A model generated the notes under the pieces. That model was not told where the DNA came from. It did not search any database and saw only the letters and a program-made list of their open reading frames with translations. Positions 1 through 64,000 of a DNA stretch of 64,000 nt are shown one piece after another (position 1 is the first letter of the stretch; each line of letters starts with the position of its first letter). Both the position numbers and the translations under genes were made by a program. The stretch is from contig CAVOXA010000001.1 of assembly GCA_963700285.1 (NCBI GenBank), positions 1,632,001 to 1,696,000 of the forward strand, in the 5' to 3' direction. This DNA is from an uncultured Chloroflexia bacterium. Lineage in GTDB: Bacteria; Chloroflexota; Anaerolineae; JAAYZQ01.

Positions 1-2
1 GC

Positions 3-986
3 TTTCGTATCGGCTACATGAAGCCGGTCAGTTCGGGGATGCGTCTCTCAGATGGCGAGATCGATGAGGACGCCGAGTTTCTGAAGCACACATTTGTGCT
101 CCCGGACTCGCTGGAAGACATGGCTCCTGTGGGCATCGCGCGGCGTACCGTGGAGGCGATACTCCGGCAGGAAGAGAGCGAGGACTTTGCCGCTACGCTG
201 GCCTCTGCGTTTGGGCGGATCGCTCAAGGGCGGGACGTTGTGATCCTGGAAGGTGGCAGTAATCTGCGCGAGGGCTACCTGATCGACCTGCCTGCAGTTC
301 AGGTTGCCATGATGCTGGCTGCCCGGGTGTTGGTCGTCGTCAAGTACAACGACGAGATGCAAGTGTTGGACGATACGCTGACGGCGCGGGAGCGGCTGGG
401 CGAATCGTTCCTGGGCGTAGTATTCAACGCCATCCCCCGCCAGCAGATGCCTTTCATCCAGGAATTGGCCAGACCCGCGTTGGAGGAGCGAGGGGTGCCC
501 GTGCTGGCCGTGCTTCCCCAGGAGCGCCTGCTGCAGTCAGTCAGCGTGGGCGACCTGGTCGAGTTTCTCTCCGGAACTATTCTCTGCTGTGAGGACAAGA
601 CCCATGAGCTGGTTGAGCATCTCATGGTAGGCGCCATGAGCGTCGACTCGGCCCTATCCTACTTTCGCCGCAAGCCCAACAAGGCGGTGATCACCGGAGG
701 TGACCGGCCCGACATCCAGTTGGCGGCGCTGGAGACCAGTACCAAGTGCCTGATACTCACCGGCAACCTGCGCCCGAGTCCTATCATTCTTGGCCGGGCT
801 GAAGAGGTGGGCGTGCCCATGATCTTGGTGCGACAGGATACGCTGACCGCAGTCGAGGTGATCGAGCGCTTTTTTGGAAAAACGCGATTCCACCTGGAAA
901 AGAAGGTCCAGCGTTTTGAAGAGATGCTGGAGGACCGCTTTGATTTTGAGCGGCTATATGGGCTACTGGAGCTGGAAGAGAACTAG
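3..986 (+). CDS. Phosphotransacetylase-family protein (BioD-like N-terminal and DRTGG domains), 5'-truncated by the window edge
   Basis: The frame is open from the window start (FRIGYMKP). It contains DVVILEGG, LMVGAM and VITGGDR..IQLAALE, typical of stand-alone Pta N-terminal/DRTGG proteins. Confidence 0.85.
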   Translation, partial: FRIGYMKPVSSGMRLSDGEIDEDAEFLKHTFVLPDSLEDMAPVGIARRTVEAILRQEESEDFAATLASAFGRIAQGRDVVILEGGSNLREGYLIDLPAVQVAMMLAARVLVVVKYNDEMQVLDDTLTARERLGESFLGVVFNAIPRQQMPFIQELARPALEERGVPVLAVLPQERLLQSVSVGDLVEFLSGTILCCEDKTHELVEHLMVGAMSVDSALSYFRRKPNKAVITGGDRPDIQLAALETSTKCLILTGNLRPSPIILGRAEEVGVPMILVRQDTLTAVEVIERFFGKTRFHLEKKVQRFEEMLEDRFDFERLYGLLELEEN

Positions 987-1053
987 CCTGTGTGTTGAAC
1001 AAGGGGCGGCGAAGCCTGATGGGCTCCCGCAATCTCTCAGGAAAAGGCAATAA

Positions 1054-2358
<1,305 letters not shown>

Positions 2359-2377
2359 AGATAGTCGGGTCTCCAAG

Positions 2378-2464
2378 GGCGGACCGACTTTCCAGGGCAA
2401 TGTCGGCCCGCCGTGCAACCTGAATTGGGAGTCCCTCGCTTGCTCGGGCAGGCTGGGGGCTCCC
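2378..2464. terminator. Two GC-rich hairpins between convergent eno and MFS genes (probable terminator)
   Basis: Inverted repeats GGCGGACCGAC..GTCGGCCCGCC and GGGAGTCCC..GGGGCTCCC; no clear U-tract. Confidence 0.5.
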
Positions 2465-2538
2465 TGGCTATTGATCTAGGAATGTGCTATCAGCGTCCTG
2501 GAGCGTTCCAGGGCAGGACGTTGTCGTGATCTCACCCC

Positions 2539-3759
2539 TCAATCTGGAGCGATAGCGCGTTTTCTATCTTCGGCCTTGGGTACCAGGAACCAAACCATTA
2601 CCGTGGCCAGAAAAAAGAGCCCCGCGGCCATCAGGAACGGCGCGCGCAACCCCAGCGTTGCCGCGACCGTCGCCCCGAGCATCGGCCCTACCGCGTTGGC
2701 CATGGCGACCACGCTGGCATCCAAACCATAGACTGCACCCTGGCGACCCTCGGGCGCCAAGGTCGCCATGAGGGCGCTAATGGAGGCCAGCACGCCGCTC
2801 ATCACCAGTCCCAGCATCCCTTGCAGCACGAGGAGCTGCCAGACATCGCTGACAAAGAACTGGGGCACATAGATCAGGGCGACGCCGGCAGTGCAGGCCA
2901 GCAGCACGCGACGATAGCCAATCCGGTCGCTAGCGCGGCCCAATGTCACGGCTCCAATGGCGCTCGTCCCTGCACTCACACCGGAGATGAGGCCTGTGAG
3001 AGACGCGATGCGCGCCGTGGATGGCACCAGACTCTGGATAAAGAGGGGCAGGATGGGACCCGTCAAGCGTGTGGCCATGCGCACGACGGCGCGGATGGTA
3101 AACAGGGAAAGGAGTGAACGGTTGTGTACCACCAGCCTGATCCCGTACCAAAAGCCGCTCTCTGGGCTGGATCCATCGCGGGTAGGTGGCGTAAAGTCCT
3201 CGTCAACAAATCGCCAGACGGTGATGCCTGCCAGAAAAAGCAGGCTGCCAGTCACCAGAAAGGCGACGCGATAGCCCCAGGTGTCGGCCAACACGCCGCC
3301 GACCAGTGGTCCCACCGACGCACCGGTCCAGACTGCCATCTGGAGCAGACCCAGGGCATAGCCCGATCGGTCGCGGGGTGCTGAACTGGCTACCAGTGTC
3401 GTAGCCGCTGGGACGGTTCCTGTGAGCATGCCCTGGATAACGCGCAGGATGACCAACTGCTGCACGTTCTGAACAAAGCCCATAGCCGCGATCACCACGG
3501 CCCCGCCGAACATGGCCCGCTGGACCATCAGCTTTCGCCCGTAGCGGTCGGCCAGGGAGCCCCAAATGGGTGCGAAAATGGCCATGGTCACGGATTGGGC
3601 GGCAATGACTATCGCTGACCACAACTCTATTTCGTGCAGTTTGGTGATGCCCAATTCCTGGACATAGTAGGGGATGAAGGGAAAGATTACCGAAAAACCT
3701 GCGATGGCCACCAGTTCGGCGAGCCAAATCACATAAAGGTTGCGTTTCCAAGTTTCCAA
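2539..3759 (-). CDS. MFS transporter, MdtG/DHA1-like
   Basis: About 12 hydrophobic segments; WKRNLYV N-terminus; motif A (WGSLADRYGRK, GRASDRIGYR). Confidence 0.9.
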   Translation of the reverse strand: METWKRNLYVIWLAELVAIAGFSVIFPFIPYYVQELGITKLHEIELWSAIVIAAQSVTMAIFAPIWGSLADRYGRKLMVQRAMFGGAVVIAAMGFVQNVQQLVILRVIQGMLTGTVPAATTLVASSAPRDRSGYALGLLQMAVWTGASVGPLVGGVLADTWGYRVAFLVTGSLLFLAGITVWRFVDEDFTPPTRDGSSPESGFWYGIRLVVHNRSLLSLFTIRAVVRMATRLTGPILPLFIQSLVPSTARIASLTGLISGVSAGTSAIGAVTLGRASDRIGYRRVLLACTAGVALIYVPQFFVSDVWQLLVLQGMLGLVMSGVLASISALMATLAPEGRQGAVYGLDASVVAMANAVGPMLGATVAATLGLRAPFLMAAGLFFLATVMVWFLVPKAEDRKRAIAPD

Positions 3760-3876
3760 GTTCGGCCTCGATGCTCAACCCGCACCCGCTCGTGTTCCAG
3801 GCGGACGGGTGCAGGGGGCTCACGTCTTTGTGATAGCCTGGTGTCCAACTACGGGCTTGTGCGTCATCGTTGCCTC

Positions 3877-3904
3877 ATTATAGCACCACCTGTCCTGGCT
3901 GCAA
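3877..3904 (-). promoter_or_regulatory. Putative sigma70 promoter of the MFS gene
   Basis: TTGCAG-16 nt-TATAAT with extended -10 (TGcTATAAT) on the minus strand. Confidence 0.55.
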
Positions 3905-4045
3905 GCTTGAGCGGGGCAGGGACCGGATTGGGCCGTGAGCGACAATGCTTCCAGACCGCAGGTGCTGGGCCCGGGCAGGGTCTTTCCCCTGCAAGAGGCG
4001 AGACCTCCTCTCATCGAGGAACGTGGGGGACGGGCCTTCAGCCTC

Positions 4046-4074
4046 TTGCTGGCGATGGCTTGTTGTGCTATACT
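4046..4074 (+). promoter_or_regulatory. Putative sigma70 promoter of the MEMO gene
   Basis: TTGCTG-17 nt-TATACT with extended -10 TG. Confidence 0.55.
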
Positions 4075-4125
4075 ACTTGTATGGTTGACGGTATGGTCTC
4101 ACCCCAAGAGGCGTTGTCGAGGACG

Positions 4126-5340
4126 ATGAAGCCGAAACTACGTCAGGTCGAAGTCCAACCCATCCAGCATCAGGGTCAGCCCATGGTGCTGTTACGCGAT
4201 CCGTTGCATCTGTGCGACACGACTATCGCCATCCCGCGGGCGCTGGCGCCGGTGCTGGGGTTGATGGACGGCACCCGGGATGCAGCAGGACTCGATGCGG
4301 CATTGCAGGTGCGTGCCGGTGTGCGCCTGGCGCCGGGCCTGCTTGCCAAGCTACTGGCTGACCTGGACCAGGCATACCTCCTCGACAACCAGCGCTATGC
4401 CACCGCAAAGGCGGATCTGCTCCGTGCCTATCGGAGCGCGCCTTCCCGCCCGTCCAATCTGGCCAACGCCGGTTTTCCCTCGGACCCAGATCAGGTGGCT
4501 GCTCGCTTGCAGACTTGTGTGGATAGGCTGCCCCAGAAATCCTCTGGGCAAGGGGCAGGCACGATCCGGGGTCTCATCAGCCCCCACATCGACTATGAAC
4601 GCGGCGGGCCGGTGTACGCTGAAGTGTGGGCCGCAGCAGCCGAGGCGGTTCGCGAAGCCGAACTTGTCATCGTCCTGGGAACCGACCATCACGGCAGCGC
4701 GGGGACGCTGACCCTGACTCGCCAGTCCTATGCCACGCCCTGGGGCAGCTTGCCGACCAGCAGTGAGGTTGTCGGTGCGCTGGCCTGCGTCCTGGGAGAG
4801 GACGAGGTCTTTGCCGAGGAGCTTCATCACAAGGGTGAGCATTCGATTGAACTGGCGGCAGTGTGGCTCCATTTTATCCGGAACGGAGAACCTGTGCCCA
4901 TCGTCCCGATCTTGTGCGGACACTTTGGCGACTTTGTTTCGGGGCGAGCTGACCCAAGCGACTACCAGCCCTTTGCCGACGCGCTGGCACTGCTGCAAGA
5001 TGTCATGGCTTCGCGCCGGACGCTGGTCGTGGCCGCAGCCGACCTGGCGCACATGGGGCCAGCCTTTGGCGATCCCTACGGGCTGGACTACATCAGCCAG
5101 GCACGACTGCGGAATGCCGATGGGCGGCTGCTGGAGGCGGTCTACAGGGGCGACGCGGACGCTTTCTTTGAGCAGTTGAAGGCAGAGGGTGACCGGCGGC
5201 ACGTGTGTGGCCTGCCTCCCATTTATCTGGCCCTGCGCCTGCTGCAATCGAGCAGGGGGGAAGCGGCTGGTTACGACCTCTGTCCCGCCGATCCGCAGGG
5301 GATGTCGTTCGTGACCATCGCAGGTGTGACGCTCTGGTAA
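4126..5340 (+). CDS. amrB: AmmeMemoRadiSam system protein B (MEMO1 family), long form with N-terminal extension
   Basis: Motifs LISPHIDYERGG, GTDH, EHSIE, ADLAHMG and VCGLPP. Start placed at ATG 4126 (GAGG RBS); ATG 4081 is an alternative. The ORF-track start at 3634 overlaps the MFS gene. Confidence 0.85.
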   Translation: MKPKLRQVEVQPIQHQGQPMVLLRDPLHLCDTTIAIPRALAPVLGLMDGTRDAAGLDAALQVRAGVRLAPGLLAKLLADLDQAYLLDNQRYATAKADLLRAYRSAPSRPSNLANAGFPSDPDQVAARLQTCVDRLPQKSSGQGAGTIRGLISPHIDYERGGPVYAEVWAAAAEAVREAELVIVLGTDHHGSAGTLTLTRQSYATPWGSLPTSSEVVGALACVLGEDEVFAEELHHKGEHSIELAAVWLHFIRNGEPVPIVPILCGHFGDFVSGRADPSDYQPFADALALLQDVMASRRTLVVAAADLAHMGPAFGDPYGLDYISQARLRNADGRLLEAVYRGDADAFFEQLKAEGDRRHVCGLPPIYLALRLLQSSRGEAAGYDLCPADPQGMSFVTIAGVTLW

Positions 5341-5483
5341 TGATAGCCGGGATCAGCGTATCGTGGCGGCCATTCATTCATGCTGATACGTCTGCTAAAC
5401 TGAGATGCGCACAAGCGCGCACTGCGAACGAAGGCACCCGGAAGGGATCTTGCCAGTCAGTATCTATCGTTTGAGGAGGAAAG

Positions 5484-6248
5484 ATGGGATTCGAGTTTGG
5501 GGGAAAAGTTGCCCTTGTTACGGGCTCTTCACGGGGGATTGGCCGAGCCATTGTACTGCAACTGGCCGAAGCAGGAGCAAGGGTCGTCGTCCACTACCAC
5601 CAGGACAGGCCGGCGGCGAACCGTACGCTGGCCGACCTGGCCGGCGACGGACACATGCTTGTTCAAGGGGACGTTTCAGATCCCATAGCTGTCCAGGAGA
5701 TGACCGAGTCGGTATTCCATCGTATGGGTCGGATCGATGTTCTGGTCAACAACGCTGGGATCTATGAGGATCACCCCATTGCCGAGGTGCCATACGAAAA
5801 GTGGCAAGGCGCTTGGGAAAAGATTCTGGCGACCAACCTCCTGGGACCGGCAAACTTGTCCTACTGTGTTGCGCAAAAGATGATAGAGACGGGCGGAGGC
5901 AGGATCGTCAATGTGTCTTCCAGGGGGGCATTTCGAGGGGAACCCAACGGTCCAGCCTATGGTGCCAGCAAAGCGGGCATGAACGCTATGAGCCAGTCCC
6001 TGGCCCAGGCGCTGGCTCCGCACAACGTTTTCGTCTACGTCGTTGCCCCTGGTTTTGTGGATACCGAAATGTCCACCTCAACGCTGGCGGGTCCCAAGGG
6101 CGACTCGATCCGCAACCAGAGCCCCCTGGGACGTGTGGCAAGGCCTGAAGAGGTGGCCCGTACTGTTGTATTCTTGGCATCAGAAGGGACAGAGTTTTTG
6201 ACCGGATGCATCATCGATGTGAATGGTGCATCCTATCTTCGAACCTGA
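5484..6248 (+). CDS. SDR-family oxidoreductase (FabG-like)
   Basis: [12 protein letters not shown] and catalytic YGASK; RBS GAGGAGG. Confidence 0.92.
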
Positions 6249-6346
6249 TTGCGCGAGCCCTGCGTTGTGCCCACCGGTCATCGACTCGGGATCGGCCGGC
6301 GTGTATCGGAACGGCTCCGGTCACCTGTCGCCAGAGAGGAGTGGCC

Positions 6347-8317
6347 ATGACAGCTTTACCCATAACCCATTTGACGCTGTACAAGCATGGCGTTGGCTTT
6401 TTCGAGCGTCGCGCCAAACTGGACGGGGAGCAGGTCGAGATCTCTTTCCGGGTGGAGGAGATGAACGATGTTCTCAAGAGCCTGACGGCCATCGACTGGG
6501 GCGGGGGCCAGGTGCTGGGCATCGACTATGCGACGCCCACAAGTCGCGAGGAGCGGCTGGCCGGTTGTTCTATTCACCTGGCTGACCACCGGAGCTTTCG
6601 CGACCTGCTGGCCAGCCTGCGCGGGCGCCGGGTGCGCTTGCTTTTGGAACAGGAAGAAAAGGCTGCCGGAACCCTGCTGGGCCTTGATGAAGAGCTGGCG
6701 CCACAGCCACGCATTGCCTCACAACCGTTGGCTGCGCCCTTGGTTTCTCTACTGCTGGACGAGACGGACCAGGTCCAAAAGGTCGGCCTGCGGTTGGTGC
6801 AGGGCGTGGAAATCTTGGATGAGCGCGGGGCGAATGACCTCCGTTTCTTTCTGCGGACAGCTCTCACCCAGGAAGAATACCGGCAGGTGACCATCCGCCT
6901 CACGCCGGGGGAGCATGACCTCTCGGTCAGCTATATTGCTCCAGCGCCGACATGGCGGGTAAGCTATCGCCTGGTGGCGGGAGAGGCCACGGCAGGCACC
7001 AAGGGCAACGAGGGCAGCGCGCTGCTCCTGGGCTGGGGCATCTTTGACAACCGGTTGGAGGAGGACCTGGAGGGTATCTCATTGTCGCTCGTGGCAGGGA
7101 TGCCTATCTCTTTTGTCTACGACCTCTACACACCGTACACGCCGGAACGACCGGTGGTTCAGGAGGAAGGTCGCGTAGCGGCTGCTCCAGTGGAGTTTGA
7201 CAAAGCAGTCAAAGGGGACATGCTCCGCTCCATGGCAATGAGGGACGAGCCTTCGATGGCCATGGGGGCGGCGATGGGGCCAGCAGCCCAGCATACCCGC
7301 GGCGCCATGAGTCGTGAGGCGCTGGAACAAGCCGCCCCGGTGGCGGCGATGGGCAAAGATCTGGGCCAGTTGTTCCAGTACGCCATCACCACGCCGGTGA
7401 CGGCGGGCCGGGGCCAGTCGGCCATGGTGCCCATCGTCTCCTCGGATCTGCCTTGCCGCAAAGATCTGCTCTACAACGGATCCAAGCTGGCAGAGCACCC
7501 CGTCGCTACGCTGCGGCTAGAAAACGAAACAGGTCTGACCCTGGAGCGCGGACCGGTGACAGTAATCGACGGCGGCGAGTACGTCGGTGAGGCATTGCTG
7601 CCCTTTACGGCGCCTGGCGGCGAGCTCATAGTACCCCATGCCGTGGAGTTGGGCATCACGGTCCGGGAAGAGGTTGGTTCCAGCCAGCAGATTCATGGTC
7701 TCCGGGTCCGGGGAACTTTTCTGCGCGTCGAGGAGTGGGACGTCCGTTTTCGGGACTACCAACTCAACAACGGAACGGCAGAGTCCATGACGGTGCTGCT
7801 AGAACATCCACGCACGGCCGGCTATGACCTATTCGATACGCCGGTACCCGAGGAGCGAACCAGCGAGGTTCTTCGATTTGCTGTCGCCGTTCCGGCCATG
7901 GGTGAGAGCAGTCTGCGGGTTCAGGAGCGCAGGCTGGTGAGCAGGCGGGAGGAACTGCGCAAGCAGTCGTACAGGGGCCTGCAGCACTATCTGGGCCAAG
8001 GACTGATAGACATTGAGACCCACGCCCAGGTGGCTGAACTCCTGGGCCTTTGGGAGCGCGTCTCAGACAACGAGCACTCCCTGAAAGAAACCGAGCAGGA
8101 GCGTCAAAAGATCTTTGGCGTTCAGCAGCAGATACAGGGGAATATGGGCGCACTGTCAGCGACAGGCAAAGAGGGAGCGCTGCGCGCGCGCTACGTGGAA
8201 CAGCTTGAGGCCAGCGAGGTTGAGTTACGCGCACTAGAGGCCCGGGAATCGGGTCTTCAGGAGGAGATTGAGAGACTCAAAAGGCTGATCCGCGACCGGA
8301 TTCAGGCACTGGCATAG
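6347..8317 (+). CDS. DUF4139/DUF4140-like protein
   Basis: LPITHLTLYKHGVGFFER, MNDVLKSL, PTWRVSYRL, GQSAMVPI and a C-terminal coiled coil. Start re-placed after RBS AGGAG. Confidence 0.7.
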   Translation: MTALPITHLTLYKHGVGFFERRAKLDGEQVEISFRVEEMNDVLKSLTAIDWGGGQVLGIDYATPTSREERLAGCSIHLADHRSFRDLLASLRGRRVRLLLEQEEKAAGTLLGLDEELAPQPRIASQPLAAPLVSLLLDETDQVQKVGLRLVQGVEILDERGANDLRFFLRTALTQEEYRQVTIRLTPGEHDLSVSYIAPAPTWRVSYRLVAGEATAGTKGNEGSALLLGWGIFDNRLEEDLEGISLSLVAGMPISFVYDLYTPYTPERPVVQEEGRVAAAPVEFDKAVKGDMLRSMAMRDEPSMAMGAAMGPAAQHTRGAMSREALEQAAPVAAMGKDLGQLFQYAITTPVTAGRGQSAMVPIVSSDLPCRKDLLYNGSKLAEHPVATLRLENETGLTLERGPVTVIDGGEYVGEALLPFTAPGGELIVPHAVELGITVREEVGSSQQIHGLRVRGTFLRVEEWDVRFRDYQLNNGTAESMTVLLEHPRTAGYDLFDTPVPEERTSEVLRFAVAVPAMGESSLRVQERRLVSRREELRKQSYRGLQHYLGQGLIDIETHAQVAELLGLWERVSDNEHSLKETEQERQKIFGVQQQIQGNMGALSATGKEGALRARYVEQLEASEVELRALEARESGLQEEIERLKRLIRDRIQALA

Positions 8318-8377
8318 GCAACGGACGAGTAGACAAGGAGCAATTCCTTGCCTACTCGATGGTCTGCACGCTGCCAG

Positions 8378-8914
8378 CTACAGGGTTGCCTCGGCGAGCA
8401 TGTCCAGCAGGCCCTGGCGCTTTTCAGCATATTGGTCATCATCAAACAGCGGAGTACAGGATTCAGCGCCGGCTTCGCCAACCGTCAGCTTGCTGGCAAA
8501 GGCAAAGCAGGTGGGCGCGCCGCAGAGCTTGCAGTTGGTCTGAGGCAGAAGCTGATAGATCTCCATGGCCACCAATCGCTTGCGCGGTGTGGTCAGGGGA
8601 TCCAGGTTCTCTCGATCCATCCAGATGCGGTTTACCTCGGCCAGGATCTTTTCCATCTCAATGGTGGCCGAGTCCCGGTCGGGCAGGTTGCTGATGGTGA
8701 TCTCGTGGGTCTTGAGAGCAACGGCTCGATCCTCAAACCGGAACGTGATCTGCTTGGCGCCAGGGCTATAGATGGCATCTTTCCATTGGGCATTGAGGTA
8801 CGGGAATACGTCGCTGATGTCGTCTTGAAAGCGGGCTGTGGCATTCCAGTACTCGGCGCCCGGCTCGCAGGCCGGCGCCTCCAGGTGCAGATCGTAGTCT
8901 TTTGCGATGAACAC
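8378..8914 (-). CDS. (Fe-S)-binding protein with C-terminal putative FeS domain (AcsC/RnfB N-terminal-like)
   Basis: IYQLLPQTNCKLCGAPTCFAFA...CTPL; GTG start after GGGAGG. Confidence 0.8.
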   Translation of the reverse strand: MFIAKDYDLHLEAPACEPGAEYWNATARFQDDISDVFPYLNAQWKDAIYSPGAKQITFRFEDRAVALKTHEITISNLPDRDSATIEMEKILAEVNRIWMDRENLDPLTTPRKRLVAMEIYQLLPQTNCKLCGAPTCFAFASKLTVGEAGAESCTPLFDDDQYAEKRQGLLDMLAEATL

Positions 8915-8969
8915 GGCATGTACCTCCCAATTGTCTGATGGTTTCCCCAAGCGTATCGCGCACGCAAAA

Positions 8970-8998
8970 AGTGTACCATGCACCGATGTGAATGTCAA
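8970..8998 (-). promoter_or_regulatory. Sigma70 promoter of the Fe-S protein gene
   Basis: TTGACA-17 nt-TACACT with extended -10 TG. Confidence 0.7.
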
Positions 8999-9162
8999 GA
9001 ACATAACTGTACCTATCCGAAGAGGCTCGAGTCCCGCTCTTGGGCGACCTGTACCCCTGGGCTCTGGGCTTCGAGAGAGATTTCGGGGGTTCCAATCTGC
9101 ACCAGGGCCTGCTGCGGTTGGCCGGCGCCGTACCATCGTCAAGACCTGCTTGCAGGGTATCA

Positions 9163-9202
9163 AGAGGCCCCAGCCAGCAACCGGCTGAGGCCTCTGTTTT
9201 TT
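9163..9202 (+). terminator. Rho-independent terminator-like hairpin with its T-tract on the plus strand (possibly bidirectional)
   Basis: AGAGGCCccagcc..ggctgaGGCCTCT followed by GTTTTTT. Confidence 0.6.
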
Positions 9203-9284
9203 CTGCTTGGGCGGAGATTGCTGCCTTTCGGCAAAAATCGCCTTCACACGCAATGACTATGCGGCGAGGCTCTTGTGTCCAGAT

Positions 9285-11174
9285 CTAGAGCAGGCCATCG
9301 AGTTCCAGGTTGTGCAGGCACGCCTCCGTAGGTTCGCCGGTCTCCGGATCCCACTGCATCATCTCAAAGAAGCGGCTTCTGGCCCAGGCCAGCGCCTCAT
9401 CCGTGATCTCGCTGCCCTCCAGCGGCCCGCTCTCAAAAGCCGTCATCACGCGCCTGGGAAGCTTGTCGTCGGCGACGGAAAGCCCCTCGCGCAGGTTAAA
9501 GAGGCGCGCCAGCGTCTGAGCCCGCGCTCCGACGGCCAGAACGTCGTGGATGCCATACTCGATCCCGCTTACCCCGGACAGTGCCTCGGCCAGGTGCGCA
9601 TAGTCGTAGCAGTAAAAGTGACAGTTGCAGGCGCAGTCCTGGAAGTGCATCCAGTTCACCTCGTGGTAGAAAATCTGCATCTTGTCCTCGTTCAACACGT
9701 CCTTGGGCAGGGGCGCTATTGGGGTTTCCACCGCTGAGTTCACCCGTCGCAAGAATCGACCATCGGAAGCGTAAGAGGGGTCGTGGATGTTCACCATGTG
9801 GTCCGCGCCTATGGGAGAAACTGCATAGCCGACGCCCAGTCCGTGCTTGTGGCGCGGCTCGTGCATGGGAAATTCCTGTCCCTTCACGGTCACGTTGAAC
9901 GGTTCCGTTTCTGGCCCAAAGCGGGTGCTCATCCGATCCACTCCCTCGGCCATGACGTCGCCAAACCCCTCCCGTTTGCCGATCATCTCCATGGAGCGTA
10001 CCACAATGTCGCCGTCTCCCCACCGGTACTCCAGTCCGCCGGTGTCCGTACTACTCAGAAACCCGTTCTCAAAGCATTCCATGACAAAGGCGATGGACAT
10101 GCCGGCCGAGATGCAGTCCAGACCGTAGGCATTGGCCAATTCGTTGGCCTTGAGCACAGCTAGGTTGTCGTGCACGTCACAGGCGGAACCAAGGGCGCCC
10201 ATGGCCTCGTACTCTGCGCCGCCGTATCGGGGGTCGAGGCTTCGGAACGGATCCTCGTCTTCATTCTCAAAGACCTGCTTGCAGTGTACGGGGCAACCCA
10301 TGCAGGTATCGCGCCCCTTGAGGAACATCTCATAGTTCCGTTCGCCGCTAAGCGATTCAGGATTCTCAAAAAGGGCCTGACCAAAGTTACGCGTCGGCAG
10401 GTTGCCGACAAAGGCGTTGTTCATCACCGCGTCCTGGGTGCCGCGGCCCAGACCTTCAGTTGCCCAGGCCATGAGATCTTTATAATTGTCAGCTAGCCAC
10501 TTGGCCACGGCGGTAACCCGCTTGCGGTCGGCGATGGGCAACTGCTGGGTACCGCGTACGGCCACAGCCTTGAGGTTCTTGGAGCCCATAACTGCGCCCA
10601 GGCCGTTGCGACCAGCCGCTCGGTTGATGTCGTGCATGACGGCGGCGTAGCGCACCAGATTCTCGCCGCCGGGACCAATCTGGGCCACGCGTACCCGCTC
10701 ATCTCCCAACTCCTGGCGGATGGCTTCCTCAGTGGGAGCCGTCAGCAAACCCCACAGGTGCCCTGCGGGCCGGATCTCGACTTTGCCATCCTTGATCCAG
10801 AGGTAGACGGGCAGCTCGGCCTGGCCCCGGATCACCAGCGCATCAAAGCCAGCTCGCTTGAACTCGTGCCCCCACCAACCCCCCACCTCCGAACTGCCGG
10901 CGCCGCCGGTGAGGGGTGACTTGCCACCCACTCCGTGACGGCCGGCGCCCGGGAGGTTGCTTCCCTGCATGATACCAGGGGCAAAAATGAGCAGGTTGTC
11001 AGGGCCTAGGGGGTCCGCTAGCGGCGGCATGTCGCGCAGCATCAGGTAGGTGGACAATGCCCGCCCGCCAACCAGCAGTCGGTAAAAGTCCTCGCCCGGT
11101 TCCTCGATGTGGGTTTTGCCTGAGGTCAGATCGACGTGCAGGATCTTGCCGTTTGTACCACCAATCATTGTCAA
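9285..11174 (-). CDS. Aldehyde:ferredoxin oxidoreductase (tungsten AOR family)
   Basis: GKILHVDLT, KSPLTG, IGPGGEN, AAGRNGLGAVMGSKNLKA, CMGCPVHC, EYEA and VKGQE..MHEPR. Confidence 0.93.
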   Translation of the reverse strand: MTMIGGTNGKILHVDLTSGKTHIEEPGEDFYRLLVGGRALSTYLMLRDMPPLADPLGPDNLLIFAPGIMQGSNLPGAGRHGVGGKSPLTGGAGSSEVGGWWGHEFKRAGFDALVIRGQAELPVYLWIKDGKVEIRPAGHLWGLLTAPTEEAIRQELGDERVRVAQIGPGGENLVRYAAVMHDINRAAGRNGLGAVMGSKNLKAVAVRGTQQLPIADRKRVTAVAKWLADNYKDLMAWATEGLGRGTQDAVMNNAFVGNLPTRNFGQALFENPESLSGERNYEMFLKGRDTCMGCPVHCKQVFENEDEDPFRSLDPRYGGAEYEAMGALGSACDVHDNLAVLKANELANAYGLDCISAGMSIAFVMECFENGFLSSTDTGGLEYRWGDGDIVVRSMEMIGKREGFGDVMAEGVDRMSTRFGPETEPFNVTVKGQEFPMHEPRHKHGLGVGYAVSPIGADHMVNIHDPSYASDGRFLRRVNSAVETPIAPLPKDVLNEDKMQIFYHEVNWMHFQDCACNCHFYCYDYAHLAEALSGVSGIEYGIHDVLAVGARAQTLARLFNLREGLSVADDKLPRRVMTAFESGPLEGSEITDEALAWARSRFFEMMQWDPETGEPTEACLHNLELDGLL

Positions 11175-11353
11175 TTACCCTTTCTATGAGCTTCGATACT
11201 ATCCAAAAATGTTGTCACCAGGGAGATTGCCAGAGTTACGGAAAAAGAGTGCCAAAGGACCCCGTCGACATCAAGGGCCCGGTGGTTGCTGTGCTTCAAG
11301 TCCGGCTATTGCAGTACGCTCCAGGGTTGTACCTTGTGTAACTGGACCCTTGG

Positions 11354-11382
11354 TTTATACACTGAACCGGACAAACAGTCAA
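11354..11382 (-). promoter_or_regulatory. Putative sigma70 promoter of the AOR gene
   Basis: TTGACT-17 nt-TATAAA, implying a 5' UTR of about 170 nt. Confidence 0.5.
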
Positions 11383-11467
11383 ATTGCAGTCAAAGTTAGC
11401 CTTGGCTGGAGCGTATGAGAAGGTCGTGGGCGGTGAGGCGCCGACCTTGATCTCATCCTACCACCCT

Positions 11468-11686
11468 GTTGCGGCGAGGCGGGTTGGACGTCCAAGGATC
11501 GTACGCCTGCCCGCGTATTCAGCGATAGGCATGAAAACCCCGGTGGTAGTTCATGCCCGGCGCCCGGTAGAGGTAGCAGTCCGAGATCAGGCCGCAGACC
11601 TAGCCTTCGGCGTGCAGGATCTCGGCGGCTGTGACGTCCTCTCGGGCCAGCGGCTGCCATGAACGGAAAGGCAGTGTGTGCTGGCC
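11468..11686 (-). pseudogene. Internal fragment of a sulfatase-family gene with two in-frame stops
   Basis: Manual translation gives GQHTLPFRSWQPLAREDVTAAEILHAEG*VCGLISDCYLYRAPGMNYHRGFHAYR*IRGQAYDPW. The stops at 11600-11602 and 11519-11521 fall where Tyr and Trp are expected. Confidence 0.7.
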
Positions 11687-11743
11687 AAGGGAAACCTGAT
11701 TCTGACCTTGGCACGTTAGGCATGGTCGGAAGGCGTGGTCTGA

Positions 11744-13090
11744 CTACAGCAGGGCCAGAGTGAAGGGACGCTCGACGAGCTGCTTCACACGCTGCAAGAA
11801 GCGTGCCGCAGGCGCCCCGTCGATGAGGCGGTGGTCGAAGGACAGGCTCAAGGTCACCGTGTCCCGGACCACGACCTCGCGGCCCACGGCCACCGGCTTG
11901 GCCAGAATGCGGCCCACGCCCAGTATGGCGCTCTCCGGCGGGTTGATGATGGGCGTAAAGCCGTCGATCTCGAACATCCCCAGGTTGGTGATGGTAAAGG
12001 TGCCACCGGTCAGGTCGTCAGGCAGGCTTCTGCTGTCCAAAGCACGTCCGACAAGAACTTGAAGGCTTTGCTGGATCTCGATGAGGCTTTTGTCCGGCGC
12101 GTTGCGTATGACCGGCACCATTAGCCCGCGCTCAGTGTCTACGGCGACTCCCACGTTGACCTGAGGTAGCTCCTCGATGCCTGCTTGGGTGAAGCGTACG
12201 TTGACAAAGGGATACTCGGTCAAGGCGCGGGCGACGAGGGCGACCAGAAAGGCATCGTAGGAGACCTTTCGCTCCAGCTCGGCGATGGCCTGCTGGCGGG
12301 CGCTGACCAGGTTGGTGGCATCCGCTTCCGTGGTCAATGTGACGTGCGGCCGTTCCTGCCAACTGGACGACAGGCGTTCGGCGATGACAGCCCGCAGGCT
12401 CGACATGGGTTTGATGGAAACTGGTGCACCTACGCCAAGGGCTGGTTCTCCAGGCATTCCCTCTCGGGCGCGCTCGATGTCCTGGCGCATGATCCGCCCA
12501 CCGGGGCCAGTACCGGTGATGGCAGCAAGGTCCACATCATTCTGCGCTGCCAGTCTGCGGGCGATGGGTGTCGCCCTGATCTCTGGCTTGTCGGCTGCAG
12601 CGCGCTGGACATCGGCCACGACGATCATGTCTCGGGGGCCAGTTCCGGTGAGGGCATTCAGGGCGATACCGAGATCTCGGGCCAGTGCGCGGGCCTTGGG
12701 TGAGGCGCGCTGTGCGGCGGATCGTAGGTGATGCGTGCTGCGCGACGCCAGCGCCGCACCTTGAGACTCATGAACGCCGGGCGCGCCTCCAGCCTGCAAA
12801 GTCGCAGCGGGTGGGTGGGGTGCAGTTGCCAAAACCGGTTCGCCGCTGGCCAACACGGCTATGGGCTCCAGCACCGGAACGGTCTCGCCCTCGGGGATCA
12901 GGATGTGGAGAACGCCACTAGCCGGGGCCTCGATCTCGAGGGTCACCTTTTCGGTCTCGATGATGAGGAGGATCTCTCCGGCCTCGACCCGTTCGCCTTC
13001 TCCCCTGCGCCACTCCAGGATAGTAGCCTCAGTCATAGTCAGGCCCAATTTTGGCATGACCATCTGCTGGCCCTCTTCAGAACCTGTCAT
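11744..13090 (-). CDS. Dihydrolipoamide acyltransferase E2 (AcoC/PdhC-like)
   Basis: Lipoyl domain (MPKLGLTM, IETEKV), two peripheral-subunit-binding domains (ASPKARALA, ATPIARRLA) and catalytic DHRLIDG. ATG overlaps the upstream stop (ATGA). Confidence 0.93.
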   Translation of the reverse strand: MTGSEEGQQMVMPKLGLTMTEATILEWRRGEGERVEAGEILLIIETEKVTLEIEAPASGVLHILIPEGETVPVLEPIAVLASGEPVLATAPHPPAATLQAGGAPGVHESQGAALASRSTHHLRSAAQRASPKARALARDLGIALNALTGTGPRDMIVVADVQRAAADKPEIRATPIARRLAAQNDVDLAAITGTGPGGRIMRQDIERAREGMPGEPALGVGAPVSIKPMSSLRAVIAERLSSSWQERPHVTLTTEADATNLVSARQQAIAELERKVSYDAFLVALVARALTEYPFVNVRFTQAGIEELPQVNVGVAVDTERGLMVPVIRNAPDKSLIEIQQSLQVLVGRALDSRSLPDDLTGGTFTITNLGMFEIDGFTPIINPPESAILGVGRILAKPVAVGREVVVRDTVTLSLSFDHRLIDGAPAARFLQRVKQLVERPFTLALL

Positions 13091-13965
13091 TTTACACCCT
13101 GTTCCGTTCCACGCCGTTCCTTGGCGCGGTAGTGCTCGATGTACCTCTTGCCAAAGGGATCGTTGCCGGCCAGAAAATCGACGGCTCGGGCGCACTCTAC
13201 GAGGCCCGGTGTGGCGGGGTCAACCAGGGCGGCGTCCAGCCCCCAGGGTACGGCCGCCAGCAGATAGGCCAGGTCAATGCGCGTCTGGTCCGGCATGCCA
13301 AACCCAGCGTTCCCGATGCCCAGGATGGTGGCGACGCCCAATTCCTCCCGCAGCGCGCTGAGGGTTTCCAACGTCACCTGCATGGAGCCAGGCTCGGCCG
13401 CAGATGCCAGGCAGATGGCGTCGATGACCACGTCCTCGCGAGGGATGCCCTGGTGCCCGGCGGCTTTGATGATCACCTGCGCTTCGGCCAGCCTGCCCTC
13501 AACGGTTTTGGGCATGCCGTGCAAGTGTCCGATGGGCATGCCAACGATGGCCGCGCCATACTTGTGGGCCACAGGCAGCAGGGATTCCAGGGAATCGGCT
13601 TCGGCGGTGACTGAATTGATCAGCGCCTTGTGGGGCGCCAGGGCCTGCAGGGCGGCCTCAATAGCCTCCGGGTTGCGCGAGTCCAGCGCGATGGGACAGC
13701 CAATCTCTTCCGAAATCGTTGCTGCGATCTTGGGCAGAAGAGCAACTTCATCGAGGTCCGGATGGTTGATAAGGATGTCGACCATGTCCGTGCCGATCTG
13801 CTGGCCAAAATGCGCCAGGTTGAGGAGCCTATCCACCTTGCCCTCCCGCAGATCGGCCAGCACACCGGGGCTCTGGTCCATCACGCGCAACTGGTCATTG
13901 ATAAGCAGCGTTGGCAGACTAGATCCGAATTGTAGGGTACCGGCAGGTGAGGAGAGGGTCGTCAC
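13087..13965 (-). CDS. Pterin-binding methyltransferase (AcsE / MetH folate-binding domain-like)
   Basis: MVDI, IALDSRNP, LINSVT, DVVID and GIGNAGFGMP (compare GLSNISFGLP). Confidence 0.75.
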   Translation of the reverse strand: MTTLSSPAGTLQFGSSLPTLLINDQLRVMDQSPGVLADLREGKVDRLLNLAHFGQQIGTDMVDILINHPDLDEVALLPKIAATISEEIGCPIALDSRNPEAIEAALQALAPHKALINSVTAEADSLESLLPVAHKYGAAIVGMPIGHLHGMPKTVEGRLAEAQVIIKAAGHQGIPREDVVIDAICLASAAEPGSMQVTLETLSALREELGVATILGIGNAGFGMPDQTRIDLAYLLAAVPWGLDAALVDPATPGLVECARAVDFLAGNDPFGKRYIEHYRAKERRGTEQGVK

Positions 13966-13979
13966 AAGAAGTCAGCCTC

Positions 13980-14837
13980 CTAGAAGTACAGAAACCAGCC
14001 GAACCGGCCAAAGCCGATGGTAAAGTAGAGGACAGCCGCCAAGACGAACAAAGTCACAAAAAGGATAATGACGGACCAGTCCAACGCCGATAGAATTGAC
14101 TCGTGCAGGTATGTGCGCTCGCCGCTGCCGGTGAAGGCCTTCGATTGCAGAACAACCTCGAGCGCCTGCGACTTGACCATTGCGCCCAAGATCAATGGGA
14201 TGGCTACCTTGCCATAGACACGGACGCGCTTTATCGGCCCCATCTTTTCCATGGCCAGCCCTCGCAGGCGCTGGGCTTCGATGATGGTCTGGATCTCTTC
14301 GAAGAGTAGCGGGAAAAAGCGGATGGTCGAGGAAAAAATGAAAACGAGCTTGTAGGGGATCTTGGCCCGGACCATGCCGACGATCATGTTGTTCACATCT
14401 GTGGTGAAAATGGCTACCGGCAGCACCAGGACCAGAGTAAGCGTCTTAAAGATCACAGCTACGCCGTAAATAAAGCCCTCTACCGACATACTCGCACCAC
14501 CGATGAGCCACCAGTTTTCAGGGAATGTGAAGAGAGGATGCAGCGTCTCTTGTTGCGTGAGCGCCTTCACTTGCTCCGTATTCCAAAAACCATGTGTAAT
14601 CAGCAGTAGAATATAGAATGGGATCATCATGGTGAAGATGGTTCTGATATAACTACCCTTGACGCCGGCCAGAAGACTGATGACGACGATAAAGATCAAC
14701 AATCCCGCCAGGGCGATTGGGCTTTCCCAGACAAAGGCCACAGTACTGACGACGGCCACCATCACAAGCTTGGGCCTAAAGTCCATCTTGGTAAAGATCG
14801 AGTCGCGCTCGACCGTTTGGAACTGCATCGTGCTCAT
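13980..14837 (-). CDS. ECF transporter transmembrane component T
   Basis: DFRPKL, IRFFPLL..E...IIEAQRLRG and LQSKAF; start re-placed at MSTMQF after AAGGA. Confidence 0.9.
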   Translation of the reverse strand: MSTMQFQTVERDSIFTKMDFRPKLVMVAVVSTVAFVWESPIALAGLLIFIVVISLLAGVKGSYIRTIFTMMIPFYILLLITHGFWNTEQVKALTQQETLHPLFTFPENWWLIGGASMSVEGFIYGVAVIFKTLTLVLVLPVAIFTTDVNNMIVGMVRAKIPYKLVFIFSSTIRFFPLLFEEIQTIIEAQRLRGLAMEKMGPIKRVRVYGKVAIPLILGAMVKSQALEVVLQSKAFTGSGERTYLHESILSALDWSVIILFVTLFVLAAVLYFTIGFGRFGWFLYF

Positions 14838-14850
14838 GCTGCCGGTCCTT

Positions 14851-16575
14851 TCACTTTGGACTTGGAATGAAGCAGCTCGCCACTTCCTCAGGCGTAAGAA
14901 GGTTGTAGCCGTCCTGCTCTCCCCCGGTGAGATGCTGCGCCAACAGAACGGCTTGGGGAGGGCTGAGGAAGGTGGATCGCAGTACCTCGGTCTGATGATA
15001 CGCCTCACGGATGGGTGCATCGAGCAAGACTGTGCCTTTTCCCATGACGATGACGCGTTCTGCATAGTCGGGCATGAGGTAGAGGTGATGGGTGATCACG
15101 ATCACGGTCTTGCCCATCTCGTGCAACCGCTGGCTGACCTCCAGGATATACTTGGCGCCCTGGAAGTCTTGGCCAGTGGTCGGCTCATCAAAGATAATGA
15201 TATCGGGCTTCATGGCCAAAATGGCAGCGATCACGATCCGCGCCCGGTCGCCCTTGGGCAGCGAGAGAGGATGTTGCTGGCGTACTTCCAACAAGCCCAT
15301 GGACGCCAGGCTCTCCGTCGTGCGGGCCTCTACCTCGTCCTCGGGGTAGTCGAGGTTCACCAAAGCGAACTTGACTTCATCCTCAACCGTCGGATTAAAG
15401 ATCTGATTATCGGGGTTCTGAGCCACGTAGCCGATCTCTCGGGCCAGGCCGCTTACCGTCAGCTCCCGGGTATCGGTCCCAGCGACGACAACGTCCCCCT
15501 TGGTCGGTTCTAGCAGTCTAAGAAAGTGCTTGACGAGCGTGGTCTTGCCCGCGCCGTTCTGGCCTATGATGAGTACGTATTCACCAGCGTGGATGTCGAG
15601 GGATATGCCGTGCAGAGCCTCGGTTCCATCCGGGTAGGTGTGCTCTAGATCCTTTACCGATAGAAGTGGCTCGCCGCCCTGTACGGGGGGGTTGGGCGGT
15701 AAGTCAGGTGGTACCGGTTCGCAGCGGCCCTGCAAGTCATCGAGTGCGGCTATCCCCGGTTCCAACTGGACTGGGATGTTCGTCACAGGAGCACCGCCCT
15801 CGCGGGCCAGATAAAAAGTACTGGCCACCTGCGGTGGTCGGAGAAAGTGTTCCTCGAGGAGATCGATCTGAGAGTAGATCTCTTGCGGTGTGCCGGTGGT
15901 GACTAGACTGCCGTGGGAGAGCAGGGCCAGCCTGTCGGCGTACTCGGCCATCTCTTCGGCGGCGTGGCTGGTCATGACGATAGTCATTCCCAGGACCTTG
16001 TTCAGCTCGCGAACGGTGGCGAAAACCTCCTCCGTTCCGACCGGGTCGAGCTGGGAGGTGGGCTCATCCAGAATCAGGAGCTTGGGTGTCATGGCCAGGG
16101 CCGCGGCAATGGACAGGCGCTGCTTCTGACCTCCCGACAGTTCGTGGGGGTGTTTCTTCTCGGTACCCTCAAGGCGTACCGCTTCCAGGACGCGGGGGAT
16201 ACGCTCCAGAATCTGCTCGCGAGGCACGCATAGGTTTTCAAGGGCGAAAGCAATCTCATTCTCAACCGAGGTGGCAATAAGCTGCGTTTCAGGATCCTGA
16301 AAGACCGCCCCGACATGCCGAGCCATCTGGTTGATGGGGTTATCGAGCGTGTCTAGGCCTGCCACGGTCGCCTTGCCGAAAAAGCGTCCCTGATAAAACT
16401 GAGGTACGATACCGTTCAGGGTCAGGGAGAGCGTGGTCTTGCCTGCACCGGTTGGGCCGATGAGACCCAAGAATTCGCCCTGGTGGATCTCGAGGGAGAT
16501 GTCCTTCAGGACCGGCTCAAGGGAGCGTGGGTACATGTAGGACACGCTCTCCAGGGCAGCAATGACTTCTTTCAT
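14851..16575 (-). CDS. ECF transporter fused double ATPase (A-A')
   Basis: Two Walker A motifs (GPTGAGKT, GQNGAGKT), FQDPETQ/AQNPDNQ, LSGGQKQR and two DEPT motifs. Confidence 0.93.
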   Translation of the reverse strand: MKEVIAALESVSYMYPRSLEPVLKDISLEIHQGEFLGLIGPTGAGKTTLSLTLNGIVPQFYQGRFFGKATVAGLDTLDNPINQMARHVGAVFQDPETQLIATSVENEIAFALENLCVPREQILERIPRVLEAVRLEGTEKKHPHELSGGQKQRLSIAAALAMTPKLLILDEPTSQLDPVGTEEVFATVRELNKVLGMTIVMTSHAAEEMAEYADRLALLSHGSLVTTGTPQEIYSQIDLLEEHFLRPPQVASTFYLAREGGAPVTNIPVQLEPGIAALDDLQGRCEPVPPDLPPNPPVQGGEPLLSVKDLEHTYPDGTEALHGISLDIHAGEYVLIIGQNGAGKTTLVKHFLRLLEPTKGDVVVAGTDTRELTVSGLAREIGYVAQNPDNQIFNPTVEDEVKFALVNLDYPEDEVEARTTESLASMGLLEVRQQHPLSLPKGDRARIVIAAILAMKPDIIIFDEPTTGQDFQGAKYILEVSQRLHEMGKTVIVITHHLYLMPDYAERVIVMGKGTVLLDAPIREAYHQTEVLRSTFLSPPQAVLLAQHLTGGEQDGYNLLTPEEVASCFIPSPK

Positions 16576-16708
16576 AGATTCGCTCCAGGCACTGAACTGT
16601 GCCTGGGGAAGACGGGTATGGAACCCCGTCTCCCCCAAACATGCTGCTGGCCCAAGAGGCCAGCGGGTGTGGTTAGCAGAAACCCCCGTACCGTTTCTGT
16701 GGCAGTGC

Positions 16709-17491
16709 TTAATAGATGGCCCAGGTAGGCTTGACCAGGCCGATGGCTCGCAGGCCGGCGATGACGCCTGTACCGATGACCGTGCCGATCAAGCAACGCA
16801 TCAGGTTCTCGAAGGGGATGATGGGAATGAGCATGGTCCATACTTCTTCGGGCCAATTGAACATAAAGTATGTGATGCAGGAAGCCACCACGTGGGCAAT
16901 GCCCGAGATCATCCACGTACCCAGGAACAGGCCGAGAGCGGTCTTGGCCAAGCTCTTGTCGTTGATCCAGCGTGCAAATAGGGTCCGGGTCGGCAGGATC
17001 CACAGGATGATAGCCGACCAGTCGAGGAATGAGCCAGCAATGGCTGCATATGGGCTGACGCCGTTCTGGACAATTGCCCGGCCAGCGAACAGGACGTAAG
17101 CGATGATGAAAAGCACAGCCAACGGGATCCACCACTTTGTTCGCTCGTCCTTGATGACCATCGAACCAGCGGCAAAGCTGGCAATCGCAGCCCAGATCAT
17201 ACTAACGGCTGGTACTCCAGCGGTGTGGGGCGCCAAAAAGACACCTACCAGGGCGCCAATTCCGCTGGCGATCGCTCCGGCGATGGGTCCCAGCAGCCAG
17301 CCGACAAGGGCAAAGATGCCCTGGCTCATGGGGAAGCTGCCCCCAGAAGCCAAGATGACGGAGAAGGGGATGAAGGCCAGGGCGGTCACGACGGCCGCCA
17401 GCACGACGATGTAGGCAATGGGCGCTCCATCAATGGCCGCCCCACCCAGGAACTTGACTTCACGCTCTTGACCAGCAGGTGCCTCAGACAT
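16709..17491 (-). CDS. ECF transporter substrate-specific S component (substrate unknown)
   Basis: Highly hydrophobic with LLGPIAGAIASGIG; lies directly upstream of the ECF A-A' and T genes. Confidence 0.75.
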   Translation of the reverse strand: MSEAPAGQEREVKFLGGAAIDGAPIAYIVVLAAVVTALAFIPFSVILASGGSFPMSQGIFALVGWLLGPIAGAIASGIGALVGVFLAPHTAGVPAVSMIWAAIASFAAGSMVIKDERTKWWIPLAVLFIIAYVLFAGRAIVQNGVSPYAAIAGSFLDWSAIILWILPTRTLFARWINDKSLAKTALGLFLGTWMISGIAHVVASCITYFMFNWPEEVWTMLIPIIPFENLMRCLIGTVIGTGVIAGLRAIGLVKPTWAIY

Positions 17492-17676
17492 TTTTACTCC
17501 CTCCTTGGATGAAATATGACTTGCCCCGTTGCCAAGTCGCCCATGAATGTACCCAAATGCCGACTGTCATCACAAAGGTTAATGCATTGGCCCTCCTTTC
17601 TCTGTACCCCCTCATGCCCAGACCAAGACCCTATGGCCAGGAACTGGCGGAAAACCGGCAAAGCGTCACTCTTGGA

Positions 17677-18858
17677 TCAGGGAACTACCTCGTTCAACTC
17701 CTCCAGCAACCTGCGTTGGACCTCAGGGCCACAGCCACGTGACGCTGCCGCCTGGGCAATGGGTTCCCAATGGGGAACGGGCGTGTCCCGCCAGGGGATG
17801 CCATACGTGTCAAAGACCACGCGTGTCTCTGGCCACATCTCGGCCACAGCTCTGACGGCCATGAGGCGGCCGATGGGTTTGGCCACACCATCAGGGAGGA
17901 CGGTGGGCATTTGCTCTACACCCAGGCTGTCCTCTATGTCTTCTGTGTGCTCTGCGGCTGGCGGCTTTGGGGACACCACCATACCCAACAAGCGGGCGGC
18001 GTTGGCCCCCATGATATCCAGGTACACATCCTCATCTAGCCCCAGGGCATCGATCTCTTGCAGAAATGGTGCATAGCCGGGATTGCTCTGCTTGTCGGGA
18101 CAGATCAGGAGGGGATAGTCTGAACCGAACAGTATCTTTCTGTGGTCCACACACTGTAGCGCAACCTTCAAGATCTCTTCCGTCGGAAAGAGCAAAGGCG
18201 ACGCGGCCATGTCGTACCATACGTTCTCGAGATCTCGCTTCACCTCGGGCATGATCTCGTAGAAAAAGAGACCTCCACCCCAATGGGCCAAGATCAGCCT
18301 GAGCTCGGGGTAGCGTTGAGCCAACCGGTGAAATTGTCGCAGTGGAGTCGTGCTCTTGCCCAGGTAGTAATGACCGATCTCTTCGCTGACGTGCAGGTTC
18401 AGGGGCAGGTCAAGGTCGATACAGGCTTCCACAACTCGCGAAAAGTCGGGATCATCCAGCTCAAAGCCCTGACTATAAGCTCCCAGTTCCCCCACCCCCC
18501 GCATGCCAGCGTCGTAGCAGCGCTTGAGTTCATCGAGTGCTTTCTGTCCAGCCCTGGGCTGGATGACGGCAAACGGTATCACCCGTCCAGGAAAACGGCG
18601 GGCGATCTCGATGCCCTGGTCGTTCCTGGCAACGCAGTTGCTGTGGTTCTGCTGGCTCTCGCCCAAAAGCACCACATTGTCAATGCCGGCTCGGTCCATG
18701 TCGGCTAGCATGCGCTCGGGCGTCGCCCAGCCTTGCTCTGCATGGTTGGCTGCCTCTGGCGTGATCAAGAGGCCCCAATAAGGTTCTCGCTCGGCGAATC
18801 CTTCGAGATCCTCAACCATGGAGGGAGGTGTATAGTGCGCATGGACGTCGATTCGCAC
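17677..18858 (-). CDS. Amidohydrolase-family protein (Amidohydro_2-like) with C-terminal DUF1858/ScdA_N-like domain
   Basis: IDVHAH, AHWGGG and LFGSDYP; C-terminal AVRAVAEMWPETRVVFDTYGI...IAQAA. Confidence 0.8.
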   Translation of the reverse strand: MRIDVHAHYTPPSMVEDLEGFAEREPYWGLLITPEAANHAEQGWATPERMLADMDRAGIDNVVLLGESQQNHSNCVARNDQGIEIARRFPGRVIPFAVIQPRAGQKALDELKRCYDAGMRGVGELGAYSQGFELDDPDFSRVVEACIDLDLPLNLHVSEEIGHYYLGKSTTPLRQFHRLAQRYPELRLILAHWGGGLFFYEIMPEVKRDLENVWYDMAASPLLFPTEEILKVALQCVDHRKILFGSDYPLLICPDKQSNPGYAPFLQEIDALGLDEDVYLDIMGANAARLLGMVVSPKPPAAEHTEDIEDSLGVEQMPTVLPDGVAKPIGRLMAVRAVAEMWPETRVVFDTYGIPWRDTPVPHWEPIAQAAASRGCGPEVQRRLLEELNEVVP

Positions 18859-18924
18859 TGCAATCCTCCTGTGTGCGTGGTGCCCTGGCTCGGAACAGCG
18901 TCTAGTGTTCGACAGAGGCCTGAA

Positions 18925-19938
18925 CTAGCTCCTGGCAGCTGGGAAGAGCGACCTGGCGGCCGCAATGATGTCCTGTACACCGGGCAGGACAAAGTCTTCG
19001 AGAATCGGGCTGTAGGGCAGAGGTACGTTCCTGGCCGCCACTCGGGCGATGGGTCCATCCAGGTATTCGATGGCTTCCTCGGCCAACACCGCCGCGATCT
19101 CGGCCCCGGGACCCGACCGCCGGTGGGCCTCGTGGGCAATGATCACCCGGCTGGTCTTGGCCACAGATTGGATCAGTGCTTCCTTGTCCAGGGGTACCAG
19201 CGTGCGCGGGTCGATCACCTCGGTGCTGACCCCCTCCTCAGCCAGGGTTTCGGCCGCCTCCAACGCTTTGGGCACCATGGCGCCGATGGCGATGAGGGTC
19301 AGATCGCTGCCCTCGCGCAGCACCGAGGCTTGCCCAAAGGGGACCACAAAATCCGGATCTTGAGGCACAGGTCCTCGCTCGGCGTAGAGCATCTTGTGCT
19401 CAAAAAAGATCACTGGGTCCTCGCCCCGAATGGCCGACTTGAGCAACCCCTTGGCATCGGCGGGTGAAGTGGGCACGGCGAATTTGAGGCCCGGTACGTT
19501 CAAAAACCAGGACTCTGGGCTCTGGGAGTGTTGTGCCGCGGCCGACCCCGGAGCACCAGAGGTTACGCGGATGGTCAAGGGCACGCTGGCCTTGCCACCG
19601 CTCATAAAGCGGGCCTTGGCCACCTGGTTGACGATCTGATCGCCGGCACACATCAAAAAGTCGCCGAACATGATTTCGGCGATGGGGCGCATACCCATCA
19701 TCGCTGCGCCCAGCCCTGCGCCGACGATGGCAATCTCGCTGATGGGCGTGTCGCGCACTCGCTCCTCTCCAAATTCTTCCAGCATGCCGGCAGACACGCC
19801 CCAGACACCGCCAAAGGCGCCCACGTCCTCGCCGAACAAAAAGACACTGGCATCGCGGCGCATCTCTTCCACCATGGCTTCGCGTATCGCTTCAGAGAAC
19901 GAGAGTACTCTTGTGATCTCGTCTGTATTCTTTGACAT
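18925..19938 (-). CDS. TPP-dependent dehydrogenase E1 beta subunit (AcoB/PdhB-like)
   Basis: GEDVG, RVRDTPISE, AAQHSQ, DAKGLL and IDPRTL. Confidence 0.95.
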   Translation of the reverse strand: MSKNTDEITRVLSFSEAIREAMVEEMRRDASVFLFGEDVGAFGGVWGVSAGMLEEFGEERVRDTPISEIAIVGAGLGAAMMGMRPIAEIMFGDFLMCAGDQIVNQVAKARFMSGGKASVPLTIRVTSGAPGSAAAQHSQSPESWFLNVPGLKFAVPTSPADAKGLLKSAIRGEDPVIFFEHKMLYAERGPVPQDPDFVVPFGQASVLREGSDLTLIAIGAMVPKALEAAETLAEEGVSTEVIDPRTLVPLDKEALIQSVAKTSRVIIAHEAHRRSGPGAEIAAVLAEEAIEYLDGPIARVAARNVPLPYSPILEDFVLPGVQDIIAAARSLFPAARS

Positions 19939-19947
19939 AAAAGACCT

Positions 19948-20979
19948 CTAGAAGACCAGCCCGTCGTGGCTGTCGCCGTACACTCCCTGCAGCGCGTCGT
20001 CGGGCTGTGGCATGGATGCAGATTCGGCAAAGGCCACGGCATCGTCGAGCAGCCGCTGAACGTCTCTTTCGATTCCCTGAACCGCGGCCTCCTCGAGGAG
20101 GCCAGAATCCAGAAGCTGTTGCCGGAAGGCGGGGATGGGATCACGGGCCTGCCAGGCTTCCATCTCGCCGGGCGGGCGGTAGATCTGAGGGTCGCCCTCG
20201 TAGTGGCCGCGGTATCGATAAGTCTTGGCTTCGACAAAGGATGGCCCTTGCCCGGAACGGGCCCGCACGGCTGCTTCCCGGACTGTTTCATAGACGCTCA
20301 AGACGTCGTTGCCGTCCACAATGGTGCCCGGAAAGCCATATCCCTCGGCCCGCACCGCCAGGTCAGCGACGGGAGCTTGTTTTGATTGGGGCGTCCCTTC
20401 TCCGTACAGGTTATTCTCACAGAAAAAGACAACGGGCAACCCCCACAGACCAGCCAGGTTGGCGGCCTCGTGGAAGGCGCCTTCGTTCACAGCGCCGTCG
20501 CCAAAAAAGGACAGAGCGACGCGCTTCTCGCCGCGCATGGCAAAGGCAAGGGCCGCCCCGACGGCAATGGGGATGCCCCCGGCCACGATGCCGTTGGCGC
20601 CCAGGATGCCCAGATCAAAGTCAGCGATGTGCAGCGATCCGCCCCTCCCGCGGCAGTAGCCCTCGGAGCGGGCTGCCAGCTCTGCCATCATGAAGCGAGG
20701 ATCGCCGCCTTTGGCAATCAGGTGTCCGTGTCCGCGGTGGGTACTGGTGATCACATCCTCCGTGTCGAGCGCCATGCATGCGCCCACTGCGGTTGCTTCT
20801 TGCCCCACACAGGAATGAATAAAACCGGGGATCAGACCACCTCGGCGTTCCTTGATGGCCCGCAGTTCAAATTGTCGGACCATCGTCATGCGCCGGAATA
20901 TCTCTGCCAGGCGATCTGGGGAATAGGCTGTTAGGCAGCTCTTGGCTTCTGCTTCGTTATTGGGGTTATCTGTGGACAT
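19948..20979 (-). CDS. TPP-dependent dehydrogenase E1 alpha subunit (AcoA/PdhA-like)
   Basis: GFIHSCVGQEA, HRGHGH, GRGGSLH, TPP motif GDGA..N and TYRYRGH. Confidence 0.95.
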   Translation of the reverse strand: MSTDNPNNEAEAKSCLTAYSPDRLAEIFRRMTMVRQFELRAIKERRGGLIPGFIHSCVGQEATAVGACMALDTEDVITSTHRGHGHLIAKGGDPRFMMAELAARSEGYCRGRGGSLHIADFDLGILGANGIVAGGIPIAVGAALAFAMRGEKRVALSFFGDGAVNEGAFHEAANLAGLWGLPVVFFCENNLYGEGTPQSKQAPVADLAVRAEGYGFPGTIVDGNDVLSVYETVREAAVRARSGQGPSFVEAKTYRYRGHYEGDPQIYRPPGEMEAWQARDPIPAFRQQLLDSGLLEEAAVQGIERDVQRLLDDAVAFAESASMPQPDDALQGVYGDSHDGLVF

Positions 20980-21073
20980 CCTCGTCTGCTCAACTCAATT
21001 GGGTTGGAATCATGGCCAGCCCTGACCGGTTAGTTCCCTGCTATCAGACCGCCGAGCCATTACTATGGGTTGG

Positions 21074-21102
21074 ATTATACCAGATCTTTGGAATGCAGTC
21101 AA
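21074..21102 (-). promoter_or_regulatory. Sigma70 promoter of the E1-ECF-E2 operon
   Basis: TTGACT-17 nt-TATAAT with extended -10 TG. Confidence 0.75.
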
Positions 21103-21197
21103 GTCCAGTTTAACAAGGTTTGCCTGATTATGCAATTACTGAACTCGAAATACAGTACAGCTTGAAGGGAGATGCCGCATTAAACAAAATGGGCCTA

Positions 21198-21226
21198 TTG
21201 ACAACCGGCAGTACTTGCGCTATAAT
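21198..21226 (+). promoter_or_regulatory. Perfect-consensus sigma70 promoter of the repeat protein gene
   Basis: TTGACA-17 nt-TATAAT, exact consensus. Confidence 0.85.
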
Positions 21227-21349
21227 GTTATCAGGCCCGAGCAAGCAGGATGCGGGATCAACTTCTATTTCCGGCCGAGATAAGGAGGTGGCGCGGCTAC
21301 GATAAACCAGTAGTGGTTCGATGAGCAGTGAGAAAGGAGCGATAGCACC

Positions 21350-24300
21350 GTGAAGATTAGGATGAGTATCCTCATTGGACTCGGAGCGGTCTTGATCTTG
21401 GCTGCAGCCTCCGGTCTGGTACTGGCCTCCGACGCCTCTCCTACTGAAGAACCGGCGAGTTCCCCTTTCTTCGATGTCACATTGCAACAAGCTGTGGATG
21501 AGCTGGACGGCAAAGCAAGGGTCGCTCGGACCGCAGCCCAAGCTGCGCCAACCCAGCACTACACCACCGATCCCAAGCTCTGGCCCGAGTGCGAGTTTGG
21601 TTTTACCCGTGACCTGCTCCAATGGCCTGGTTGCCACTACACCTCGGATCCCAACAATCCCAAGTGGAGCTGCGGCCCTGAAGATCCCCCCTGGCCGACC
21701 AAGGACTATACCTGGGATAGCGGACTCTGGCCCAAGGACTGCGGGAAGGAACTCACCCAGGATCCTGGCTTCTGGTGCGAGCCCACCTGGACGCGCGATC
21801 CAGAAAGATTCCCCCAATGTCGCTCCGACTATACCTCAAATCCCGAGGCGCTGAATTGGTGCCAGCCCCGCTATACCAGGGATCCCGCACAGTGGGACAA
21901 CTGCCCTACTGAGCCACCATTCTATACTGAAGACACAGCAGTTTGGAAAGAGTGTGATGCGGACGAATATACCAGCGACCCCTACCGCTGGAGCGAATGT
22001 CACTTTACGTCGGACCCAGGAAATCCGCACTGCATCGAACGGCCCTTCCCAACGCAGGACTATACCAGTAATCCCTTGACCTGGAAGGAGTGCGATCCAA
22101 GCTTCACCTGGGATCCGGCGCAGGTGCCCTGTGGAGATCCCAAGTACACCTCTGGCGATGCGTGGCCCTGGTGTGTCGATCCAGGCTATACCACCAACTC
22201 TGTCGAGTGGCACCTGTGCCATTTCACCTCTGATCCAAGAATGTGGCCGGATGCCTGTGGCGAGCCGTATGCGACCCAAGACTTTACCTGGGACAACAAG
22301 CTCTGGCCCAAGTCGTGTGGTGCGGAGCTGACCCGCGACCAGAACTTTTGGTGCGACCTGCGCTATACCACCGAACCGGGCGCGTGGCCCTGGTGTAATC
22401 CCGCCTGGACGTGGGATCCAGGCCAGGTCGTGTGTGCGCCCGGCTACACAAAGGACCCTGAAAGCTGGAAGGAATGCCGTGAGGGGCTGTATACACAGGA
22501 AGTGGGAGTCTGGCCGGCGTGCGAGTACTACACGGGCGATGCCCGTGTCTGGCCTGAATGCCACTATACCTCCGAGCCTGGCCTGTGGAAGGCTTGCGAC
22601 GAAGATCCGCCCTTTGCCACCAAGGACTATACGACCGATGCCGTGCTGTGGCCTGAGTGCGAACATCCCCCCGAGTACACCACGGACCCGACAGGCTGGC
22701 CGGAGTGCCACTATACTTATGACGCTCCTTTCTGGGCAGAATGCGAGCCTGTTCCGGGGGATTCCTCCGATCTGGGCGATGCCCCGGACAGCACCAACCA
22801 TGTCGGTAAAGCCATGACGGCCTATCCTGCGGGCGGGCCGCCGGGTGTTGGCGCCCGCTATCCTGCGGTCTTTGATCCCCTGACCGGTTTGCCCAAGGGC
22901 CCGCTGCACGTGCAGCCGCGGGCCGACTCTTGGCTGGGGGAGCGGGTAACCCTGGAAAAGGATGCCGACCAGTTGCCGGACGAAGACGCTGTGACCAATA
23001 TCGACCCGCGGACCGACACGCCCGATAGGGACAAGGCTGATGATGGTGCGAAGGTTCCCGTGCCGGCGCCTCACTGCGTGCGTACTGTGTTCAAGTACAC
23101 CGTCACGATCGCAGCGGGAGCGCCCAAGGTCGGCCGCTACGTCAATGTTTGGTTCGACTGGAACCGCGATGGCGATTGGGAGGATGCCTTCGAGTGCGCC
23201 AAGTCCGGGGATGCCCCCGAGTGGGCTGTGCAGAACCAGTTGGTCACTTTGGGTCCAGGTACCTATGTGCTAGAAACGCCGGCCTACCTGCCCTGGAATC
23301 CCCCGGGAGGCAATATCAGCGAGATCTGGATGCGTATATCCCTGGCCGACCAGGTGGCTCCCCGCGCCCCCGCGACCAGTCTAGCCGATGGGCGCGGCCC
23401 GGATGCTGGCTACAAGTACGGCGAAACCGAAGACTATTACTTTAAGCCATCCTGTCCCAAGCCTGTGGCCGACTTTGTCTGGGATCCAACCCCCGTCTGT
23501 GCCAAGCAACCCGTCTCCTTCCTGGATACCTCCACGAGCGCGCTTCCTCTGACGTGGTCCTGGGACTTTGATGGTCTCGGTAGCAGTAGCTTGCAGAACC
23601 CGACTTTCACCTTCAGCAGTGCTGGTACCTATGACGTGAGCTTGAAAGCGACCAATGCCTGTGGGCCTGATACAAAGACAAAAAGGGTACCCGTGATCGA
23701 CTGTCCGCCTCAGGATCCTGCCTATGACATTTATCTGAAGGACAACCTCGCCGATGACGGCTCTGTGCCCAGTACCGGTCCTTTCTGGCCGAGTCCTGAT
23801 ATCTGGGTTCGCAACGACGGGGACTGCACGGTAACCGCCCACCAAAACCCCATTGCCGGCAGCACGACGACGATCTGTGTCCGGGTCCGCAACCGCCTGG
23901 CCACAACAGTGGACAATATCACGGTCCAGGTTTACTATGCGAGTGCGGCCATGGGCCTCTCGTGGCCGGGGAGCTTTAGCCCTGTGGGTAGTCTGACGAT
24001 TGCAAGCCTGGCCGGAGGCGCCGTGACGGTCAAACCCGTCTCGTGGAGCGTGCCCGGTATTTCCGGCCATTTCTGCCTGCTAGCGCGGGCTAATGCACCC
24101 AAAGATCCCATCGGTAGTGGCACTGATACAGTCGCACCGGTTGACCACGTGCCGAACAACAACAACATCGCCCAGAAGAATCTCTATGCCGTTGACTATC
24201 CCCAAGTGACCCACTGTGGGTTCTTTAGTACCGCTGAGCACACGGACGTCGTCGTCTTTGATGCGGTCAATACCAAAGCGACAGCAACAGACGTAGACAT

Positions 24301-24628
24301 CGAGTTCGACAGCAACGATTTCCCGCCGGGCGGGGAACTGATTGTGGAGCCCGGAAGCCTCTGGGGACGGTGGACCACGCTGACCAACTTTGACCAGTCG
24401 GGGTCCACACTGCTGCCAACCGGCTTCCCGGCTACGATGGGTGGCGTTGAAATGACCGGCCATGAGGCAGCGTCGCTCACAATGACCATAACAGCCGAGA
24501 TCGACGAAAGCTTTACCATCAGTGTCACAGAGATTTCTGGGAGCAAGGCGGTGGGGGGCATCGTGTTCGTGCGCGACCTGCCTGACTGCGTGTATCTGCC
24601 GGTCATCATGAAAAAGACACAGCCGTAG
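21350..24628 (+). CDS. Large secreted/surface protein: Cys/Trp repeats, GEVED domain, PKD domain, DxGxxP-SPDIWV domain and C-terminal YLPxIMK motif
   Basis: Signal peptide; DLGDAPDS..WFDWNRDGDW..GETEDY (GEVED); PVADF..WSWDFDG..QNPTFTF..GTYDVSL (PKD); SPDIWVRN..NNNIAQKNL; terminal YLPVIMKK. Confidence 0.85.
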   Translation: MKIRMSILIGLGAVLILAAASGLVLASDASPTEEPASSPFFDVTLQQAVDELDGKARVARTAAQAAPTQHYTTDPKLWPECEFGFTRDLLQWPGCHYTSDPNNPKWSCGPEDPPWPTKDYTWDSGLWPKDCGKELTQDPGFWCEPTWTRDPERFPQCRSDYTSNPEALNWCQPRYTRDPAQWDNCPTEPPFYTEDTAVWKECDADEYTSDPYRWSECHFTSDPGNPHCIERPFPTQDYTSNPLTWKECDPSFTWDPAQVPCGDPKYTSGDAWPWCVDPGYTTNSVEWHLCHFTSDPRMWPDACGEPYATQDFTWDNKLWPKSCGAELTRDQNFWCDLRYTTEPGAWPWCNPAWTWDPGQVVCAPGYTKDPESWKECREGLYTQEVGVWPACEYYTGDARVWPECHYTSEPGLWKACDEDPPFATKDYTTDAVLWPECEHPPEYTTDPTGWPECHYTYDAPFWAECEPVPGDSSDLGDAPDSTNHVGKAMTAYPAGGPPGVGARYPAVFDPLTGLPKGPLHVQPRADSWLGERVTLEKDADQLPDEDAVTNIDPRTDTPDRDKADDGAKVPVPAPHCVRTVFKYTVTIAAGAPKVGRYVNVWFDWNRDGDWEDAFECAKSGDAPEWAVQNQLVTLGPGTYVLETPAYLPWNPPGGNISEIWMRISLADQVAPRAPATSLADGRGPDAGYKYGETEDYYFKPSCPKPVADFVWDPTPVCAKQPVSFLDTSTSALPLTWSWDFDGLGSSSLQNPTFTFSSAGTYDVSLKATNACGPDTKTKRVPVIDCPPQDPAYDIYLKDNLADDGSVPSTGPFWPSPDIWVRNDGDCTVTAHQNPIAGSTTTICVRVRNRLATTVDNITVQVYYASAAMGLSWPGSFSPVGSLTIASLAGGAVTVKPVSWSVPGISGHFCLLARANAPKDPIGSGTDTVAPVDHVPNNNNIAQKNLYAVDYPQVTHCGFFSTAEHTDVVVFDAVNTKATATDVDIEFDSNDFPPGGELIVEPGSLWGRWTTLTNFDQSGSTLLPTGFPATMGGVEMTGHEAASLTMTITAEIDESFTISVTEISGSKAVGGIVFVRDLPDCVYLPVIMKKTQP
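21560..22744 (+). repeat. 27 intragenic degenerate repeats [YFWL]-T-x-[DNE]-P-x-x-W-x-x-C
   Basis: Counted manually in the translation, from YTTDPKLWPEC to YTYDAPFWAEC; one Cys per unit. Confidence 0.9.
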
Positions 24629-24715
24629 TCAGGGGAGGAATACCCGGTCTCGATCTGTGATGTATGACCGCTGACAGCCACCGGACGCATGAGCCGGTGG
24701 CTGTTTCTGTATCTC

Positions 24716-25471
24716 TCAGCGTTGGCTGGCCAGCCCGCCCGCTATCTCGCCGCCGTCGATGACAAAGGACTGTCCGGTGATAAATCCCGCGTCGTCGGAG
24801 GCCAGGAAGGCAAAGAGCGCGGCCACATCCTCGGGACGGCCCAGCCTGTTCAGCGGCAGCTTGCTGGCGAAGGACTGTTGCATCTCCAGCGTGTATTCGG
24901 CTTCCTGCATGGGCGTCAGGATGAAGCCGGGGCATACGGCGTTCACCCGAACCGAGGGTCCCAATTCCAGCGCCATGGAGCGGGTTAGCTCGATGACGCC
25001 GGCTTTCGAGGCGTTATAGTCGGCATAGTAGGGATAGCCCATCAGGCCGTTGGTCGAGCCCATGTTCAGGATGACGCCGCCCTCCCCCGCCAGCATCCGG
25101 CGCGCTGCTTGCTGGGCGACATAGAACACGCCATTCAGGTTGACGTCGATCACCCTGCGCCATTCATCGGGCGTGATATCGACAAAGGGATGGCGGATGC
25201 TGATCCCTGCGTTGTTGATCAGGATGTCCAATCCCCCAAGCAGTACCGTCCAGTTCGTCAAAGGCTCGGGCCACGTCCTCGGGCGTCGGCGACATCGGCC
25301 TGGATGCTGCCGCTCAAGGCAAGCTCACCCTCCATGCTGCGCTGAGGCTGTCTCTGTCGCGGTCCAGTACGACCACCCGGCCCCTTCCTCCAAGAAACGG
25401 ACCGTCGTCGCCCTGCCGATGCCACCCGCTCCGCCGGTGATCAGGACGCGTTTGTCTCTTAGACCCCGCAT
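24716..25471 (-). CDS. SDR-family oxidoreductase, frameshifted in its 5' part
   Basis: MRGLRDKRVLITGGAGGIG at 25471; NNAG and YNASK in a different frame; indels at about 25250-25400. Confidence 0.8.
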
Positions 25472-25561
25472 GGAATTCTCCTTGCCGCAGCCTTGGTCTG
25501 TCTCAAGCGTCTCCTGTCCCGGGAAACGTCACGACTTGTCTCTGTCTTTCGTCGCGCTCCC

Positions 25562-26603
25562 TCAGCGCAGTATGAATCCATCGCGCAGGGGATCCTCCGG
25601 GTCGATCAGGAATTCGTGCCGGCCCGTGATGTGTGCCGAGCCCTCGACCTCTGGGATGATGGCCGGGTATGGGACCAAAGGTCGTCGTCTCCACGATGCG
25701 GCCGGTGAAAGCGGCTGCCGATGATGCTCTCGACGACCATCGGTCTCGCCGAAGCCGATCTCCCCGCGCGCATGGTGGATGGCCAGCCGGCCGCTGACGC
25801 CCGTACCGGTCGGGCAGCGATCCACCTCACCCTCGGCAAAGACGCAGACGTTGCGGCTGTGGGCTCCCTCATCCAGCGGCGGTCCGATAAAGATGGTGCC
25901 ATAGAGAAAGCTCAGGTCCTCCTCAAAGGGATGAGGGATGGGCCGGCTGGCCATGATCGCCCGCTTGATGGCGACGCCCTTTTCGATGATGGCGCCGGAA
26001 ATCCTCCGGCGTGCAGGTCAGGCCGACGTCCTCGGCCTGCACGTAGGCGTAGAAGGCGCCGCCAAAGGCCAGGTCGTAGCGTACCTGGCCCAGGCCCGGC
26101 ACCTCGACCGTCTCGTCCAGGGCCAGGACAAAGGAGGGCACGTTGTGAAAGCGGACGCTCGCCACCTGCCCACCGGCGACCCGGGCGTGGGCCGTGACCA
26201 GCCCGGCCGGGGTGTCGATCCTGATGGTCGTCTCGGGTGCCGTCATGGGCAGCAGGCCGGTCTCCAGGGCCACCTTGGTGATGCCGATGATGCCGTGCCC
26301 GCACATGGTGCTGTAGCCTTCGTTGTGCATGAACAGCACGCCGATGTCCGCCTCGGGGCTGACCGGCGGCGTGACGATGCAGCCATACATGTCGGCGTGG
26401 CCCCGCGGCTCCCACATCAGCGCCGTGCGCAGGTGGTCCAGGTTCTCCCTGGCATAGCGGCGGCGGGCCAGGATGGTGTCGCCCGGCAGCTCGGGATAGC
26501 CCCCGGTGATGACCCGGAAGGGTTCGCCCGCGGTGTGGGCGTCGATGGTGGTGATCTTGAGCCAGTCCTCTGGGGGTGTCCAATCTGTCATCTTGTTCAG
26601 CAT
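25562..26603 (-). CDS. Proline racemase family, Cys/Thr type (trans-3-hydroxy-L-proline dehydratase-like), frameshifted
   Basis: IDAHTAGEPFR, LMWEPRGHADMYG, STMCGHG, DLAFGGAFY, VDRCPTGTG and DPEDPLRDGF, spread over several frames; RBS GGGAGG. Confidence 0.85.
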
Positions 26604-26673
26604 CTCGCACCTCCCATTGACCTCGGTCGTTTCGACGAGTCGCAGGCTCACGAGCTCTCCGAGGCCCGCGTAG

Positions 26674-27440
26674 CTAACCCGCCAAGCCACCGCCGTCCAC
26701 CACCAGGGCCGTGCCGGTGACAAAGGATGCTGCGTCGCTGGCCAGGTAGAGGGCCGCCTGGGCGATGTCCTCCGGCCTGCCGATGCGCTGCAGCGGCCGG
26801 TCGGCCGCCTCGGCCAGGAACTGCTCATCCGCCTGGCCCAGCTGTCGCGCCTCGCTGCGCAGCATGGGGGTGTCGGTGTCGCCGGGACAGATGCAGTTGA
26901 CGCGGATGTTCTGCTCTCCATGGTCGAGGGCCATGGCCCGGGTCATGTTCACCACGGCTCCCTTGGAGGCGCAGTAGGAGACCGCGTTGCGCCCGCCGAC
27001 CAGCCCCCAGCCGGAGGCTGTGTTGATGATGACGCCGCCGCCGGCCTTGGCCATCACCGGGATGGCGTACTGGCTCAGCAAAAAGATCGACTTGACGTTG
27101 ACGGCCATGACCCGGTCCCACTCCTCCTCGGTGATGTCCAGGACGGTGGTCCGCCGGATGATGCCCGCGTTGTTGACCAGGATGTCCAAGCGCCCAAAGG
27201 TGGTCCACGGTCTGCTGCACGGCGCGCCGACAGTCGTCTGTGCGCGTGACGTCACAATGTATGAAAAGGCCGCTGGCTCGCCTCTGGACAGGATCTCCTG
27301 TACGACGGCCTGCCCGCCCGCTTCGTCCAGATCCACGACGGCAGACGGCTGCACCTTCGCGGGCGAACAGTAGGGCCGTCGCCCGGCCGATGCCCGATGC
27401 CGCCGCCAGTGATAAGGGCGACCTGTTTTCTCAGTAGCAC
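26674..27440 (-). CDS. SDR-family oxidoreductase, frameshifted in its 5' part
   Basis: GTG start, KQVALITGG..GIG, LVNNAG, YCASK and CPGDTDTPML. Confidence 0.8.
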
Positions 27441-27558
27441 AGTGCTCTCCTTGGTCTGTGTCCTACGACCTGGCCGTTGAAGGGCAGAAAACGTAGAATC
27501 AATGGACTCAATTAGGACTTTTGACCCTTGAGTAGGGTGCGACAGGTTTGAGCGCCAT

Positions 27559-27581
27559 GCATCGGGTCCGTGACCCGATGC
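27559..27581. other. Perfect 10-bp intergenic hairpin
   Basis: GCATCGGGTC-cgt-GACCCGATGC. Confidence 0.5.
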
Positions 27582-27621
27582 GAGCGACCTATACCTGCAT
27601 ACTTGTTGGTGCGAAATAGCA

Positions 27622-28813
27622 CTAGGCGGACACCTTGCGGACGGCGTGCTCGTGATAGCCGGTGACAACAGTGACATAACCGCTCAGCGCTTCATCCAGG
27701 ACGGTGTCGCCGGTGTCTACCAGCAGAGGCTTGCCGCCCAGCGCATTGAGCTTTTCCTTGGTGCCCACGACGACAATGTTCTCCCATGGTCTGGACGTAC
27801 CGTCACCGCTGGAAAGGCTGGCGCCAGCGGCTCGAATGACCCTGGGACTGATCTGCTGATTTCCCCGACCAAAGATGTAACCCCTGACCGCCGATGAGAG
27901 TGACGATGATCTTGGCCCTGGCCATACCTGTCCAACAGGTCCAGGAGCTCTGCTTCGTTGGCATCCGCCTGGACCAGTCTTCCCCTTAGTCCCTTCGCTC
28001 ATCGCTGTCAGCATCCGGAAGACGTCCACGCCCAACAGCGTCTTCTCCAGGCCCAATTCGTCGGCGATGGCCCGGGTCGTGGTCCCTGGACCGACAATGT
28101 ACAGCACAGTCGTCCTCCATCCGCTCCACGACGTCCTCGGCGATGGCAGTCAATGAGCTGCTGCCGCCGATGCTGGCCGTCTTTTGGTTCTGTACCAGGC
28201 TGGTCCGGAAGGGGATCTTGAGGTAGCCATAGAGCTTGGCCGAGACCGTTCCCGCTGGCGGAAGGCCTCCTCGTCGATGTCCATGACCTCGGCCTCCTCG
28301 CAGGCTGGTTACCCGGCCCTGGAGGTACAGGGCCGCCAGGCTGCCCGCGCTGGCCGGGTTGGTGGCATAGACTGCGGAATGGATCTTGACCCCGGCCGGG
28401 ATGCCGAGAGCGGGCAGATCCTCACCGATGGCCCGGTAGATGTCCCGGGCGGTGCCGTCCCCGCCGGCAAAGAGCAAGAGATCGATGCCGGCGCGCAGCA
28501 TCTCCCGAGCAGCCTCCCTGGTGTCCTGTGCCGTGGTTGCCCCCGATACGATTCGGCCGATGACCGTGGGCTCAAAGCCGCCGGCCCGTGGCTGCATCCT
28601 CCCCCATCTCGCCCGGATAGGTGATGAGGTCCAGATTCTGGCACAGATCTGAGGCGTTCTAGAGCCTGCGCGGCGCGGCTTGAGGCCTGGGGCACAGCTC
28701 CCAGTTCCAGCGCCCTCTCCTGGATCTCGGCTCCATCGCTGCCCTTCAGCCCGACCCTGCCCCCGATCCCAGCGAGGGGATTGACAATCAGACCCAGCTT
28801 GCTTGCGTCCCAT
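27622..28813 (-). CDS. ATP-NAD kinase / AcoX-like family protein, frameshifted
   Basis: [54 protein letters not shown] and LLVDTGD across frames. Confidence 0.8.
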
Positions 28814-30418
28814 TATCCCCCTCTGCCTATCGCCGGAGCTTCTTCTGAGTATGCCCGCCAGGTCACGGCCCAGCGAGCCGGGTCATCCAGGGGAGCGTGG
28901 TCCACGGTGTGGATGGTACTGTTGTGGGGTGCGGTCCTGACCATCTCTGGATCGGGCGCGCCTCCTCTGCGACGTGGGCCAGGATGCTGGCGTATTCGTC
29001 CAGCTCATCTTTGGAGTACGACTCCGTGGGTTCCAACGTGCAGGGTTCGGGCACGACGAAGGGATGGTGGCTGGTCCAGTAGTGGATGCCAAAATCGGCT
29101 GCCCGCAGGCCAATTTCCTCAGAATGCACCCCCGTCTCTTCCGCCAATTCCTGCCAGCTATAGCGAACCTGCTCGATGCGGCGCTTGCCCTTGGCGTAGG
29201 GGGCGCCAGCGCCAGGGATCTCCAGAATCTTTTTCAGAAGGTAGTTGTTGTTCAGGACGGCAATCTCGGCCACCTCCCGAAGGCCCTCAGCGCCGAGGCT
29301 CATGGCCCATGCGTAGGCCTTGAGGATGACGGTGGCGTTGCCGTACCAGGGCCCGATCTTGCCTATGCTGTTGGGGCGGTCAAAGTCCAGATAGTAGCGC
29401 TGACCATCGTACTGGACGACAGGTACGGGCAGGAAGCGGCTCAGTTCTTCGGACACGCCGGCGGCGCCAGCGCCCGGACCGCCGCAACCGTGGGGCGTGG
29501 AGAAGGTCTTGTGCAGGTTAAAGTGGCAGAGGTCAAAGCCGGCATCTCGCGCCCGGGTGATGCCCAGGATCCCGTTGGCGTTGGCTTGATCGTAGCAGCA
29601 CAACCCTCCCGCCTGGTGCACCACGTCCACGAATTCGGCAATCCGGGGGCTATAGATGCCGGTATCCTCGGGGTTGGTGATGAACAGAGCGGCTGTCCGG
29701 TCCGATACGGCCGTTTTCAGCGCTTCCAGATCCGGGTATCCGTCGTCGTCGGGATAGAGGGTAATAACCTTGTATCCGGCGGTTCGGGCGCAGGCGGCGT
29801 TGGAAGGATGGGAAAAGATGGTGGTGATGACCTCGTCCCGCTGCTCTTTTTCCCGGCGGGACTCGTGGTAGGCGCGGACGATGGAAACATTGGTATAGAT
29901 GGCGGCCGACCCGGCGCCTGGCTGCAGTGAGAAGCGGTTCATGCCCGAGATTTCTTTGAGAATACTGCTCAAAGCGATACATGATCTCCAGGATCCCCTG
30001 CACCGTCTCAGCATCCTGCAGGGGGTGGAGTTCCGTTGCCTTTGGGGATCTGGCCAGTTGATCGTTGATCTTGGGGCTGTATTTCATGGTGCAGGTACCC
30101 TGGCCGACGTCGATGTTCAGGTCCGCGCCCAGATTCTCCTGGGACAGCCGGACATAGTGTCTCAGCACCTGCGGTTGGCCAAGCTCCGGCAGGGCTGGCG
30201 CCTGCTTCCGGCGCAGGCCCTCGGGGAGGGTCAGCCAGGACATCCCCAACCTCATCTCTGATCCCCTGCTCCACCTCTGGTACCAGGATGCCTCGCTGCC
30301 CTGTCTGGCTCAACTCAAAAATGACAGGTTCATCCCACTTGGCTTGGTGGTACCGCCGGAGGTTTAGTTTTCCATTGGTGAATCTGTGGGCACTGATGTC
30401 AACGGTGTCCTGGCTCAT
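28813..30418 (-). CDS. gcvPB: Glycine dehydrogenase (aminomethyl-transferring) subunit 2-like, frameshifted
   Basis: GTCTMKYSP, HPLQ, LQPGAG, HPSNAA, TNPEDTG, PLP lysine in NLHKTFSTPHG.GGPG, and EPTES. Confidence 0.85.
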
Positions 30419-31816
30419 TGTTCGATGACCTCCTGCAGCGCATCCACCAGTTGGTGGATGTCTGCCTGGGTGTGAACTTCGGTGACGCAGTACAGGGCGC
30501 TTTGGCCCAGCTCCGGGAAGCTCCTGGCTCAGGTCCTTACCGCCCAGAATCCCTTTGGCCAGCAGTGCTTTGTTGATCTCCGCGACTGTCTTACCAGTTC
30601 TGTCAAGGTTGACGACGAATTCCTGAAAGTGGGGCGCTTGGAGCAAGGGGGCCTTGACTCCGTTGAGCTTGTTCATCTGCAGCATGGCGTAGCGCGTCCT
30701 GGCCATGATGCCCTCGCCGATCTCTACCATGCCCTGGGGTCCCATGAGCGCAAGATAGACGCCAGCCGTGATGCCCCACAGCGCAGCGGCCGTGCCGACC
30801 CATTCCTTGCCCTTTTCCCTGACTGCGAAGGAGGTTCTGTCGTAGGCAACGTCGCCAAAGCCATATTCGCCTGGAACCTTCGTGGGCGCGATGCCAAAAA
30901 GCCGCGACGGGTACTCCATCACATAGGCCTCCTCGTCCCGCGTGGCGATAAAGCCGGCCTGGCCGCCGCCGAACTGCATGTGCATGCCCAGCGGTTGGAT
31001 GTCGCCACAGACGATGTCGGCGCCATAGTCCGCCGGCGGTGTGAGGATGCCCAGCGACATCGGATTGGCGCCGACAACACACACTGCGCCGTACTCGTGG
31101 GCGATGCGCGAGATCCCCTCACCTTGTGTTTCGAGGGCACCCAGGTAGGAAGGGTTCTCAAAGTAGACGGCGGCTGTCTGGTCGGAGATTGCAGCTTGCA
31201 GGGCATCCAGATCCAACTGCCCCGTCTGCGGATCGTATTCGGCGAGACGGAGCTGCATGGTCGGCTGGCAATAGTCCTCGATCTTGGCTAGCTTGGCCCG
31301 GCTGATGGTCCCGCAGATCAGCGCCTCGGGCCGGCCTGTGAGGCGCGAAGCCATGCGCAATGAGGTGGCCGTGGCCTGGAATCCGTCGTAGGTGGGCACG
31401 TTGACGACGTCCATGTTCAAAAGCTCGCCCATCATGCTCGAGTATTCGAATAGCGCCTGGAAACGACCGTGATCGTCGTAGGGCTCGCCGGCATAGGCAG
31501 TCAGGAACTCGCCCCGGCTGTTCACCTCGTCGCAGACGGCGGGCACGTGATGCTGGTAGCATCCGGCTCCCAGGAAGCAGAGAAGCTCCCCGCAGGTCTG
31601 ATTCCTGGCCAGCAAGCCCTCCACGTGCCGTTTCAAGGCGTACTCTGACAGGAAGGGTGGAGGCAGGTTCATGGGCTCTGTGAGCCTTAGCTCCTCTGGA
31701 ACGTCCTCGTAGAACTCTTCCATGCTCTTTGCCTTGACGGCCTTGAGCATCTGTTCCTTGACTTCTGGCGCAGAATTGGGGATGTAGGGATGTGCCCTTG
31801 TTTCGGATCTATCCAT
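30415..31816 (-). CDS. gcvPA: Glycine dehydrogenase subunit 1-like, frameshifted near its 3' end
   Basis: HPYIPN, FLGAGCYQH, EFLTAY, QALFEY, GADIVCGDIQPLG and REKG; CVTEVH in the shifted frame; ATGA overlap with gcvPB. Confidence 0.88.
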
Positions 31817-32123
31817 CGCTGATTCCTCCACGCATGTCTCTATCGAGTCCTAGCCCATGGCGCTTTGCCCAAAATGGGAAGGGGCCACACATGGTGGCCA
31901 GCACCGGTGAGCCCCCTTTTCGGCCAGGATCCTGTTGATGTGCTCCCGATGCACGCTTGGTGCGGCCTGACCGCGGCAAATGAAAGGCGCTGGCCAGGCT
32001 GCTATGCCAGGCTCATTGTAGCACAGGTCCTGTGAAAAGGGAAAACGGCATCCTTGCCCTTAAGATACGGTGCCCAGCAGCCCTTTGCTGGACTTCCAGC
32101 CGTTCTTTCTTTTTGTGCTGGGT

Positions 32124-32152
32124 TTGCACTTTCCGGTCTCCTGCGGTACAAT
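32124..32152 (+). promoter_or_regulatory. Sigma70 promoter of the GH3-like gene
   Basis: TTGCAC-17 nt-TACAAT, followed by RBS GGAGGT and a TTG start. Confidence 0.65.
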
Positions 32153-32174
32153 CTTGCCAGGTCTGGAGGTCGGG

Positions 32175-35168
32175 TTGAAGAGGTTCAGCGGATTGCATCC
32201 AACCAAACAAGGTTTTGCCCGAAACGAGAAGCATCTCGGCGGGTGTGGGATGGCGGGCTCGCTTCTCTTGGTACTGCTGGCCTCATTCCTCTTACCCCTG
32301 CCGCTGGCGGCCCAGACGCCAGAGCCGACGATCCCCCCGCTGACGGACGAGGATCTGTGGCTGGACGACGTCATGTCGCGGATGACTGCTGCCGACAAGG
32401 TCGGACAGCTCTTCCTGGTCACCTTCCCGGGCAACGATGCGAGCGCTCTCTCGGATATCGCGCGTCTCGTACAGGTGTACCGGGTAGGCAGCGTAATCAT
32501 CTATCCCGAAAATGAGAATTTTGGAAGCGACCTCACTGCCCCGCAACAGGTACTTTCACTGACGAACGCGCTGCAGGAGTTGGCCTTCACCGAATCATCG
32601 CCCGTGACCCTAACGAAGACGGTACCTGTCACGGGTACACTACCCTTGGCGGCGACAGAGTTGCAGACCGACACTCAGCCGGTGACGATTACGAGCGTGA
32701 TCACCGTCTCTGAGGTGGTGACGCTGCCCGCGCAGGGAATCCCCCTGCTGATCGCCGCCCACCAGGAGGGTGACGGCTACCCCTTTACATCTCTGCGCGG
32801 AGGCTTTACCGACCTGCCAAGCAACATGGCCGTAGGCGCAGCCTGGTCCGAGGCCAATGCCGCTTTGATGGGCAGGATCGCCGGGCAAGAGTTGGAGGCG
32901 GTAGGCGTGAACTTGCTCCTGGGGCCGTCCCTCGACGTACTCCATGATCCTCGCCCTGGGGTGAGCGGGGATCTTGGCGTGAGGGTCTTTGGTGGAGACC
33001 CCTATTGGGTAGGGAAGATGGGCCAGGCCTATATTGGCGGGGTCCGCCTGGGCAGTCAGGGAAGGGTGGCGACGGTGGCCAAACACCTGCCAGGACTGGG
33101 GGCGAGCGACCGCGCGCCAGAGGAAGAGATAGCCACTGTGGACGCGTCGCTGCAGGAACTGCGGCTGATCGAGCTGCCGCCCTTCTTTGCCGTGACAGAC
33201 GGCGACCCCATTACGGATACCACCGATGCCCTGATGACAGCCCATATCCGCTACCGTGGCTTCCAGGGGAACATCCGCTACGTAACTCCGCCCATCAGCC
33301 TTCACTCTCAGGGTCTGCAGGTCATCATGAATCAGCCTGAACTGATACCTTGGCGGGAGGCAGGCGGTGTCTTGGTCAGCGATTCATTGGGCGTGCCAGC
33401 GGTCCAGCGCTACTATTCCCCCGAACTGGACTCTTTTCCCCACCGCCAGATCGGGTTGGATGCTTTTCTAGCTGGCAACGATCTTTTGACGCTGTCGCAT
33501 TTTGCTCTGGATGGCACCTGGGAAGAGCAGATGCGCAACGTCGAGGATACGATCCTCTTTTTTCAGTCGCGGTACGAGGCCGACGACACGTTCCATGCAC
33601 GGGTGGATCAGTCCGTGCGGCGGATCCTGTCCTTAAAACGACGCATTTGCTCTGGCTTCTCACTGGAAGCCTGTACCGGCGGCGATGCGTCTCTGTCGAA
33701 CATAGGGGGTGCGCAAGGTCTTGTAGCCCAGCTTGCGCAGGAATCGGTGACGCTTCTCAGCCCGTCCACTGATGAACTCGCCGTTCGTCTGCCCCGCCCT
33801 CCGCGTTTGGACGAAGATATTCTGATCTTTACTGATGCGCGGGAGGTACGCGACTGCGAGGCATGCCCGCCTTTCTACCTCTTGGACCCAGCAATTCTCC
33901 GGGAAACCATTCTGCGCATGTACGGTCCGGATGCGACCGGACAAGTGGATCCCGATCGCGTTACTGCCCTCACCTTTGCCCAATTGCAGAGTTTTCTTGA
34001 GCTCGGCAGCCCGGATCTGGACGACCTCATCCGCAATGCAGAGTGGATAGTATTCGCCATGCTGGACTATGCGCCGGAGGCACATCCGACTTCCCAGGCC
34101 TTGAGGCAGTTTCTCCGTGATTGGACCGCCAGCCTGGAGACGCAGAACGTCATTGCTCTGGCCTACGAAGCACCCTACTATCTGGATACCACGGAAGTCA
34201 GCAAGCTGACGGCCTATTATGGCCTCTACAGCAAAGCGCAGCCTTTCATTGACGCCTCTGTTCGAGCCCTGTTTCTTGAGTTTGCTCTGACCGGGCGATC
34301 GCCGGTGACGGTGGAGGGGGTGGGTTACGATCTGGCCAGGGAGTTGGCGCCTGATCCCGAGCAGGTCATCTCTGTGCTGTGGGCCGACCAGCCTGAACCG
34401 GTCGAAGGCACGCCTCCGCCCGTCCAGTTGGATGTTGGTGACCCATTGCGTGTTCGTACCAGCGTCATTGTCGACCACAACGGGAATGCAGTGCCCGATG
34501 GGACGCCTGTTGTGTTCAACTATGTCTATCTGGATGAGGGATTGGGCGGGCAGGTTGAGGCGACGACGATAAATGGCATCGCCGAAACCACGCTTACGCT
34601 GGAGCATGCGGGTGTACTGGAGATCAGGGCCTCCAGCGAACCTGCCCAGAATACGCTACCGTTGCAGGTGCTCAAGTTGGGGGAGACAACCGAGATTCTG
34701 ACGCCAACGCCCACCCCCACGCCTACTTTTACACCTACTCCTACGCCGACGGCGACGCCAACATCGACACCAACTCCCACTCCAACTTTCACGCCGACCC
34801 CGACAGCAACCCCGACCGCGACACCTGCCCCCATCCTACCGCCGCCGCCTCCTCCCGAACCTCGCGTAGAATGGACGGATCTCGGGTTGGCAGGCCTGGG
34901 CATGGTTGGGGCTGCGGTACTAGTCCTAGTTGCGGCGGTCGCAACTGGTCTTCAGGTCGATGCGGGAAAGCCCGCGATACGGATGGCCCTGTGGAGCCTC
35001 GTGTGCGGCCTTGCGGGCTATCTCTTTTACAGCCTGGGACTGCCTGGCAGTAGCCTCTTGGAGGGAATGACGCCCGGCCTGCGCGGCCTCCTCATCGGTT
35101 TTGGTTGTGGCCTGGTGCCCCTCGTGGCTGTCGCCTGGCTGACTGTGCGGGAGGTAACCAGTAGCTAA
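32175..35168 (+). CDS. GH3 (NagZ-like) domain membrane-anchored protein with Ig-like domain, Pro-Thr linker and three C-terminal TM helices
   Basis: Signal peptide; MTAADKVGQLF, HQEGDG, LLGPSLDV, VAKHLPGLG, LMTAHI, VSDSL, AGNDLL and SVRRIL; VDHNGNAVPDGTPV. Confidence 0.85.
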   Translation: MKRFSGLHPTKQGFARNEKHLGGCGMAGSLLLVLLASFLLPLPLAAQTPEPTIPPLTDEDLWLDDVMSRMTAADKVGQLFLVTFPGNDASALSDIARLVQVYRVGSVIIYPENENFGSDLTAPQQVLSLTNALQELAFTESSPVTLTKTVPVTGTLPLAATELQTDTQPVTITSVITVSEVVTLPAQGIPLLIAAHQEGDGYPFTSLRGGFTDLPSNMAVGAAWSEANAALMGRIAGQELEAVGVNLLLGPSLDVLHDPRPGVSGDLGVRVFGGDPYWVGKMGQAYIGGVRLGSQGRVATVAKHLPGLGASDRAPEEEIATVDASLQELRLIELPPFFAVTDGDPITDTTDALMTAHIRYRGFQGNIRYVTPPISLHSQGLQVIMNQPELIPWREAGGVLVSDSLGVPAVQRYYSPELDSFPHRQIGLDAFLAGNDLLTLSHFALDGTWEEQMRNVEDTILFFQSRYEADDTFHARVDQSVRRILSLKRRICSGFSLEACTGGDASLSNIGGAQGLVAQLAQESVTLLSPSTDELAVRLPRPPRLDEDILIFTDAREVRDCEACPPFYLLDPAILRETILRMYGPDATGQVDPDRVTALTFAQLQSFLELGSPDLDDLIRNAEWIVFAMLDYAPEAHPTSQALRQFLRDWTASLETQNVIALAYEAPYYLDTTEVSKLTAYYGLYSKAQPFIDASVRALFLEFALTGRSPVTVEGVGYDLARELAPDPEQVISVLWADQPEPVEGTPPPVQLDVGDPLRVRTSVIVDHNGNAVPDGTPVVFNYVYLDEGLGGQVEATTINGIAETTLTLEHAGVLEIRASSEPAQNTLPLQVLKLGETTEILTPTPTPTPTFTPTPTPTATPTSTPTPTPTFTPTPTATPTATPAPILPPPPPPEPRVEWTDLGLAGLGMVGAAVLVLVAAVATGLQVDAGKPAIRMALWSLVCGLAGYLFYSLGLPGSSLLEGMTPGLRGLLIGFGCGLVPLVAVAWLTVREVTSS
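34701..34858 (+). repeat. (Pro-Thr)n / poly-Pro linker
   Basis: TPTPTPTPTFTPTP...PPPPPP in the translation. Confidence 0.9.
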
Positions 35169-35192
35169 GGGTCACCCGCCAGGAGAAAGCTT

Positions 35193-36341
35193 CTACTCGA
35201 ACGAGCGAGTTGGCGTCGGGCTAGGGCGCGGTGTTGGCGTCGGACTGGGCGTTGGACTCAATGTAACGGTCGGCGTAGGGGTCGGTGTCCAGGTTGCAGT
35301 TGGCACAGGTTCAGTTGGTGTTGGTGTCGCCGTGGGTGGCGGGGGGATCATGCCTGGCCGCGCCGTGGCAAGGATCGCTGCCAGAAGCAGGGCGCCGATG
35401 AGTACCAGCAAGCCTCGATGCACCCGGATGTACTGAGCCAGGGGCTGATCCCGGCCAAAAAGCCGGGTAACTGTACGGCTGATGGGGCTGGCTGCAAACA
35501 GCTCTGTTTGAAGTTCGGCAATGTCGGCTGGGCGCTCATCGGGGTGCATGGCCAAGCCCCACATAATCGCCCTTTCGGTCTGGGGGGAAATGCTGGGATT
35601 GAGGCTTCGGGGTGTGGGAAGAGACCTTGGTTTAAGAAAACGTGCCTTGGCGTCCAGTGGCGGCTGTCCGGTCAGCAGGTGGTAGAGGGTTGCGGCCAGA
35701 GAATAGATATCGGATCGGGCGTCTGTGTGCCCTGTATCGCCACCATATTGCTCCAGCGGTGTGTACTGGACAGTCCCACGACCCTGGACAACCGTGATGG
35801 TCCGCTGGTCGTCAGGGATCAGGACCTTAACGAGACCAAAATCTACAAGCTTGACATTGCCTGACGGTGTGATTTTGATGTTGCTGGGCTTGATGTCACG
35901 GTGCAGTACCGGAGGAGTCTGTGTGTGCATGTAGCCCAGCGCATCGCACATCTGTGAGGCCCAGGCCAGCACCTGTCTTTCAGACAAGGGGTGCCCCTGA
36001 TGCAAGGCGCCAACCAGCATCTCATTGAGATCCTGGCCGGGGACAAAGTCCATGACCAGGTAATCGCGGTCATTGTCAGTGAAATAGTCTGATACTTTGG
36101 GTAGGTTGGGGTGATCCAGGCGGGCCAGCGTGCTCGCCTCTTGGTAGAACTGCTCGCGGCTCTGCTCCAGTTCGCTGTCCGAGATTTCGGGATCGGGCAA
36201 GGCTTCCTTGACAGCACACAGGCGCCCTTCAAGACGGAGGTCTTGGGCGCGGTAGGTCGCGCCCATACCGCCCCTTCCAACCAGTTCAATGATTCTATAG
36301 CGATCCCGCAGGATCGTTTCCGGCGATAGTGTTTGCGCCAA
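35193..36341 (-). CDS. Hanks-type Ser/Thr protein kinase with one TM helix and a Pro-Thr tail
   Basis: [31 protein letters not shown] and DIYSL. TTG start after GGAG; the ORF track starts at 36386. Confidence 0.93.
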
Positions 36342-36434
36342 TGTGGGCTCCGTACGGGCGGACCGTGATCCGCGATCATGGATCAACTTGTTCAGGACGA
36401 GGCGCTTTCCGGCCGCCCCGCCGAAAACGGGCTT

Positions 36435-36463
36435 AGCTTAGCGCAGAATCGGCATCTTGTCAA
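36435..36463 (-). promoter_or_regulatory. Sigma70 promoter of the kinase gene
   Basis: TTGACA-17 nt-TAAGCT. Confidence 0.6.
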
Positions 36464-36649
36464 GACAGGGTGCTTGTGATTAGCCACACACCCAAAATCC
36501 TTCCTTTTTGGAGCTTTGTGTTCTTTTTCATCGCGTTTTTGCATGGACAGGCTGGTGGGGGATCCTTCAGGCCCTGTCACCTTTCACCGGTTCGTGTTCT
36601 CAGAGCTTGCCAAGATGCGAAAAATCGCCACTAGGTAGGAGGTACGGAT

Positions 36650-37294
36650 ATGCCTGCCGAAGTCCCCATGCTGTTGATGATGGAAGGACAGAGTTATGGA
36701 CAGCGTTTCTTTGTGGATCAGCCCGAGTTGCTCATTGGGCGTGATGAAGGGTGTGACTTGGTCATTTCTGACCGGCTAGTGTCGCGCCGTCATGCCCGTA
36801 TCCGCCTCGACGGTGGTCAGTATTTCCTCGAGGACTTGAACTCAAAGAATGGTACCTTTGTGAACGGGCGGGAGATCAGCGAACCACGCTTGCTAGAGGA
36901 TGGGGACGAGATTCAAATCGCTCTGTGCTGCAAGCTGGCTTTTGTGGATGCCGAATCTACTGCGCCGGTCCTATTCGAGGAGCCACAATCAGGCCTGTAC
37001 ATGGACCTGGAGAGCAAGCGGGTGTGGATCGCGGGGCAGGAACTAGATCCGCCCCTTTCCCCGGCGCAGTACCGCCTACTGGAGTTGCTGTATCAGGATC
37101 CCGGGCGGGTTTACAGCCGCGACGATGTAGTCGAGGCTGTGTGGCCCGCGGATGACAGGGCTGGCATCTCGGAACAGGCCATCGATGCCCTGGCCCGTCG
37201 CCTGCGCGAGCGCTTGGTCGAGGCGGATCCTGCTACGCAGTACGTCGTGACAGTGCGGGGGCACGGTTTCCGCGTTGAGAACGTAGTTCTGTGA
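36650..37294 (+). CDS. FHA domain plus OmpR-type winged-helix transcriptional regulator
   Basis: IGR..CD..VSRRHA..DLNSKNGTFVNG (FHA); LSPAQYRLL..SRDD..VW..RLRERL..VTVRGHGF (Trans_reg_C); RBS AGGAGG. Confidence 0.9.
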   Translation: MPAEVPMLLMMEGQSYGQRFFVDQPELLIGRDEGCDLVISDRLVSRRHARIRLDGGQYFLEDLNSKNGTFVNGREISEPRLLEDGDEIQIALCCKLAFVDAESTAPVLFEEPQSGLYMDLESKRVWIAGQELDPPLSPAQYRLLELLYQDPGRVYSRDDVVEAVWPADDRAGISEQAIDALARRLRERLVEADPATQYVVTVRGHGFRVENVVL

Positions 37295-37315
37295 GTACTG
37301 TTGAATGACTGGGGC

Positions 37316-38668
37316 TTAGCCCGGGACCATCGCGGCCGCTTGATCGCGGATTTGAGCCAGTTGATGGCCTAGCTCTTTCCGGTCGCCTTCTTCCAGGTCC
37401 TTACCTAGCAACTCCATGAGCTCCAGCAAGGGTGTACCAATCAGTTCTTGATATTCCTCTAGCAGGGCTCTTGTACCGTCGGGATATTCGGCAGCCAGAA
37501 GCTGGCTGATGAGTTGGATCTCGGGGGGTTGGTTCTCTTGGATCATCTGGATGACAACCTCGTTGATCCGGCCGAGTTTCTCCGCTTGTTCGGCCTGTCC
37601 TGACCGCTCGGCAGCCTGGAGCCTTGCAGCCAGAACCCCCACAAAGAGTTCATCGATTTGAGATGGATTTGAGCGAAGGGCCGCCTCCGGATCGTCACGA
37701 TTCAGCAGGTCTTGGATCTGCTGATCCGCTTGCTGGCTTGCCTGCTCAAATGCGGCGTCAACCTTGGCAGTCACGTCCAGAATCGTTTCGCGCAGGGCCT
37801 TGAGTTTCCCTGCCTGGTCCGCGTTCCCAACTGCTTCCGCTGCCTCAATGCGACCCGTCAACTGCTGGTAGAAGACATAGTCGATGCCCTGCCGGGCAAC
37901 GGTGACCATGGTTTCCACCTTGGCTTGCTGACCGGCAAGTGCCGCCTCGACTATTTTTTCCAACAGTTCCTCACGCGTGATGCCTTCACCCAGACTTCTA
38001 ATGGCCTCGTCCCGGTCCGCAATCTCCTGGCCTACTGTGGACCAATCCAGAAGCTGCTGCCGCAATCCCAACAACTCCTGTACGACTTCAGCCAGACCTT
38101 CTCTCTCAGCCATCTCGATGTGCAGAGAGAGCAGTTGGAAGAACTCGTAATCTATCTGGGCATTGTTCTCTCGGGCAATCGCCTGGCGAGCGTCCGGGCT
38201 GGTGGCGTGCATTAGCCGCTCGAGGAGGCCGGCTTTGGCCCGCTGGGCGGCGACCATTTCGGGTGTAATTCCGTCAGCTTCCAGGATGGCGTCCAGCATG
38301 GCCTGCAATTGGAGGAAGCTACGCGGTAGCAGCAGGTAGCCCTTTCGTTGTTCGGAAGGGAGAGCCATGATGATGCGATTGGTCAGGTCGCCGAGGATGC
38401 GCTGCTGTTCCGTGTCCGAACCACCCAGCCCGACTGGTGCAAACGTGAATAGCAGTTCTTTTTCCGGATCGTGGTAGACCAAGGGGGCGCTGAGAATGCC
38501 GGCATGGCCACATTGGGGGCAAACGGCAACATTGATCTGGCCGGACAAGAACAGGGCCTTCAGATCAGGATTCTGACCGACGTCAATGGCCATCAGTATC
38601 GGAGTCGAAAAGGGGGTGCCGCACTCTGGACAGGAAATGGAAGCCGTTTGGTACGCGGGTGAGCTCAA
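37316..38668 (-). CDS. CpXC domain-containing protein
   Basis: CPECG...CPQCG...LVYHDPEKELL and a helical C-terminal region; TTG start after AAGGA. Confidence 0.8.
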   Translation of the reverse strand: MSSPAYQTASISCPECGTPFSTPILMAIDVGQNPDLKALFLSGQINVAVCPQCGHAGILSAPLVYHDPEKELLFTFAPVGLGGSDTEQQRILGDLTNRIIMALPSEQRKGYLLLPRSFLQLQAMLDAILEADGITPEMVAAQRAKAGLLERLMHATSPDARQAIARENNAQIDYEFFQLLSLHIEMAEREGLAEVVQELLGLRQQLLDWSTVGQEIADRDEAIRSLGEGITREELLEKIVEAALAGQQAKVETMVTVARQGIDYVFYQQLTGRIEAAEAVGNADQAGKLKALRETILDVTAKVDAAFEQASQQADQQIQDLLNRDDPEAALRSNPSQIDELFVGVLAARLQAAERSGQAEQAEKLGRINEVVIQMIQENQPPEIQLISQLLAAEYPDGTRALLEEYQELIGTPLLELMELLGKDLEEGDRKELGHQLAQIRDQAAAMVPG

Positions 38669-38864
38669 AGGAATGGTCCTTTCCGGTGGTTGGACAGACA
38701 GATCTGCGCCTTGGGATGCCGAGTGGGGCAAGTTTAGGCCAGAAGAGCCGATCTGTCAAATGGTTGCTGTTTTGTGTCGCCGGTGGTAGCCAATGTCACC
38801 CTGTGCCTGCTGAGTGAGTGCTTTGGCCGTAACCTGGCACTGCAGAATCGTTCGCGGGCAGGTG

Positions 38865-39377
38865 CTATTGCACCGCTTTGTCGAGCCACATGCTGAGGGA
38901 AAACCGGCCCTCAGTGGCAGCGTCCAGGAGGGCAGCGTGGGAGCGAGCGTTGTCCATCATACCGCCACGGCGATCGCTGGGAATGGCCAACGCCAGGCCG
39001 ATCTGGCCGATCAAAGCTCCCAAGCTCTCAACAAACTGAGCCCATGCTTCCATGATGGCCGTGGCGGGTACAGCCCCTGCTTCACGCATCTGGCTGATCA
39101 GACCCACCAGAGCTGGCCCCAGTGCTGAGAGGCTCGCTGCATCCTGTTGGTTGGCGAGAATGTGGGCAGCGTGGAGGATACAGGTTACTGCCTGGCCGGT
39201 AGAAGCCGGTCCGAGTTGGAGGGCCAAACCCATGGCCCGGACATAGCCATCAAGGGCCGCATCGACTTTGCCTTCGAGTAGCGCCTCCTCGGCCAGGCTC
39301 AATTCGGTCGCGAGCAGTGATGCTGCCCCGACTGGCGTCAGCTCTAGCTCTTGCGGTTCGGTCATCTTTGCCGGCAC
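38865..39377 (-). CDS. Hypothetical alpha-helical protein
   Basis: 170-aa ORF filling the gap, co-oriented with its neighbours and with plausible composition; no recognised motif. Confidence 0.6.
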   Translation of the reverse strand: MPAKMTEPQELELTPVGAASLLATELSLAEEALLEGKVDAALDGYVRAMGLALQLGPASTGQAVTCILHAAHILANQQDAASLSALGPALVGLISQMREAGAVPATAIMEAWAQFVESLGALIGQIGLALAIPSDRRGGMMDNARSHAALLDAATEGRFSLSMWLDKAVQ

Positions 39378-39469
39378 AGTTTGGCGCGAGCCAGAGACAA
39401 AGGAGGGTGGAGCCGGGGCCAGCCAATGTACCTGGTCCTATCGCGCTAGATTGTGCCTCCTTCGACCCC

Positions 39470-42400
39470 CTATGCTCTCCTGTCCAGGAAGCGTCTGACC
39501 ACAAGGATGTCATCGTGGAGTTGGAGCCGGTCGCCTGTCCTGAGGCTCTCCAGCGGTTTGCTGGACCAACTGCGGCCGTCGGCTCGAAAGATACCCAGGC
39601 GAGTTCCACGTTGGGTATGCCCTGTCTGAACGTAGCCCAATCCGGTCAGCCAGCCCTCGCTGTCAACGGAGCAACTGGTCACGGCTCCGACCACGCGCCC
39701 CTTGCGGCTGACGATGACATCTCCCTGCTTTGGTACCGGCGCGTGCTCCTCGGCAAAGCGGTAGCGTATCAGCCTTGCCTGCCGCCTCTGCTCGTGGGCC
39801 ATATACGCGTCTTTTCCCACAAAGAATGGCTTGTATAATTTCACATAAGGATCAAAGCCGGCATCGGCTGGATTCAGATCCAGCGGCCCAGCCAACTCGT
39901 GGCCATAGAGGGGCAGCCCGGCCTCGATCCGGAGGCTGTCTCGAGCTGCCAAGCCCACCGGCTGCAGGCCATACGATTCCCCAGCTTCCAGCAACGCGTG
40001 CCAAAGAGCGGGCGCAGCTGCGGGATGGACAAAAATCTCAAAGGCCATCGGTTCGCCGGTGTAGCCGGTACGGGCCAGGTAAAGATCATAACCTGCTAGC
40101 TGGCCGTGGATTATCTCGTTCCTCTTAATCTCTGACAGCGGTTCGCTGAGGGCATCCCCCTCATCCAGCATGGACTTTAGGATGTCGCGAGAGCGAGGAC
40201 CCTGCAGCGCCAACTGCACGCGCATCTGACCACCTCGCGCCGAATCGTGCATATCTCGGATGGCGATCCTTTCGGTGCCCAGCGCACGGGACCACGGCCG
40301 CTCCGTATCGATCATCACCTGCCCGCTACACACGGCATTGACCCAGGCCCAGTCCTTCTCATTGTTGGCTGCGTTGACGACCATCCAGAAACGGTCCTCT
40401 TCCAAACGGTAGATGTAGACGTCATCCAAAACGTGCCCATTTTGGTCAAGGAGAAAAGAGTACTGGGCTTGCCCGACATCCAACAACGAGATGTCGTTGG
40501 TGGTGAGGGTATTGAGAAACAGATGTATGTTGTCTCCTTCAAACTCAAAGAGCCCCATGTGGCTCACATCGAACAGCCCTGCTGCCTGGCGCACCGCCAG
40601 GTGTTCGTCCTGGACGGAGGCATAGCGGATCGGCATCTCCCAACCGGCAAAGGGAGCGATTTTTGCACCGGCTTTGCGGTGAATGTGGTGCAGGTTCGTC
40701 TGCCGGATTGGGGTGTCGGCAGGTTCTTCCCAGGAAAATACAGGCATGGACTCCATGTTGCCCGGAGCCTTTGCCCTTGCCCTCTGCCCGATCCAATAGG
40801 GTTTGTGAAAGGCCCAGCCAGTTGTTTCGTCATCCAAGTTCTCGAGAGAAGGAGGCATTGTGTCCCACTCTTCCGTTAGAACGTGCGACAGCCGGCGGAT
40901 CACGACCGGCCCTGGTGCCTTGGCAAAGACATCATCCACGTCCATGCGCACAAATCCATCGGATAGTGCGCGCAACCAGTGGGAAACGCGGGATTCGACC
41001 GATTTTCTGGTTAATAGCTGAAACCGTGTACTTGCCTCTCCCGGGCGCTTGAGCCGCCCGCAGCCCATTAGCCGCCCGTCCGGCTCCAGGATCCAGGTTG
41101 GCTGGCTTTCGCCTGGTTTGAGGGCATAGACGTCGTTGGTCATGGCCACGTTACAGAAGCCGCGAGCATGGATGCCCTCTATCTCGATGATGTCCCAGTC
41201 GCCGCTAGGGTCACTGGTTGGTTTGTACATAAAGTAGTGGTGCGGATAGCCGCTGGGCGCATAGTCGCGGGGCAGGTCAGCACTGACGCAGAGATCCACA
41301 ACATCCCACTTGACCTCCTCCAGCGCGTCGAAATCTACCTTGGCGCGGTAGATTGGCCCCTGCCGGCCGGCAAAGGCATAGGGGCTACATGCCTCCAATG
41401 TCCTGGCAATGAGCTGTGCCAGCGCTTTGATCTCCGGCGCAAGAAAACCACGCTGGGTGACCCAGGGGGTTCCCAGCCGGATGCCGCTGGGAGTGCGAGC
41501 GCTTCTGTCTCCAGGTATGGTGTTGCGGTTGAGCACAATCCCGGCCAAATCCAGAATTTGCGCGGCCACATCACCCATCAGAGGGGTGCCTCGCTTGCCG
41601 TCAGGGCTGACCCCATTGTCAGAGCGGATGCTCTTGCAGTCGACCAGAAGCATGTGTGTGTCAGTGCCCCCGTAGGGAATGCGCAGGCCATGCCCCTTCA
41701 ATTCCGCTGCAAGCTGCCTGGCGTTCTCCACGACCTGGCGCTGGAGCTGTATAAAGTCCGCTGATCTGGCCACTTGAAAGGCCACGGCCATACCAGCGAT
41801 CGCGTTGCAGTGCGGGCCCCCCTGTTCCCCTGGGAATACGGCGGCATCTACTTTGTTGGCCAGCTTCTTGTCCGTGGTCAGGATGCAGGCACCACGGGGA
41901 CCGTACAGGGTTTTGTGTGTGGTGAAGCTAATGACGTGGGCATGCCCTACCGGGCTGGGTACGGTACCAGCCGCCACCATGCCTGCAATGTGAGAGATGT
42001 CCGCCAGTAGGTACGCGCCGACGGAATCGGCGATCTGACGGAACCTGGCCCAATCTGGCGCCCAGGGGTACGACGTGTAGCCAGCGATGATCATCTTTGG
42101 CTTGTGACGGCGCCCAAGTTCCTCGATGGCATCATAGTCCAGCCGCTCGGTTTTTGGGTCGATGCCGTACGAAATGATGTTGTACAGCTTTCCCGAGCGG
42201 TTGGCTGGACTTCCATGGGTCAGGTGGCCGCCATGTAGCAGGTCCATGCCCATAACCGTGCTTCCAGGTGGGACCAGGGCCGCATAGATGGCGCTGTTGG
42301 CTGGGGATCCCGATAGTGGTTGGACGTTGGCCCAGATCTCCTCGGGTGGTACGGTATCCGTGGCAAATGCCTCTGCCGCCCGACGGCGGGCCAGCGATTC

Positions 42401-42703
42401 CAAGATGTTGACATACTCTACTCCCTTGTAGTAGCGGCGGTCAGAGTAGCGGCGATATTGGGCCATCTGAACTTCATAGTCCAGGATTTCTTCTTGAGAA
42501 GCGCCGTGGATATCAGGATCGGGGTAACCTTCGGCATAGATGTTCTGGAAAACCGAACCGAGGGCCTCACGTACTGCGGTGGGCGCCTGGCTTTCAGAGG
42601 GAATCAAGATCAGCTTGCGGGCTTGCCTCTCTGCCTCATGCTCAACCAGGCCGGCAACGGCGGGGTCCAATGATGACAAAGGGGCATGAAAGAAGTCCAG
42701 CAT
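39470..42703 (-). CDS. glyA-gcvT: Fusion of serine hydroxymethyltransferase and glycine-cleavage aminomethyltransferase T
   Basis: N-terminal YAEGYP, RYYKG, NVQPLSGS, GGHLTHG, TTHKTL.GPRG and SGIRLGTP. C-terminal FAGWEMP, GLFDVSHMG, VVNAAN, ALQGP, RTGYTGE and ARDSLRIEAGLPLYGHEL. Confidence 0.93.
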   Translation of the reverse strand: MLDFFHAPLSSLDPAVAGLVEHEAERQARKLILIPSESQAPTAVREALGSVFQNIYAEGYPDPDIHGASQEEILDYEVQMAQYRRYSDRRYYKGVEYVNILESLARRRAAEAFATDTVPPEEIWANVQPLSGSPANSAIYAALVPPGSTVMGMDLLHGGHLTHGSPANRSGKLYNIISYGIDPKTERLDYDAIEELGRRHKPKMIIAGYTSYPWAPDWARFRQIADSVGAYLLADISHIAGMVAAGTVPSPVGHAHVISFTTHKTLYGPRGACILTTDKKLANKVDAAVFPGEQGGPHCNAIAGMAVAFQVARSADFIQLQRQVVENARQLAAELKGHGLRIPYGGTDTHMLLVDCKSIRSDNGVSPDGKRGTPLMGDVAAQILDLAGIVLNRNTIPGDRSARTPSGIRLGTPWVTQRGFLAPEIKALAQLIARTLEACSPYAFAGRQGPIYRAKVDFDALEEVKWDVVDLCVSADLPRDYAPSGYPHHYFMYKPTSDPSGDWDIIEIEGIHARGFCNVAMTNDVYALKPGESQPTWILEPDGRLMGCGRLKRPGEASTRFQLLTRKSVESRVSHWLRALSDGFVRMDVDDVFAKAPGPVVIRRLSHVLTEEWDTMPPSLENLDDETTGWAFHKPYWIGQRARAKAPGNMESMPVFSWEEPADTPIRQTNLHHIHRKAGAKIAPFAGWEMPIRYASVQDEHLAVRQAAGLFDVSHMGLFEFEGDNIHLFLNTLTTNDISLLDVGQAQYSFLLDQNGHVLDDVYIYRLEEDRFWMVVNAANNEKDWAWVNAVCSGQVMIDTERPWSRALGTERIAIRDMHDSARGGQMRVQLALQGPRSRDILKSMLDEGDALSEPLSEIKRNEIIHGQLAGYDLYLARTGYTGEPMAFEIFVHPAAAPALWHALLEAGESYGLQPVGLAARDSLRIEAGLPLYGHELAGPLDLNPADAGFDPYVKLYKPFFVGKDAYMAHEQRRQARLIRYRFAEEHAPVPKQGDVIVSRKGRVVGAVTSCSVDSEGWLTGLGYVQTGHTQRGTRLGIFRADGRSWSSKPLESLRTGDRLQLHDDILVVRRFLDRRA

Positions 42704-42795
42704 CGATTACCTCCTAAAGGGTTTCCGGAAACAGATCTGTGGATTGGTAGATTGGGGTACCACTCGTCCATCTACCTCTTTGCCGGTTTCCCGGT

Positions 42796-44144
42796 TCATT
42801 GCTCCCCAATTTCTGCATAGCGCTCCCAAACCCCAGCCGATAGCTCCCTTGCCCTGGCCGCAATCGCTTCCTCATCGAGGCTCAGCAGTTGCCGGTCGCG
42901 CATGAGCCACTTGCCGGCCACCATGGTAGATGTCACCGCATCGGCCTCAAAGCCAAAGAGAATATGCCAGGGTAGATTGCCGGCTGTCAGCTCGGTAAAG
43001 GGGTGATAATCCACCAGGATCAGGTCGGCATAAGCGCCAGGAGACAGCTCGCCGACGGCCGCCTGCGGCCAAAAGACCCGGGCCAGCGCCGCGTTGTTGG
43101 CGACGGCCATCTGCATGATATCGTATCCGTTGGCCCGCCTGGGGTCGCCGTGCCAGACCTTGTGCAGCAGGTAGGCGGTCTTCCACTCGGCCCACATGTT
43201 GTTGCTAAATCCGTCATTGCCCATGGCCACCGGGATCCCGCCGCGCAACATCATCTCTACCGGCGCCACACCAACCGCATTGTTCATGTTGGAGCGTGGC
43301 TGGTGGGTGACCCAGGTGCCTGTGTCGCGCAGGATCTCCATTTCCCAGGCGTCCACGTGCACGCAGTGTACCAGAATGCTCTTGGGGCCCAGGATGCCGG
43401 CATCGCAGAGCCGTTCGACGACCCGCTTCCCGCTGCGGCGCAGGCTGTCCTCTTCATCCGAGATCCCTTCGGCAGCGTGTATGTGAAAGCCCGCGTCCAA
43501 ACCCTGGACTGCCGCCACGCAATCGGCCAGCGTCTCTTTCGATAGGGTCAAGGAAGCGTGCAAGCCAAAAGAGGCCGCGATCAAGGGGTTCTTTCTTGCC
43601 TGAACCGCGCGGAGAAACCGGACGTTCTCCTCGATCCCCGCCTGTGCTTCGTCGCGGCCGTTGCGATCGGTCACTTCATAGCAGAGGCTGGCTCGCAAGC
43701 CAGCTTCATTGACAGCCTCCGCAATCTCATCCAGGCTGCCTGAAAGGGCCGATGGGCTTGCATGGTGGTCAATAGGGTGGTGGTACCATGCTTGATGGCA
43801 TCGACCAGGCAGACGAGCGCCGAGTAGCGCACGTCCTCCTGGGTGAGGGCTCTATCCAGACGCCACCACAGCTTGGCCAGGATCTCTGGAAAGTCACGGG
43901 GCGGATCGCCAGGGATGGCCATGCCCCGGGCAAAGGCACCGTAAAAGTGGGTATGGCCACAGATGTTGCCCGGCATGACGAGCTGGCCGCCTGCATCTAC
44001 CACTTTTTCGTCGGGGTATGCTTCCTTCAGCTTGCCAGCCGTGTCGACATCCGTAATCAGTGCGCCGTCCACCCGGACAGCGCCGTCTTCAATGATCTCG
44101 TTGGTCTCGCCTAGGGTGACTATGCGGCCGTTTGCAATCAGCAT
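42796..44144 (-). CDS. ssnA: Putative aminohydrolase SsnA with a single frameshift at about 43775
   Basis: MPGNICGHTHFYGAFARG, LWWRLD and GTTTL/IDHHASP across the shift; LCYEVTDRNG, FGLHASLTLS, HIHAAEG and PRSNMNNAVG. Confidence 0.88.
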
Positions 44145-44201
44145 GGTTGACCTCCTTAACGAAGCGTGGGGAATGGGATGCTGCAACGGGCTCTTATTCG
44201 C

Positions 44202-45758
44202 CTAATCCCCTGTCTCCTCGTGCACGCCTGCCATCAACAGGCCGAGCCGTTCTGGCGTTGCGCTCTCGCTATCCACCACGTCCATGATCCGTCCTTCAAA
44301 GATCACAGCAATGCGGTCCGAAAGGGCCATGATTTCGTCCAGATCTTCCGAGATAAGAAGGACGGCATTGCCTTGCTCGCGCTGCTCCAGCAGGAGGGAG
44401 TGAACGTATTGGGTGGCGCCAATGTCTACGCCGCGAGTCGGTTGGGCGGCGATGAGCACTCGTGGCTCGCGTGAGAGTTCTCGCGCGAGCACCACTTTCT
44501 GGATGTTGCCGCCGGACAGATTCTTGACTCTCGTATCGCGGGATGGAGTCTTGATCTGAAATCCCTCGATGAGCTTGTCAGCAAAACTGGCAATGACTCG
44601 CAGGTTCTGGAAGCCGTTACGGGCAAAGGGTCGTCGGCCATGATCTCGCAAGATCTCGTTCTCTGCCACCGTGAAATTTTGAATTACGGCATCCTTCATC
44701 CGCTCTTCCGGGATGTAGGCAAGCTTCTCTTCCGTCAGCGCCCCCGGCAATTGGCCTGTGACGTCCTTGCCTTCAAGCACGATCTGTCCCTGCGTAGCAG
44801 GTCGCAGGCCCGTGATGACTTCGGCCAGCTCCCGTTGGCCGTTTCCCGAAACACCTGCGAGCCCCAAGATCTCGCCGGAATAGAGTTCCAGGTCAACCCC
44901 ACGCAGTGCTGGCATCTCGCGGTCGCTTTGGGCGTGAAGGTTCCTAACTTCCAGCCGGATCTCGCCCCGCTGCACATCGGCGCGTTCCGGTTTCATGATT
45001 ACCTCGCGTCCAACCATCATCCGCGCCAGATCTGCCTTGGTACAGCCCGCAGTCTCACAACTGTCAACCCTCTTCCCATCGCGCAGCACGGTTACGCGAT
45101 CGCTAATGTCCAGTACTTCGTGCAGTTTGTGCGAGATAAAGATGACGGCGTGACCGTCCCGGACCATCTGGCGCAAGGTAGTGAAGAACTCGTCCACCTC
45201 TTGAGGCGTAAGGACTGCGGTGGGCTCGTCAAGAATCAGGAGGGCGGCTCCCCGGTAAAGGGCTTTGATGATCTCTACGCGCTGGCGCTGGCCCACGGCA
45301 AGTTGCCAGATGCAGGCGTCAGGATCGACCTGCAGGCCATAAATGTCGCCCAACTCCCGGATGCGCTTTGCCACCTGATCGGGGTCCGTCAACAGCCCCC
45401 GGGAAGACGGCAAGCCCAGGGCCACATTCTCGGCTACCGTCAGGGTATCCACCAGCATGAAGTGCTGATGGATCATGCCAATGCCCTGTTCGATTGCGTC
45501 CGTGGGGGATTCGATGCTCACAGGCTGGCCGTTGAGCCAGATCTCGCCTTCATCGGGTGCATACATCCCGTACAGCACCTTCATCAGGGTGCTCTTGCCA
45601 GCCCCGTTTTCTCCCAACAGAGCGTGGACCTCACCAGTGCGCACGTCAAAATCAACGTGATCGTTGGCCACTACGCCTGGAAATAGTTTGGTGATTCCCT
45701 TCATTTCCAAATGGTCGATTCGAGTACGGCCGGAAGGTAGGATGTTGTTGTTCGTCAT
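44202..45758 (-). CDS. Nucleoside/purine ABC transporter ATP-binding protein
   Basis: GENGAGKS, HQHFML, DEPTAVLTPQE, LSGGNIQK and QPTRGVD. Confidence 0.93.
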   Translation of the reverse strand: MTNNNILPSGRTRIDHLEMKGITKLFPGVVANDHVDFDVRTGEVHALLGENGAGKSTLMKVLYGMYAPDEGEIWLNGQPVSIESPTDAIEQGIGMIHQHFMLVDTLTVAENVALGLPSSRGLLTDPDQVAKRIRELGDIYGLQVDPDACIWQLAVGQRQRVEIIKALYRGAALLILDEPTAVLTPQEVDEFFTTLRQMVRDGHAVIFISHKLHEVLDISDRVTVLRDGKRVDSCETAGCTKADLARMMVGREVIMKPERADVQRGEIRLEVRNLHAQSDREMPALRGVDLELYSGEILGLAGVSGNGQRELAEVITGLRPATQGQIVLEGKDVTGQLPGALTEEKLAYIPEERMKDAVIQNFTVAENEILRDHGRRPFARNGFQNLRVIASFADKLIEGFQIKTPSRDTRVKNLSGGNIQKVVLARELSREPRVLIAAQPTRGVDIGATQYVHSLLLEQREQGNAVLLISEDLDEIMALSDRIAVIFEGRIMDVVDSESATPERLGLLMAGVHEETGD

Positions 45759-45777
45759 CACATGCTCCTGATCTGAG

Positions 45778-45819
45778 ACGCAATGCGCGAAACGCGAGTT
45801 CACGTTTCACGCATTGCGT
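45778..45819 (-). other. 19-bp RNA stem-loop just downstream of the BMP gene
   Basis: Minus-strand arms ACGCAAUGCGUGAAACGUG and CGCGUUUCGCGCAUUGCGU pair fully, with two G-U wobbles. Confidence 0.7.
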
Positions 45820-45828
45820 TTTCCCTAG

Positions 45829-46842
45829 CTATTCACCTATGTCAATGGTGATGGATCCATCAACAATCCCCTTGATGGCTTCTTCCGCTGCTGCTTTCAC
45901 GTCGGCTGGCAGGTCAAAGTCAGGGTTGTATTCCATGACCTGGCCCTTGTTCTCCAGCGTGATGTTGTAGGCCTTGCCGCCGTAGGTACCCTGGCCCATC
46001 AGGTTGATGATGTCATCCAAGACCACGCTCCAGTCGTATATCTGGTTGGCGACCACAATGTCCGGGGCCAGTGAAGACTGGCTGGCTTGTGTGCCAAACC
46101 ACAGCGCTCCATTCTTCTCGGCAGCGCCGATGGCGCCTACTACCATCTGAGCTGTGCCGGTCAGGACATCGGCTCCGGCCTGAAGATGGGTATTGGCCGC
46201 TTCGGCCGCCATAGCCACATCAGAGAATGAGCCGATATAGTTGACATTGACCTGAGCGTCTGGATTGGAGGCTTTGACACCCTGCAGGAACCCATCGATG
46301 TACAGTTTGGCGTCGCCGGTCTCGATGGGGCCGACCACGCCGATCACGTTGCTCTTGGTGAGCATGCCGGCCATGACGCCGTTGACATAGCCGCCTTCGT
46401 CGGAAGCGGCCTCGTAGGCAAAGACGTTCTTGATCCCTTCCTCCGTGAACGTATTCACGGTTGTGCCATGTGCGAAGGCGGTCTCGGGAAAGTCGGGGGC
46501 AATCTCCTGTAGAGAACTACCATACTGGGAGCCGTGGGCAATCACCAGGTCATAGCCCTCGGTTGCATAGTCACGGATGGCCGCTGCAGCGTCGTCAACT
46601 ACGAACATCCCCTCCGAATAGACCAACTCCATCTTTTCTGGGCCGCCCATCTCCTCTTGGATGGCGAGCAGGGAATCGTACATGCTCTGGCTGAAGGCTA
46701 GATCATTGATGGTGCTGGGCATGATAACGGCTACACGGATCACACCATCGTCCCCCCGCTTCCTCCCCCCGCCAGGTCCGCAGGCGGCAACCACCAGTGC
46801 CACTATCACTGCCAAGACTAACATGCTGCCTTTTTTCGACAT
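45829..46842 (-). CDS. BMP-family ABC substrate-binding lipoprotein
   Basis: Lipobox VAAC; DLAFSQS, GYDLVIAHG, IGSFSD and GADV; RBS GAGGAGG. Confidence 0.92.
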   Translation of the reverse strand: MSKKGSMLVLAVIVALVVAACGPGGGRKRGDDGVIRVAVIMPSTINDLAFSQSMYDSLLAIQEEMGGPEKMELVYSEGMFVVDDAAAAIRDYATEGYDLVIAHGSQYGSSLQEIAPDFPETAFAHGTTVNTFTEEGIKNVFAYEAASDEGGYVNGVMAGMLTKSNVIGVVGPIETGDAKLYIDGFLQGVKASNPDAQVNVNYIGSFSDVAMAAEAANTHLQAGADVLTGTAQMVVGAIGAAEKNGALWFGTQASQSSLAPDIVVANQIYDWSVVLDDIINLMGQGTYGGKAYNITLENKGQVMEYNPDFDLPADVKAAAEEAIKGIVDGSITIDIGE

Positions 46843-46995
46843 TTCTTCCTCCTCATTTCTCAAGATTGTTCATCAAAGCCAAGCTCATCACCCTGATCTA
46901 CAGTTGTCCGCGGACATCACCTCCTTGCCAAACGTTGGGGTTGAAGTTGGAGGCTGACTGACTTGTCCAGTCTCAACTTCAACCTTGACCTCAAC

Positions 46996-47928
46996 CTATC
47001 CCTCTCTCTCAAACGGTTTCGTCAGCGCTGAGGGGGCACGCACTCGCTTTGTGGTCAGGACGAGGGCCACAATGGTCAGGACGTAGGGCATCATCACCAG
47101 GAGATCTGAAGGGATTGCGGCGCCCATCACTTGGAGCCAAAGCTGAAAGGCGATCACCACGCTGAAGAGTAGTGCGCCCAAGAGTACACCTACTGGCCTC
47201 CAACCGCCAAAGTAGACCAAGGCCACGGCGATGAATCCCAGACCGCTGGTCATGTTTTGCTGGAATACATTCAGCAGGGCGATCGACAGGGAAGCGCCGG
47301 CAATGCCGGACAAGGTCCCCCCCATCGTGACGGTAAAATAGCGCACGGCGCTGACGCTCACACCCAGCGAGTCAGCCGCTTCGGGATTCTCGCCCACCGC
47401 CCTGATCTTCAGACCGATGTTGGTCTTGTTCAGGACAAAGGTGGCAATGGGTACGAGGAGATAGGCGATGTAGACCAGGATGTTGTGGCTGAAAAAGACT
47501 TCACCCAGGATGGGAATGTCACTCAGTACCGGGATGTGGATCGGCGAGAAGCCACGCACTGTCTCCACGGTGCCCAAGGTCATTTGAAAGAGGAGAGTGC
47601 TCATCCCCAGACCAAAGAGGTAGAAGCCGATGCCGCTGATCCCCTGCTCTGCTTGTAGGTTGATGGTGACAAAGGCCATTGCTAGCCCCATCGCTGTACC
47701 GACAATGATCGCTGCCAACAGTCCCAGCCACGGATTGCCAGTGATGAAGGTGACATAGAAAGCAAAAAAGGCTCCCAAGAGCATCTGCCCCTCGACGCCG
47801 AGGTTGAGCACCCCACTTCGCTGTCCAAAGGTCTCACCGATGGCGGCGTACAGATAGGGCGTTGCGAGTCGAATGCCCGAAGCTAGGATGCCAATGAGAA
47901 CGGTGGCCGTAAGGAACTCGGAATTCAT
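46996..47928 (-). CDS. Nucleoside ABC transporter permease
   Basis: RSGVLNLGVEGQML, RAVGENPEAADSLG and GFIAVALV.FGGW. Confidence 0.92.
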   Translation of the reverse strand: MNSEFLTATVLIGILASGIRLATPYLYAAIGETFGQRSGVLNLGVEGQMLLGAFFAFYVTFITGNPWLGLLAAIIVGTAMGLAMAFVTINLQAEQGISGIGFYLFGLGMSTLLFQMTLGTVETVRGFSPIHIPVLSDIPILGEVFFSHNILVYIAYLLVPIATFVLNKTNIGLKIRAVGENPEAADSLGVSVSAVRYFTVTMGGTLSGIAGASLSIALLNVFQQNMTSGLGFIAVALVYFGGWRPVGVLLGALLFSVVIAFQLWLQVMGAAIPSDLLVMMPYVLTIVALVLTTKRVRAPSALTKPFEREG

Positions 47929-49067
47929 GGCGTCACCCCCGATTCAGGCACCAAAGCCTGTTCTTTTTCCGCCTTGCTGGTGGCCTCAATACGCCGCTTC
48001 CGTTGCCGGCGGCGCCGCCAGAGTTCGCTACTGACGACAAAAATCACGACCAGGCCGTTAAGGGCGAGGATAAACGAGGAAGGCACCTGCATGACGCGCT
48101 GCAGCTTGTTGGCCCCTACGAGCAGCGCCCCAAAGAAAAAGGAAGCCGGGATAGCGCCAAGGGGGTGCAATTGCCCGAACAGAGCAGCCACGATGCCGTT
48201 GAAACCTGCGCTGGCCGTGAACCCCGTGGCCGAGCCATCGGTGATCATGCGGTAGTTCAGGCCGTAGACCTGGATGGCCCCGGCCAGTCCGCAAAAGGCG
48301 CCGCTCAGCAGGAGCGCGATCACGATCTGCCGGCGTACCCGGATCCCTCCATACCGCGACGCATCCGGGTTCTGGCCCACTGCCCGAATGCGATACCCCA
48401 GTACCGTGCGAAACAGAAGAATGTAGACCAGGAAGGCCAGGATCACCGCCAGTAGCGCTCCTAGATGCAGGCGAGTGGGCGCCCACCTGGGCAGACGGAA
48501 GGCTGCCTCCAGAGCGGCGGTCTGGGGGATCTTGGAAGCGAGTTCAGCCTGGGCCGGGTCGATCATTGGGCCACGCAGCAGATAGTTCATGATCTGTACG
48601 GCGATGGCGTTCATCATGATAGTGGTCAGGATCTCGTTAACGCCGAAATATGCCTTCAGTGCGCCTGGGATCGCCCCCCAGAGCCCTCCTCCTACAAAGC
48701 CGGCCAGTATGGCCAGGGGGATGAGCACCCAGCCGGGCCAGTTCGGAAAACTCAGCCCCACCACGGTTGCAAAGATGGCGCCCAGGATCATCTGTCCTTC
48801 GCCGCCAATGTTGATGACATTGGCCCTAAACGCGATACAGATGCCCAGGGCTACCAATAGCAGGGGCACGGCCTTGACTGCTGTCTCCGCGACGGCATTG
48901 CTGCTGCCGAAAGCGCCTTCCACTAGGGCTCCATAGGCCCTGATCGGATTGGCGCCCAGCAGCAGCAACATGACGGCCCCCAGTGCCAGCGCGGCAAATG
49001 TGGCAAAGACAGGCAACAGGGCATCCACGACCTGAGAGAAATCGATCTTTGACAGCCAGGTATTCAT
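47925..49067 (-). CDS. Nucleoside ABC transporter permease
   Basis: NIGGEGQ, VNEILTTIMMN, RAVGQNP and GFNGIVAALFG. Confidence 0.92.
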   Translation of the reverse strand: MNTWLSKIDFSQVVDALLPVFATFAALALGAVMLLLLGANPIRAYGALVEGAFGSSNAVAETAVKAVPLLLVALGICIAFRANVINIGGEGQMILGAIFATVVGLSFPNWPGWVLIPLAILAGFVGGGLWGAIPGALKAYFGVNEILTTIMMNAIAVQIMNYLLRGPMIDPAQAELASKIPQTAALEAAFRLPRWAPTRLHLGALLAVILAFLVYILLFRTVLGYRIRAVGQNPDASRYGGIRVRRQIVIALLLSGAFCGLAGAIQVYGLNYRMITDGSATGFTASAGFNGIVAALFGQLHPLGAIPASFFFGALLVGANKLQRVMQVPSSFILALNGLVVIFVVSSELWRRRRQRKRRIEATSKAEKEQALVPESGVTP

Positions 49068-49182
49068 GTTCAATTGCTCTCCTTGTTTCTGGAAGACTGG
49101 AGAACTCGCCCATTGGTAGATTAGCGAACTGGACACTCAGATCAAGTATGCCGATCCACCAGTGCACCAATTTACCGTTCTC

Positions 49183-52122
49183 CTAGTCTTCTGCTCTTAG
49201 CGCCTGCCACACTCGCTCCGGTGTAAAGGGAACCTGCCGGATCCAGACTCCCGTCGCGTCGTGGATTGCGTCGGCCATGGCTGGGGCCATGCCATCCATG
49301 GCGATCTCGGAGACCGATTTGGCTCCGAAAGGCCCCGTGGGCTCGTCCGTCTGGACAAAGATGACTTCCGTCTGGGGCATCTCGCTGGACAGATAGGTGT
49401 GGTAGGGGCCGAATCGTGCGTTGACCATCCGGCCCTGCTCGTCGTAGACCATCTCTTCACAGTGGGCAAAGCCCAGGGCTTGCTGGAGCCCGCCCTCCAC
49501 CTGCCCGGAGGCGGTGATGGGGTTGATCACCCGGCCGGCGTCCACCACCATCAACACCCGGTCCACGGTGACCTGTCCCGTTTCAGTGTCTACTGCAAGC
49601 TCGACAAACTGGGCGGCGAATGGCGGCGGGCTGTCGTAGCTTACGTGGGAGGCGCTGGCAATGATCTGGTGCTGGTTCTGCTGGTGCAGACTGCTCAGGG
49701 CTACGGCTTCCAGCGTGAGGGCACGGCCGTCGGGTAGGAAGACCTGCCTGTCCCGTAACTCAAAGCCTTCGATTCCTTCCAGCCCCAGCATCGTGGCTGC
49801 GTGTTCTTTGATCTGGCTGGCTACCTTGTGGGCTGCCTTGCGCACCGCCCCACCGCTGATGTAGGTCGTGCTGGAGGCATAGGCTCCCGTGTCAAAGGGT
49901 GTGAAATCGGTGTCCGAGGAATAGACGATCATGTCCTCCAAAGGCACGCCCAACACCTCAGCCGCCATCTGGCCCAGGATGGTGTCCGAGCCCGTACCCA
50001 GATCGGTAGCGCCGATCAACAGGTTGAACGAGCCGTCGTCGTTCATCTTGATCGTGGCCGCCGCCATGTCGAGGCCAGCGACGCCGCTGCCGTGCAGCGC
50101 GATGGCCATGCCGATGCCACGGCGGATGGGATCGGCAACGGATCCTTGCTCCGGGCCTGGGTTCATCTGACCGCGTTTACCATACCAGTCCATCGCCTCC
50201 AGGCCCACCTGGACGCACTGCTCCAGACCGCTGGAGCGGATGACCTGCGCGAAACCTTCGCGCCCCTCGCCCAGGGCCTTGGCCATCAGAAGTTCCTCGC
50301 CTACCTTGATGACATTCTTGCGCTTAAAGTCGACGACGTCCCATCCAAGCTTGGCTGCAATCTCGGACATCAAGGTCTCGAGGCCAAAGTAGCATTGCAT
50401 GGCGCCATAGCCGCGAAAGGCGCCTGGCGTGGGCTTGTTCGTGTATACGACGTCACAGACAAACTTGGAGAAAGGCGCGTTGTATAGGGTCAGGCCCTTC
50501 TGGCCGCCCACCATCTGTACTGTCAGGCCATGGGTGCCGTAGGCGCAGGTATCTCCGATGAGATCAAGCTCGATGGCGACTACCTCCATCTCGTTGGTGA
50601 CGCCGACCTTGTAGCGCATGATATGAGGATGGCGGCTGCGAGAGCTGGTGAATTCTTGTTCTCGAGAGTATTCCATGCGTACCGGCCGGCCGGTGGCGAG
50701 GGTCAGATGGGAGCAGAGATCCTCCAGGATCATCTCCTGTTTATTGCCAAAGCCCCCTCCAATGCGGGGCTTGATCACCCGGATCTGCTTGACCTGTAGG
50801 CCGATCAGGGGAGCGAGCATGCGCCGCACGTGGAAGGGGACCTGGGTGCTGGTCCGAACCACTAGCCGGTCATCCTCATCCCAGTAGGTGATGCAGACGT
50901 GGGGCTCGACGTGGGCCTGCTGCTGCTGTGAGGTCCGGTACTCCCCCTCAAAGACATGGTCGGCCTTCGCCCACTGGACTTCACCGTCTCCGCCCTCCGC
51001 CTCGATATGCAGGACGATGTTATGCTGGGCATCATAGATGCCCTCAGTGTCGGGCTCGTCGTGGATGACTGGCGCGCCCTCCCGCATGGCTGCCTCCGGG
51101 TCCAGTACGTGGGGCAGCACTTCGTACTCGACTTCGATCAGGCGCAGAGCCCGCTGGGCCAGTGCTGGCGTCTCGGCGGCGACGATCGCCACCCGGTCGC
51201 CTACGTGGCGCACTTTGGTGTCCAGGCTCACCTGGTCGAGGGGGGGCGGATTGGGGTAGCTCTGTCCACCCGTGGCGTACTTGATGCGCGGCACATCCTC
51301 GTGGGTTAGGACAGCGTGAACCCCGTCCAGCGCCCGGGCGCGGCTGGCATCAATTCGCTTAATGCGAGCGTGGGCGTGGGGGCTGGTGAGTAGTTCGCCG
51401 TACAGCATGCCCTCCATCCTGATGTCATCGGCAAAGACGGGTTTCCCGGTGATTAGCTTGACTGAATCCACCTTCTGCTCAGGTTTGCCTACCACCTGGA
51501 GTGATTCCATGTCTGGCGGCGAGATCACCAGGGGGGGGCGAGAGATTGCGTCCTTGGCCGACTCATAGTGCTGCCGGACCGTCTCTGCGGGCGACTCATC
51601 GGGACCCAAGGTGGCATGGGCCGGTTTGACCGGGGCCACTTTTTCGCCCCGCAGCATGGCGGCGGCTCTCTGTACCGCTTGCACAATCTTGACATAACCG
51701 GTACAGCGGCACAGCACACCGCTCATCGCCTCTCGGATCTCTGCCTCCGTGGGGTTGGGGTTGCGGTCCAGCAGCGCTTTGGCAGTCATCAGTTGTCCTG
51801 GCGTACAGTAGCCACACTGGCTCCCGCCAGCCTCGATGAATGCCTGCTGGAGGGGGTGTAGCTGGCCCCCAGATGCCAGGCCTTCCACAGTCAGGACCTC
51901 TCGCCCCTCGGCCCTGGCGGCGGGGAGGGTACAACTGTACACAGGCTGTCCGTCCAGCAGAATGGTGCAGGCGCCGCAGTCACCGGTCTTGCAGCCGTTC
52001 TTTACGCTGAAATAGGAGGCATTTCGTAGCGCGTCGAACAAGGTCTCCCCTCGCTGCACGCTCAGGCTTTTCTTCTCGCCATTGATGGTCAGTACAATCA
52101 CGTTCATCCTGGCACTATTCAT
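49183..52122 (-). CDS. xdhD: Molybdopterin oxidoreductase with fused [2Fe-2S] and Mo-binding subunits (XdhD-like)
   Basis: GCKTGDCGAC, QCGYC..CRCTGY, STQVP, IGGGFGNKQ, GAFRGYG, AYASSTT, GQVEGG and FGAKSVSE. Confidence 0.88.
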   Translation of the reverse strand: MNSARMNVIVLTINGEKKSLSVQRGETLFDALRNASYFSVKNGCKTGDCGACTILLDGQPVYSCTLPAARAEGREVLTVEGLASGGQLHPLQQAFIEAGGSQCGYCTPGQLMTAKALLDRNPNPTEAEIREAMSGVLCRCTGYVKIVQAVQRAAAMLRGEKVAPVKPAHATLGPDESPAETVRQHYESAKDAISRPPLVISPPDMESLQVVGKPEQKVDSVKLITGKPVFADDIRMEGMLYGELLTSPHAHARIKRIDASRARALDGVHAVLTHEDVPRIKYATGGQSYPNPPPLDQVSLDTKVRHVGDRVAIVAAETPALAQRALRLIEVEYEVLPHVLDPEAAMREGAPVIHDEPDTEGIYDAQHNIVLHIEAEGGDGEVQWAKADHVFEGEYRTSQQQQAHVEPHVCITYWDEDDRLVVRTSTQVPFHVRRMLAPLIGLQVKQIRVIKPRIGGGFGNKQEMILEDLCSHLTLATGRPVRMEYSREQEFTSSRSRHPHIMRYKVGVTNEMEVVAIELDLIGDTCAYGTHGLTVQMVGGQKGLTLYNAPFSKFVCDVVYTNKPTPGAFRGYGAMQCYFGLETLMSEIAAKLGWDVVDFKRKNVIKVGEELLMAKALGEGREGFAQVIRSSGLEQCVQVGLEAMDWYGKRGQMNPGPEQGSVADPIRRGIGMAIALHGSGVAGLDMAAATIKMNDDGSFNLLIGATDLGTGSDTILGQMAAEVLGVPLEDMIVYSSDTDFTPFDTGAYASSTTYISGGAVRKAAHKVASQIKEHAATMLGLEGIEGFELRDRQVFLPDGRALTLEAVALSSLHQQNQHQIIASASHVSYDSPPPFAAQFVELAVDTETGQVTVDRVLMVVDAGRVINPITASGQVEGGLQQALGFAHCEEMVYDEQGRMVNARFGPYHTYLSSEMPQTEVIFVQTDEPTGPFGAKSVSEIAMDGMAPAMADAIHDATGVWIRQVPFTPERVWQALRAED

Positions 52123-52798
52123 TCCCCGTCTCCTTCTGCAGGCACTGCTCGAGCGCACGCCGGGTCAGCACAACTGCCATCGCCCGGCGGTACGGCTCGC
52201 CGCCTCGAAAGTCGCCTTCGGGTTCGACCTCGCCCTCTATTTCGGCGGCCACCGCCAGAATCTGCTCTTGGGTCAATGGGCCGCCAATCAGTTTCGCTGG
52301 CGCCTGCGCCAACCCCACCGGCTTGGGCCAGACACCCGTGAGGGCGACCCGAGCCTGGGACACGATCCCATCGGTTGTTTCCACCGCGGCAACCGCGGCA
52401 ACAATGGGCTCGTCGGCCGGGGTACGACCCAGATGGGCCTCACCCCAGCTCAAGCCTGTGATTGGGACGTATAGCCTGGTGATGTTGACGGTCTTCTTGG
52501 CCTCCAGCAGTGCCTCGACGGACCGTTGCTCGAGTCCCTCTTCGCCCTGTGTAGCGGCCGTGGCCCCCAGCGCCAAAAGCGCCGCAGACCAGCGGGGCGC
52601 AATCTTGGGCGATAGCAGCGCACGGTGGATCTGCCTTCGATTCCGCTCCTGCCAGACTAACTCGCCGGTGAGCGTTTGGCGCATCAAGGGTGGGCAGTCC
52701 GGGTCCTCCAGTATCGCTTGGAGCGAAAGCTGGGCATCGACGCTCCACCAGCCGTCGATGCTTCCTGGATCTTTCGAAAGAACTTTATCAGCTTTCAT
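52115..52798 (-). CDS. Xanthine-dehydrogenase medium subunit-like protein (YgfM-like), lacking the N-terminal FAD loop
   Basis: RTPADEPIV, ARVALTGV and EGDFRGGEPYRRAMAVVL; overlaps the xdhD start. Confidence 0.7.
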   Translation of the reverse strand: MKADKVLSKDPGSIDGWWSVDAQLSLQAILEDPDCPPLMRQTLTGELVWQERNRRQIHRALLSPKIAPRWSAALLALGATAATQGEEGLEQRSVEALLEAKKTVNITRLYVPITGLSWGEAHLGRTPADEPIVAAVAAVETTDGIVSQARVALTGVWPKPVGLAQAPAKLIGGPLTQEQILAVAAEIEGEVEPEGDFRGGEPYRRAMAVVLTRRALEQCLQKETGNE

Positions 52799-52895
52799 AC
52801 CGATTGTCTCCTTTGGGGCCTACCGGGGTGCAGAGATTGGCGGATTGCAATGTGCTAAAGCCTGGCTGCTGCCCGTCGGCCTCACTCACAGCATT

Positions 52896-54275
52896 CTAGC
52901 GCGTGACAAGATTGCGTGCGAGCTGATTCTGGCGTTCGATCACGGGTTCCAGATCAAGGGTCAGCAGGTGCCCATCGTCGATGACCACCCGGCCATGGAT
53001 GACGGAAAGCTCCACCTGTTGTGGGTGGCAGAAGAACAGAGCGGCCAGCGGGTCGTGCAGTGCTCCGGCAAAATCCACCGTGTCGAGGCGGAACCCAATC
53101 AAGTCAGCGGCCTTGCCTGGGGCAAGCTGGCCAATATCGTCACGGCCTAGCACCCGCGCGCCTCCTGCCGTCGCCATCCAGAATACTTCCTCTGCCGAGA
53201 GGCCGGCTGGGTTGCCAGATACCCGCTGCAGGAGGAGAGCCATCCTGGCCTCCGCCAGCATGTGCGAGGAGTCGTTACTGGCCGAGCCATCCACGCCCAA
53301 TCCCGTGCGAACTCCCGCGTCCAGGTAGGCCCGCACGGGGGCGATGCCTGAAGCCAGGCGCATGTTCGAACTGGGGCAGTGACAGACGCCGGTGCCTGTC
53401 TGGGCAAAGAGGTTCACTTCCTCCTCGTTCAGGTGCACGCAGTGAACGTGCCAAACGTCCTCTCCAACCCAGCCCAGATCCTCAGCATAGCCCGCCGGGC
53501 GGCGGCCGAACTCTTGCAGGCAGAAAGCCTCCTCGTCCTGCGTCTCTGCCAGGTGGGTATGGAGCTGGACGCCATAGGAGCGTGCCAGCGCTGCGGATTC
53601 TCGCATTAGATCGGGAGTGACCGAGAAAGGCGAACAGGGCGCGACGACGATGCGCAGCATGGCGTTGGGTTCCGGATCGTGATAGGTTTCGATAGCGCGC
53701 TGGGTCTCCCTGAGGATGAAATCCTCGTCTTCAACGACGCGGTCGGGGGGTAGACCCCCTTTGCTCTCGCCCAGGCTCATGGAGCCCCGGCATGGCTGGA
53801 AGCGGACGCCAATATCCTGGGCGGCGCGGATCTCGTCATCAATGCGGCAGCCGTTGGGGTAGACATACAGGTGGTCTGAGGCGGTGGTACAGCCCGACAG
53901 CATCAGTTCGGCTAGGCCAACCAGCGCGCTGGTATAGATGGCTTCTGGTGTCATTCCGGCCCAGATGGGGTACAGGGTTGTGAGCCATTGGAACAAGGTG
54001 GCGTCCTGGGCCGCCGGCACCGCCCTGGTCAGGGTCTGGTAGAGGTGGTGATGGCAGTTCACCAACCCGGGCAGAATGATCATTCCCTGGCCATTGATGA
54101 TTGTATCTGCGTTTTCTGGCAACTCGGCAGTGTGTCCAACCTGCTCGATGACGTTGTCGCGAACAAAGAGACCTCCGTCGGGAATGCGCTGGACCTCGAA
54201 GGGGTTTTCCGAGTCCGCAGTGCTGGTATCCGTAGTCACCAGTAGATCGGCGTGTCTTAGGAGCAGTGTTGACAT
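52896..54275 (-). CDS. 8-oxoguanine deaminase-like amidohydrolase
   Basis: PGLVNCHHHLYQTLTR, LSGCTTASDHLY, RGSMSLGESKGGLPPD, APCSPFSV, HTHLAET and GVDGSASND. Confidence 0.9.
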   Translation of the reverse strand: MSTLLLRHADLLVTTDTSTADSENPFEVQRIPDGGLFVRDNVIEQVGHTAELPENADTIINGQGMIILPGLVNCHHHLYQTLTRAVPAAQDATLFQWLTTLYPIWAGMTPEAIYTSALVGLAELMLSGCTTASDHLYVYPNGCRIDDEIRAAQDIGVRFQPCRGSMSLGESKGGLPPDRVVEDEDFILRETQRAIETYHDPEPNAMLRIVVAPCSPFSVTPDLMRESAALARSYGVQLHTHLAETQDEEAFCLQEFGRRPAGYAEDLGWVGEDVWHVHCVHLNEEEVNLFAQTGTGVCHCPSSNMRLASGIAPVRAYLDAGVRTGLGVDGSASNDSSHMLAEARMALLLQRVSGNPAGLSAEEVFWMATAGGARVLGRDDIGQLAPGKAADLIGFRLDTVDFAGALHDPLAALFFCHPQQVELSVIHGRVVIDDGHLLTLDLEPVIERQNQLARNLVTR

Positions 54276-54277
54276 GA

Positions 54278-54523
54278 TTATCCTCCCCCAACCGGAGGTG
54301 AATAGATCACCTCGTCGCCATCGTGCAGTTCTGCCTGCATTCCGACGTAGGCGCGGTTCACAGATGCGCTGATGAAGCGGGTATAGGCGCGCAGCACCGG
54401 GTACTCTTTTGCCAAAATGCCAATCAGGTCGCCCACGGTCGTCCCCGGTGCGATCTCAACCTCCATCCTGTTGCTTACCAGCGTGCCAGGGGGCACGGCC
54501 AGGAATCGTACACGAACGTGCAT
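54278..54523 (-). CDS. MoaD/ThiS-family sulfur carrier
   Basis: 81 aa; VRVRFLA, SVN..YV and LHDGDEV..SPPVGGG C-terminus. Confidence 0.85.
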   Translation of the reverse strand: MHVRVRFLAVPPGTLVSNRMEVEIAPGTTVGDLIGILAKEYPVLRAYTRFISASVNRAYVGMQAELHDGDEVIYSPPVGGG

Positions 54524-55479
54524 CACCGCTTCTCTTCCCGTATGTACGGCAAGCCGAGAGCCGAGGGTGCGCCGGCGCGCTTGCCTCTCGATTCCCGCCA
54601 GGTGATCAGTATCAATACGAGGATCGTGACGATGTAGGGCAGCATGTTGAGGAATGCAGAGGGGATGGTGGTCCCCATGGCCTGCATGCGAAACTGGATG
54701 GCGTTGATGCCGCCAAACAACAGTGCGCCGATCACCGCCCGCAGCGGATCCCAGGTGGCAAAAATAACCAGGGCAATGGCGATCCATCCCCGGCCGCCCG
54801 TGATGTTGTCGGCCCAACCCTGGAGGTACCCCAGGGAAAGGTGTGCCCCGGCCATGCCCATCAGCATGCCGCCGACAACCGTGTACAGGTAGCGGACGCC
54901 GGTCACATCGATGCCCATCGCGTCTGAGGCTGCGGGGTTTTCGCCGACGGCACGCAGGTGCAGCCCGGGCTGCGTCCTGTACAGCCAGAATGTGAGCAGC
55001 GGCACCAGGAAGTAGAGCATGTAGACCATCAGATCCTGGTTGAAAAGGGCTGGTCCGACCACAGGCAGATTGCTCAGTCCCGGTATCGGGACACGCCCAA
55101 AGGTGGCGCCTTCAAGGCCGACCATGGTTGTACCGCCAGGGCCCAGCCGCTGGCCCATAAAGGCGGCCAAGCCTACGCCAAAGATGGTGAGCGCCAAGCC
55201 GCTGACGACCTGCTCAGCGCGCAGGGTGACGGTCAGGAAGGCGTGAATGAGGGACAAAATGGCGCCAATAAAGATAGCTGCTCCCAAACCCAACCAGGCG
55301 CTGCCGCCATGATAAGATACCGCAAAGGCTGTAGCCGCACCCACCAACATGATGCCCTCTACACCCAGGTTGAGTATGCCCGAGCGCTCGGTAAAGATTT
55401 CGCCCAGCGTGGCGTAGAGAAGCGAGGCACCGGCCCGGATAGTAATGGCCAGGATGGAGACGATCAGCGCTTCAGTCAT
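54523..55479 (-). CDS. Nucleoside ABC transporter permease
   Basis: ERSGILNLGVEG, RAVGENPAA and GRGWIAIALVIF. Confidence 0.92.
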   Translation of the reverse strand: MTEALIVSILAITIRAGASLLYATLGEIFTERSGILNLGVEGIMLVGAATAFAVSYHGGSAWLGLGAAIFIGAILSLIHAFLTVTLRAEQVVSGLALTIFGVGLAAFMGQRLGPGGTTMVGLEGATFGRVPIPGLSNLPVVGPALFNQDLMVYMLYFLVPLLTFWLYRTQPGLHLRAVGENPAASDAMGIDVTGVRYLYTVVGGMLMGMAGAHLSLGYLQGWADNITGGRGWIAIALVIFATWDPLRAVIGALLFGGINAIQFRMQAMGTTIPSAFLNMLPYIVTILVLILITWRESRGKRAGAPSALGLPYIREEKR

Positions 55480-56626
55480 GGCTGCCTCCTGCAGGGGCGG
55501 GTTCTGGAGCCTGGGGCGTGTGGCCGTCGGAAGGCCCCCGAACGGTCTCCCTGTCAGGGCGCATGATCCGGACCCGATAGTTCACGAATATGGAGCCGCC
55601 CAGGACAAAGAACAAGATTGCGCCCTGGAGTATGCCGGCCACAGCGGCTGGCAACCCGAGGGCTATCTGTATCTGGTCGCCGCCGACCTGAAGTGCGGCC
55701 ATTAGAAAGGCCACGACCAGCACCCCCCATGGGTTCAGAGCGGCCAGCCAGGCGACGATAATCGCCGTGTAGCCCGTGCCAACCGTGAGGCCATGGTACA
55801 GCCGGTGTGTGATCCCCGAGACCTCGGCCATACCGGCCAGTCCCGCGAGCCCACCTGACAATAGCATGACCAGGATGATGTTCTTGGCGATGCTCATCCC
55901 GGCGTAGCGTGCGGCCTTGGGATTCTCGCCGATCACGCGGATCTCGTAGCCCCAGCGGGTCCGGTTCAGGATGAACCACACCAGCGCCGCGGCCAGGATG
56001 GCAAAGATGAGACCGATGTGTACGCGGCCTGTCAGCCGCGGGAGCCAGGCAGCGTCCGGAAAGATGGCGCTGCCAGGGAAACCGTAGCCTTCGGGATCGC
56101 GCCATGGTCCGTGGTACAGGTACTCGACCATCAGGATGGCGATATAGTTCATCATCAGAGTGGTCAAGATCTCATTGACGCCGATCCACGCTTTGAGCGC
56201 TGCGGGGATGAGCGCCCACAGCGCGCCGGCCAAAATGGCCAGGATCATCATGACCGGGATGAGTGTAAAGCCAGGTAGATAGTCGCTCAGAAAAAGGGCC
56301 ACGAACGCGGCTGCTATGCCGCCCCAGGCCAACTGCCCTTCAGCCCCGATGTTCCAGAAAAGCATGCGGAAAGCAATGGATACGCCGAGACCCGTTAGCA
56401 TGAGGGGTATGGCCTTGACCAGGGTCTCTGTCAGCGCGTAACCGCTGCCCAACGAGCCCTGCACCATCACTCTGTACGCTTCAAGGGGGTTGATGCCAAA
56501 GGCCAGCAGGATGAGTCCGCCAAAGACGAGGGCCAGGACAAAGGAGAGAATGGGCACCAAAACAGAGGCCTTGCGCGAGTGGCTCAGACGTTTTTCAAAG
56601 AGGACGGTGGGTAGGTACTCTTTCAT
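55472..56626 (-). CDS. Nucleoside ABC transporter permease
   Basis: WNIGAEGQ, VNEILTTLMMNY and GYTAIIVAWLA. Confidence 0.92.
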   Translation of the reverse strand: MKEYLPTVLFEKRLSHSRKASVLVPILSFVLALVFGGLILLAFGINPLEAYRVMVQGSLGSGYALTETLVKAIPLMLTGLGVSIAFRMLFWNIGAEGQLAWGGIAAAFVALFLSDYLPGFTLIPVMMILAILAGALWALIPAALKAWIGVNEILTTLMMNYIAILMVEYLYHGPWRDPEGYGFPGSAIFPDAAWLPRLTGRVHIGLIFAILAAALVWFILNRTRWGYEIRVIGENPKAARYAGMSIAKNIILVMLLSGGLAGLAGMAEVSGITHRLYHGLTVGTGYTAIIVAWLAALNPWGVLVVAFLMAALQVGGDQIQIALGLPAAVAGILQGAILFFVLGGSIFVNYRVRIMRPDRETVRGPSDGHTPQAPEPAPAGGSHD

Positions 56627-58248
56627 GGCCTATCCTCCTCCAGGGGAGCTGTGCCAATGTCGGGCTCTTCTACCTGCGATCTACCCTCTCCGGCCATCAG
56701 CAGGCCCAAGCCCTCGCGTGTCGCCTTGTCGGCGTCTACGATGCCGGCGATCTGTCCCTCATACATCACGGCAATCCGGTCCGATAGGGCCATGATCTCG
56801 TCCAATTCCACCGAGATCAACAGCACAGCCACCCCCTCATCGCGTTTCTCTAGGAGCTGGCTGTGGATATACTCGATGGAGCCCACGTCGACTCCTCTGG
56901 TAGGTTGGGCAGCCATAAGGAGTTTGATGGGCCGCGAAAGCTCGCGGGCGACGATGGCCTTTTGTTGATTGCCGCCAGAGAGCAATCGAGCGGGCGTGTC
57001 AGGCCCAGGCGTGGAAATGTTAAAGGTTTCGATGAGCTTCTCTGAAAACTGGTACAGGGCGCCGCCATCCAAGAGCGGTCCCCGGGCCAGCGGCGGTTCA
57101 CGGTAAGCCTTGAGCCCCAGGTTGTCGGAAACGGGCAGGTTGGGCGCCATGCCTACCCCCAGCCGGTCGCCAGGTATGTGGCTGACGCTGGCTCGGATCA
57201 CCTCCAAAGGGGAATAGCCGGTGATGTCCTGCCCTCCGACCCGGACGCTTCCGGCGGTGGCTGGCCGCAGGCCAGCGATGACCTCGACAAGTTCTCGCTG
57301 ACCATTGCCGGCGACCCCGGCGATACCCAACACCTCTCCCTCGCAGACGCGCAGGGAGACGCCCCGCAGCGCGGGAAGGCCCTTGTCGTTCAGTGCCTCG
57401 AGCTTGTCTACCTCGAGCGCAGCCTCTCCAGGCTCACAGGCTTCCTTGTCCAGGAAAAAGAGGACCTCCCGGCCTACCATTAATTCGGCCAGCTTTGCTT
57501 TGCTTGCCCCCTCTATGCCCAGTGTGGCTGTGACCCGTCCCCCGCGCAGCACCATCACCCGGTCGGCAAAGGCCAACACCTCGTCCAGCTTGTGGGTGAT
57601 AAAGATGACCGATTTGCCCTCGTCGACCATCTGGCGCATCGTGGTCGCCATCTCTTCCGCTTCCTGGGGGGTCAGTACAGCGGTTGGTTCATCCAGGATC
57701 AGGACCTCGGCGCCCCGGTACAGCAGCTTGAGGATCTCGACCCGCTGCTGTTCACCGACAGAGAGTTGCCAGATGTAGGCATCGGGGTCGACGCTTAAGC
57801 CATAGCGCTGGGACAGATCGGCGATCTCTTTGCCTACTTGGTCCAGGTGAAGGACCTTGCTCGCACCCTGCAACCCCAGGATGATGTTCTCGGCCACTGT
57901 CAGCGTCTCCACGAGCATAAAGTGCTGGTGGACCATGCCGATTCCGTGCTCAATGGCGTCGCGTGGCGAGCGAAAGTGGACGAGTTGCCCGTCGACAAAG
58001 AGTTCGCCTTCTTCCGCCTGATACAGCCCCGCCAGGACGTTCATCAGTGTACTCTTGCCGGCGCCGTTCTCTCCCAACAGAGCCAGGACCTCGCCGGGAG
58101 CAAGAACCAGGTCAACTTTTTCATTGGCCAGAACGCCCGGGAATCGCTTGGTGATGCCCTTCATCTGCACCGCATACCGCGGCTGCGCAGCAGACGGCGT
58201 CCCCGTGGCAGAGCCTACCTCTGCGACACGGGCATGCGAACTGTCCAT
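56623..58248 (-). CDS. Nucleoside/purine ABC transporter ATP-binding protein
   Basis: GENGAGKS, HQHFML, DEPTAVLTPQE, LSGGNQQK and QPTRGVD. Confidence 0.93.
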   Translation of the reverse strand: MDSSHARVAEVGSATGTPSAAQPRYAVQMKGITKRFPGVLANEKVDLVLAPGEVLALLGENGAGKSTLMNVLAGLYQAEEGELFVDGQLVHFRSPRDAIEHGIGMVHQHFMLVETLTVAENIILGLQGASKVLHLDQVGKEIADLSQRYGLSVDPDAYIWQLSVGEQQRVEILKLLYRGAEVLILDEPTAVLTPQEAEEMATTMRQMVDEGKSVIFITHKLDEVLAFADRVMVLRGGRVTATLGIEGASKAKLAELMVGREVLFFLDKEACEPGEAALEVDKLEALNDKGLPALRGVSLRVCEGEVLGIAGVAGNGQRELVEVIAGLRPATAGSVRVGGQDITGYSPLEVIRASVSHIPGDRLGVGMAPNLPVSDNLGLKAYREPPLARGPLLDGGALYQFSEKLIETFNISTPGPDTPARLLSGGNQQKAIVARELSRPIKLLMAAQPTRGVDVGSIEYIHSQLLEKRDEGVAVLLISVELDEIMALSDRIAVMYEGQIAGIVDADKATREGLGLLMAGEGRSQVEEPDIGTAPLEEDRP

Positions 58249-58446
58249 CGCTGAACCTCCTTTGGGGGCAGTTACCTACATATCGGAAGATGATTGCTGC
58301 CGACCTCCGCCAAGCGAAGGGGCCTCTCATTCACTCTGCGTTGAGGATGAGCCGGGACAAGGGATGGGCAAACCAACAGGAGCCGCTCTAGCGCATTACG
58401 AGCAAGAGAGTAGGGCGCCTGTCGACGACCGGCGCTAGCTGAGAGT

Positions 58447-58488
58447 CAATGCCTCCCCCGCCGGAATCGTCAGTCAGGGGAGGCATTG
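58447..58488 (-). other. Stem-loop just downstream of the BMP gene
   Basis: CAATGCCTCCCC...GGGGAGGCATTG, a perfect 12-bp inverted repeat. Confidence 0.7.
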
Positions 58489-58499
58489 GTTGTGTTAAT

Positions 58500-59633
58500 C
58501 TACTGTGACGGGATGGTACCCGCCACACCCTCGACGAACCAGTCCATGCCGAGCATAGCGCCGTCTTCCATGCACTCACCTTCAGCCACTTTCTCAGTTC
58601 CATCCTGGCCGTTGATGGGCCCGCAAAAGACGTCCCAGTCGCCGCTCATGATCTTTTCCTTGGCCGCTTCTGCGGTAGCCTTCACATCGTCCGGGACCTT
58701 GGGGCTGTAGGGCGCCAGCTCGACAACGCCGTCAGCCAATCCGCCCCAGAACTCGTGGGTTTCCCAGGAGCCATCCAGTACATCCTCGACGGTGGCCGTA
58801 TAGTATGGGCCCCAATTCCAGATTGGGCTGGTGAGCACTGACTCGCCGACAAACTGGCCCATATCCGAGTCATAGCCAATGCTGAGCAGTCCGCGCTCCT
58901 TGGCTGCCTTCTGGGGCTCAGTGGTGTCCTGGTGTTGGGCGATGATGTCAGCCCCTTCGTCCAGCAGGGCCTCGGCGGCCTCGCGTTCTTTCACCGGGTC
59001 GTACCAGGTGTTGCTCCACACCACGCGCACTTCAGCGTCGGGGTTCACCTCACGTACACCCAAGGTAAAGGCGTTGATGCCGCGGATGACCTCGGGAATT
59101 GGGAAGGCTGCCACGTAGCCGATCAGGTCTGTCTCGGTCATGGATCCGGCCACCAGGCCAGAGAGATAGCGGGGCTGGTAGATCCGGCCAAAGTAGGTGG
59201 CCATATTGTCTGCCGTCTTGAAACCCGAGCAGTGCTCGAACGTGACGTCGGGATTCTCCCCGGCGACGGTCAGCATGGGATCCATGTAGCCAAAGCTCGT
59301 CGCAAAGACGACGTTGGCGCCCTGCTGGACGACGTCACGAATGGCCTTCTCTGCCTCCGGGCCCTCGGGCACATCGGGAACGGTGACGACTTCTACCTTG
59401 TCACCCAACTTTTCCTCCAGCATCTGGCGGCCCCGATCGTGCTCGAATGTCCATCCCAGGTCGCCGGGCTGGCCGATATAGATGTAGGCGACCTTGACCT
59501 TGTCCATTGGCGCGTCAGCCGCAGGTGCGTCAGCCTCAGGCGCAGCTTCCTCCTCGGTAGCCCCACAGGCGCCCAGCACCAAGGCCAGGGTGATAAGGGC
59601 AGCCAACAACAGATACATTCGCTTGGACATCAT
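58500..59633 (-). CDS. BMP-family (purine-binding) ABC substrate-binding lipoprotein
   Basis: Lipobox LGAC; GDLGWTFEHDRGR, ATSFGYMD, PIPEVIRGINAF and TWYDP.KE; start at 59633 by RBS spacing. Confidence 0.93.
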   Translation of the reverse strand: MMSKRMYLLLAALITLALVLGACGATEEEAAPEADAPAADAPMDKVKVAYIYIGQPGDLGWTFEHDRGRQMLEEKLGDKVEVVTVPDVPEGPEAEKAIRDVVQQGANVVFATSFGYMDPMLTVAGENPDVTFEHCSGFKTADNMATYFGRIYQPRYLSGLVAGSMTETDLIGYVAAFPIPEVIRGINAFTLGVREVNPDAEVRVVWSNTWYDPVKEREAAEALLDEGADIIAQHQDTTEPQKAAKERGLLSIGYDSDMGQFVGESVLTSPIWNWGPYYTATVEDVLDGSWETHEFWGGLADGVVELAPYSPKVPDDVKATAEAAKEKIMSGDWDVFCGPINGQDGTEKVAEGECMEDGAMLGMDWFVEGVAGTIPSQ

Positions 59634-59801
59634 TGCCATTCCTCCTCATGTTTTGATTGATTCCACTTCTGTGGCTAGTATGACGGGCCTCTCCTGGTTT
59701 TCCAGTATCACCTCCTTGGGTTGGTGCTTTGTAGAGATAGACTGCACTTGCCGGTATTTTGCAGTGGAACCTTTGCCGCCCCTCTTTACCACAGGCTGCG
59801 C

Positions 59802-62800
59802 CTATTGGCGGCCAGCCAATAGAAAGGGTGCCGAAGCTGTGATCCCTTCATAGATCGCAGCCATCTCGGCCACCTCTTTCAGTGAAAATGTGCCCACAAA
59901 CGTTTCTTCGAGGGCCATTTCCAGGATAGCCAGATCAGGAGTGAGTTTGATGCTCATTCTGGCGTCATGAAAGAGCAGGGTGCCGTCCTGAATCCTGAGT
60001 TCTGATTCCCGACCTCGCTCCCGCCGCCAGATAGCGCCAGATCCCGCGGCGCCCCTAATGTAGAAGGCATTGTCGTCTTCCAGATCAAAATCCCGCTTTT
60101 CCAGAAAGAGCCTTGGCTTTTCGGTATAGGGCTTTCCCTCGTGAACGCAGAATGTGGCGCAGTCCCCACACTCGTTGCAGAAATCGTCCACGTGAATGAT
60201 CTGCCGGTCCTGCGTGATCGTGAATGCCTCACTGCCGCTGACGACGAGCTTTCCGTCGTGGCAGGACAGTTGCGGTACTTGCAGGCTCACCGGTGTGACA
60301 AAGTAGCTAAAGTTGGAGCGGTTGGGGCAGACCTCGATACACTTGTCGCAGAAGGTGGTACACTGTACGCACCTCAATGCCTCCGCCTGGGCGGTTTCTT
60401 CCGTTAGCGTGGCTTCGATCAGGTCAAAGCCCGTTCGTTGGGCCGGCGGCAGCATCTCCGCCCGGTGCTGATCTTCCTTCCTGGCCCGCACTCGCCTGAA
60501 GGGGACGATCTCTTCCTCCGTCAGCGATGCCGGGCGTGAGGGTAATTCTTGGAACGGAATGCCCAGTTTCTCGCAGATGCCTTCGGCGGCCCGGCGGCCG
60601 TCGGCACAGGCAGCGATGATGCTATCTGGCCCGTCCACGATATCGCCGCCTGCATAGACGCCGGACATGCCTGCCAGCCCGGTCTCGGGATCGACCTGGA
60701 TGGCTCCCCACTTGTGCATCGAGATCCCGCTGCCATCGAGGAACCTGATCTCTGGGCTCTGGCCGATGGCGACGATGACCGAGTCGGCCTTGATCAGGAA
60801 CTCGCTTCCCGCTATGGGAACCGGCCGCCGTCGCCCGCTGTCGTCCGGCTCGCCCAGTTCGTTCCTGATGCACTCGAGGCCTACCACGCAGCCATTTTCC
60901 AAGAGGATCCGAGTGGGAGAGGCCAGTTCGTGCAGGATGTTCCCTTCCTCAAAAGCACCTGCCAGCTCTTCCTCATTGGCCGGCATCTCCTCCTCAGTCC
61001 TCCGGTAGACGATGGTGACCGGGTTGCCTGTCAGGCGCTGAGCCACGCGCGTGGCATCCATGGCCGTGTCACCGCCGCCGATAACCAGGGCCTTGGAGCC
61101 CAGATCGGGCCGTTCCCCGTCTCGGACGCGTTCCAACAGGTCGAGGGCGGCAAAGATGCCCTTGGCTGTAGCGGCTGATTCATCTAGCCCCTCGATGCGC
61201 AGGGGGGTGTCCTTCTGGAATCCAGTGGCGACGAATACGGCGTCAAAGCCGTCCTGCAACAACGCTTCTGGGGGTCTGGTGACGGGCTCGGAGCGCCTGA
61301 CCTCAACGCCCAGGGCAGTGATGCGCCCAATATCCCGCTGGATGATCTCCTCTGGCAGCCGGAAGACAGGAACCAGGCGCAACATGCCGCCGACTGCGTC
61401 TTTGGCTTCAAAGACGGTGACCTTTAGGCCGCTCAGAGCTAGATAGTAGGCCGCTGAATAACCTGCAGGCCCGGCGCCAATGATGGCAACCCTGCGCTCT
61501 GGGCTACCGGCTTTGGGAACCGGGATCTGGACTTTGCCTCGTTCTTCGGCAAAGCGTTTTAGTGCCCGGATGGCCACCGGTGCTTCATAGTCGTTGCGCG
61601 TGCAGCGGGTCTTGCATAGCTCGGTACAGACATGGCCGGTTACCCCTGGCAAGGGGTTCCGGGCCAGGATGACCTCCAGCGCGCGGTCGTATTCGCCTTG
61701 AGCGATCAGCCAGGCGTATTCAGGCACATCCTGGCATACGGCGCACTGTTCCATGCAAGGAGCGACCACACAGTCAAACAGGCCCAGCCCCGATTCTACC
61801 TTGGGCAGTCCGTAGGGAAAGTAGCTCTTTTTGTAACGTGGCTCTTCTAGTGCTGCGGCAGCCATCCGCTCCAGGTTGGCCAGCTTGTCGCGGGAGAATT
61901 CGGCCAGGCTGGACGCGCCCTGAGCCCGCATCGCGGCTTCCAGATTCTCCAGGTATTGCAGGCACCTGGAGTAGCCTCCTGGTTTGAGCAGGTCGGAAGC
62001 TGCCGTCACCGGGAGGGCGCCGGCGGCCAAGATGCCGCTCACGTTGACGGCGTCCGCGCCGCCAGCATAAGAGACTTTCAGTTCGCCGCCAAACTCCCGA
62101 ACTAGTCTGTCAAAGAGGTTGATGGTGATGGGATACAGCGCTCGCCCGGACATGTACATTTCGTCGCCCGGGAGCTCCTCCCGGTGATTGGCCATGGCCA
62201 GGGTATTGCTTAGTTTCACGCCAAAGGTGAGCCCTCGCTGGGTGGCCGTTTCCTGCAGCGCCCTGATCATGGGCACTGCCCGGTCGTACTTGATGTCGTG
62301 CTCAAAGACCGAGGCGGGGATGTGGATCTCCCGATAGCCCAGCTCGTCATGAAGGATGTGCAGCACCTCATCTCTGCCAAGCAGAGTTGGGTTCAATTTA
62401 ACATAAGTGTGAAGCCCTCGCTCTTCCAACATGTAGCGGCAGATCGCTTCGATTTCGTCCGGGGGGCAGCCATGCATGGTGGACAGCGTCACGCTGTTGG
62501 AGAGTTGGGTGGGTATCTCGAGGCCGGAAAACTGGGGGAACTCGCTCTCCAGGGCCTTCTGGATCTCACCCAGCTCCGCTGAGGCGTCAAGCATCCGGTC
62601 CACAAAGCGGACCATGGGCGGGCTTTGGATGCCTTCAAGGTTGTAGCCAACGCTCATGTTAAAGATGGTGCCAAATGGCACCTGTTCCTCCAGGCCCAAA
62701 AGCTGGCGCAGGACGTGAATGAGGGCCCAGGCGTTGATGTATTCCCGGGTCGATTCATCCAGCTTGAGTTCTTGGGACCACTCGACGTTATAGCCCTCAT

Positions 62801-63110
62801 CCTCCATGTCGATGCATGGTCGGGGGATCTCGAGTTCGTCCATGATCTGGACGGTCTTGAGTTCCATGAAGCGACCGCCAGACAGCCAGGCGCAGATGAT
62901 GTTCTGGGCCAATTGCGTGTGCGGTCCCGCCGCCGGGCCAATGGGGGTGGCCAGGTGGTATCCAAACATCTCCTCAGCATAGGGTGCGTCGGGCGTGGGG
63001 ATGTAGAACAAGGACCGGTGAATGCCAAAGATGGAGTCGTTCTCTTCAAGCTCCTTCAAGATCCACTTGAGGAGAATGGAAAAAGGCTGGACTTTCATCG
63101 TTTCCGACAT
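59802..63110 (-). CDS. ygfK: YgfK (putative selenate reductase subunit / purine-catabolic Fe-S flavoprotein)
   Basis: GPAAGPHTQLAQNI, ELKTVQ, EGYNVEWS, TLSTMHGCPPDEIE, VKLNPTLLG, EMYMSGRALYP, GAGPAG, C..VCPNR.N and DFCNECG.C..FC. Confidence 0.93.
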   Translation of the reverse strand: MSETMKVQPFSILLKWILKELEENDSIFGIHRSLFYIPTPDAPYAEEMFGYHLATPIGPAAGPHTQLAQNIICAWLSGGRFMELKTVQIMDELEIPRPCIDMEDEGYNVEWSQELKLDESTREYINAWALIHVLRQLLGLEEQVPFGTIFNMSVGYNLEGIQSPPMVRFVDRMLDASAELGEIQKALESEFPQFSGLEIPTQLSNSVTLSTMHGCPPDEIEAICRYMLEERGLHTYVKLNPTLLGRDEVLHILHDELGYREIHIPASVFEHDIKYDRAVPMIRALQETATQRGLTFGVKLSNTLAMANHREELPGDEMYMSGRALYPITINLFDRLVREFGGELKVSYAGGADAVNVSGILAAGALPVTAASDLLKPGGYSRCLQYLENLEAAMRAQGASSLAEFSRDKLANLERMAAAALEEPRYKKSYFPYGLPKVESGLGLFDCVVAPCMEQCAVCQDVPEYAWLIAQGEYDRALEVILARNPLPGVTGHVCTELCKTRCTRNDYEAPVAIRALKRFAEERGKVQIPVPKAGSPERRVAIIGAGPAGYSAAYYLALSGLKVTVFEAKDAVGGMLRLVPVFRLPEEIIQRDIGRITALGVEVRRSEPVTRPPEALLQDGFDAVFVATGFQKDTPLRIEGLDESAATAKGIFAALDLLERVRDGERPDLGSKALVIGGGDTAMDATRVAQRLTGNPVTIVYRRTEEEMPANEEELAGAFEEGNILHELASPTRILLENGCVVGLECIRNELGEPDDSGRRRPVPIAGSEFLIKADSVIVAIGQSPEIRFLDGSGISMHKWGAIQVDPETGLAGMSGVYAGGDIVDGPDSIIAACADGRRAAEGICEKLGIPFQELPSRPASLTEEEIVPFRRVRARKEDQHRAEMLPPAQRTGFDLIEATLTEETAQAEALRCVQCTTFCDKCIEVCPNRSNFSYFVTPVSLQVPQLSCHDGKLVVSGSEAFTITQDRQIIHVDDFCNECGDCATFCVHEGKPYTEKPRLFLEKRDFDLEDDNAFYIRGAAGSGAIWRRERGRESELRIQDGTLLFHDARMSIKLTPDLAILEMALEETFVGTFSLKEVAEMAAIYEGITASAPFLLAGRQ

Positions 63111-63146
63111 GCTTCACCTCCTCGCGAAGTGACGCTGCTCGAACAG

Positions 63147-63175
63147 ATTATACCGTGAACCAGTCACAATGTCCA
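63147..63175 (-). promoter_or_regulatory. Sigma70 promoter of the ygfK operon
   Basis: TGGACA-17 nt-TATAAT; RBS GAGGAGGTG downstream. Confidence 0.7.
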
Positions 63176-63225
63176 GTGACTGACCTACCCAATCGTGGGT
63201 GTTAAGAAAGGCAGAAACAAAGCAT

Positions 63226-63262
63226 CCTGGGCACGGGCCAATCCCCGGAAGCCTGGCCCAGG
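63226..63262 (-). terminator. Possible terminator after the xdh gene
   Basis: CCTGGGC..GCCCAGG stem followed on the minus strand by a T-rich stretch. Confidence 0.35.
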
Positions 63263-63274
63263 TTCTTCCGCATT

Positions 63275-64000
63275 CTAATCTCTGATAGACAACCCTCTCA
63301 AGACCCGTTCTGGTGTAAGCGGCAACTCGTCGAACCAGGCCCCTGTGGCGTCGTGGATGGCCGCCACAAGCGCGGGGGCCAGTGGAATCAAGGGCATTTC
63401 ACCCATGCCCCGTATGCCCCATGCCGAGCGGGGATCAGGATACTCGACAATGACCGAGTCGACTCGTTCTGGCATGTCGCTGATGTTGGGAATCAGGTAG
63501 GTGCTGAGGTTGGGTGTCAGCACCCGGCCGTTGGCGGTGAGATAGTTTTCGCAGGTGGCCCAACCGATGGCCTGGGCCACCGCGCCCTCGATCTGCCCCT
63601 CAACCTGTTGGGGGTTGACGGCTTTGCCCACGTCGTCGGCGCAGATGACGCGCAGGATGTGGATCTGGCCAGTCTCGGTGTCCACTTCTACCTCGACGGC
63701 CTCGGCGACGTAACCGTAGGCAAAGTTGGGGGTGCCGTAGCCGGTCTCTGGATCAAACCGGGTGGTTTTTGGCGCCAGGTAGGTATGCTCGGCGACCGCC
63801 GGGCGTTCCTCGTCACGCCATCGCTTCAGCGCCTTCTCGGCCGCCCCCTGGATGGCGCTGCTGGCCATCACTGTCATGCGAGAGGAACTGACAGAGCCTG
63901 CATCTCCGGGGCTGGTGGCGGTGTCGGAAGCGACGAGGAGAACCCGATCGAGGGCGATGCCCAGTGCTTCCGCTGCCATCTGCTGGATGACTGTGTGCGT
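63275..64000 (-). CDS. Xanthine dehydrogenase-family Mo-binding subunit, C-terminal part (truncated by the window edge)
   Basis: DAGSVSSSR.T, VEVDTETG, DVGKAVNP..VEGQIEG and GIRGMGE. Confidence 0.9.
   Translation of the reverse strand, partial: THTVIQQMAAEALGIALDRVLLVASDTATSPGDAGSVSSSRMTVMASSAIQGAAEKALKRWRDEERPAVAEHTYLAPKTTRFDPETGYGTPNFAYGYVAEAVEVEVDTETGQIHILRVICADDVGKAVNPQQVEGQIEGAVAQAIGWATCENYLTANGRVLTPNLSTYLIPNISDMPERVDSVIVEYPDPRSAWGIRGMGEMPLIPLAPALVAAIHDATGAWFDELPLTPERVLRGLSIRD

What the first reader, a model, noticed from the sequence alone, without database searches (positions are those of the whole stretch)
21560..22744. Unrecognised 27-unit Cys/Trp/Thr-Asp repeat domain in a secreted GEVED-PKD protein
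Seen: about 395 aa made of 27 units [YFWL]TxDPxxWxxC, each with one Cys and nearly all with a Trp. There is higher-order duplication: CHYTSDP..TKDYTWD..LWPK.CG.ELT.D..FWC occurs twice, and CH[YF]TS[DE]P..P[FWY].T[KQ]D[YF]T four times. I recognise no family. Inference: a new solenoid or fibre fold. The regular Cys ladder in a probable anaerobe suggests a metal/thiolate array or disulfide zipper, and the Trp/Tyr ladder could bind glycans or support electron hopping. The domain is displayed on GEVED/PKD stalks with a Chloroflexi-type YLPxIMK terminal motif.
Basis: partly seen in the sequence, partly recalled or inferred. Interest (0 to 1): 0.8.

Follow-up and report, generated by a model that had tools for sequence, protein, structure and literature searches.

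The report
Threonine-cysteine repeat protein, likely ring-stapled
This secreted bacterial protein carries 27 threonine-to-cysteine units behind a conserved tag and occurs in the same genomes as an undescribed pair of membrane proteins, which likely staple each unit into a ring outside the cell, a kind of protein modification that would be new if experiments confirm it.

Summary
The repeat is real: 27 units and 27 Cys in a 1092-aa secreted protein, with no Pfam, NCBIfam or PDB match; the family is confined to Chloroflexota relatives.

It is probably not a stand-alone Cys solenoid.
- In 23 homologues, 626 of 628 Cys have a Thr 7-13 residues upstream (450 at exactly 9).
- Single units come and go, so Cys parity is free.
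- A helix after the signal peptide is the best-conserved segment.
- Two paralogous 11-TM proteins with outward DUF4350/GIFT domains occur in the same 5 of 23 family genomes; they are adjacent in three and on another contig here.
- In Phycisphaerae, KSB1 and archaea the pair flanks unrelated Thr/Cys arrays; many share the tag and begin with a spare Thr or end with a spare Cys.

Best reading (0.45): the pair links Thr(i) to Cys(i+9) as a thioether outside the membrane. The chemistry is inferred, not shown. The scan noted this system before on other DNA (two AI notes). This Trp/Asp cargo class is new and shows the register without overlap.

The parts
21350..24628 (+). Whole gene, 1092-aa secreted Thr/Cys-repeat protein (the cargo); single copy in the genome
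   Evidence: near-identical contigs of three sediment metatranscriptomes lie on it
21350..21430 (+). Predicted Sec signal peptide (aa 1-27: basic start, hydrophobic core, VLA/S cleavage-like site, no twin Arg)
   Evidence: read from the sequence; same layout in homologues; no predictor was run
21431..21514 (+). Conserved tag or leader (aa 28-55; core SSPFF..TLQQAVDELDGK at 21458-21514), predicted amphipathic helix and likely recognition site for the membrane pair
   Evidence: column conservation 0.93 vs 0.68 for the repeat; a matrix from four KSB1 cargo tags ranks it first of 29,974 ORFs
21560..22744 (+). 27 units [YFW]-T-x-D-P-x-x-W-P-x-C, Thr mostly 9 residues before Cys, arranged in macro-repeats with CH and an extra PTx[DH] threonine
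22769..23443 (+). GEVED-type domain (aa 474-698; Pfam PF20009 at 597-698), shared with many unrelated secreted proteins
23459..23695 (+). PKD domain (aa 704-782), optional in homologues
23717..24592 (+). Conserved C-terminal region of about 290 aa with no Pfam match
24593..24625 (+). YLPVIMKK tail, a motif that ends 44 ORFs of this genome; possible sorting signal
   Evidence: function untested

Best explanation
The repeat is likely the substrate of a dedicated pair of membrane proteins, predicted to bind the conserved tag after export and to join each threonine to the cysteine about nine residues downstream, giving a chain of 27 thioether rings on a surface protein. SHOWN: the Thr-to-Cys register, the tag, the co-occurrence and the gene adjacency in relatives. 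The pair (G000 contig C14, 576170-581292, both genes intact) consists of two paralogues, each with 11 predicted membrane helices and two DUF4350/GIFT domains. INFERRED: Sec export and signal cleavage leave the tag at the N-terminus; both GIFT domains face outward; the first GIFT domains carry the conserved polar residues (G-[DE]-H-T, D-S, D-[ST]-T) and act as catalysts; the Thr hydroxyl is activated, probably with a membrane-derived donor because there is no ATP outside, is eliminated to dehydrobutyrine, and the Cys thiol adds to it (methyllanthionine-like). Each ring would hold Asp-Pro and display a Trp, making a stiff, reduction-proof, aromatic and acidic N-terminal arm on the GEVED/PKD body, most plausibly for adhesion or matrix building in sediment.
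For: (1) Register. In 23 homologues 626 of 628 Cys-ended units have a Thr 7-13 aa upstream (606 at 8-10, 450 at 9), while the previous-Cys-to-Thr distance runs from 2 to 22; at [YF]Xx[DN] sites X is Thr 467 times and Ser once of 476. Cys outside the repeat have Thr at -8 to -10 in only 23 of 143 cases. (2) Units are independent: single-unit indels and free Cys parity. (3) Co-occurrence. Cargo and pair are in the same 5 of 23 family genomes, 3 of 16 genera, and are divergently adjacent in G001, G003, G017 and a metagenome contig. This gene is the only clear Thr-Cys run protein in its genome. (4) Generality. A Thr-Cys array lies in 20 of 25 pair loci and 11 of 15 KSB1/archaeal pair loci. Of 68 control loci 2 were flagged: one shadow ORF, and one real cargo in a genome that has the pair. 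(5) Array ends. Phycisphaerae TxCP heptad arrays start with a spare Thr nine residues before the first Cys in 10 of 11 proteins and 28 of 34 (re)starts, with Pro at +3 as here; 13 of 13 intact TC-type arrays end in a Cys without its own Thr, 5-8 aa after the last Thr. (6) Tag. A matrix from four KSB1 cargo tags ranks this tag first of 29,974 ORFs (42.25 vs 30.75); an HMM of 16 foreign tags also ranks it first (E 0.19); the reverse HMM's best non-family hit among 21,228 ORFs is a KSB1-phylum cargo (E 0.27). (7) The pair looks enzymatic: confident model (pLDDT 92.9), outward GIFT domains by Lys/Arg bias, His/Asp/Glu/Ser/Arg conserved from bacteria to archaea.
Against: No chemistry was observed. 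The characterised GIFT-fold matches (IFT52, OST48, glycosidase accessory domains) are, from my own knowledge, not catalytic, and no lanthipeptide-type domain was found in the pair. Strict Thr use is unlike lanthipeptides, which accept Ser (own knowledge). How a hydroxyl would be activated outside the cell is unexplained. Ring size would have to vary between cargo classes (about 5-11 residues). Each protein has about five extra conserved Thr (109 of 111 sites) with no Cys partner. The tag match is weak by HMM: a KSB1-only HMM did not list this protein in its top 8, and the family HMM gave E 1.9 for one KSB1 cargo and missed two. Most Phycisphaerae heptad cargos show no such N-terminal tag by eye. 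5 of 25 and 4 of 15 pair loci had no cargo in the stretch held. The genomes are related, so the counts overstate independence. In this genome pair and cargo are unlinked.
Confidence: 0.45

Rival explanations
1. The pair modifies these units covalently, but not by a methyllanthionine ring. It may transfer a lipid-derived group (sugar, phosphoglycerol, acyl) to Thr and/or Cys, or link Cys sulfur to the Thr methyl carbon as in Cys-Thr ranthipeptides.
For: All co-occurrence, tag and register evidence fits. Thr-only use fits chemistry at the methyl group. The membrane domain of protein b has conserved H129, E172, Y215 and R219, and a GIFT domain occurs in the oligosaccharyltransferase subunit OST48.
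Against: Simple decoration does not explain the spare Thr at array starts and spare Cys at array ends. No radical-SAM or glycosyltransferase domain was found in the pair or beside the cargo.
Confidence: 0.25
2. One reading: the repeat is an unmodified fold held by disulfides or metal-thiolate sites, Thr-x-Asp-Pro being a structural turn, and the pair is only a chaperone, exporter or assembly factor (GldG-like).
For: GIFT domains of solved structure are scaffolds (roles from own knowledge); weak GldG similarity. The low-confidence model places short helices after TxDP. Conserved Cys pairs elsewhere in the protein suggest that disulfides do form.
Against: Free Cys parity and single-unit indels. 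Thr is almost never replaced by Ser, Val or Asp, as a capping residue would be. The same Thr-to-next-Cys rule holds in arrays of period 4, 6, 7 and about 14 that cannot share one fold. No VKOR in the genome (89% complete; DsbB not searched).
Confidence: 0.2
3. The pair and this protein are only co-inherited, and the repeat works alone as an adhesin tip.
For: Unlinked in this genome, and a DNA contig bridges the upstream junction without mismatches; three related genera are few independent events.
Against: Unrelated Thr/Cys arrays flank the pair in two other bacterial phyla and in archaea, and their tag finds this protein first in its genome.
Confidence: 0.07
4. The C-X(12-15)-CH stretches bind c-type hemes through an unusual motif, making a multiheme wire.
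For: Five CH per protein, strongly conserved; the genome has cytochrome c assembly proteins.
Against: No CxxCH; 22 of 27 Cys lack His; His is replaced by Tyr, Arg, Glu or Thr at some sites; no heme lyase nearby; other cargo classes lack CH.
Confidence: 0.03

Closest known systems
Lanthipeptides (LanB/LanC, LanM, LanKC, LanL synthetases; methyllanthionine from Thr + Cys)
   Same: Leader-like tag before a core in which each Thr is followed by a Cys; predicted Thr-to-Cys thioether rings (class features from own knowledge and search listings).
   Different: The substrate is a 1092-aa Sec-secreted multidomain protein; the predicted enzymes are 11-TM GIFT proteins facing outward; no Lan enzyme nearby; Thr only; tag not evidently removed.
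Ranthipeptides (SCIFF/thermocellin) and the QhpC subunit of quinohemoprotein amine dehydrogenase
   Same: Cys-Thr thioether is known (Cys32-Thr37; PMC8172795, passages read); thioether stapling of a protein subunit.
   Different: Made by cytoplasmic radical-SAM enzymes, with Cys before Thr in thermocellin; here Thr precedes Cys, no radical-SAM gene flanks the cargo, and the partner is a membrane pair.
DUF4350/GIFT proteins (GldG, IFT52, OST48, arCOG01314)
   Same: Domain family and fold. PMC5898192 (one passage read) describes arCOG01314 as a single-TM anchored component of a predicted secretion or membrane-remodelling complex.
   Different: Here two GIFT domains sit on an 11-TM scaffold, in a fixed paralogue pair with conserved polar residues and Thr/Cys-array neighbours.
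Exosortase/archaeosortase (PF09721)
   Same: Protein b helices 2-5 and the outer loop align weakly (HHalign probability 12.9%, E 0.002), and a membrane Arg is invariant.
   Different: The catalytic Cys is absent; protein a does not align; the genome has a separate true exosortase.
GEVED-containing fibrillar adhesins (CshA type)
   Same: Passenger domain N-terminal to GEVED, near the tip of a secreted multidomain protein (PMC10952558, passages read).
   Different: The passenger is a Thr/Cys repeat rather than CshA NR2; no long repetitive stalk.
Cys-Xaa-Xaa-Xaa repeat radical-SAM targets (TIGR04117)
   Same: One archaeal cargo of the pair matches weakly, below cut-off (E 5e-4).
   Different: The window's repeat does not match; the cargos have signal peptides and sit by the membrane pair.

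Membership tests
Lanthipeptide | Core with Ser/Thr and Cys placed for ring formation | tested here: met
   626 of 628 units have Thr 7-13 aa before Cys; Thr only, which is atypical
Lanthipeptide | Leader peptide recognised by the synthetase | tested here: inconclusive
   Conserved tag shared with foreign cargos; binding not tested
Lanthipeptide | LanB/C, LanM, LanKC or LanL enzyme encoded with the precursor | tested here: not met
   None among neighbours of four loci and the window; genome search for PF05147 empty but its control was silent too
Lanthipeptide | (Methyl)lanthionine present in the product | not testable with these tools
   needs mass spectrometry
Ranthipeptide/sactipeptide | Radical-SAM/SPASM maturase next to the precursor | tested here: not met
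   none flanking the cargo; AmmeMemoRadiSam A/B genes lie 6 kb away in one locus only; genome-wide SPASM not searched
MNIO (DUF692)-modified secreted Cys proteins | DUF692 enzyme in the genome | tested here: not met
   PF05114 not found in G000 (89% complete); control rang in 1 of 14 genomes
Multiheme c-type cytochrome | CxxCH motifs | tested here: not met
   no C-x(1-4)-CH in the protein
Exosortase (pair proteins) | Profile similarity over the membrane domain | tested here: inconclusive
   b: probability 12.9%, E 0.002; a: 0.08%; no PF09721 hit at the pair locus
Exosortase (pair proteins) | Catalytic Cys in the Cys-Arg-His triad | tested here: not met
   no conserved Cys in the membrane domain of a or b
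DUF4350/GIFT domain (pair proteins) | PF14258/PF23355 above cut-off and GIFT fold | tested here: met
GEVED fibrillar adhesin | GEVED domain with signal peptide | tested here: met
   PF20009 E 1e-9
GEVED fibrillar adhesin | CshA NR2 adhesive domain and repetitive stalk | tested here: not met
   no such Pfam hit; one optional PKD

The most novel reading that the evidence does not exclude
A tag-directed, ATP-independent enzyme pair on the outer face of the membrane staples dozens of Thr-Cys thioether rings into large secreted proteins across bacteria and archaea. This Trp/Asp repeat is the non-overlapping cargo class that reveals the i-to-i+9 register, and its five extra threonines may be cross-linked to the five conserved histidines. 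Such rings would be a reduction-proof substitute for disulfides in anoxic sediments.
Probability: 0.4. Interest if true: 0.93.

Novelty: categorically new. Interest (0 to 1): 0.78.

Why it matters
The thioether-forming enzymes I know of (lanthipeptide synthetases, radical-SAM maturases; own knowledge) work in the cytoplasm, mostly on short peptides. A membrane pair that does this after export, on 400-residue arrays of variable ring size, would be a new class of post-translational machinery and would give the GIFT/DUF4350 fold a catalytic role. It could also be a tool for stapling secreted proteins. This cargo is a good first test case: its rings do not overlap, each has a Trp for detection, and acidic residues allow clean protease mapping. 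Literature searches found no description of the repeat or the pair; the library lacks most subscription papers.

Tried and rejected
- Pfam, NCBIfam, PDB sequence and ESM Atlas searches on the repeat were blank.
- AlphaFold of the repeat (29 rows) failed, pLDDT 40, so no fold search was run on it.
- Tandem Repeats Finder sees no DNA-level array here.
- Cys-rich Planctomycete GEVED proteins (L015, L020, L026 and others) looked related by Cys count but are tandem ~130-aa domains of another kind.
- A graspetide reading (PFF-like tag, Thr/Asp; motif recalled, not from a call) was dropped: no ATP-grasp gene nearby and Cys is the invariant partner.
- Exosortase membership was not supported.
- Foldseek of protein b returned only GIFT-type matches and nothing for the membrane domain; a VIA-align wide search had not finished.
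- The complex prediction of tag with pair was not available, so binding is untested.
- RNA: contigs of three sediment metatranscriptomes lie on the cargo gene, but those runs were selected with this gene, and only one 151-nt contig lay on 5.5 kb of the pair locus; this gives no ranking of expression and no evidence of co-expression.
- One weak Chloroflexota hit (G314, E 6e-22) had no match to either pair protein at E 1e-15 and was left out of the counts; L182 (2.8 kb) was not scanned.
- The order-level search returned the same 23 genomes as the family.

Full report
OBSERVATION. The stretch 21560-22744 is aa 71-465 of a 1092-aa ORF (21350-24628, +) lying alone between minus-strand metabolic operons. 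It has 27 units and 27 Cys; the unit pattern scores 27 against a shuffled mean of 1.35 and maximum of 7. Pfam sees GEVED and PKD downstream and nothing on the repeat; NCBIfam, PDB and the ESM Atlas are blank. There is no paralogue in the genome.

FAMILY. The word-index search gave 23 proteins including this one, at 39-75% identity for the others. The HMMER search of 1.84 billion representatives gave only 10, all of this family. Records with names are Chloroflexota/Anaerolineae. All complete ones share signal peptide, a conserved helix, the repeat, the GEVED-type domain, an optional PKD, a C-terminal region and a YLP tail; one carries the repeat on phospholipase-D-like domains. AlphaFold gave no usable model of the repeat (pLDDT 40).

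GRAMMAR OF THE REPEAT. In 23 homologues with a complete repeat, 626 of 628 Cys-ended units hold a Thr 7-13 residues before the Cys: 450 at 9, 606 at 8-10. The two exceptions are an extra CxxC. The distance from the previous Cys to that Thr runs from 2 to 22, so the Thr is tied to the downstream Cys. At [YF]Xx[DN] sites X is Thr 467 times and Ser once in 476. Outside the repeat only 23 of 143 Cys have a Thr at -8 to -10. Whole single units are gained and lost (24-29 Cys), and total Cys is even in 9 and odd in 8 of 17 full-length proteins, so no fixed disulfide pattern is conserved. Every array begins with a Thr unit and ends on a Cys, although 5 of 23 linkers after the last Cys contain some Thr. 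About five further Thr per protein (PTx[DH]; 109 of 111 sites) have no Cys partner; their number matches the five CH sites. The helix at aa 38-55 is the most conserved segment (0.93 vs 0.68 for the repeat and 0.76 for GEVED).

THE PARTNER. In G001, G003 and G017 and on one metagenome contig, the gene is divergent from two tandem ~830-aa membrane proteins with DUF4350/GIFT domains. Among 23 family genomes the cargo is in 5 and the pair in the same 5 (3 of 16 genera). These genomes are kin and 71-95% complete, so this is not an independent test. In the window's genome the pair is intact on contig C14 (576170-581292). A DNA contig bridges the junction upstream of the cargo without mismatches, so the separation looks real. 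Four further cargo proteins share source and contig length with a protein-a homologue (6527, 6505, 5453, 7391 nt), a hint of adjacency only. The pair is sporadic and wide: 566 homologues of b among 7999 candidates scored, 2 of 401 sampled Chloroflexota, 6 of 50 GEVED-selected genomes (50 of the 72 such loci were given), 13 of 301 in the class of a Phycisphaerae genome, 4 of 167 in the phylum of a KSB1 genome and 16 of 251 in an archaeal class.

OTHER CARGOS. A run of at least 8 Thr-Cys units lies in 20 of 25 pair loci (some redundant). Three of the five blanks are 6.5-kb contigs, and two of those genomes hold a cargo elsewhere. Of 68 control loci 2 were flagged, one a shadow frame and one a true cargo in a genome with the pair. 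With a run of at least 6, 11 of 15 KSB1 and archaeal loci have one. These cargos differ in sequence: TxCP heptads (up to 112 units), xxxxTC hexads, xxTC tetrads. Heptad arrays start with a spare Thr nine residues before the first Cys in 10 of 11 proteins and 28 of 34 (re)starts; their profile T-x-C-P parallels T-x-D-P here. All 13 TC-type arrays with an intact end (15 examined) finish with a Cys lacking its own Thr. The window's protein is thus the version without the intervening Cys, where the i-to-i+9 pairing can be read directly.

THE TAG. KSB1 cargos carry SSPLFxxSLxxSIxxLEG-like helices and archaeal ones [ST]PL[FY]-led helices right after the signal peptide. A matrix from four KSB1 tags ranks the window's tag first of 29,974 ORFs (42.25, next 30.75), and an HMM of 16 foreign tags ranks it first at E 0.19. 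A KSB1-only HMM did not list it in its top 8. The reverse HMM finds one KSB1-phylum cargo as best non-family hit of 21,228 ORFs (E 0.27) but is weak on three others. Most Phycisphaerae heptad cargos show no such tag by eye.

THE PAIR. AlphaFold models protein b confidently (pLDDT 92.9, pTM 0.93): nine membrane helices, GIFT, two helices, GIFT. Lys/Arg alternation puts both GIFT domains outside in a and b (crude estimate). The first GIFT domains of a and b are paralogous (HHalign 99.6%) and share G[DE]HT, DS and D[ST]T. His, Asp, Glu, Ser and Arg columns hold from bacteria to archaea, with H129, E172 and R219 in the membrane part of b. Structure searches return only GIFT folds such as IFT52 and OST48. 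Exosortase similarity is weak and the catalytic Cys is missing. The genome gave no LanC (control silent), VKOR or DUF692 hit, but has cytochrome c assembly proteins and a true exosortase elsewhere.

MECHANISM. Shown: register, tag, co-occurrence, adjacency and fold. Inferred: export, tag binding, activation and elimination of the Thr hydroxyl, and thiol addition to give 27 serial rings (0.45). Another covalent chemistry by the same pair (0.25) and an unmodified disulfide or metal fold with a chaperone pair (0.20) remain. Contigs of three sediment metatranscriptomes lie on the gene; in one run all eight listed pieces fall within 21241-24666. This suggests transcription, but the runs were chosen with this gene.

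PAPERS AND PRIOR NOTES. PMC10952558 (GEVED), PMC5898192 (DUF4350) and PMC8172795 (ranthipeptides) were read as passages only; other papers were seen as search listings; no supplements were opened. Searches found no description of the repeat or the pair. Two earlier AI notes of this scan describe the pair with Thr-Cys cargos on other DNA. I had reached the pair and a foreign cargo before reading them, took from them the lead on array ends and on a shared tag, and tested both here.

VERDICT. Real and undescribed; most likely a new cargo class of an undescribed outside-the-membrane Thr/Cys modification system. Interest 0.78.

Noticed in passing
window 21551-22744: Each macro-repeat has a CH and an extra, almost invariant Thr (PTx[DH]YT; 109 of 111 sites), about five of each per protein. 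The extra Thr could stay dehydrated or link to His; His-butyrine links are known from a lanthipeptide (PMC10206099, listing only).
   Followed up: partly
G000:C14:581309-582076; L090:99-863: A metallophosphoesterase-like ORF (judged by eye from a DTGDAL motif) converges on the 3' end of the pair in two genera; it could belong to the system.
   Followed up: no
P0020: The same repeat, N-terminally incomplete, is fused to carboxypeptidase-regulatory-like and phospholipase-D-like domains with a YLP tail, so the array is a movable module.
   Followed up: no
G000, many contigs (cluster at C10:1651000-1702000): 44 ORFs end in [YF]LPx[IVL]x[KR], many of them large; a probable Chloroflexota sorting motif with no family model found and no paper in one search.
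   Followed up: partly
L146:10527-13244; L142:6573-9008; L144/L145: Phycisphaerae cargos with up to 112 consecutive TxCP units, and 1650-aa cargos whose arrays restart many times, each time with a spare Thr.
   Followed up: partly
L215-L225 (archaeal class of G484): Archaeal secreted xxTC-array proteins with a [ST]PL[FY] tag beside the pair in 9 of 13 loci; one matches TIGR04117 weakly.
   Followed up: partly
L115:12713-14008: Cargo with a different unit (CTxGxD), 42 Cys in a run and a C-terminal membrane anchor with a basic tail.
   Followed up: no
window 24700-31900; G001:C6:37950-42500: SDR, proline-racemase-like and glycine-cleavage-P-like genes look frameshifted here against G001, and the pair genes are in pieces in G001; probably assembly indel errors.
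   Followed up: no
L015, L020, L026, L038, L040, L053, L070, L071: Planctomycete secreted proteins with 3-5 tandem ~130-aa Cys-rich domains before the same GEVED-type domain and a dockerin-like tail; unrelated to this repeat.
   Followed up: partly
window 11744-20979: Minus-strand 2-oxoacid/acetoin dehydrogenase E1-alpha, E1-beta and E2 genes, an amidohydrolase, a pterin-binding-like protein and an ECF-type transporter; ordinary metabolism, not conserved beside the cargo in relatives.
   Followed up: partly

Follow-up and report, generated by a model that had tools for sequence, protein, structure and literature searches.

The stretch of DNA analysed here (the window, 64,000 nucleotides) comes from a bacterium living in sediment, and carries two genes for BMP (Bmp/PnrA-like) lipoproteins. 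Upstream of each is a sequence that resembles a perfect ribosome binding site but is followed by no gene of its own. What could such a sequence be for? Both sites read CAAGGAGGTGAT on the minus strand, and each BMP gene has a separate RBS much closer to its start (Table 1). The window contains three copies of AAGGAGGTG where 0.53 would be expected, a count that is reached in 2 of 100 shuffles. An earlier note on this DNA described the two sites as the full complement of the 16S rRNA tail, which overstates the match: they pair with 11 nt of the 3′ end of the genome's own 16S rRNA, and not with the whole tail.

Table 1. Positions of the upstream Shine-Dalgarno (SD) sites in the window and of the genes and hairpins around them.
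Feature	Position	Strand	Remarks
Related upstream SD, ahead of inferred ECF S-component gene (16709-17491)	17591..17601	-	100 nt ahead of the gene
Related start-less SD, ahead of gene for secreted PKD/GEVED-domain surface protein (21350-24628)	21282..21290	+	61 nt ahead of the gene
ABC ATPase, 3′ of first BMP gene	44202..45758	-	
3′ hairpin of first BMP gene	45778..45819	-	no U tract; RBS of ABC ATPase gene directly after
BMP/PnrA-like ABC substrate-binding lipoprotein, 337 aa	45829..46842	-	Pfam PF02608, start call, lipobox
First BMP gene's own RBS, GAGGAGG	46848..46854	-	
Orphan extended SD, site 1	46916..46926	-	11-nt match to 16S tail; duplex -19.1 kcal/mol vs -11.7 for own RBS
Hairpin between upstream permease gene and site 1	46940..46983	-	about -21.6 kcal/mol; no U tract
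Pair of permease genes (BPD_transp_2) ahead of site 1	46996..49067	-	
ABC ATPase and two permease genes, 3′ of second BMP gene	54523..58248	-	
3′ hairpin of second BMP gene	58447..58488	-	no U tract
BMP/PnrA-like ABC substrate-binding lipoprotein, 377 aa	58500..59633	-	Pfam PF02608, start call, lipobox
Second BMP gene's own RBS, GAGGAGG	59641..59647	-	
CTG-started frame, 19 codons	59646..59705	-	CTG at spacing 5 from site 2; stop overlaps BMP RBS
Orphan extended SD, site 2	59707..59717	-	duplex -18.5 kcal/mol vs -11.5 for own RBS; retained in same-genus ortholog
Nearest promoter-like site upstream of site 2	63147..63175	-	11 of 12, consensus match only; ~3.4 kb away

Site 1 is internal to an operon, because the stop codon of the last permease gene is only 71 nt ahead of it, and the hairpin between them is likely to be the 3′ end of the upstream segment. 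The promoter-like site nearest to site 2 precedes a gene for a 1102-aa oxidoreductase (59802-63110), and a consensus scan of the minus strand between that promoter-like site and site 2 found no further match. Neither BMP site has a well-spaced ATG, GTG or TTG, as the earlier note had said: at site 1 there is an ATG just 2 nt past GGAGG, which is too close, and at site 2 the codon is CTG. The note also reported related sequences ahead of an ECF S gene and a repeat protein gene. Both are present, but only the one before the PKD/GEVED gene lacks a start; the other is not strictly orphan, because an ATG at spacing 4 opens a Met-His-stop mini frame. The assignment of the downstream gene as an ECF S-component is itself inferred from the adjoining ATPase and CbiQ genes.

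The arrangement is not peculiar to the window. When start-less SDs were scored by duplex energy 40-200 nt upstream of genes throughout the source genome, they were found before 35 of 53 ABC binding-protein genes (defined by Pfam, from five families) against 47 of 2202 others, so that the predicted enrichment before binding-protein genes is borne out; 16 of the 53 are without the element. Exact matches of at least 8 nt to the 16S tail, again with no start codon, precede 21 of 106 lipoprotein genes and 41 of 4059 genes for cytoplasmic or membrane proteins (odds ratio 24, p 3e-19), while the antisense control before the same lipoprotein genes gave 0/106. A genome of the same genus has the element at 15 of 20 binding-protein genes. 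Control loci in other genomes were too few to be used (0/5 and 0/13). In 81 of the 82 elements the orphan site binds the 16S tail more tightly than the gene's own RBS does, which is partly a result of how the elements were selected. The distance from GGAGG to the start codon ranges from 62 to 178 nt (median 91.5), and the enrichment has its distance peak at 60-140 nt. The equal spacing of 74 nt from the end of the core to the ATG (46842 and 59633), on which the note had remarked, thus holds for both BMP genes but is a coincidence and not a rule. A small gene missed by the gene caller does follow some of the genome's strong intergenic SDs.

The conservation in the 82 elements is confined to positions -4 to +8, with nothing outside, and in 11 ortholog pairs the SD core is 97% conserved against 73-80% for the flanks. 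Among the 81 best matches, A positions have changed to G 44 times and to C or T 18 times, and the four core G positions are altered only 5 times in all. The excess of A-to-G changes can be partly transition bias, other transitions also being seen (T-to-C 6, G-to-A 7). Of the 53 binding-protein leaders, 5 contain RRGGGGGTG, one has the corresponding C variant and none the T variant. The sequence is an SD-like complement of the 16S rRNA 3′ end that lies in the 5′ untranslated region and is separate from the RBS of the gene. The leaders fold no better than their shuffles (z -0.80 and 0.82), and Rfam covariance models gave no match in the window at gathering score; a riboswitch or other folded leader was rejected. 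An anti-SD decoy switch was rejected as well, since no more than 6 of 82 elements have CCTCC or CTCCT nearby. A conserved cleavage zone ahead of the sites, be it unstructured or A/U-rich, left no signal in either the profile or the base composition.

If the site served a leader peptide, or a start-stop frame with an unusual start that couples translation to the binding-protein gene, start codons should follow it, and examples can be found: the CTG frame of site 2 ends in the RBS, the ECF element has its mini frame, 14 of 82 elements have an ATG, GTG or TTG at spacing 3-11, and ATA, ATC or ATT show a spike at spacing 6 (9 of 82). Nevertheless, at spacing 5-9 ATG, GTG and TTG occur in only 4 of 82, where the make-up of these leaders would predict about 17.6, and near-cognate starts (ATC, ATA, ATT, CTG) are not enriched over spacings 4-10, 5-9 or 5-8 (at 5-9, ATH 19 vs 16.2 and CTG 6 vs 9.7). 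The same-genus ortholog of site 2 has CCG in place of CTG, for which reason that frame is judged incidental, and indels of -2 and +5 break the frame between site and RBS among orthologs. Since only the SD is conserved, the changes are mostly A to G and starts are depleted, the element appears to be no folded RNA and no leader peptide either, and the peptide explanation is very improbable. The ordinary leader peptides which the earlier note named as a possible refutation have left no signal. A CsrA-like protein recognising GGA, or an anti-SD small RNA, would account for the regulon-like appearance of one motif before one class of genes. It is quite improbable, since GGGGGTG variants recur without GGA and interchange with GGAGGTG between orthologs, the limits of the motif agree with those of the 16S tail on both sides, and there is no hairpin context. 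The idea that the sites are relics or chance, either RBSs left behind by small genes since lost or small genes that were missed, draws on those strong intergenic SDs that do front missed small genes. It is already largely refuted, and hardly credible, given that the enrichment is specific to strand and gene class, that the distance has a peak, that the core is conserved over its flanks with start codons depleted, and that the element recurs across the families of the class.

The 3′ ends of the genes are equally distinctive. The note's claim that a strong stem-loop directly follows each BMP gene is correct: the first hairpin has an energy of -34.3 kcal/mol (z -6.55) and the second of -31.4 kcal/mol (z -3.80), with none of 200 shuffles as good; both begin 10-12 nt past the stop codon and are not terminator-like. 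Hairpins of -30 kcal/mol or stronger follow 19 of 27 element-bearing genes and 18 of 500 controls. None of 22 element-gene hairpins has a U tract of five or more after the stem, and a canonical intrinsic terminator was therefore rejected. The picture is of a strong hairpin lacking a U tract right after a binding-protein gene, with the operon going on. At convergent gene ends of the same genome only 22 of 117 hairpins have five or more U, so they too are mostly U-less, and the 3′ hairpin may thus mark partial termination and not a barrier to decay.

The source genome encodes RNase J (over the TIGR00649 cut-off, with catalytic motifs), whose presence the earlier note had made a check on its proposal, and also RNase Y and Rho. 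RNase E/G was not found; the genome is 89% complete, and this is not proof of absence. The element itself recurs across the class, likely to be Anaerolineae, and its families. Outside it, some further Chloroflexota have the element, as do Bacillota sporadically, and it was found in none of the sampled Thermotogota and Desulfobacterota. Three rows scored as orphan (L332, L336 and L339) are false positives, because they fall inside the coding sequence of an upstream gene. Within the class, 42 of 46 genomes have RNase J. No RNase J match was found in two genomes that clearly bear the element, G023 (96% complete) and G024 (87% complete), and three Chloroflexota genomes (G064, G097 and G111) have RNase J while their sampled genes are mostly without the element. 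RNase J therefore does not predict the element, and across genomes there is no clean pattern between the two.

We hypothesise, with a probability of about 0.6, that these start-less, extra-strong SDs dock a 30S subunit which blocks decay by RNase J, and that the U-less hairpin blocks decay from the 3′ end. At sites inside operons an endonuclease, probably RNase Y, would cut upstream; at sites close to a promoter the 5′ triphosphate would be removed. RNase J would then trim 5′ to 3′ until it met the docked 30S. These steps are modelled on work in B. subtilis and B. thuringiensis. The hairpin behind the gene would likely stop 3′-to-5′ decay, and the outcome would be a long-lived message of a single gene, yielding more of the binding protein than of its permease and ATPase. 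It is likely that the pair of site and hairpin shields binding-protein messages in this way and allows the excess. With a minimum distance of about 60 nt, a second ribosome would still fit on the true RBS. The earlier proposal that monocistronic mRNAs are cut out of operons fits 22 of 41 sites, which are within 150 nt of an upstream gene on the same strand. Others are 12-70 nt past a TATAAT-like box, a position that puts them in a primary transcript's leader.

Two other roles for a docked ribosome have to be weighed against protection from decay. The upstream site could be a translation enhancer, a loading or standby depot for 30S subunits that feeds the true RBS and has little effect on decay. 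The targets are proteins expected to be abundant, the orphan site almost always outbinds the RBS (again partly by selection), and since an enhancer needs no RNase J it fits G023 and G024. We nevertheless regard it as unlikely. A duplex near -20 kcal/mol should hold the subunit and not hand it over, and the true RBSs are already strong and no more sequestered than the orphan sites (mean unpaired probability 0.44 vs 0.38). Standby sites, moreover, are known as unstructured stretches and not as extended SDs. Alternatively a docked 30S, or a pause of the polymerase, might keep Rho off the leader so that transcription goes on. Rho is present and U-tract terminators are scarce, but the leaders are short (median ~90 nt) and not C-rich, and nothing else points to Rho, which makes this a very doubtful explanation.

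The RNA evidence consists of two thin metatranscriptome runs kept as contigs, of depth 2-7, which can neither rank genes nor show ends. In window positions 44001-64000 the contigs lie on BMP genes and other genes alike. Elsewhere, in a 19.5-kb stretch (G000:C14:912500-932000) that had no part in finding the run, contigs of one run (X1) that are at least 97% alike cover all three binding-protein genes and leave the intervening permease and enzyme genes nearly uncovered (bins 10417-16275 and 2605-7161); because contigs cannot rank genes, the low cover of the latter is not counted. One contig of an RNA library crosses an element and extends 315 nt past it, so a longer RNA or DNA exists there.

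A broader reading, held tentatively and at somewhat less than even odds, is that in Anaerolineae and some other lineages the parked 30S acts as a genome-wide programmable 5′ cap: a tag of 12-13 nt, with a 3′ hairpin, would carve out long-lived one-gene messages for dozens of nutrient-binding proteins and make the free 30S subunit a routine part of the mRNA-decay code. If true, the supply of binding proteins would track the pool of free 30S in slow-growing cells. The element would also offer a missing 5′ half of binding-protein over-production in mid-operon in bacteria with RNases J and Y, and in uncultured Chloroflexota it would serve as a simple tag by which to recognise abundant secreted proteins from sequence. 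It carries a warning for annotation, the sites resembling perfect RBSs of non-existent genes.

It remains to compare the element with known systems. Differential operon decay with protective 3′ hairpins is known for malE and other binding subunits of E. coli, where, as here, a stable U-less hairpin follows the binding-protein gene; the binding subunit is stabilised at any position in the operon. E. coli employs RNase E and, for internal genes, structures in the 5′ RNA, and that text mentions no orphan SD and does not contain the term Shine-Dalgarno (PMC5927463). In Ruminiclostridium cellulolyticum, strong stem-loops after the SBP genes of ABC importers set their excess over the permeases. They act as partial terminators and have reduced U tracts, in contrast to the lack of any tract of five here, and that paper describes no 5′ element and mentions neither Shine-Dalgarno nor ribosome (PMC9045158). 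The B. subtilis hbs message, according to PMC5737220, is cut upstream by RNase Y and trimmed by RNase J up to a ribosome on a very strong SD, steps that are presumed here; the blocking SD of hbs is its own translating RBS, whereas the Chloroflexota site is separate and start-less.

Another close parallel is the STAB-SD of cry3A in Bacillus thuringiensis (Agaisse and Lereclus 1996; Mathy et al. 2007). According to PMC4113751 and PMC12970973 it is an SD-like match to the 16S 3′ end, located in the 5′ leader some 100 nt ahead of the start and directing no initiation, in a host with RNases J and Y and for a protein needed in bulk. The corresponding lack of initiation in our elements is indicated by sequence alone, from the depleted starts and the absence of a conserved frame. 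STAB-SDs are known from single genes, and have been proposed also for inlA, inlC and uhpT of Listeria (PMC5449094); a review deems them possibly widespread (PMC4113751). In agreement with the earlier note, which knew of no description in this phylum, a search of mostly open-access literature found no paper that describes orphan SDs in Chloroflexota or ahead of binding-protein genes, and no orphan-SD system spanning a gene class. The Chloroflexota elements differ from cry3A in that, within each genome, they stand as putative stabilisers before dozens of genes that share a functional class, in being inside operons at about half of the sites, and in having a 3′ hairpin as partner. Given the consensus, the distance rule and dozens of natural variants, the generality of ribosome-docking stabilisers becomes directly testable. 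What has so far been a one-gene curiosity is here found at two thirds of the examined binding-protein genes of a single genome.

The start-less extended Shine-Dalgarno (SD) sites, or orphan SDs, lie where the earlier note had placed them, each an 11-nt match to the canonical tail, which was found at the 16S 3' end (only one such end was found in the genome, which is 7.05 Mb and 89% complete). As had been described, an ATG preceded by a GAGGAGG of its own follows 74 nt after the end of each site. The genes that start there encode Bmp/PnrA-like (BMP) binding lipoproteins; their nearest relatives come from records labelled as Anaerolineae, Thermoflexia or Chloroflexia, and the source genome is accordingly assigned to Chloroflexota, likely Anaerolineae. 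Both sites belong to a single long same-strand cluster, whose genes resemble those of purine catabolism by their Pfam matches. Going upstream from site 2 on the same strand, the first promoter-like site comes after about 3.4 kb, and a permease gene ends 71 nt ahead of site 1; both BMP genes therefore look operon-internal, in agreement with the earlier note. The hairpins that it reported are present 10-12 nt past both stops and fold far more stably than shuffled sequences (z -6.55 and -3.80), with no terminator-like character.

Features of the window and of other contigs (C) of the source genome, with related loci (L)
Feature	Location	Strand	Remark
Orphan SD, site 1	46916-46926	-	
BMP gene, site 1	45829..46842		
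Orphan SD, site 2	59707-59717	-	
BMP gene, site 2	58500..59633		
ECF S-type gene (inferred S component)	16709-17491	-	related SD at 17591-17601
SD with start codon, then stop	17579-17601; L050	-	stop within 1-4 codons (Met-His-stop, Met-Lys-stop in this minority of elements)
Amidohydrolase, short-chain dehydrogenases	42796-44144 and 24716-27768	-	seemingly broken across frames
1077-aa protein	39470-42703	-	serine hydroxymethyltransferase and glycine-cleavage T domains fused
81-aa protein	54278-54523	-	Gly-Gly-Gly C-terminus; within molybdenum-hydroxylase cluster; presumably like the sulfur carrier MoaD/ThiS
Tandem orphan SDs	C10:275515 and 275591		here and in the next two rows, about 75-95 nt apart, ahead of a single binding-protein gene
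Tandem orphan SDs	C7 near 137080-137180		one copy missing by deletion in ortholog pair
Tandem orphan SDs	C3 near 16618-16702		
Tandem two- or three-domain binding proteins	L003, L005-L009, L021; C14:106067		open frames of 660-1140 aa; frequent in class
Second rho-like gene	C14:606846-607919		under family cut-off
Second RNase J-like gene	C15:22356-23979		fragmented; separate contig, in a genome listed as 6.5% contaminated

The orphan-SD phenomenon is real and systematic. Genes were predicted with a purpose-written caller (n=6720), and simple rules for lipobox, signal and membrane features were used to class their proteins; assembly frameshifts are common and split some genes. Exact matches were counted where at least 60 nt of intergenic DNA lies upstream, as tail matches of 8 nt or more, 25-250 nt upstream, with no ATG, GTG or TTG at a spacing of 4-12. 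Such matches precede 21 of the 106 genes for lipoproteins, 5 of 177 for secreted proteins and 41 of 4059 others, with an odds ratio of 24 for lipoprotein against other genes (p 3e-19). The opposite strand, taken as a control, gives 0 for the 106 lipoprotein genes. The binding-protein set consisted of 68 loci from five Pfam families, with fragments merged and LacI-like and secondary matches excluded by eye, and was reduced to 53 by removing 9 without a detectable signal start and 6 with evidently wrong starts. By an energy criterion, for which the tail duplex had to reach -15 kcal/mol at a position 40-200 nt upstream of the gene, with no start codon at a spacing of 5-11, 35/53 have the element, against 47/2202 cytoplasmic or membrane genes, which bears out the enrichment for which the earlier note had wanted a genome-wide count. 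Two more have an element plus start and 16 have none. Among the other genes that carry it are the ECF S-type gene and those of secreted proteins and some enzymes.

The consensus of 82 elements from the source genome and its relatives, picked irrespective of start codons, is GAAAGGAGGTGAT, with no conservation beyond it. Elements lie between 62 and 178 nt ahead of the gene start, with a median of 91.5, and a case found later lies at 57. ATG, GTG or TTG at a spacing of 5-9 follows 4/82, where those leaders would predict about 17.6, and near-cognate start codons are at background level. The minority with a start and an early stop may represent a start-stop version of it. When 122 leaders were searched with up to two mismatches, 81 hits were obtained, with 5 changes at the four core G positions, 44 of A to G and 18 of A to C or T. 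This bias would fit a tolerance for G-U wobble in pairing with the tail, and transition bias may contribute. Eleven ortholog pairs with a same-genus genome show 97% identity in the core and 73-80% in the flanks; the CTG of site 2 is CCG in its ortholog, and one pair has the central A and G exchanged. The 41 elements of the source genome follow a same-strand gene at less than 150 nt (22) or further (15), or a divergent gene (4), and a -10-like hexamer occurs within 140 nt upstream of 28/82 elements (a raw count). The element is therefore used at operon-internal and promoter-near positions alike.

Spread was counted with the energy criterion and 16S tail of the source genome throughout, the related genomes not being independent. 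The element precedes 15/20 family-5 genes of the same-genus genome (from 24 loci, less 4 that lacked a start), 14/22 BMP genes from relatives in the family and class (from 30 loci, less 8 excluded: one own, four unlocated, two without start, one ambiguous) and 9/27 family-5 genes class-wide, plus 3 having a start. Among 80 close BMP relatives (2 loci unusable), it occurs in 14/21 labelled Anaerolineae, and in 0/13 Caldilineaceae, 0/17 spirochaetes, 0/9 Desulfobacterota, 0/12 Paenibacillaceae, 0/2 Thermotogaceae and 0/4 unclassified; many element-less relatives have a promoter-like box near the start, as judged by eye. Other Chloroflexota classes have it in 10/21, one genome supplying 8. In Bacillota (9/35) it is sporadic, since only 2/11 further genes of five positive genomes carry one, and none was found in 31 Thermotogota or 28 Desulfobacterota genes.

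Hairpins that reach -30 kcal/mol stand behind 19/27 element-bearing genes (open frame of 800 nt or more), 3/10 element-less binding-protein genes and 18/500 random genes. Of 22 hairpins, none is followed by five or more U. At convergent gene ends of the source genome such a U tract follows only 22/117 hairpins, and Rho is encoded; the 3' hairpin may thus serve as a barrier to decay, as a partial stop, or as both.

RNase J, whose presence the earlier note had wanted checked, is indeed encoded in the source genome (match over cut-off, catalytic motifs intact), as is RNase Y; no RNase E/G was found in this 89% complete genome. RNase J was found in 42/46 genomes of the class, one miss being a gene split across two contigs. 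Two relatives, G023 (96% complete) and G024 (87%), carry elements and gave no RNase J hit; in three others (G064, G097, G111) RNase J is present, and elements are few or absent among the sampled genes. Genomes without an RNase J hit, G023 (L320) and G029 (L319), encode a diverged protein of metallo-beta-lactamase fold, about 570 aa long and with the motifs HAHLDH and SGH, which may be a stand-in nuclease. RNA data comprise two runs, as thin contig sets that show neither ends nor levels; in one, contigs lie on all three binding-protein genes of the test stretch, and one spans an element and continues 315 nt past it.

The best fit for the elements is the STAB-SD model, whose steps past the sequence anatomy we infer. 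A 30S subunit held on the start-less SD would block RNase J, as at cry3A (PMC4113751, PMC12970973), access would be given by RNase Y cleavage, as at hbs (PMC5737220), and the 3' hairpin would act as at malE and other binding subunits (PMC5927463). The main rival, in which the element is a 30S depot that enhances translation, seems unlikely to us; still lower likelihood goes to leader peptides, a site for a protein or sRNA, exclusion of Rho, and relics.

The STAB-SD mechanism itself is already known; for a gene-class-wide, two-ended cassette of this kind in Chloroflexota, a search of the open-access literature gave no description. A clostridial paper on the excess of substrate-binding proteins describes 3' stem-loops, with no mention of an SD (PMC9045158). 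A preprint of 2026 that treats decay in B. subtilis describes ends that lie at translating ribosome-binding sites, unlike the orphan sites here (10.64898/2026.10.14.759229).
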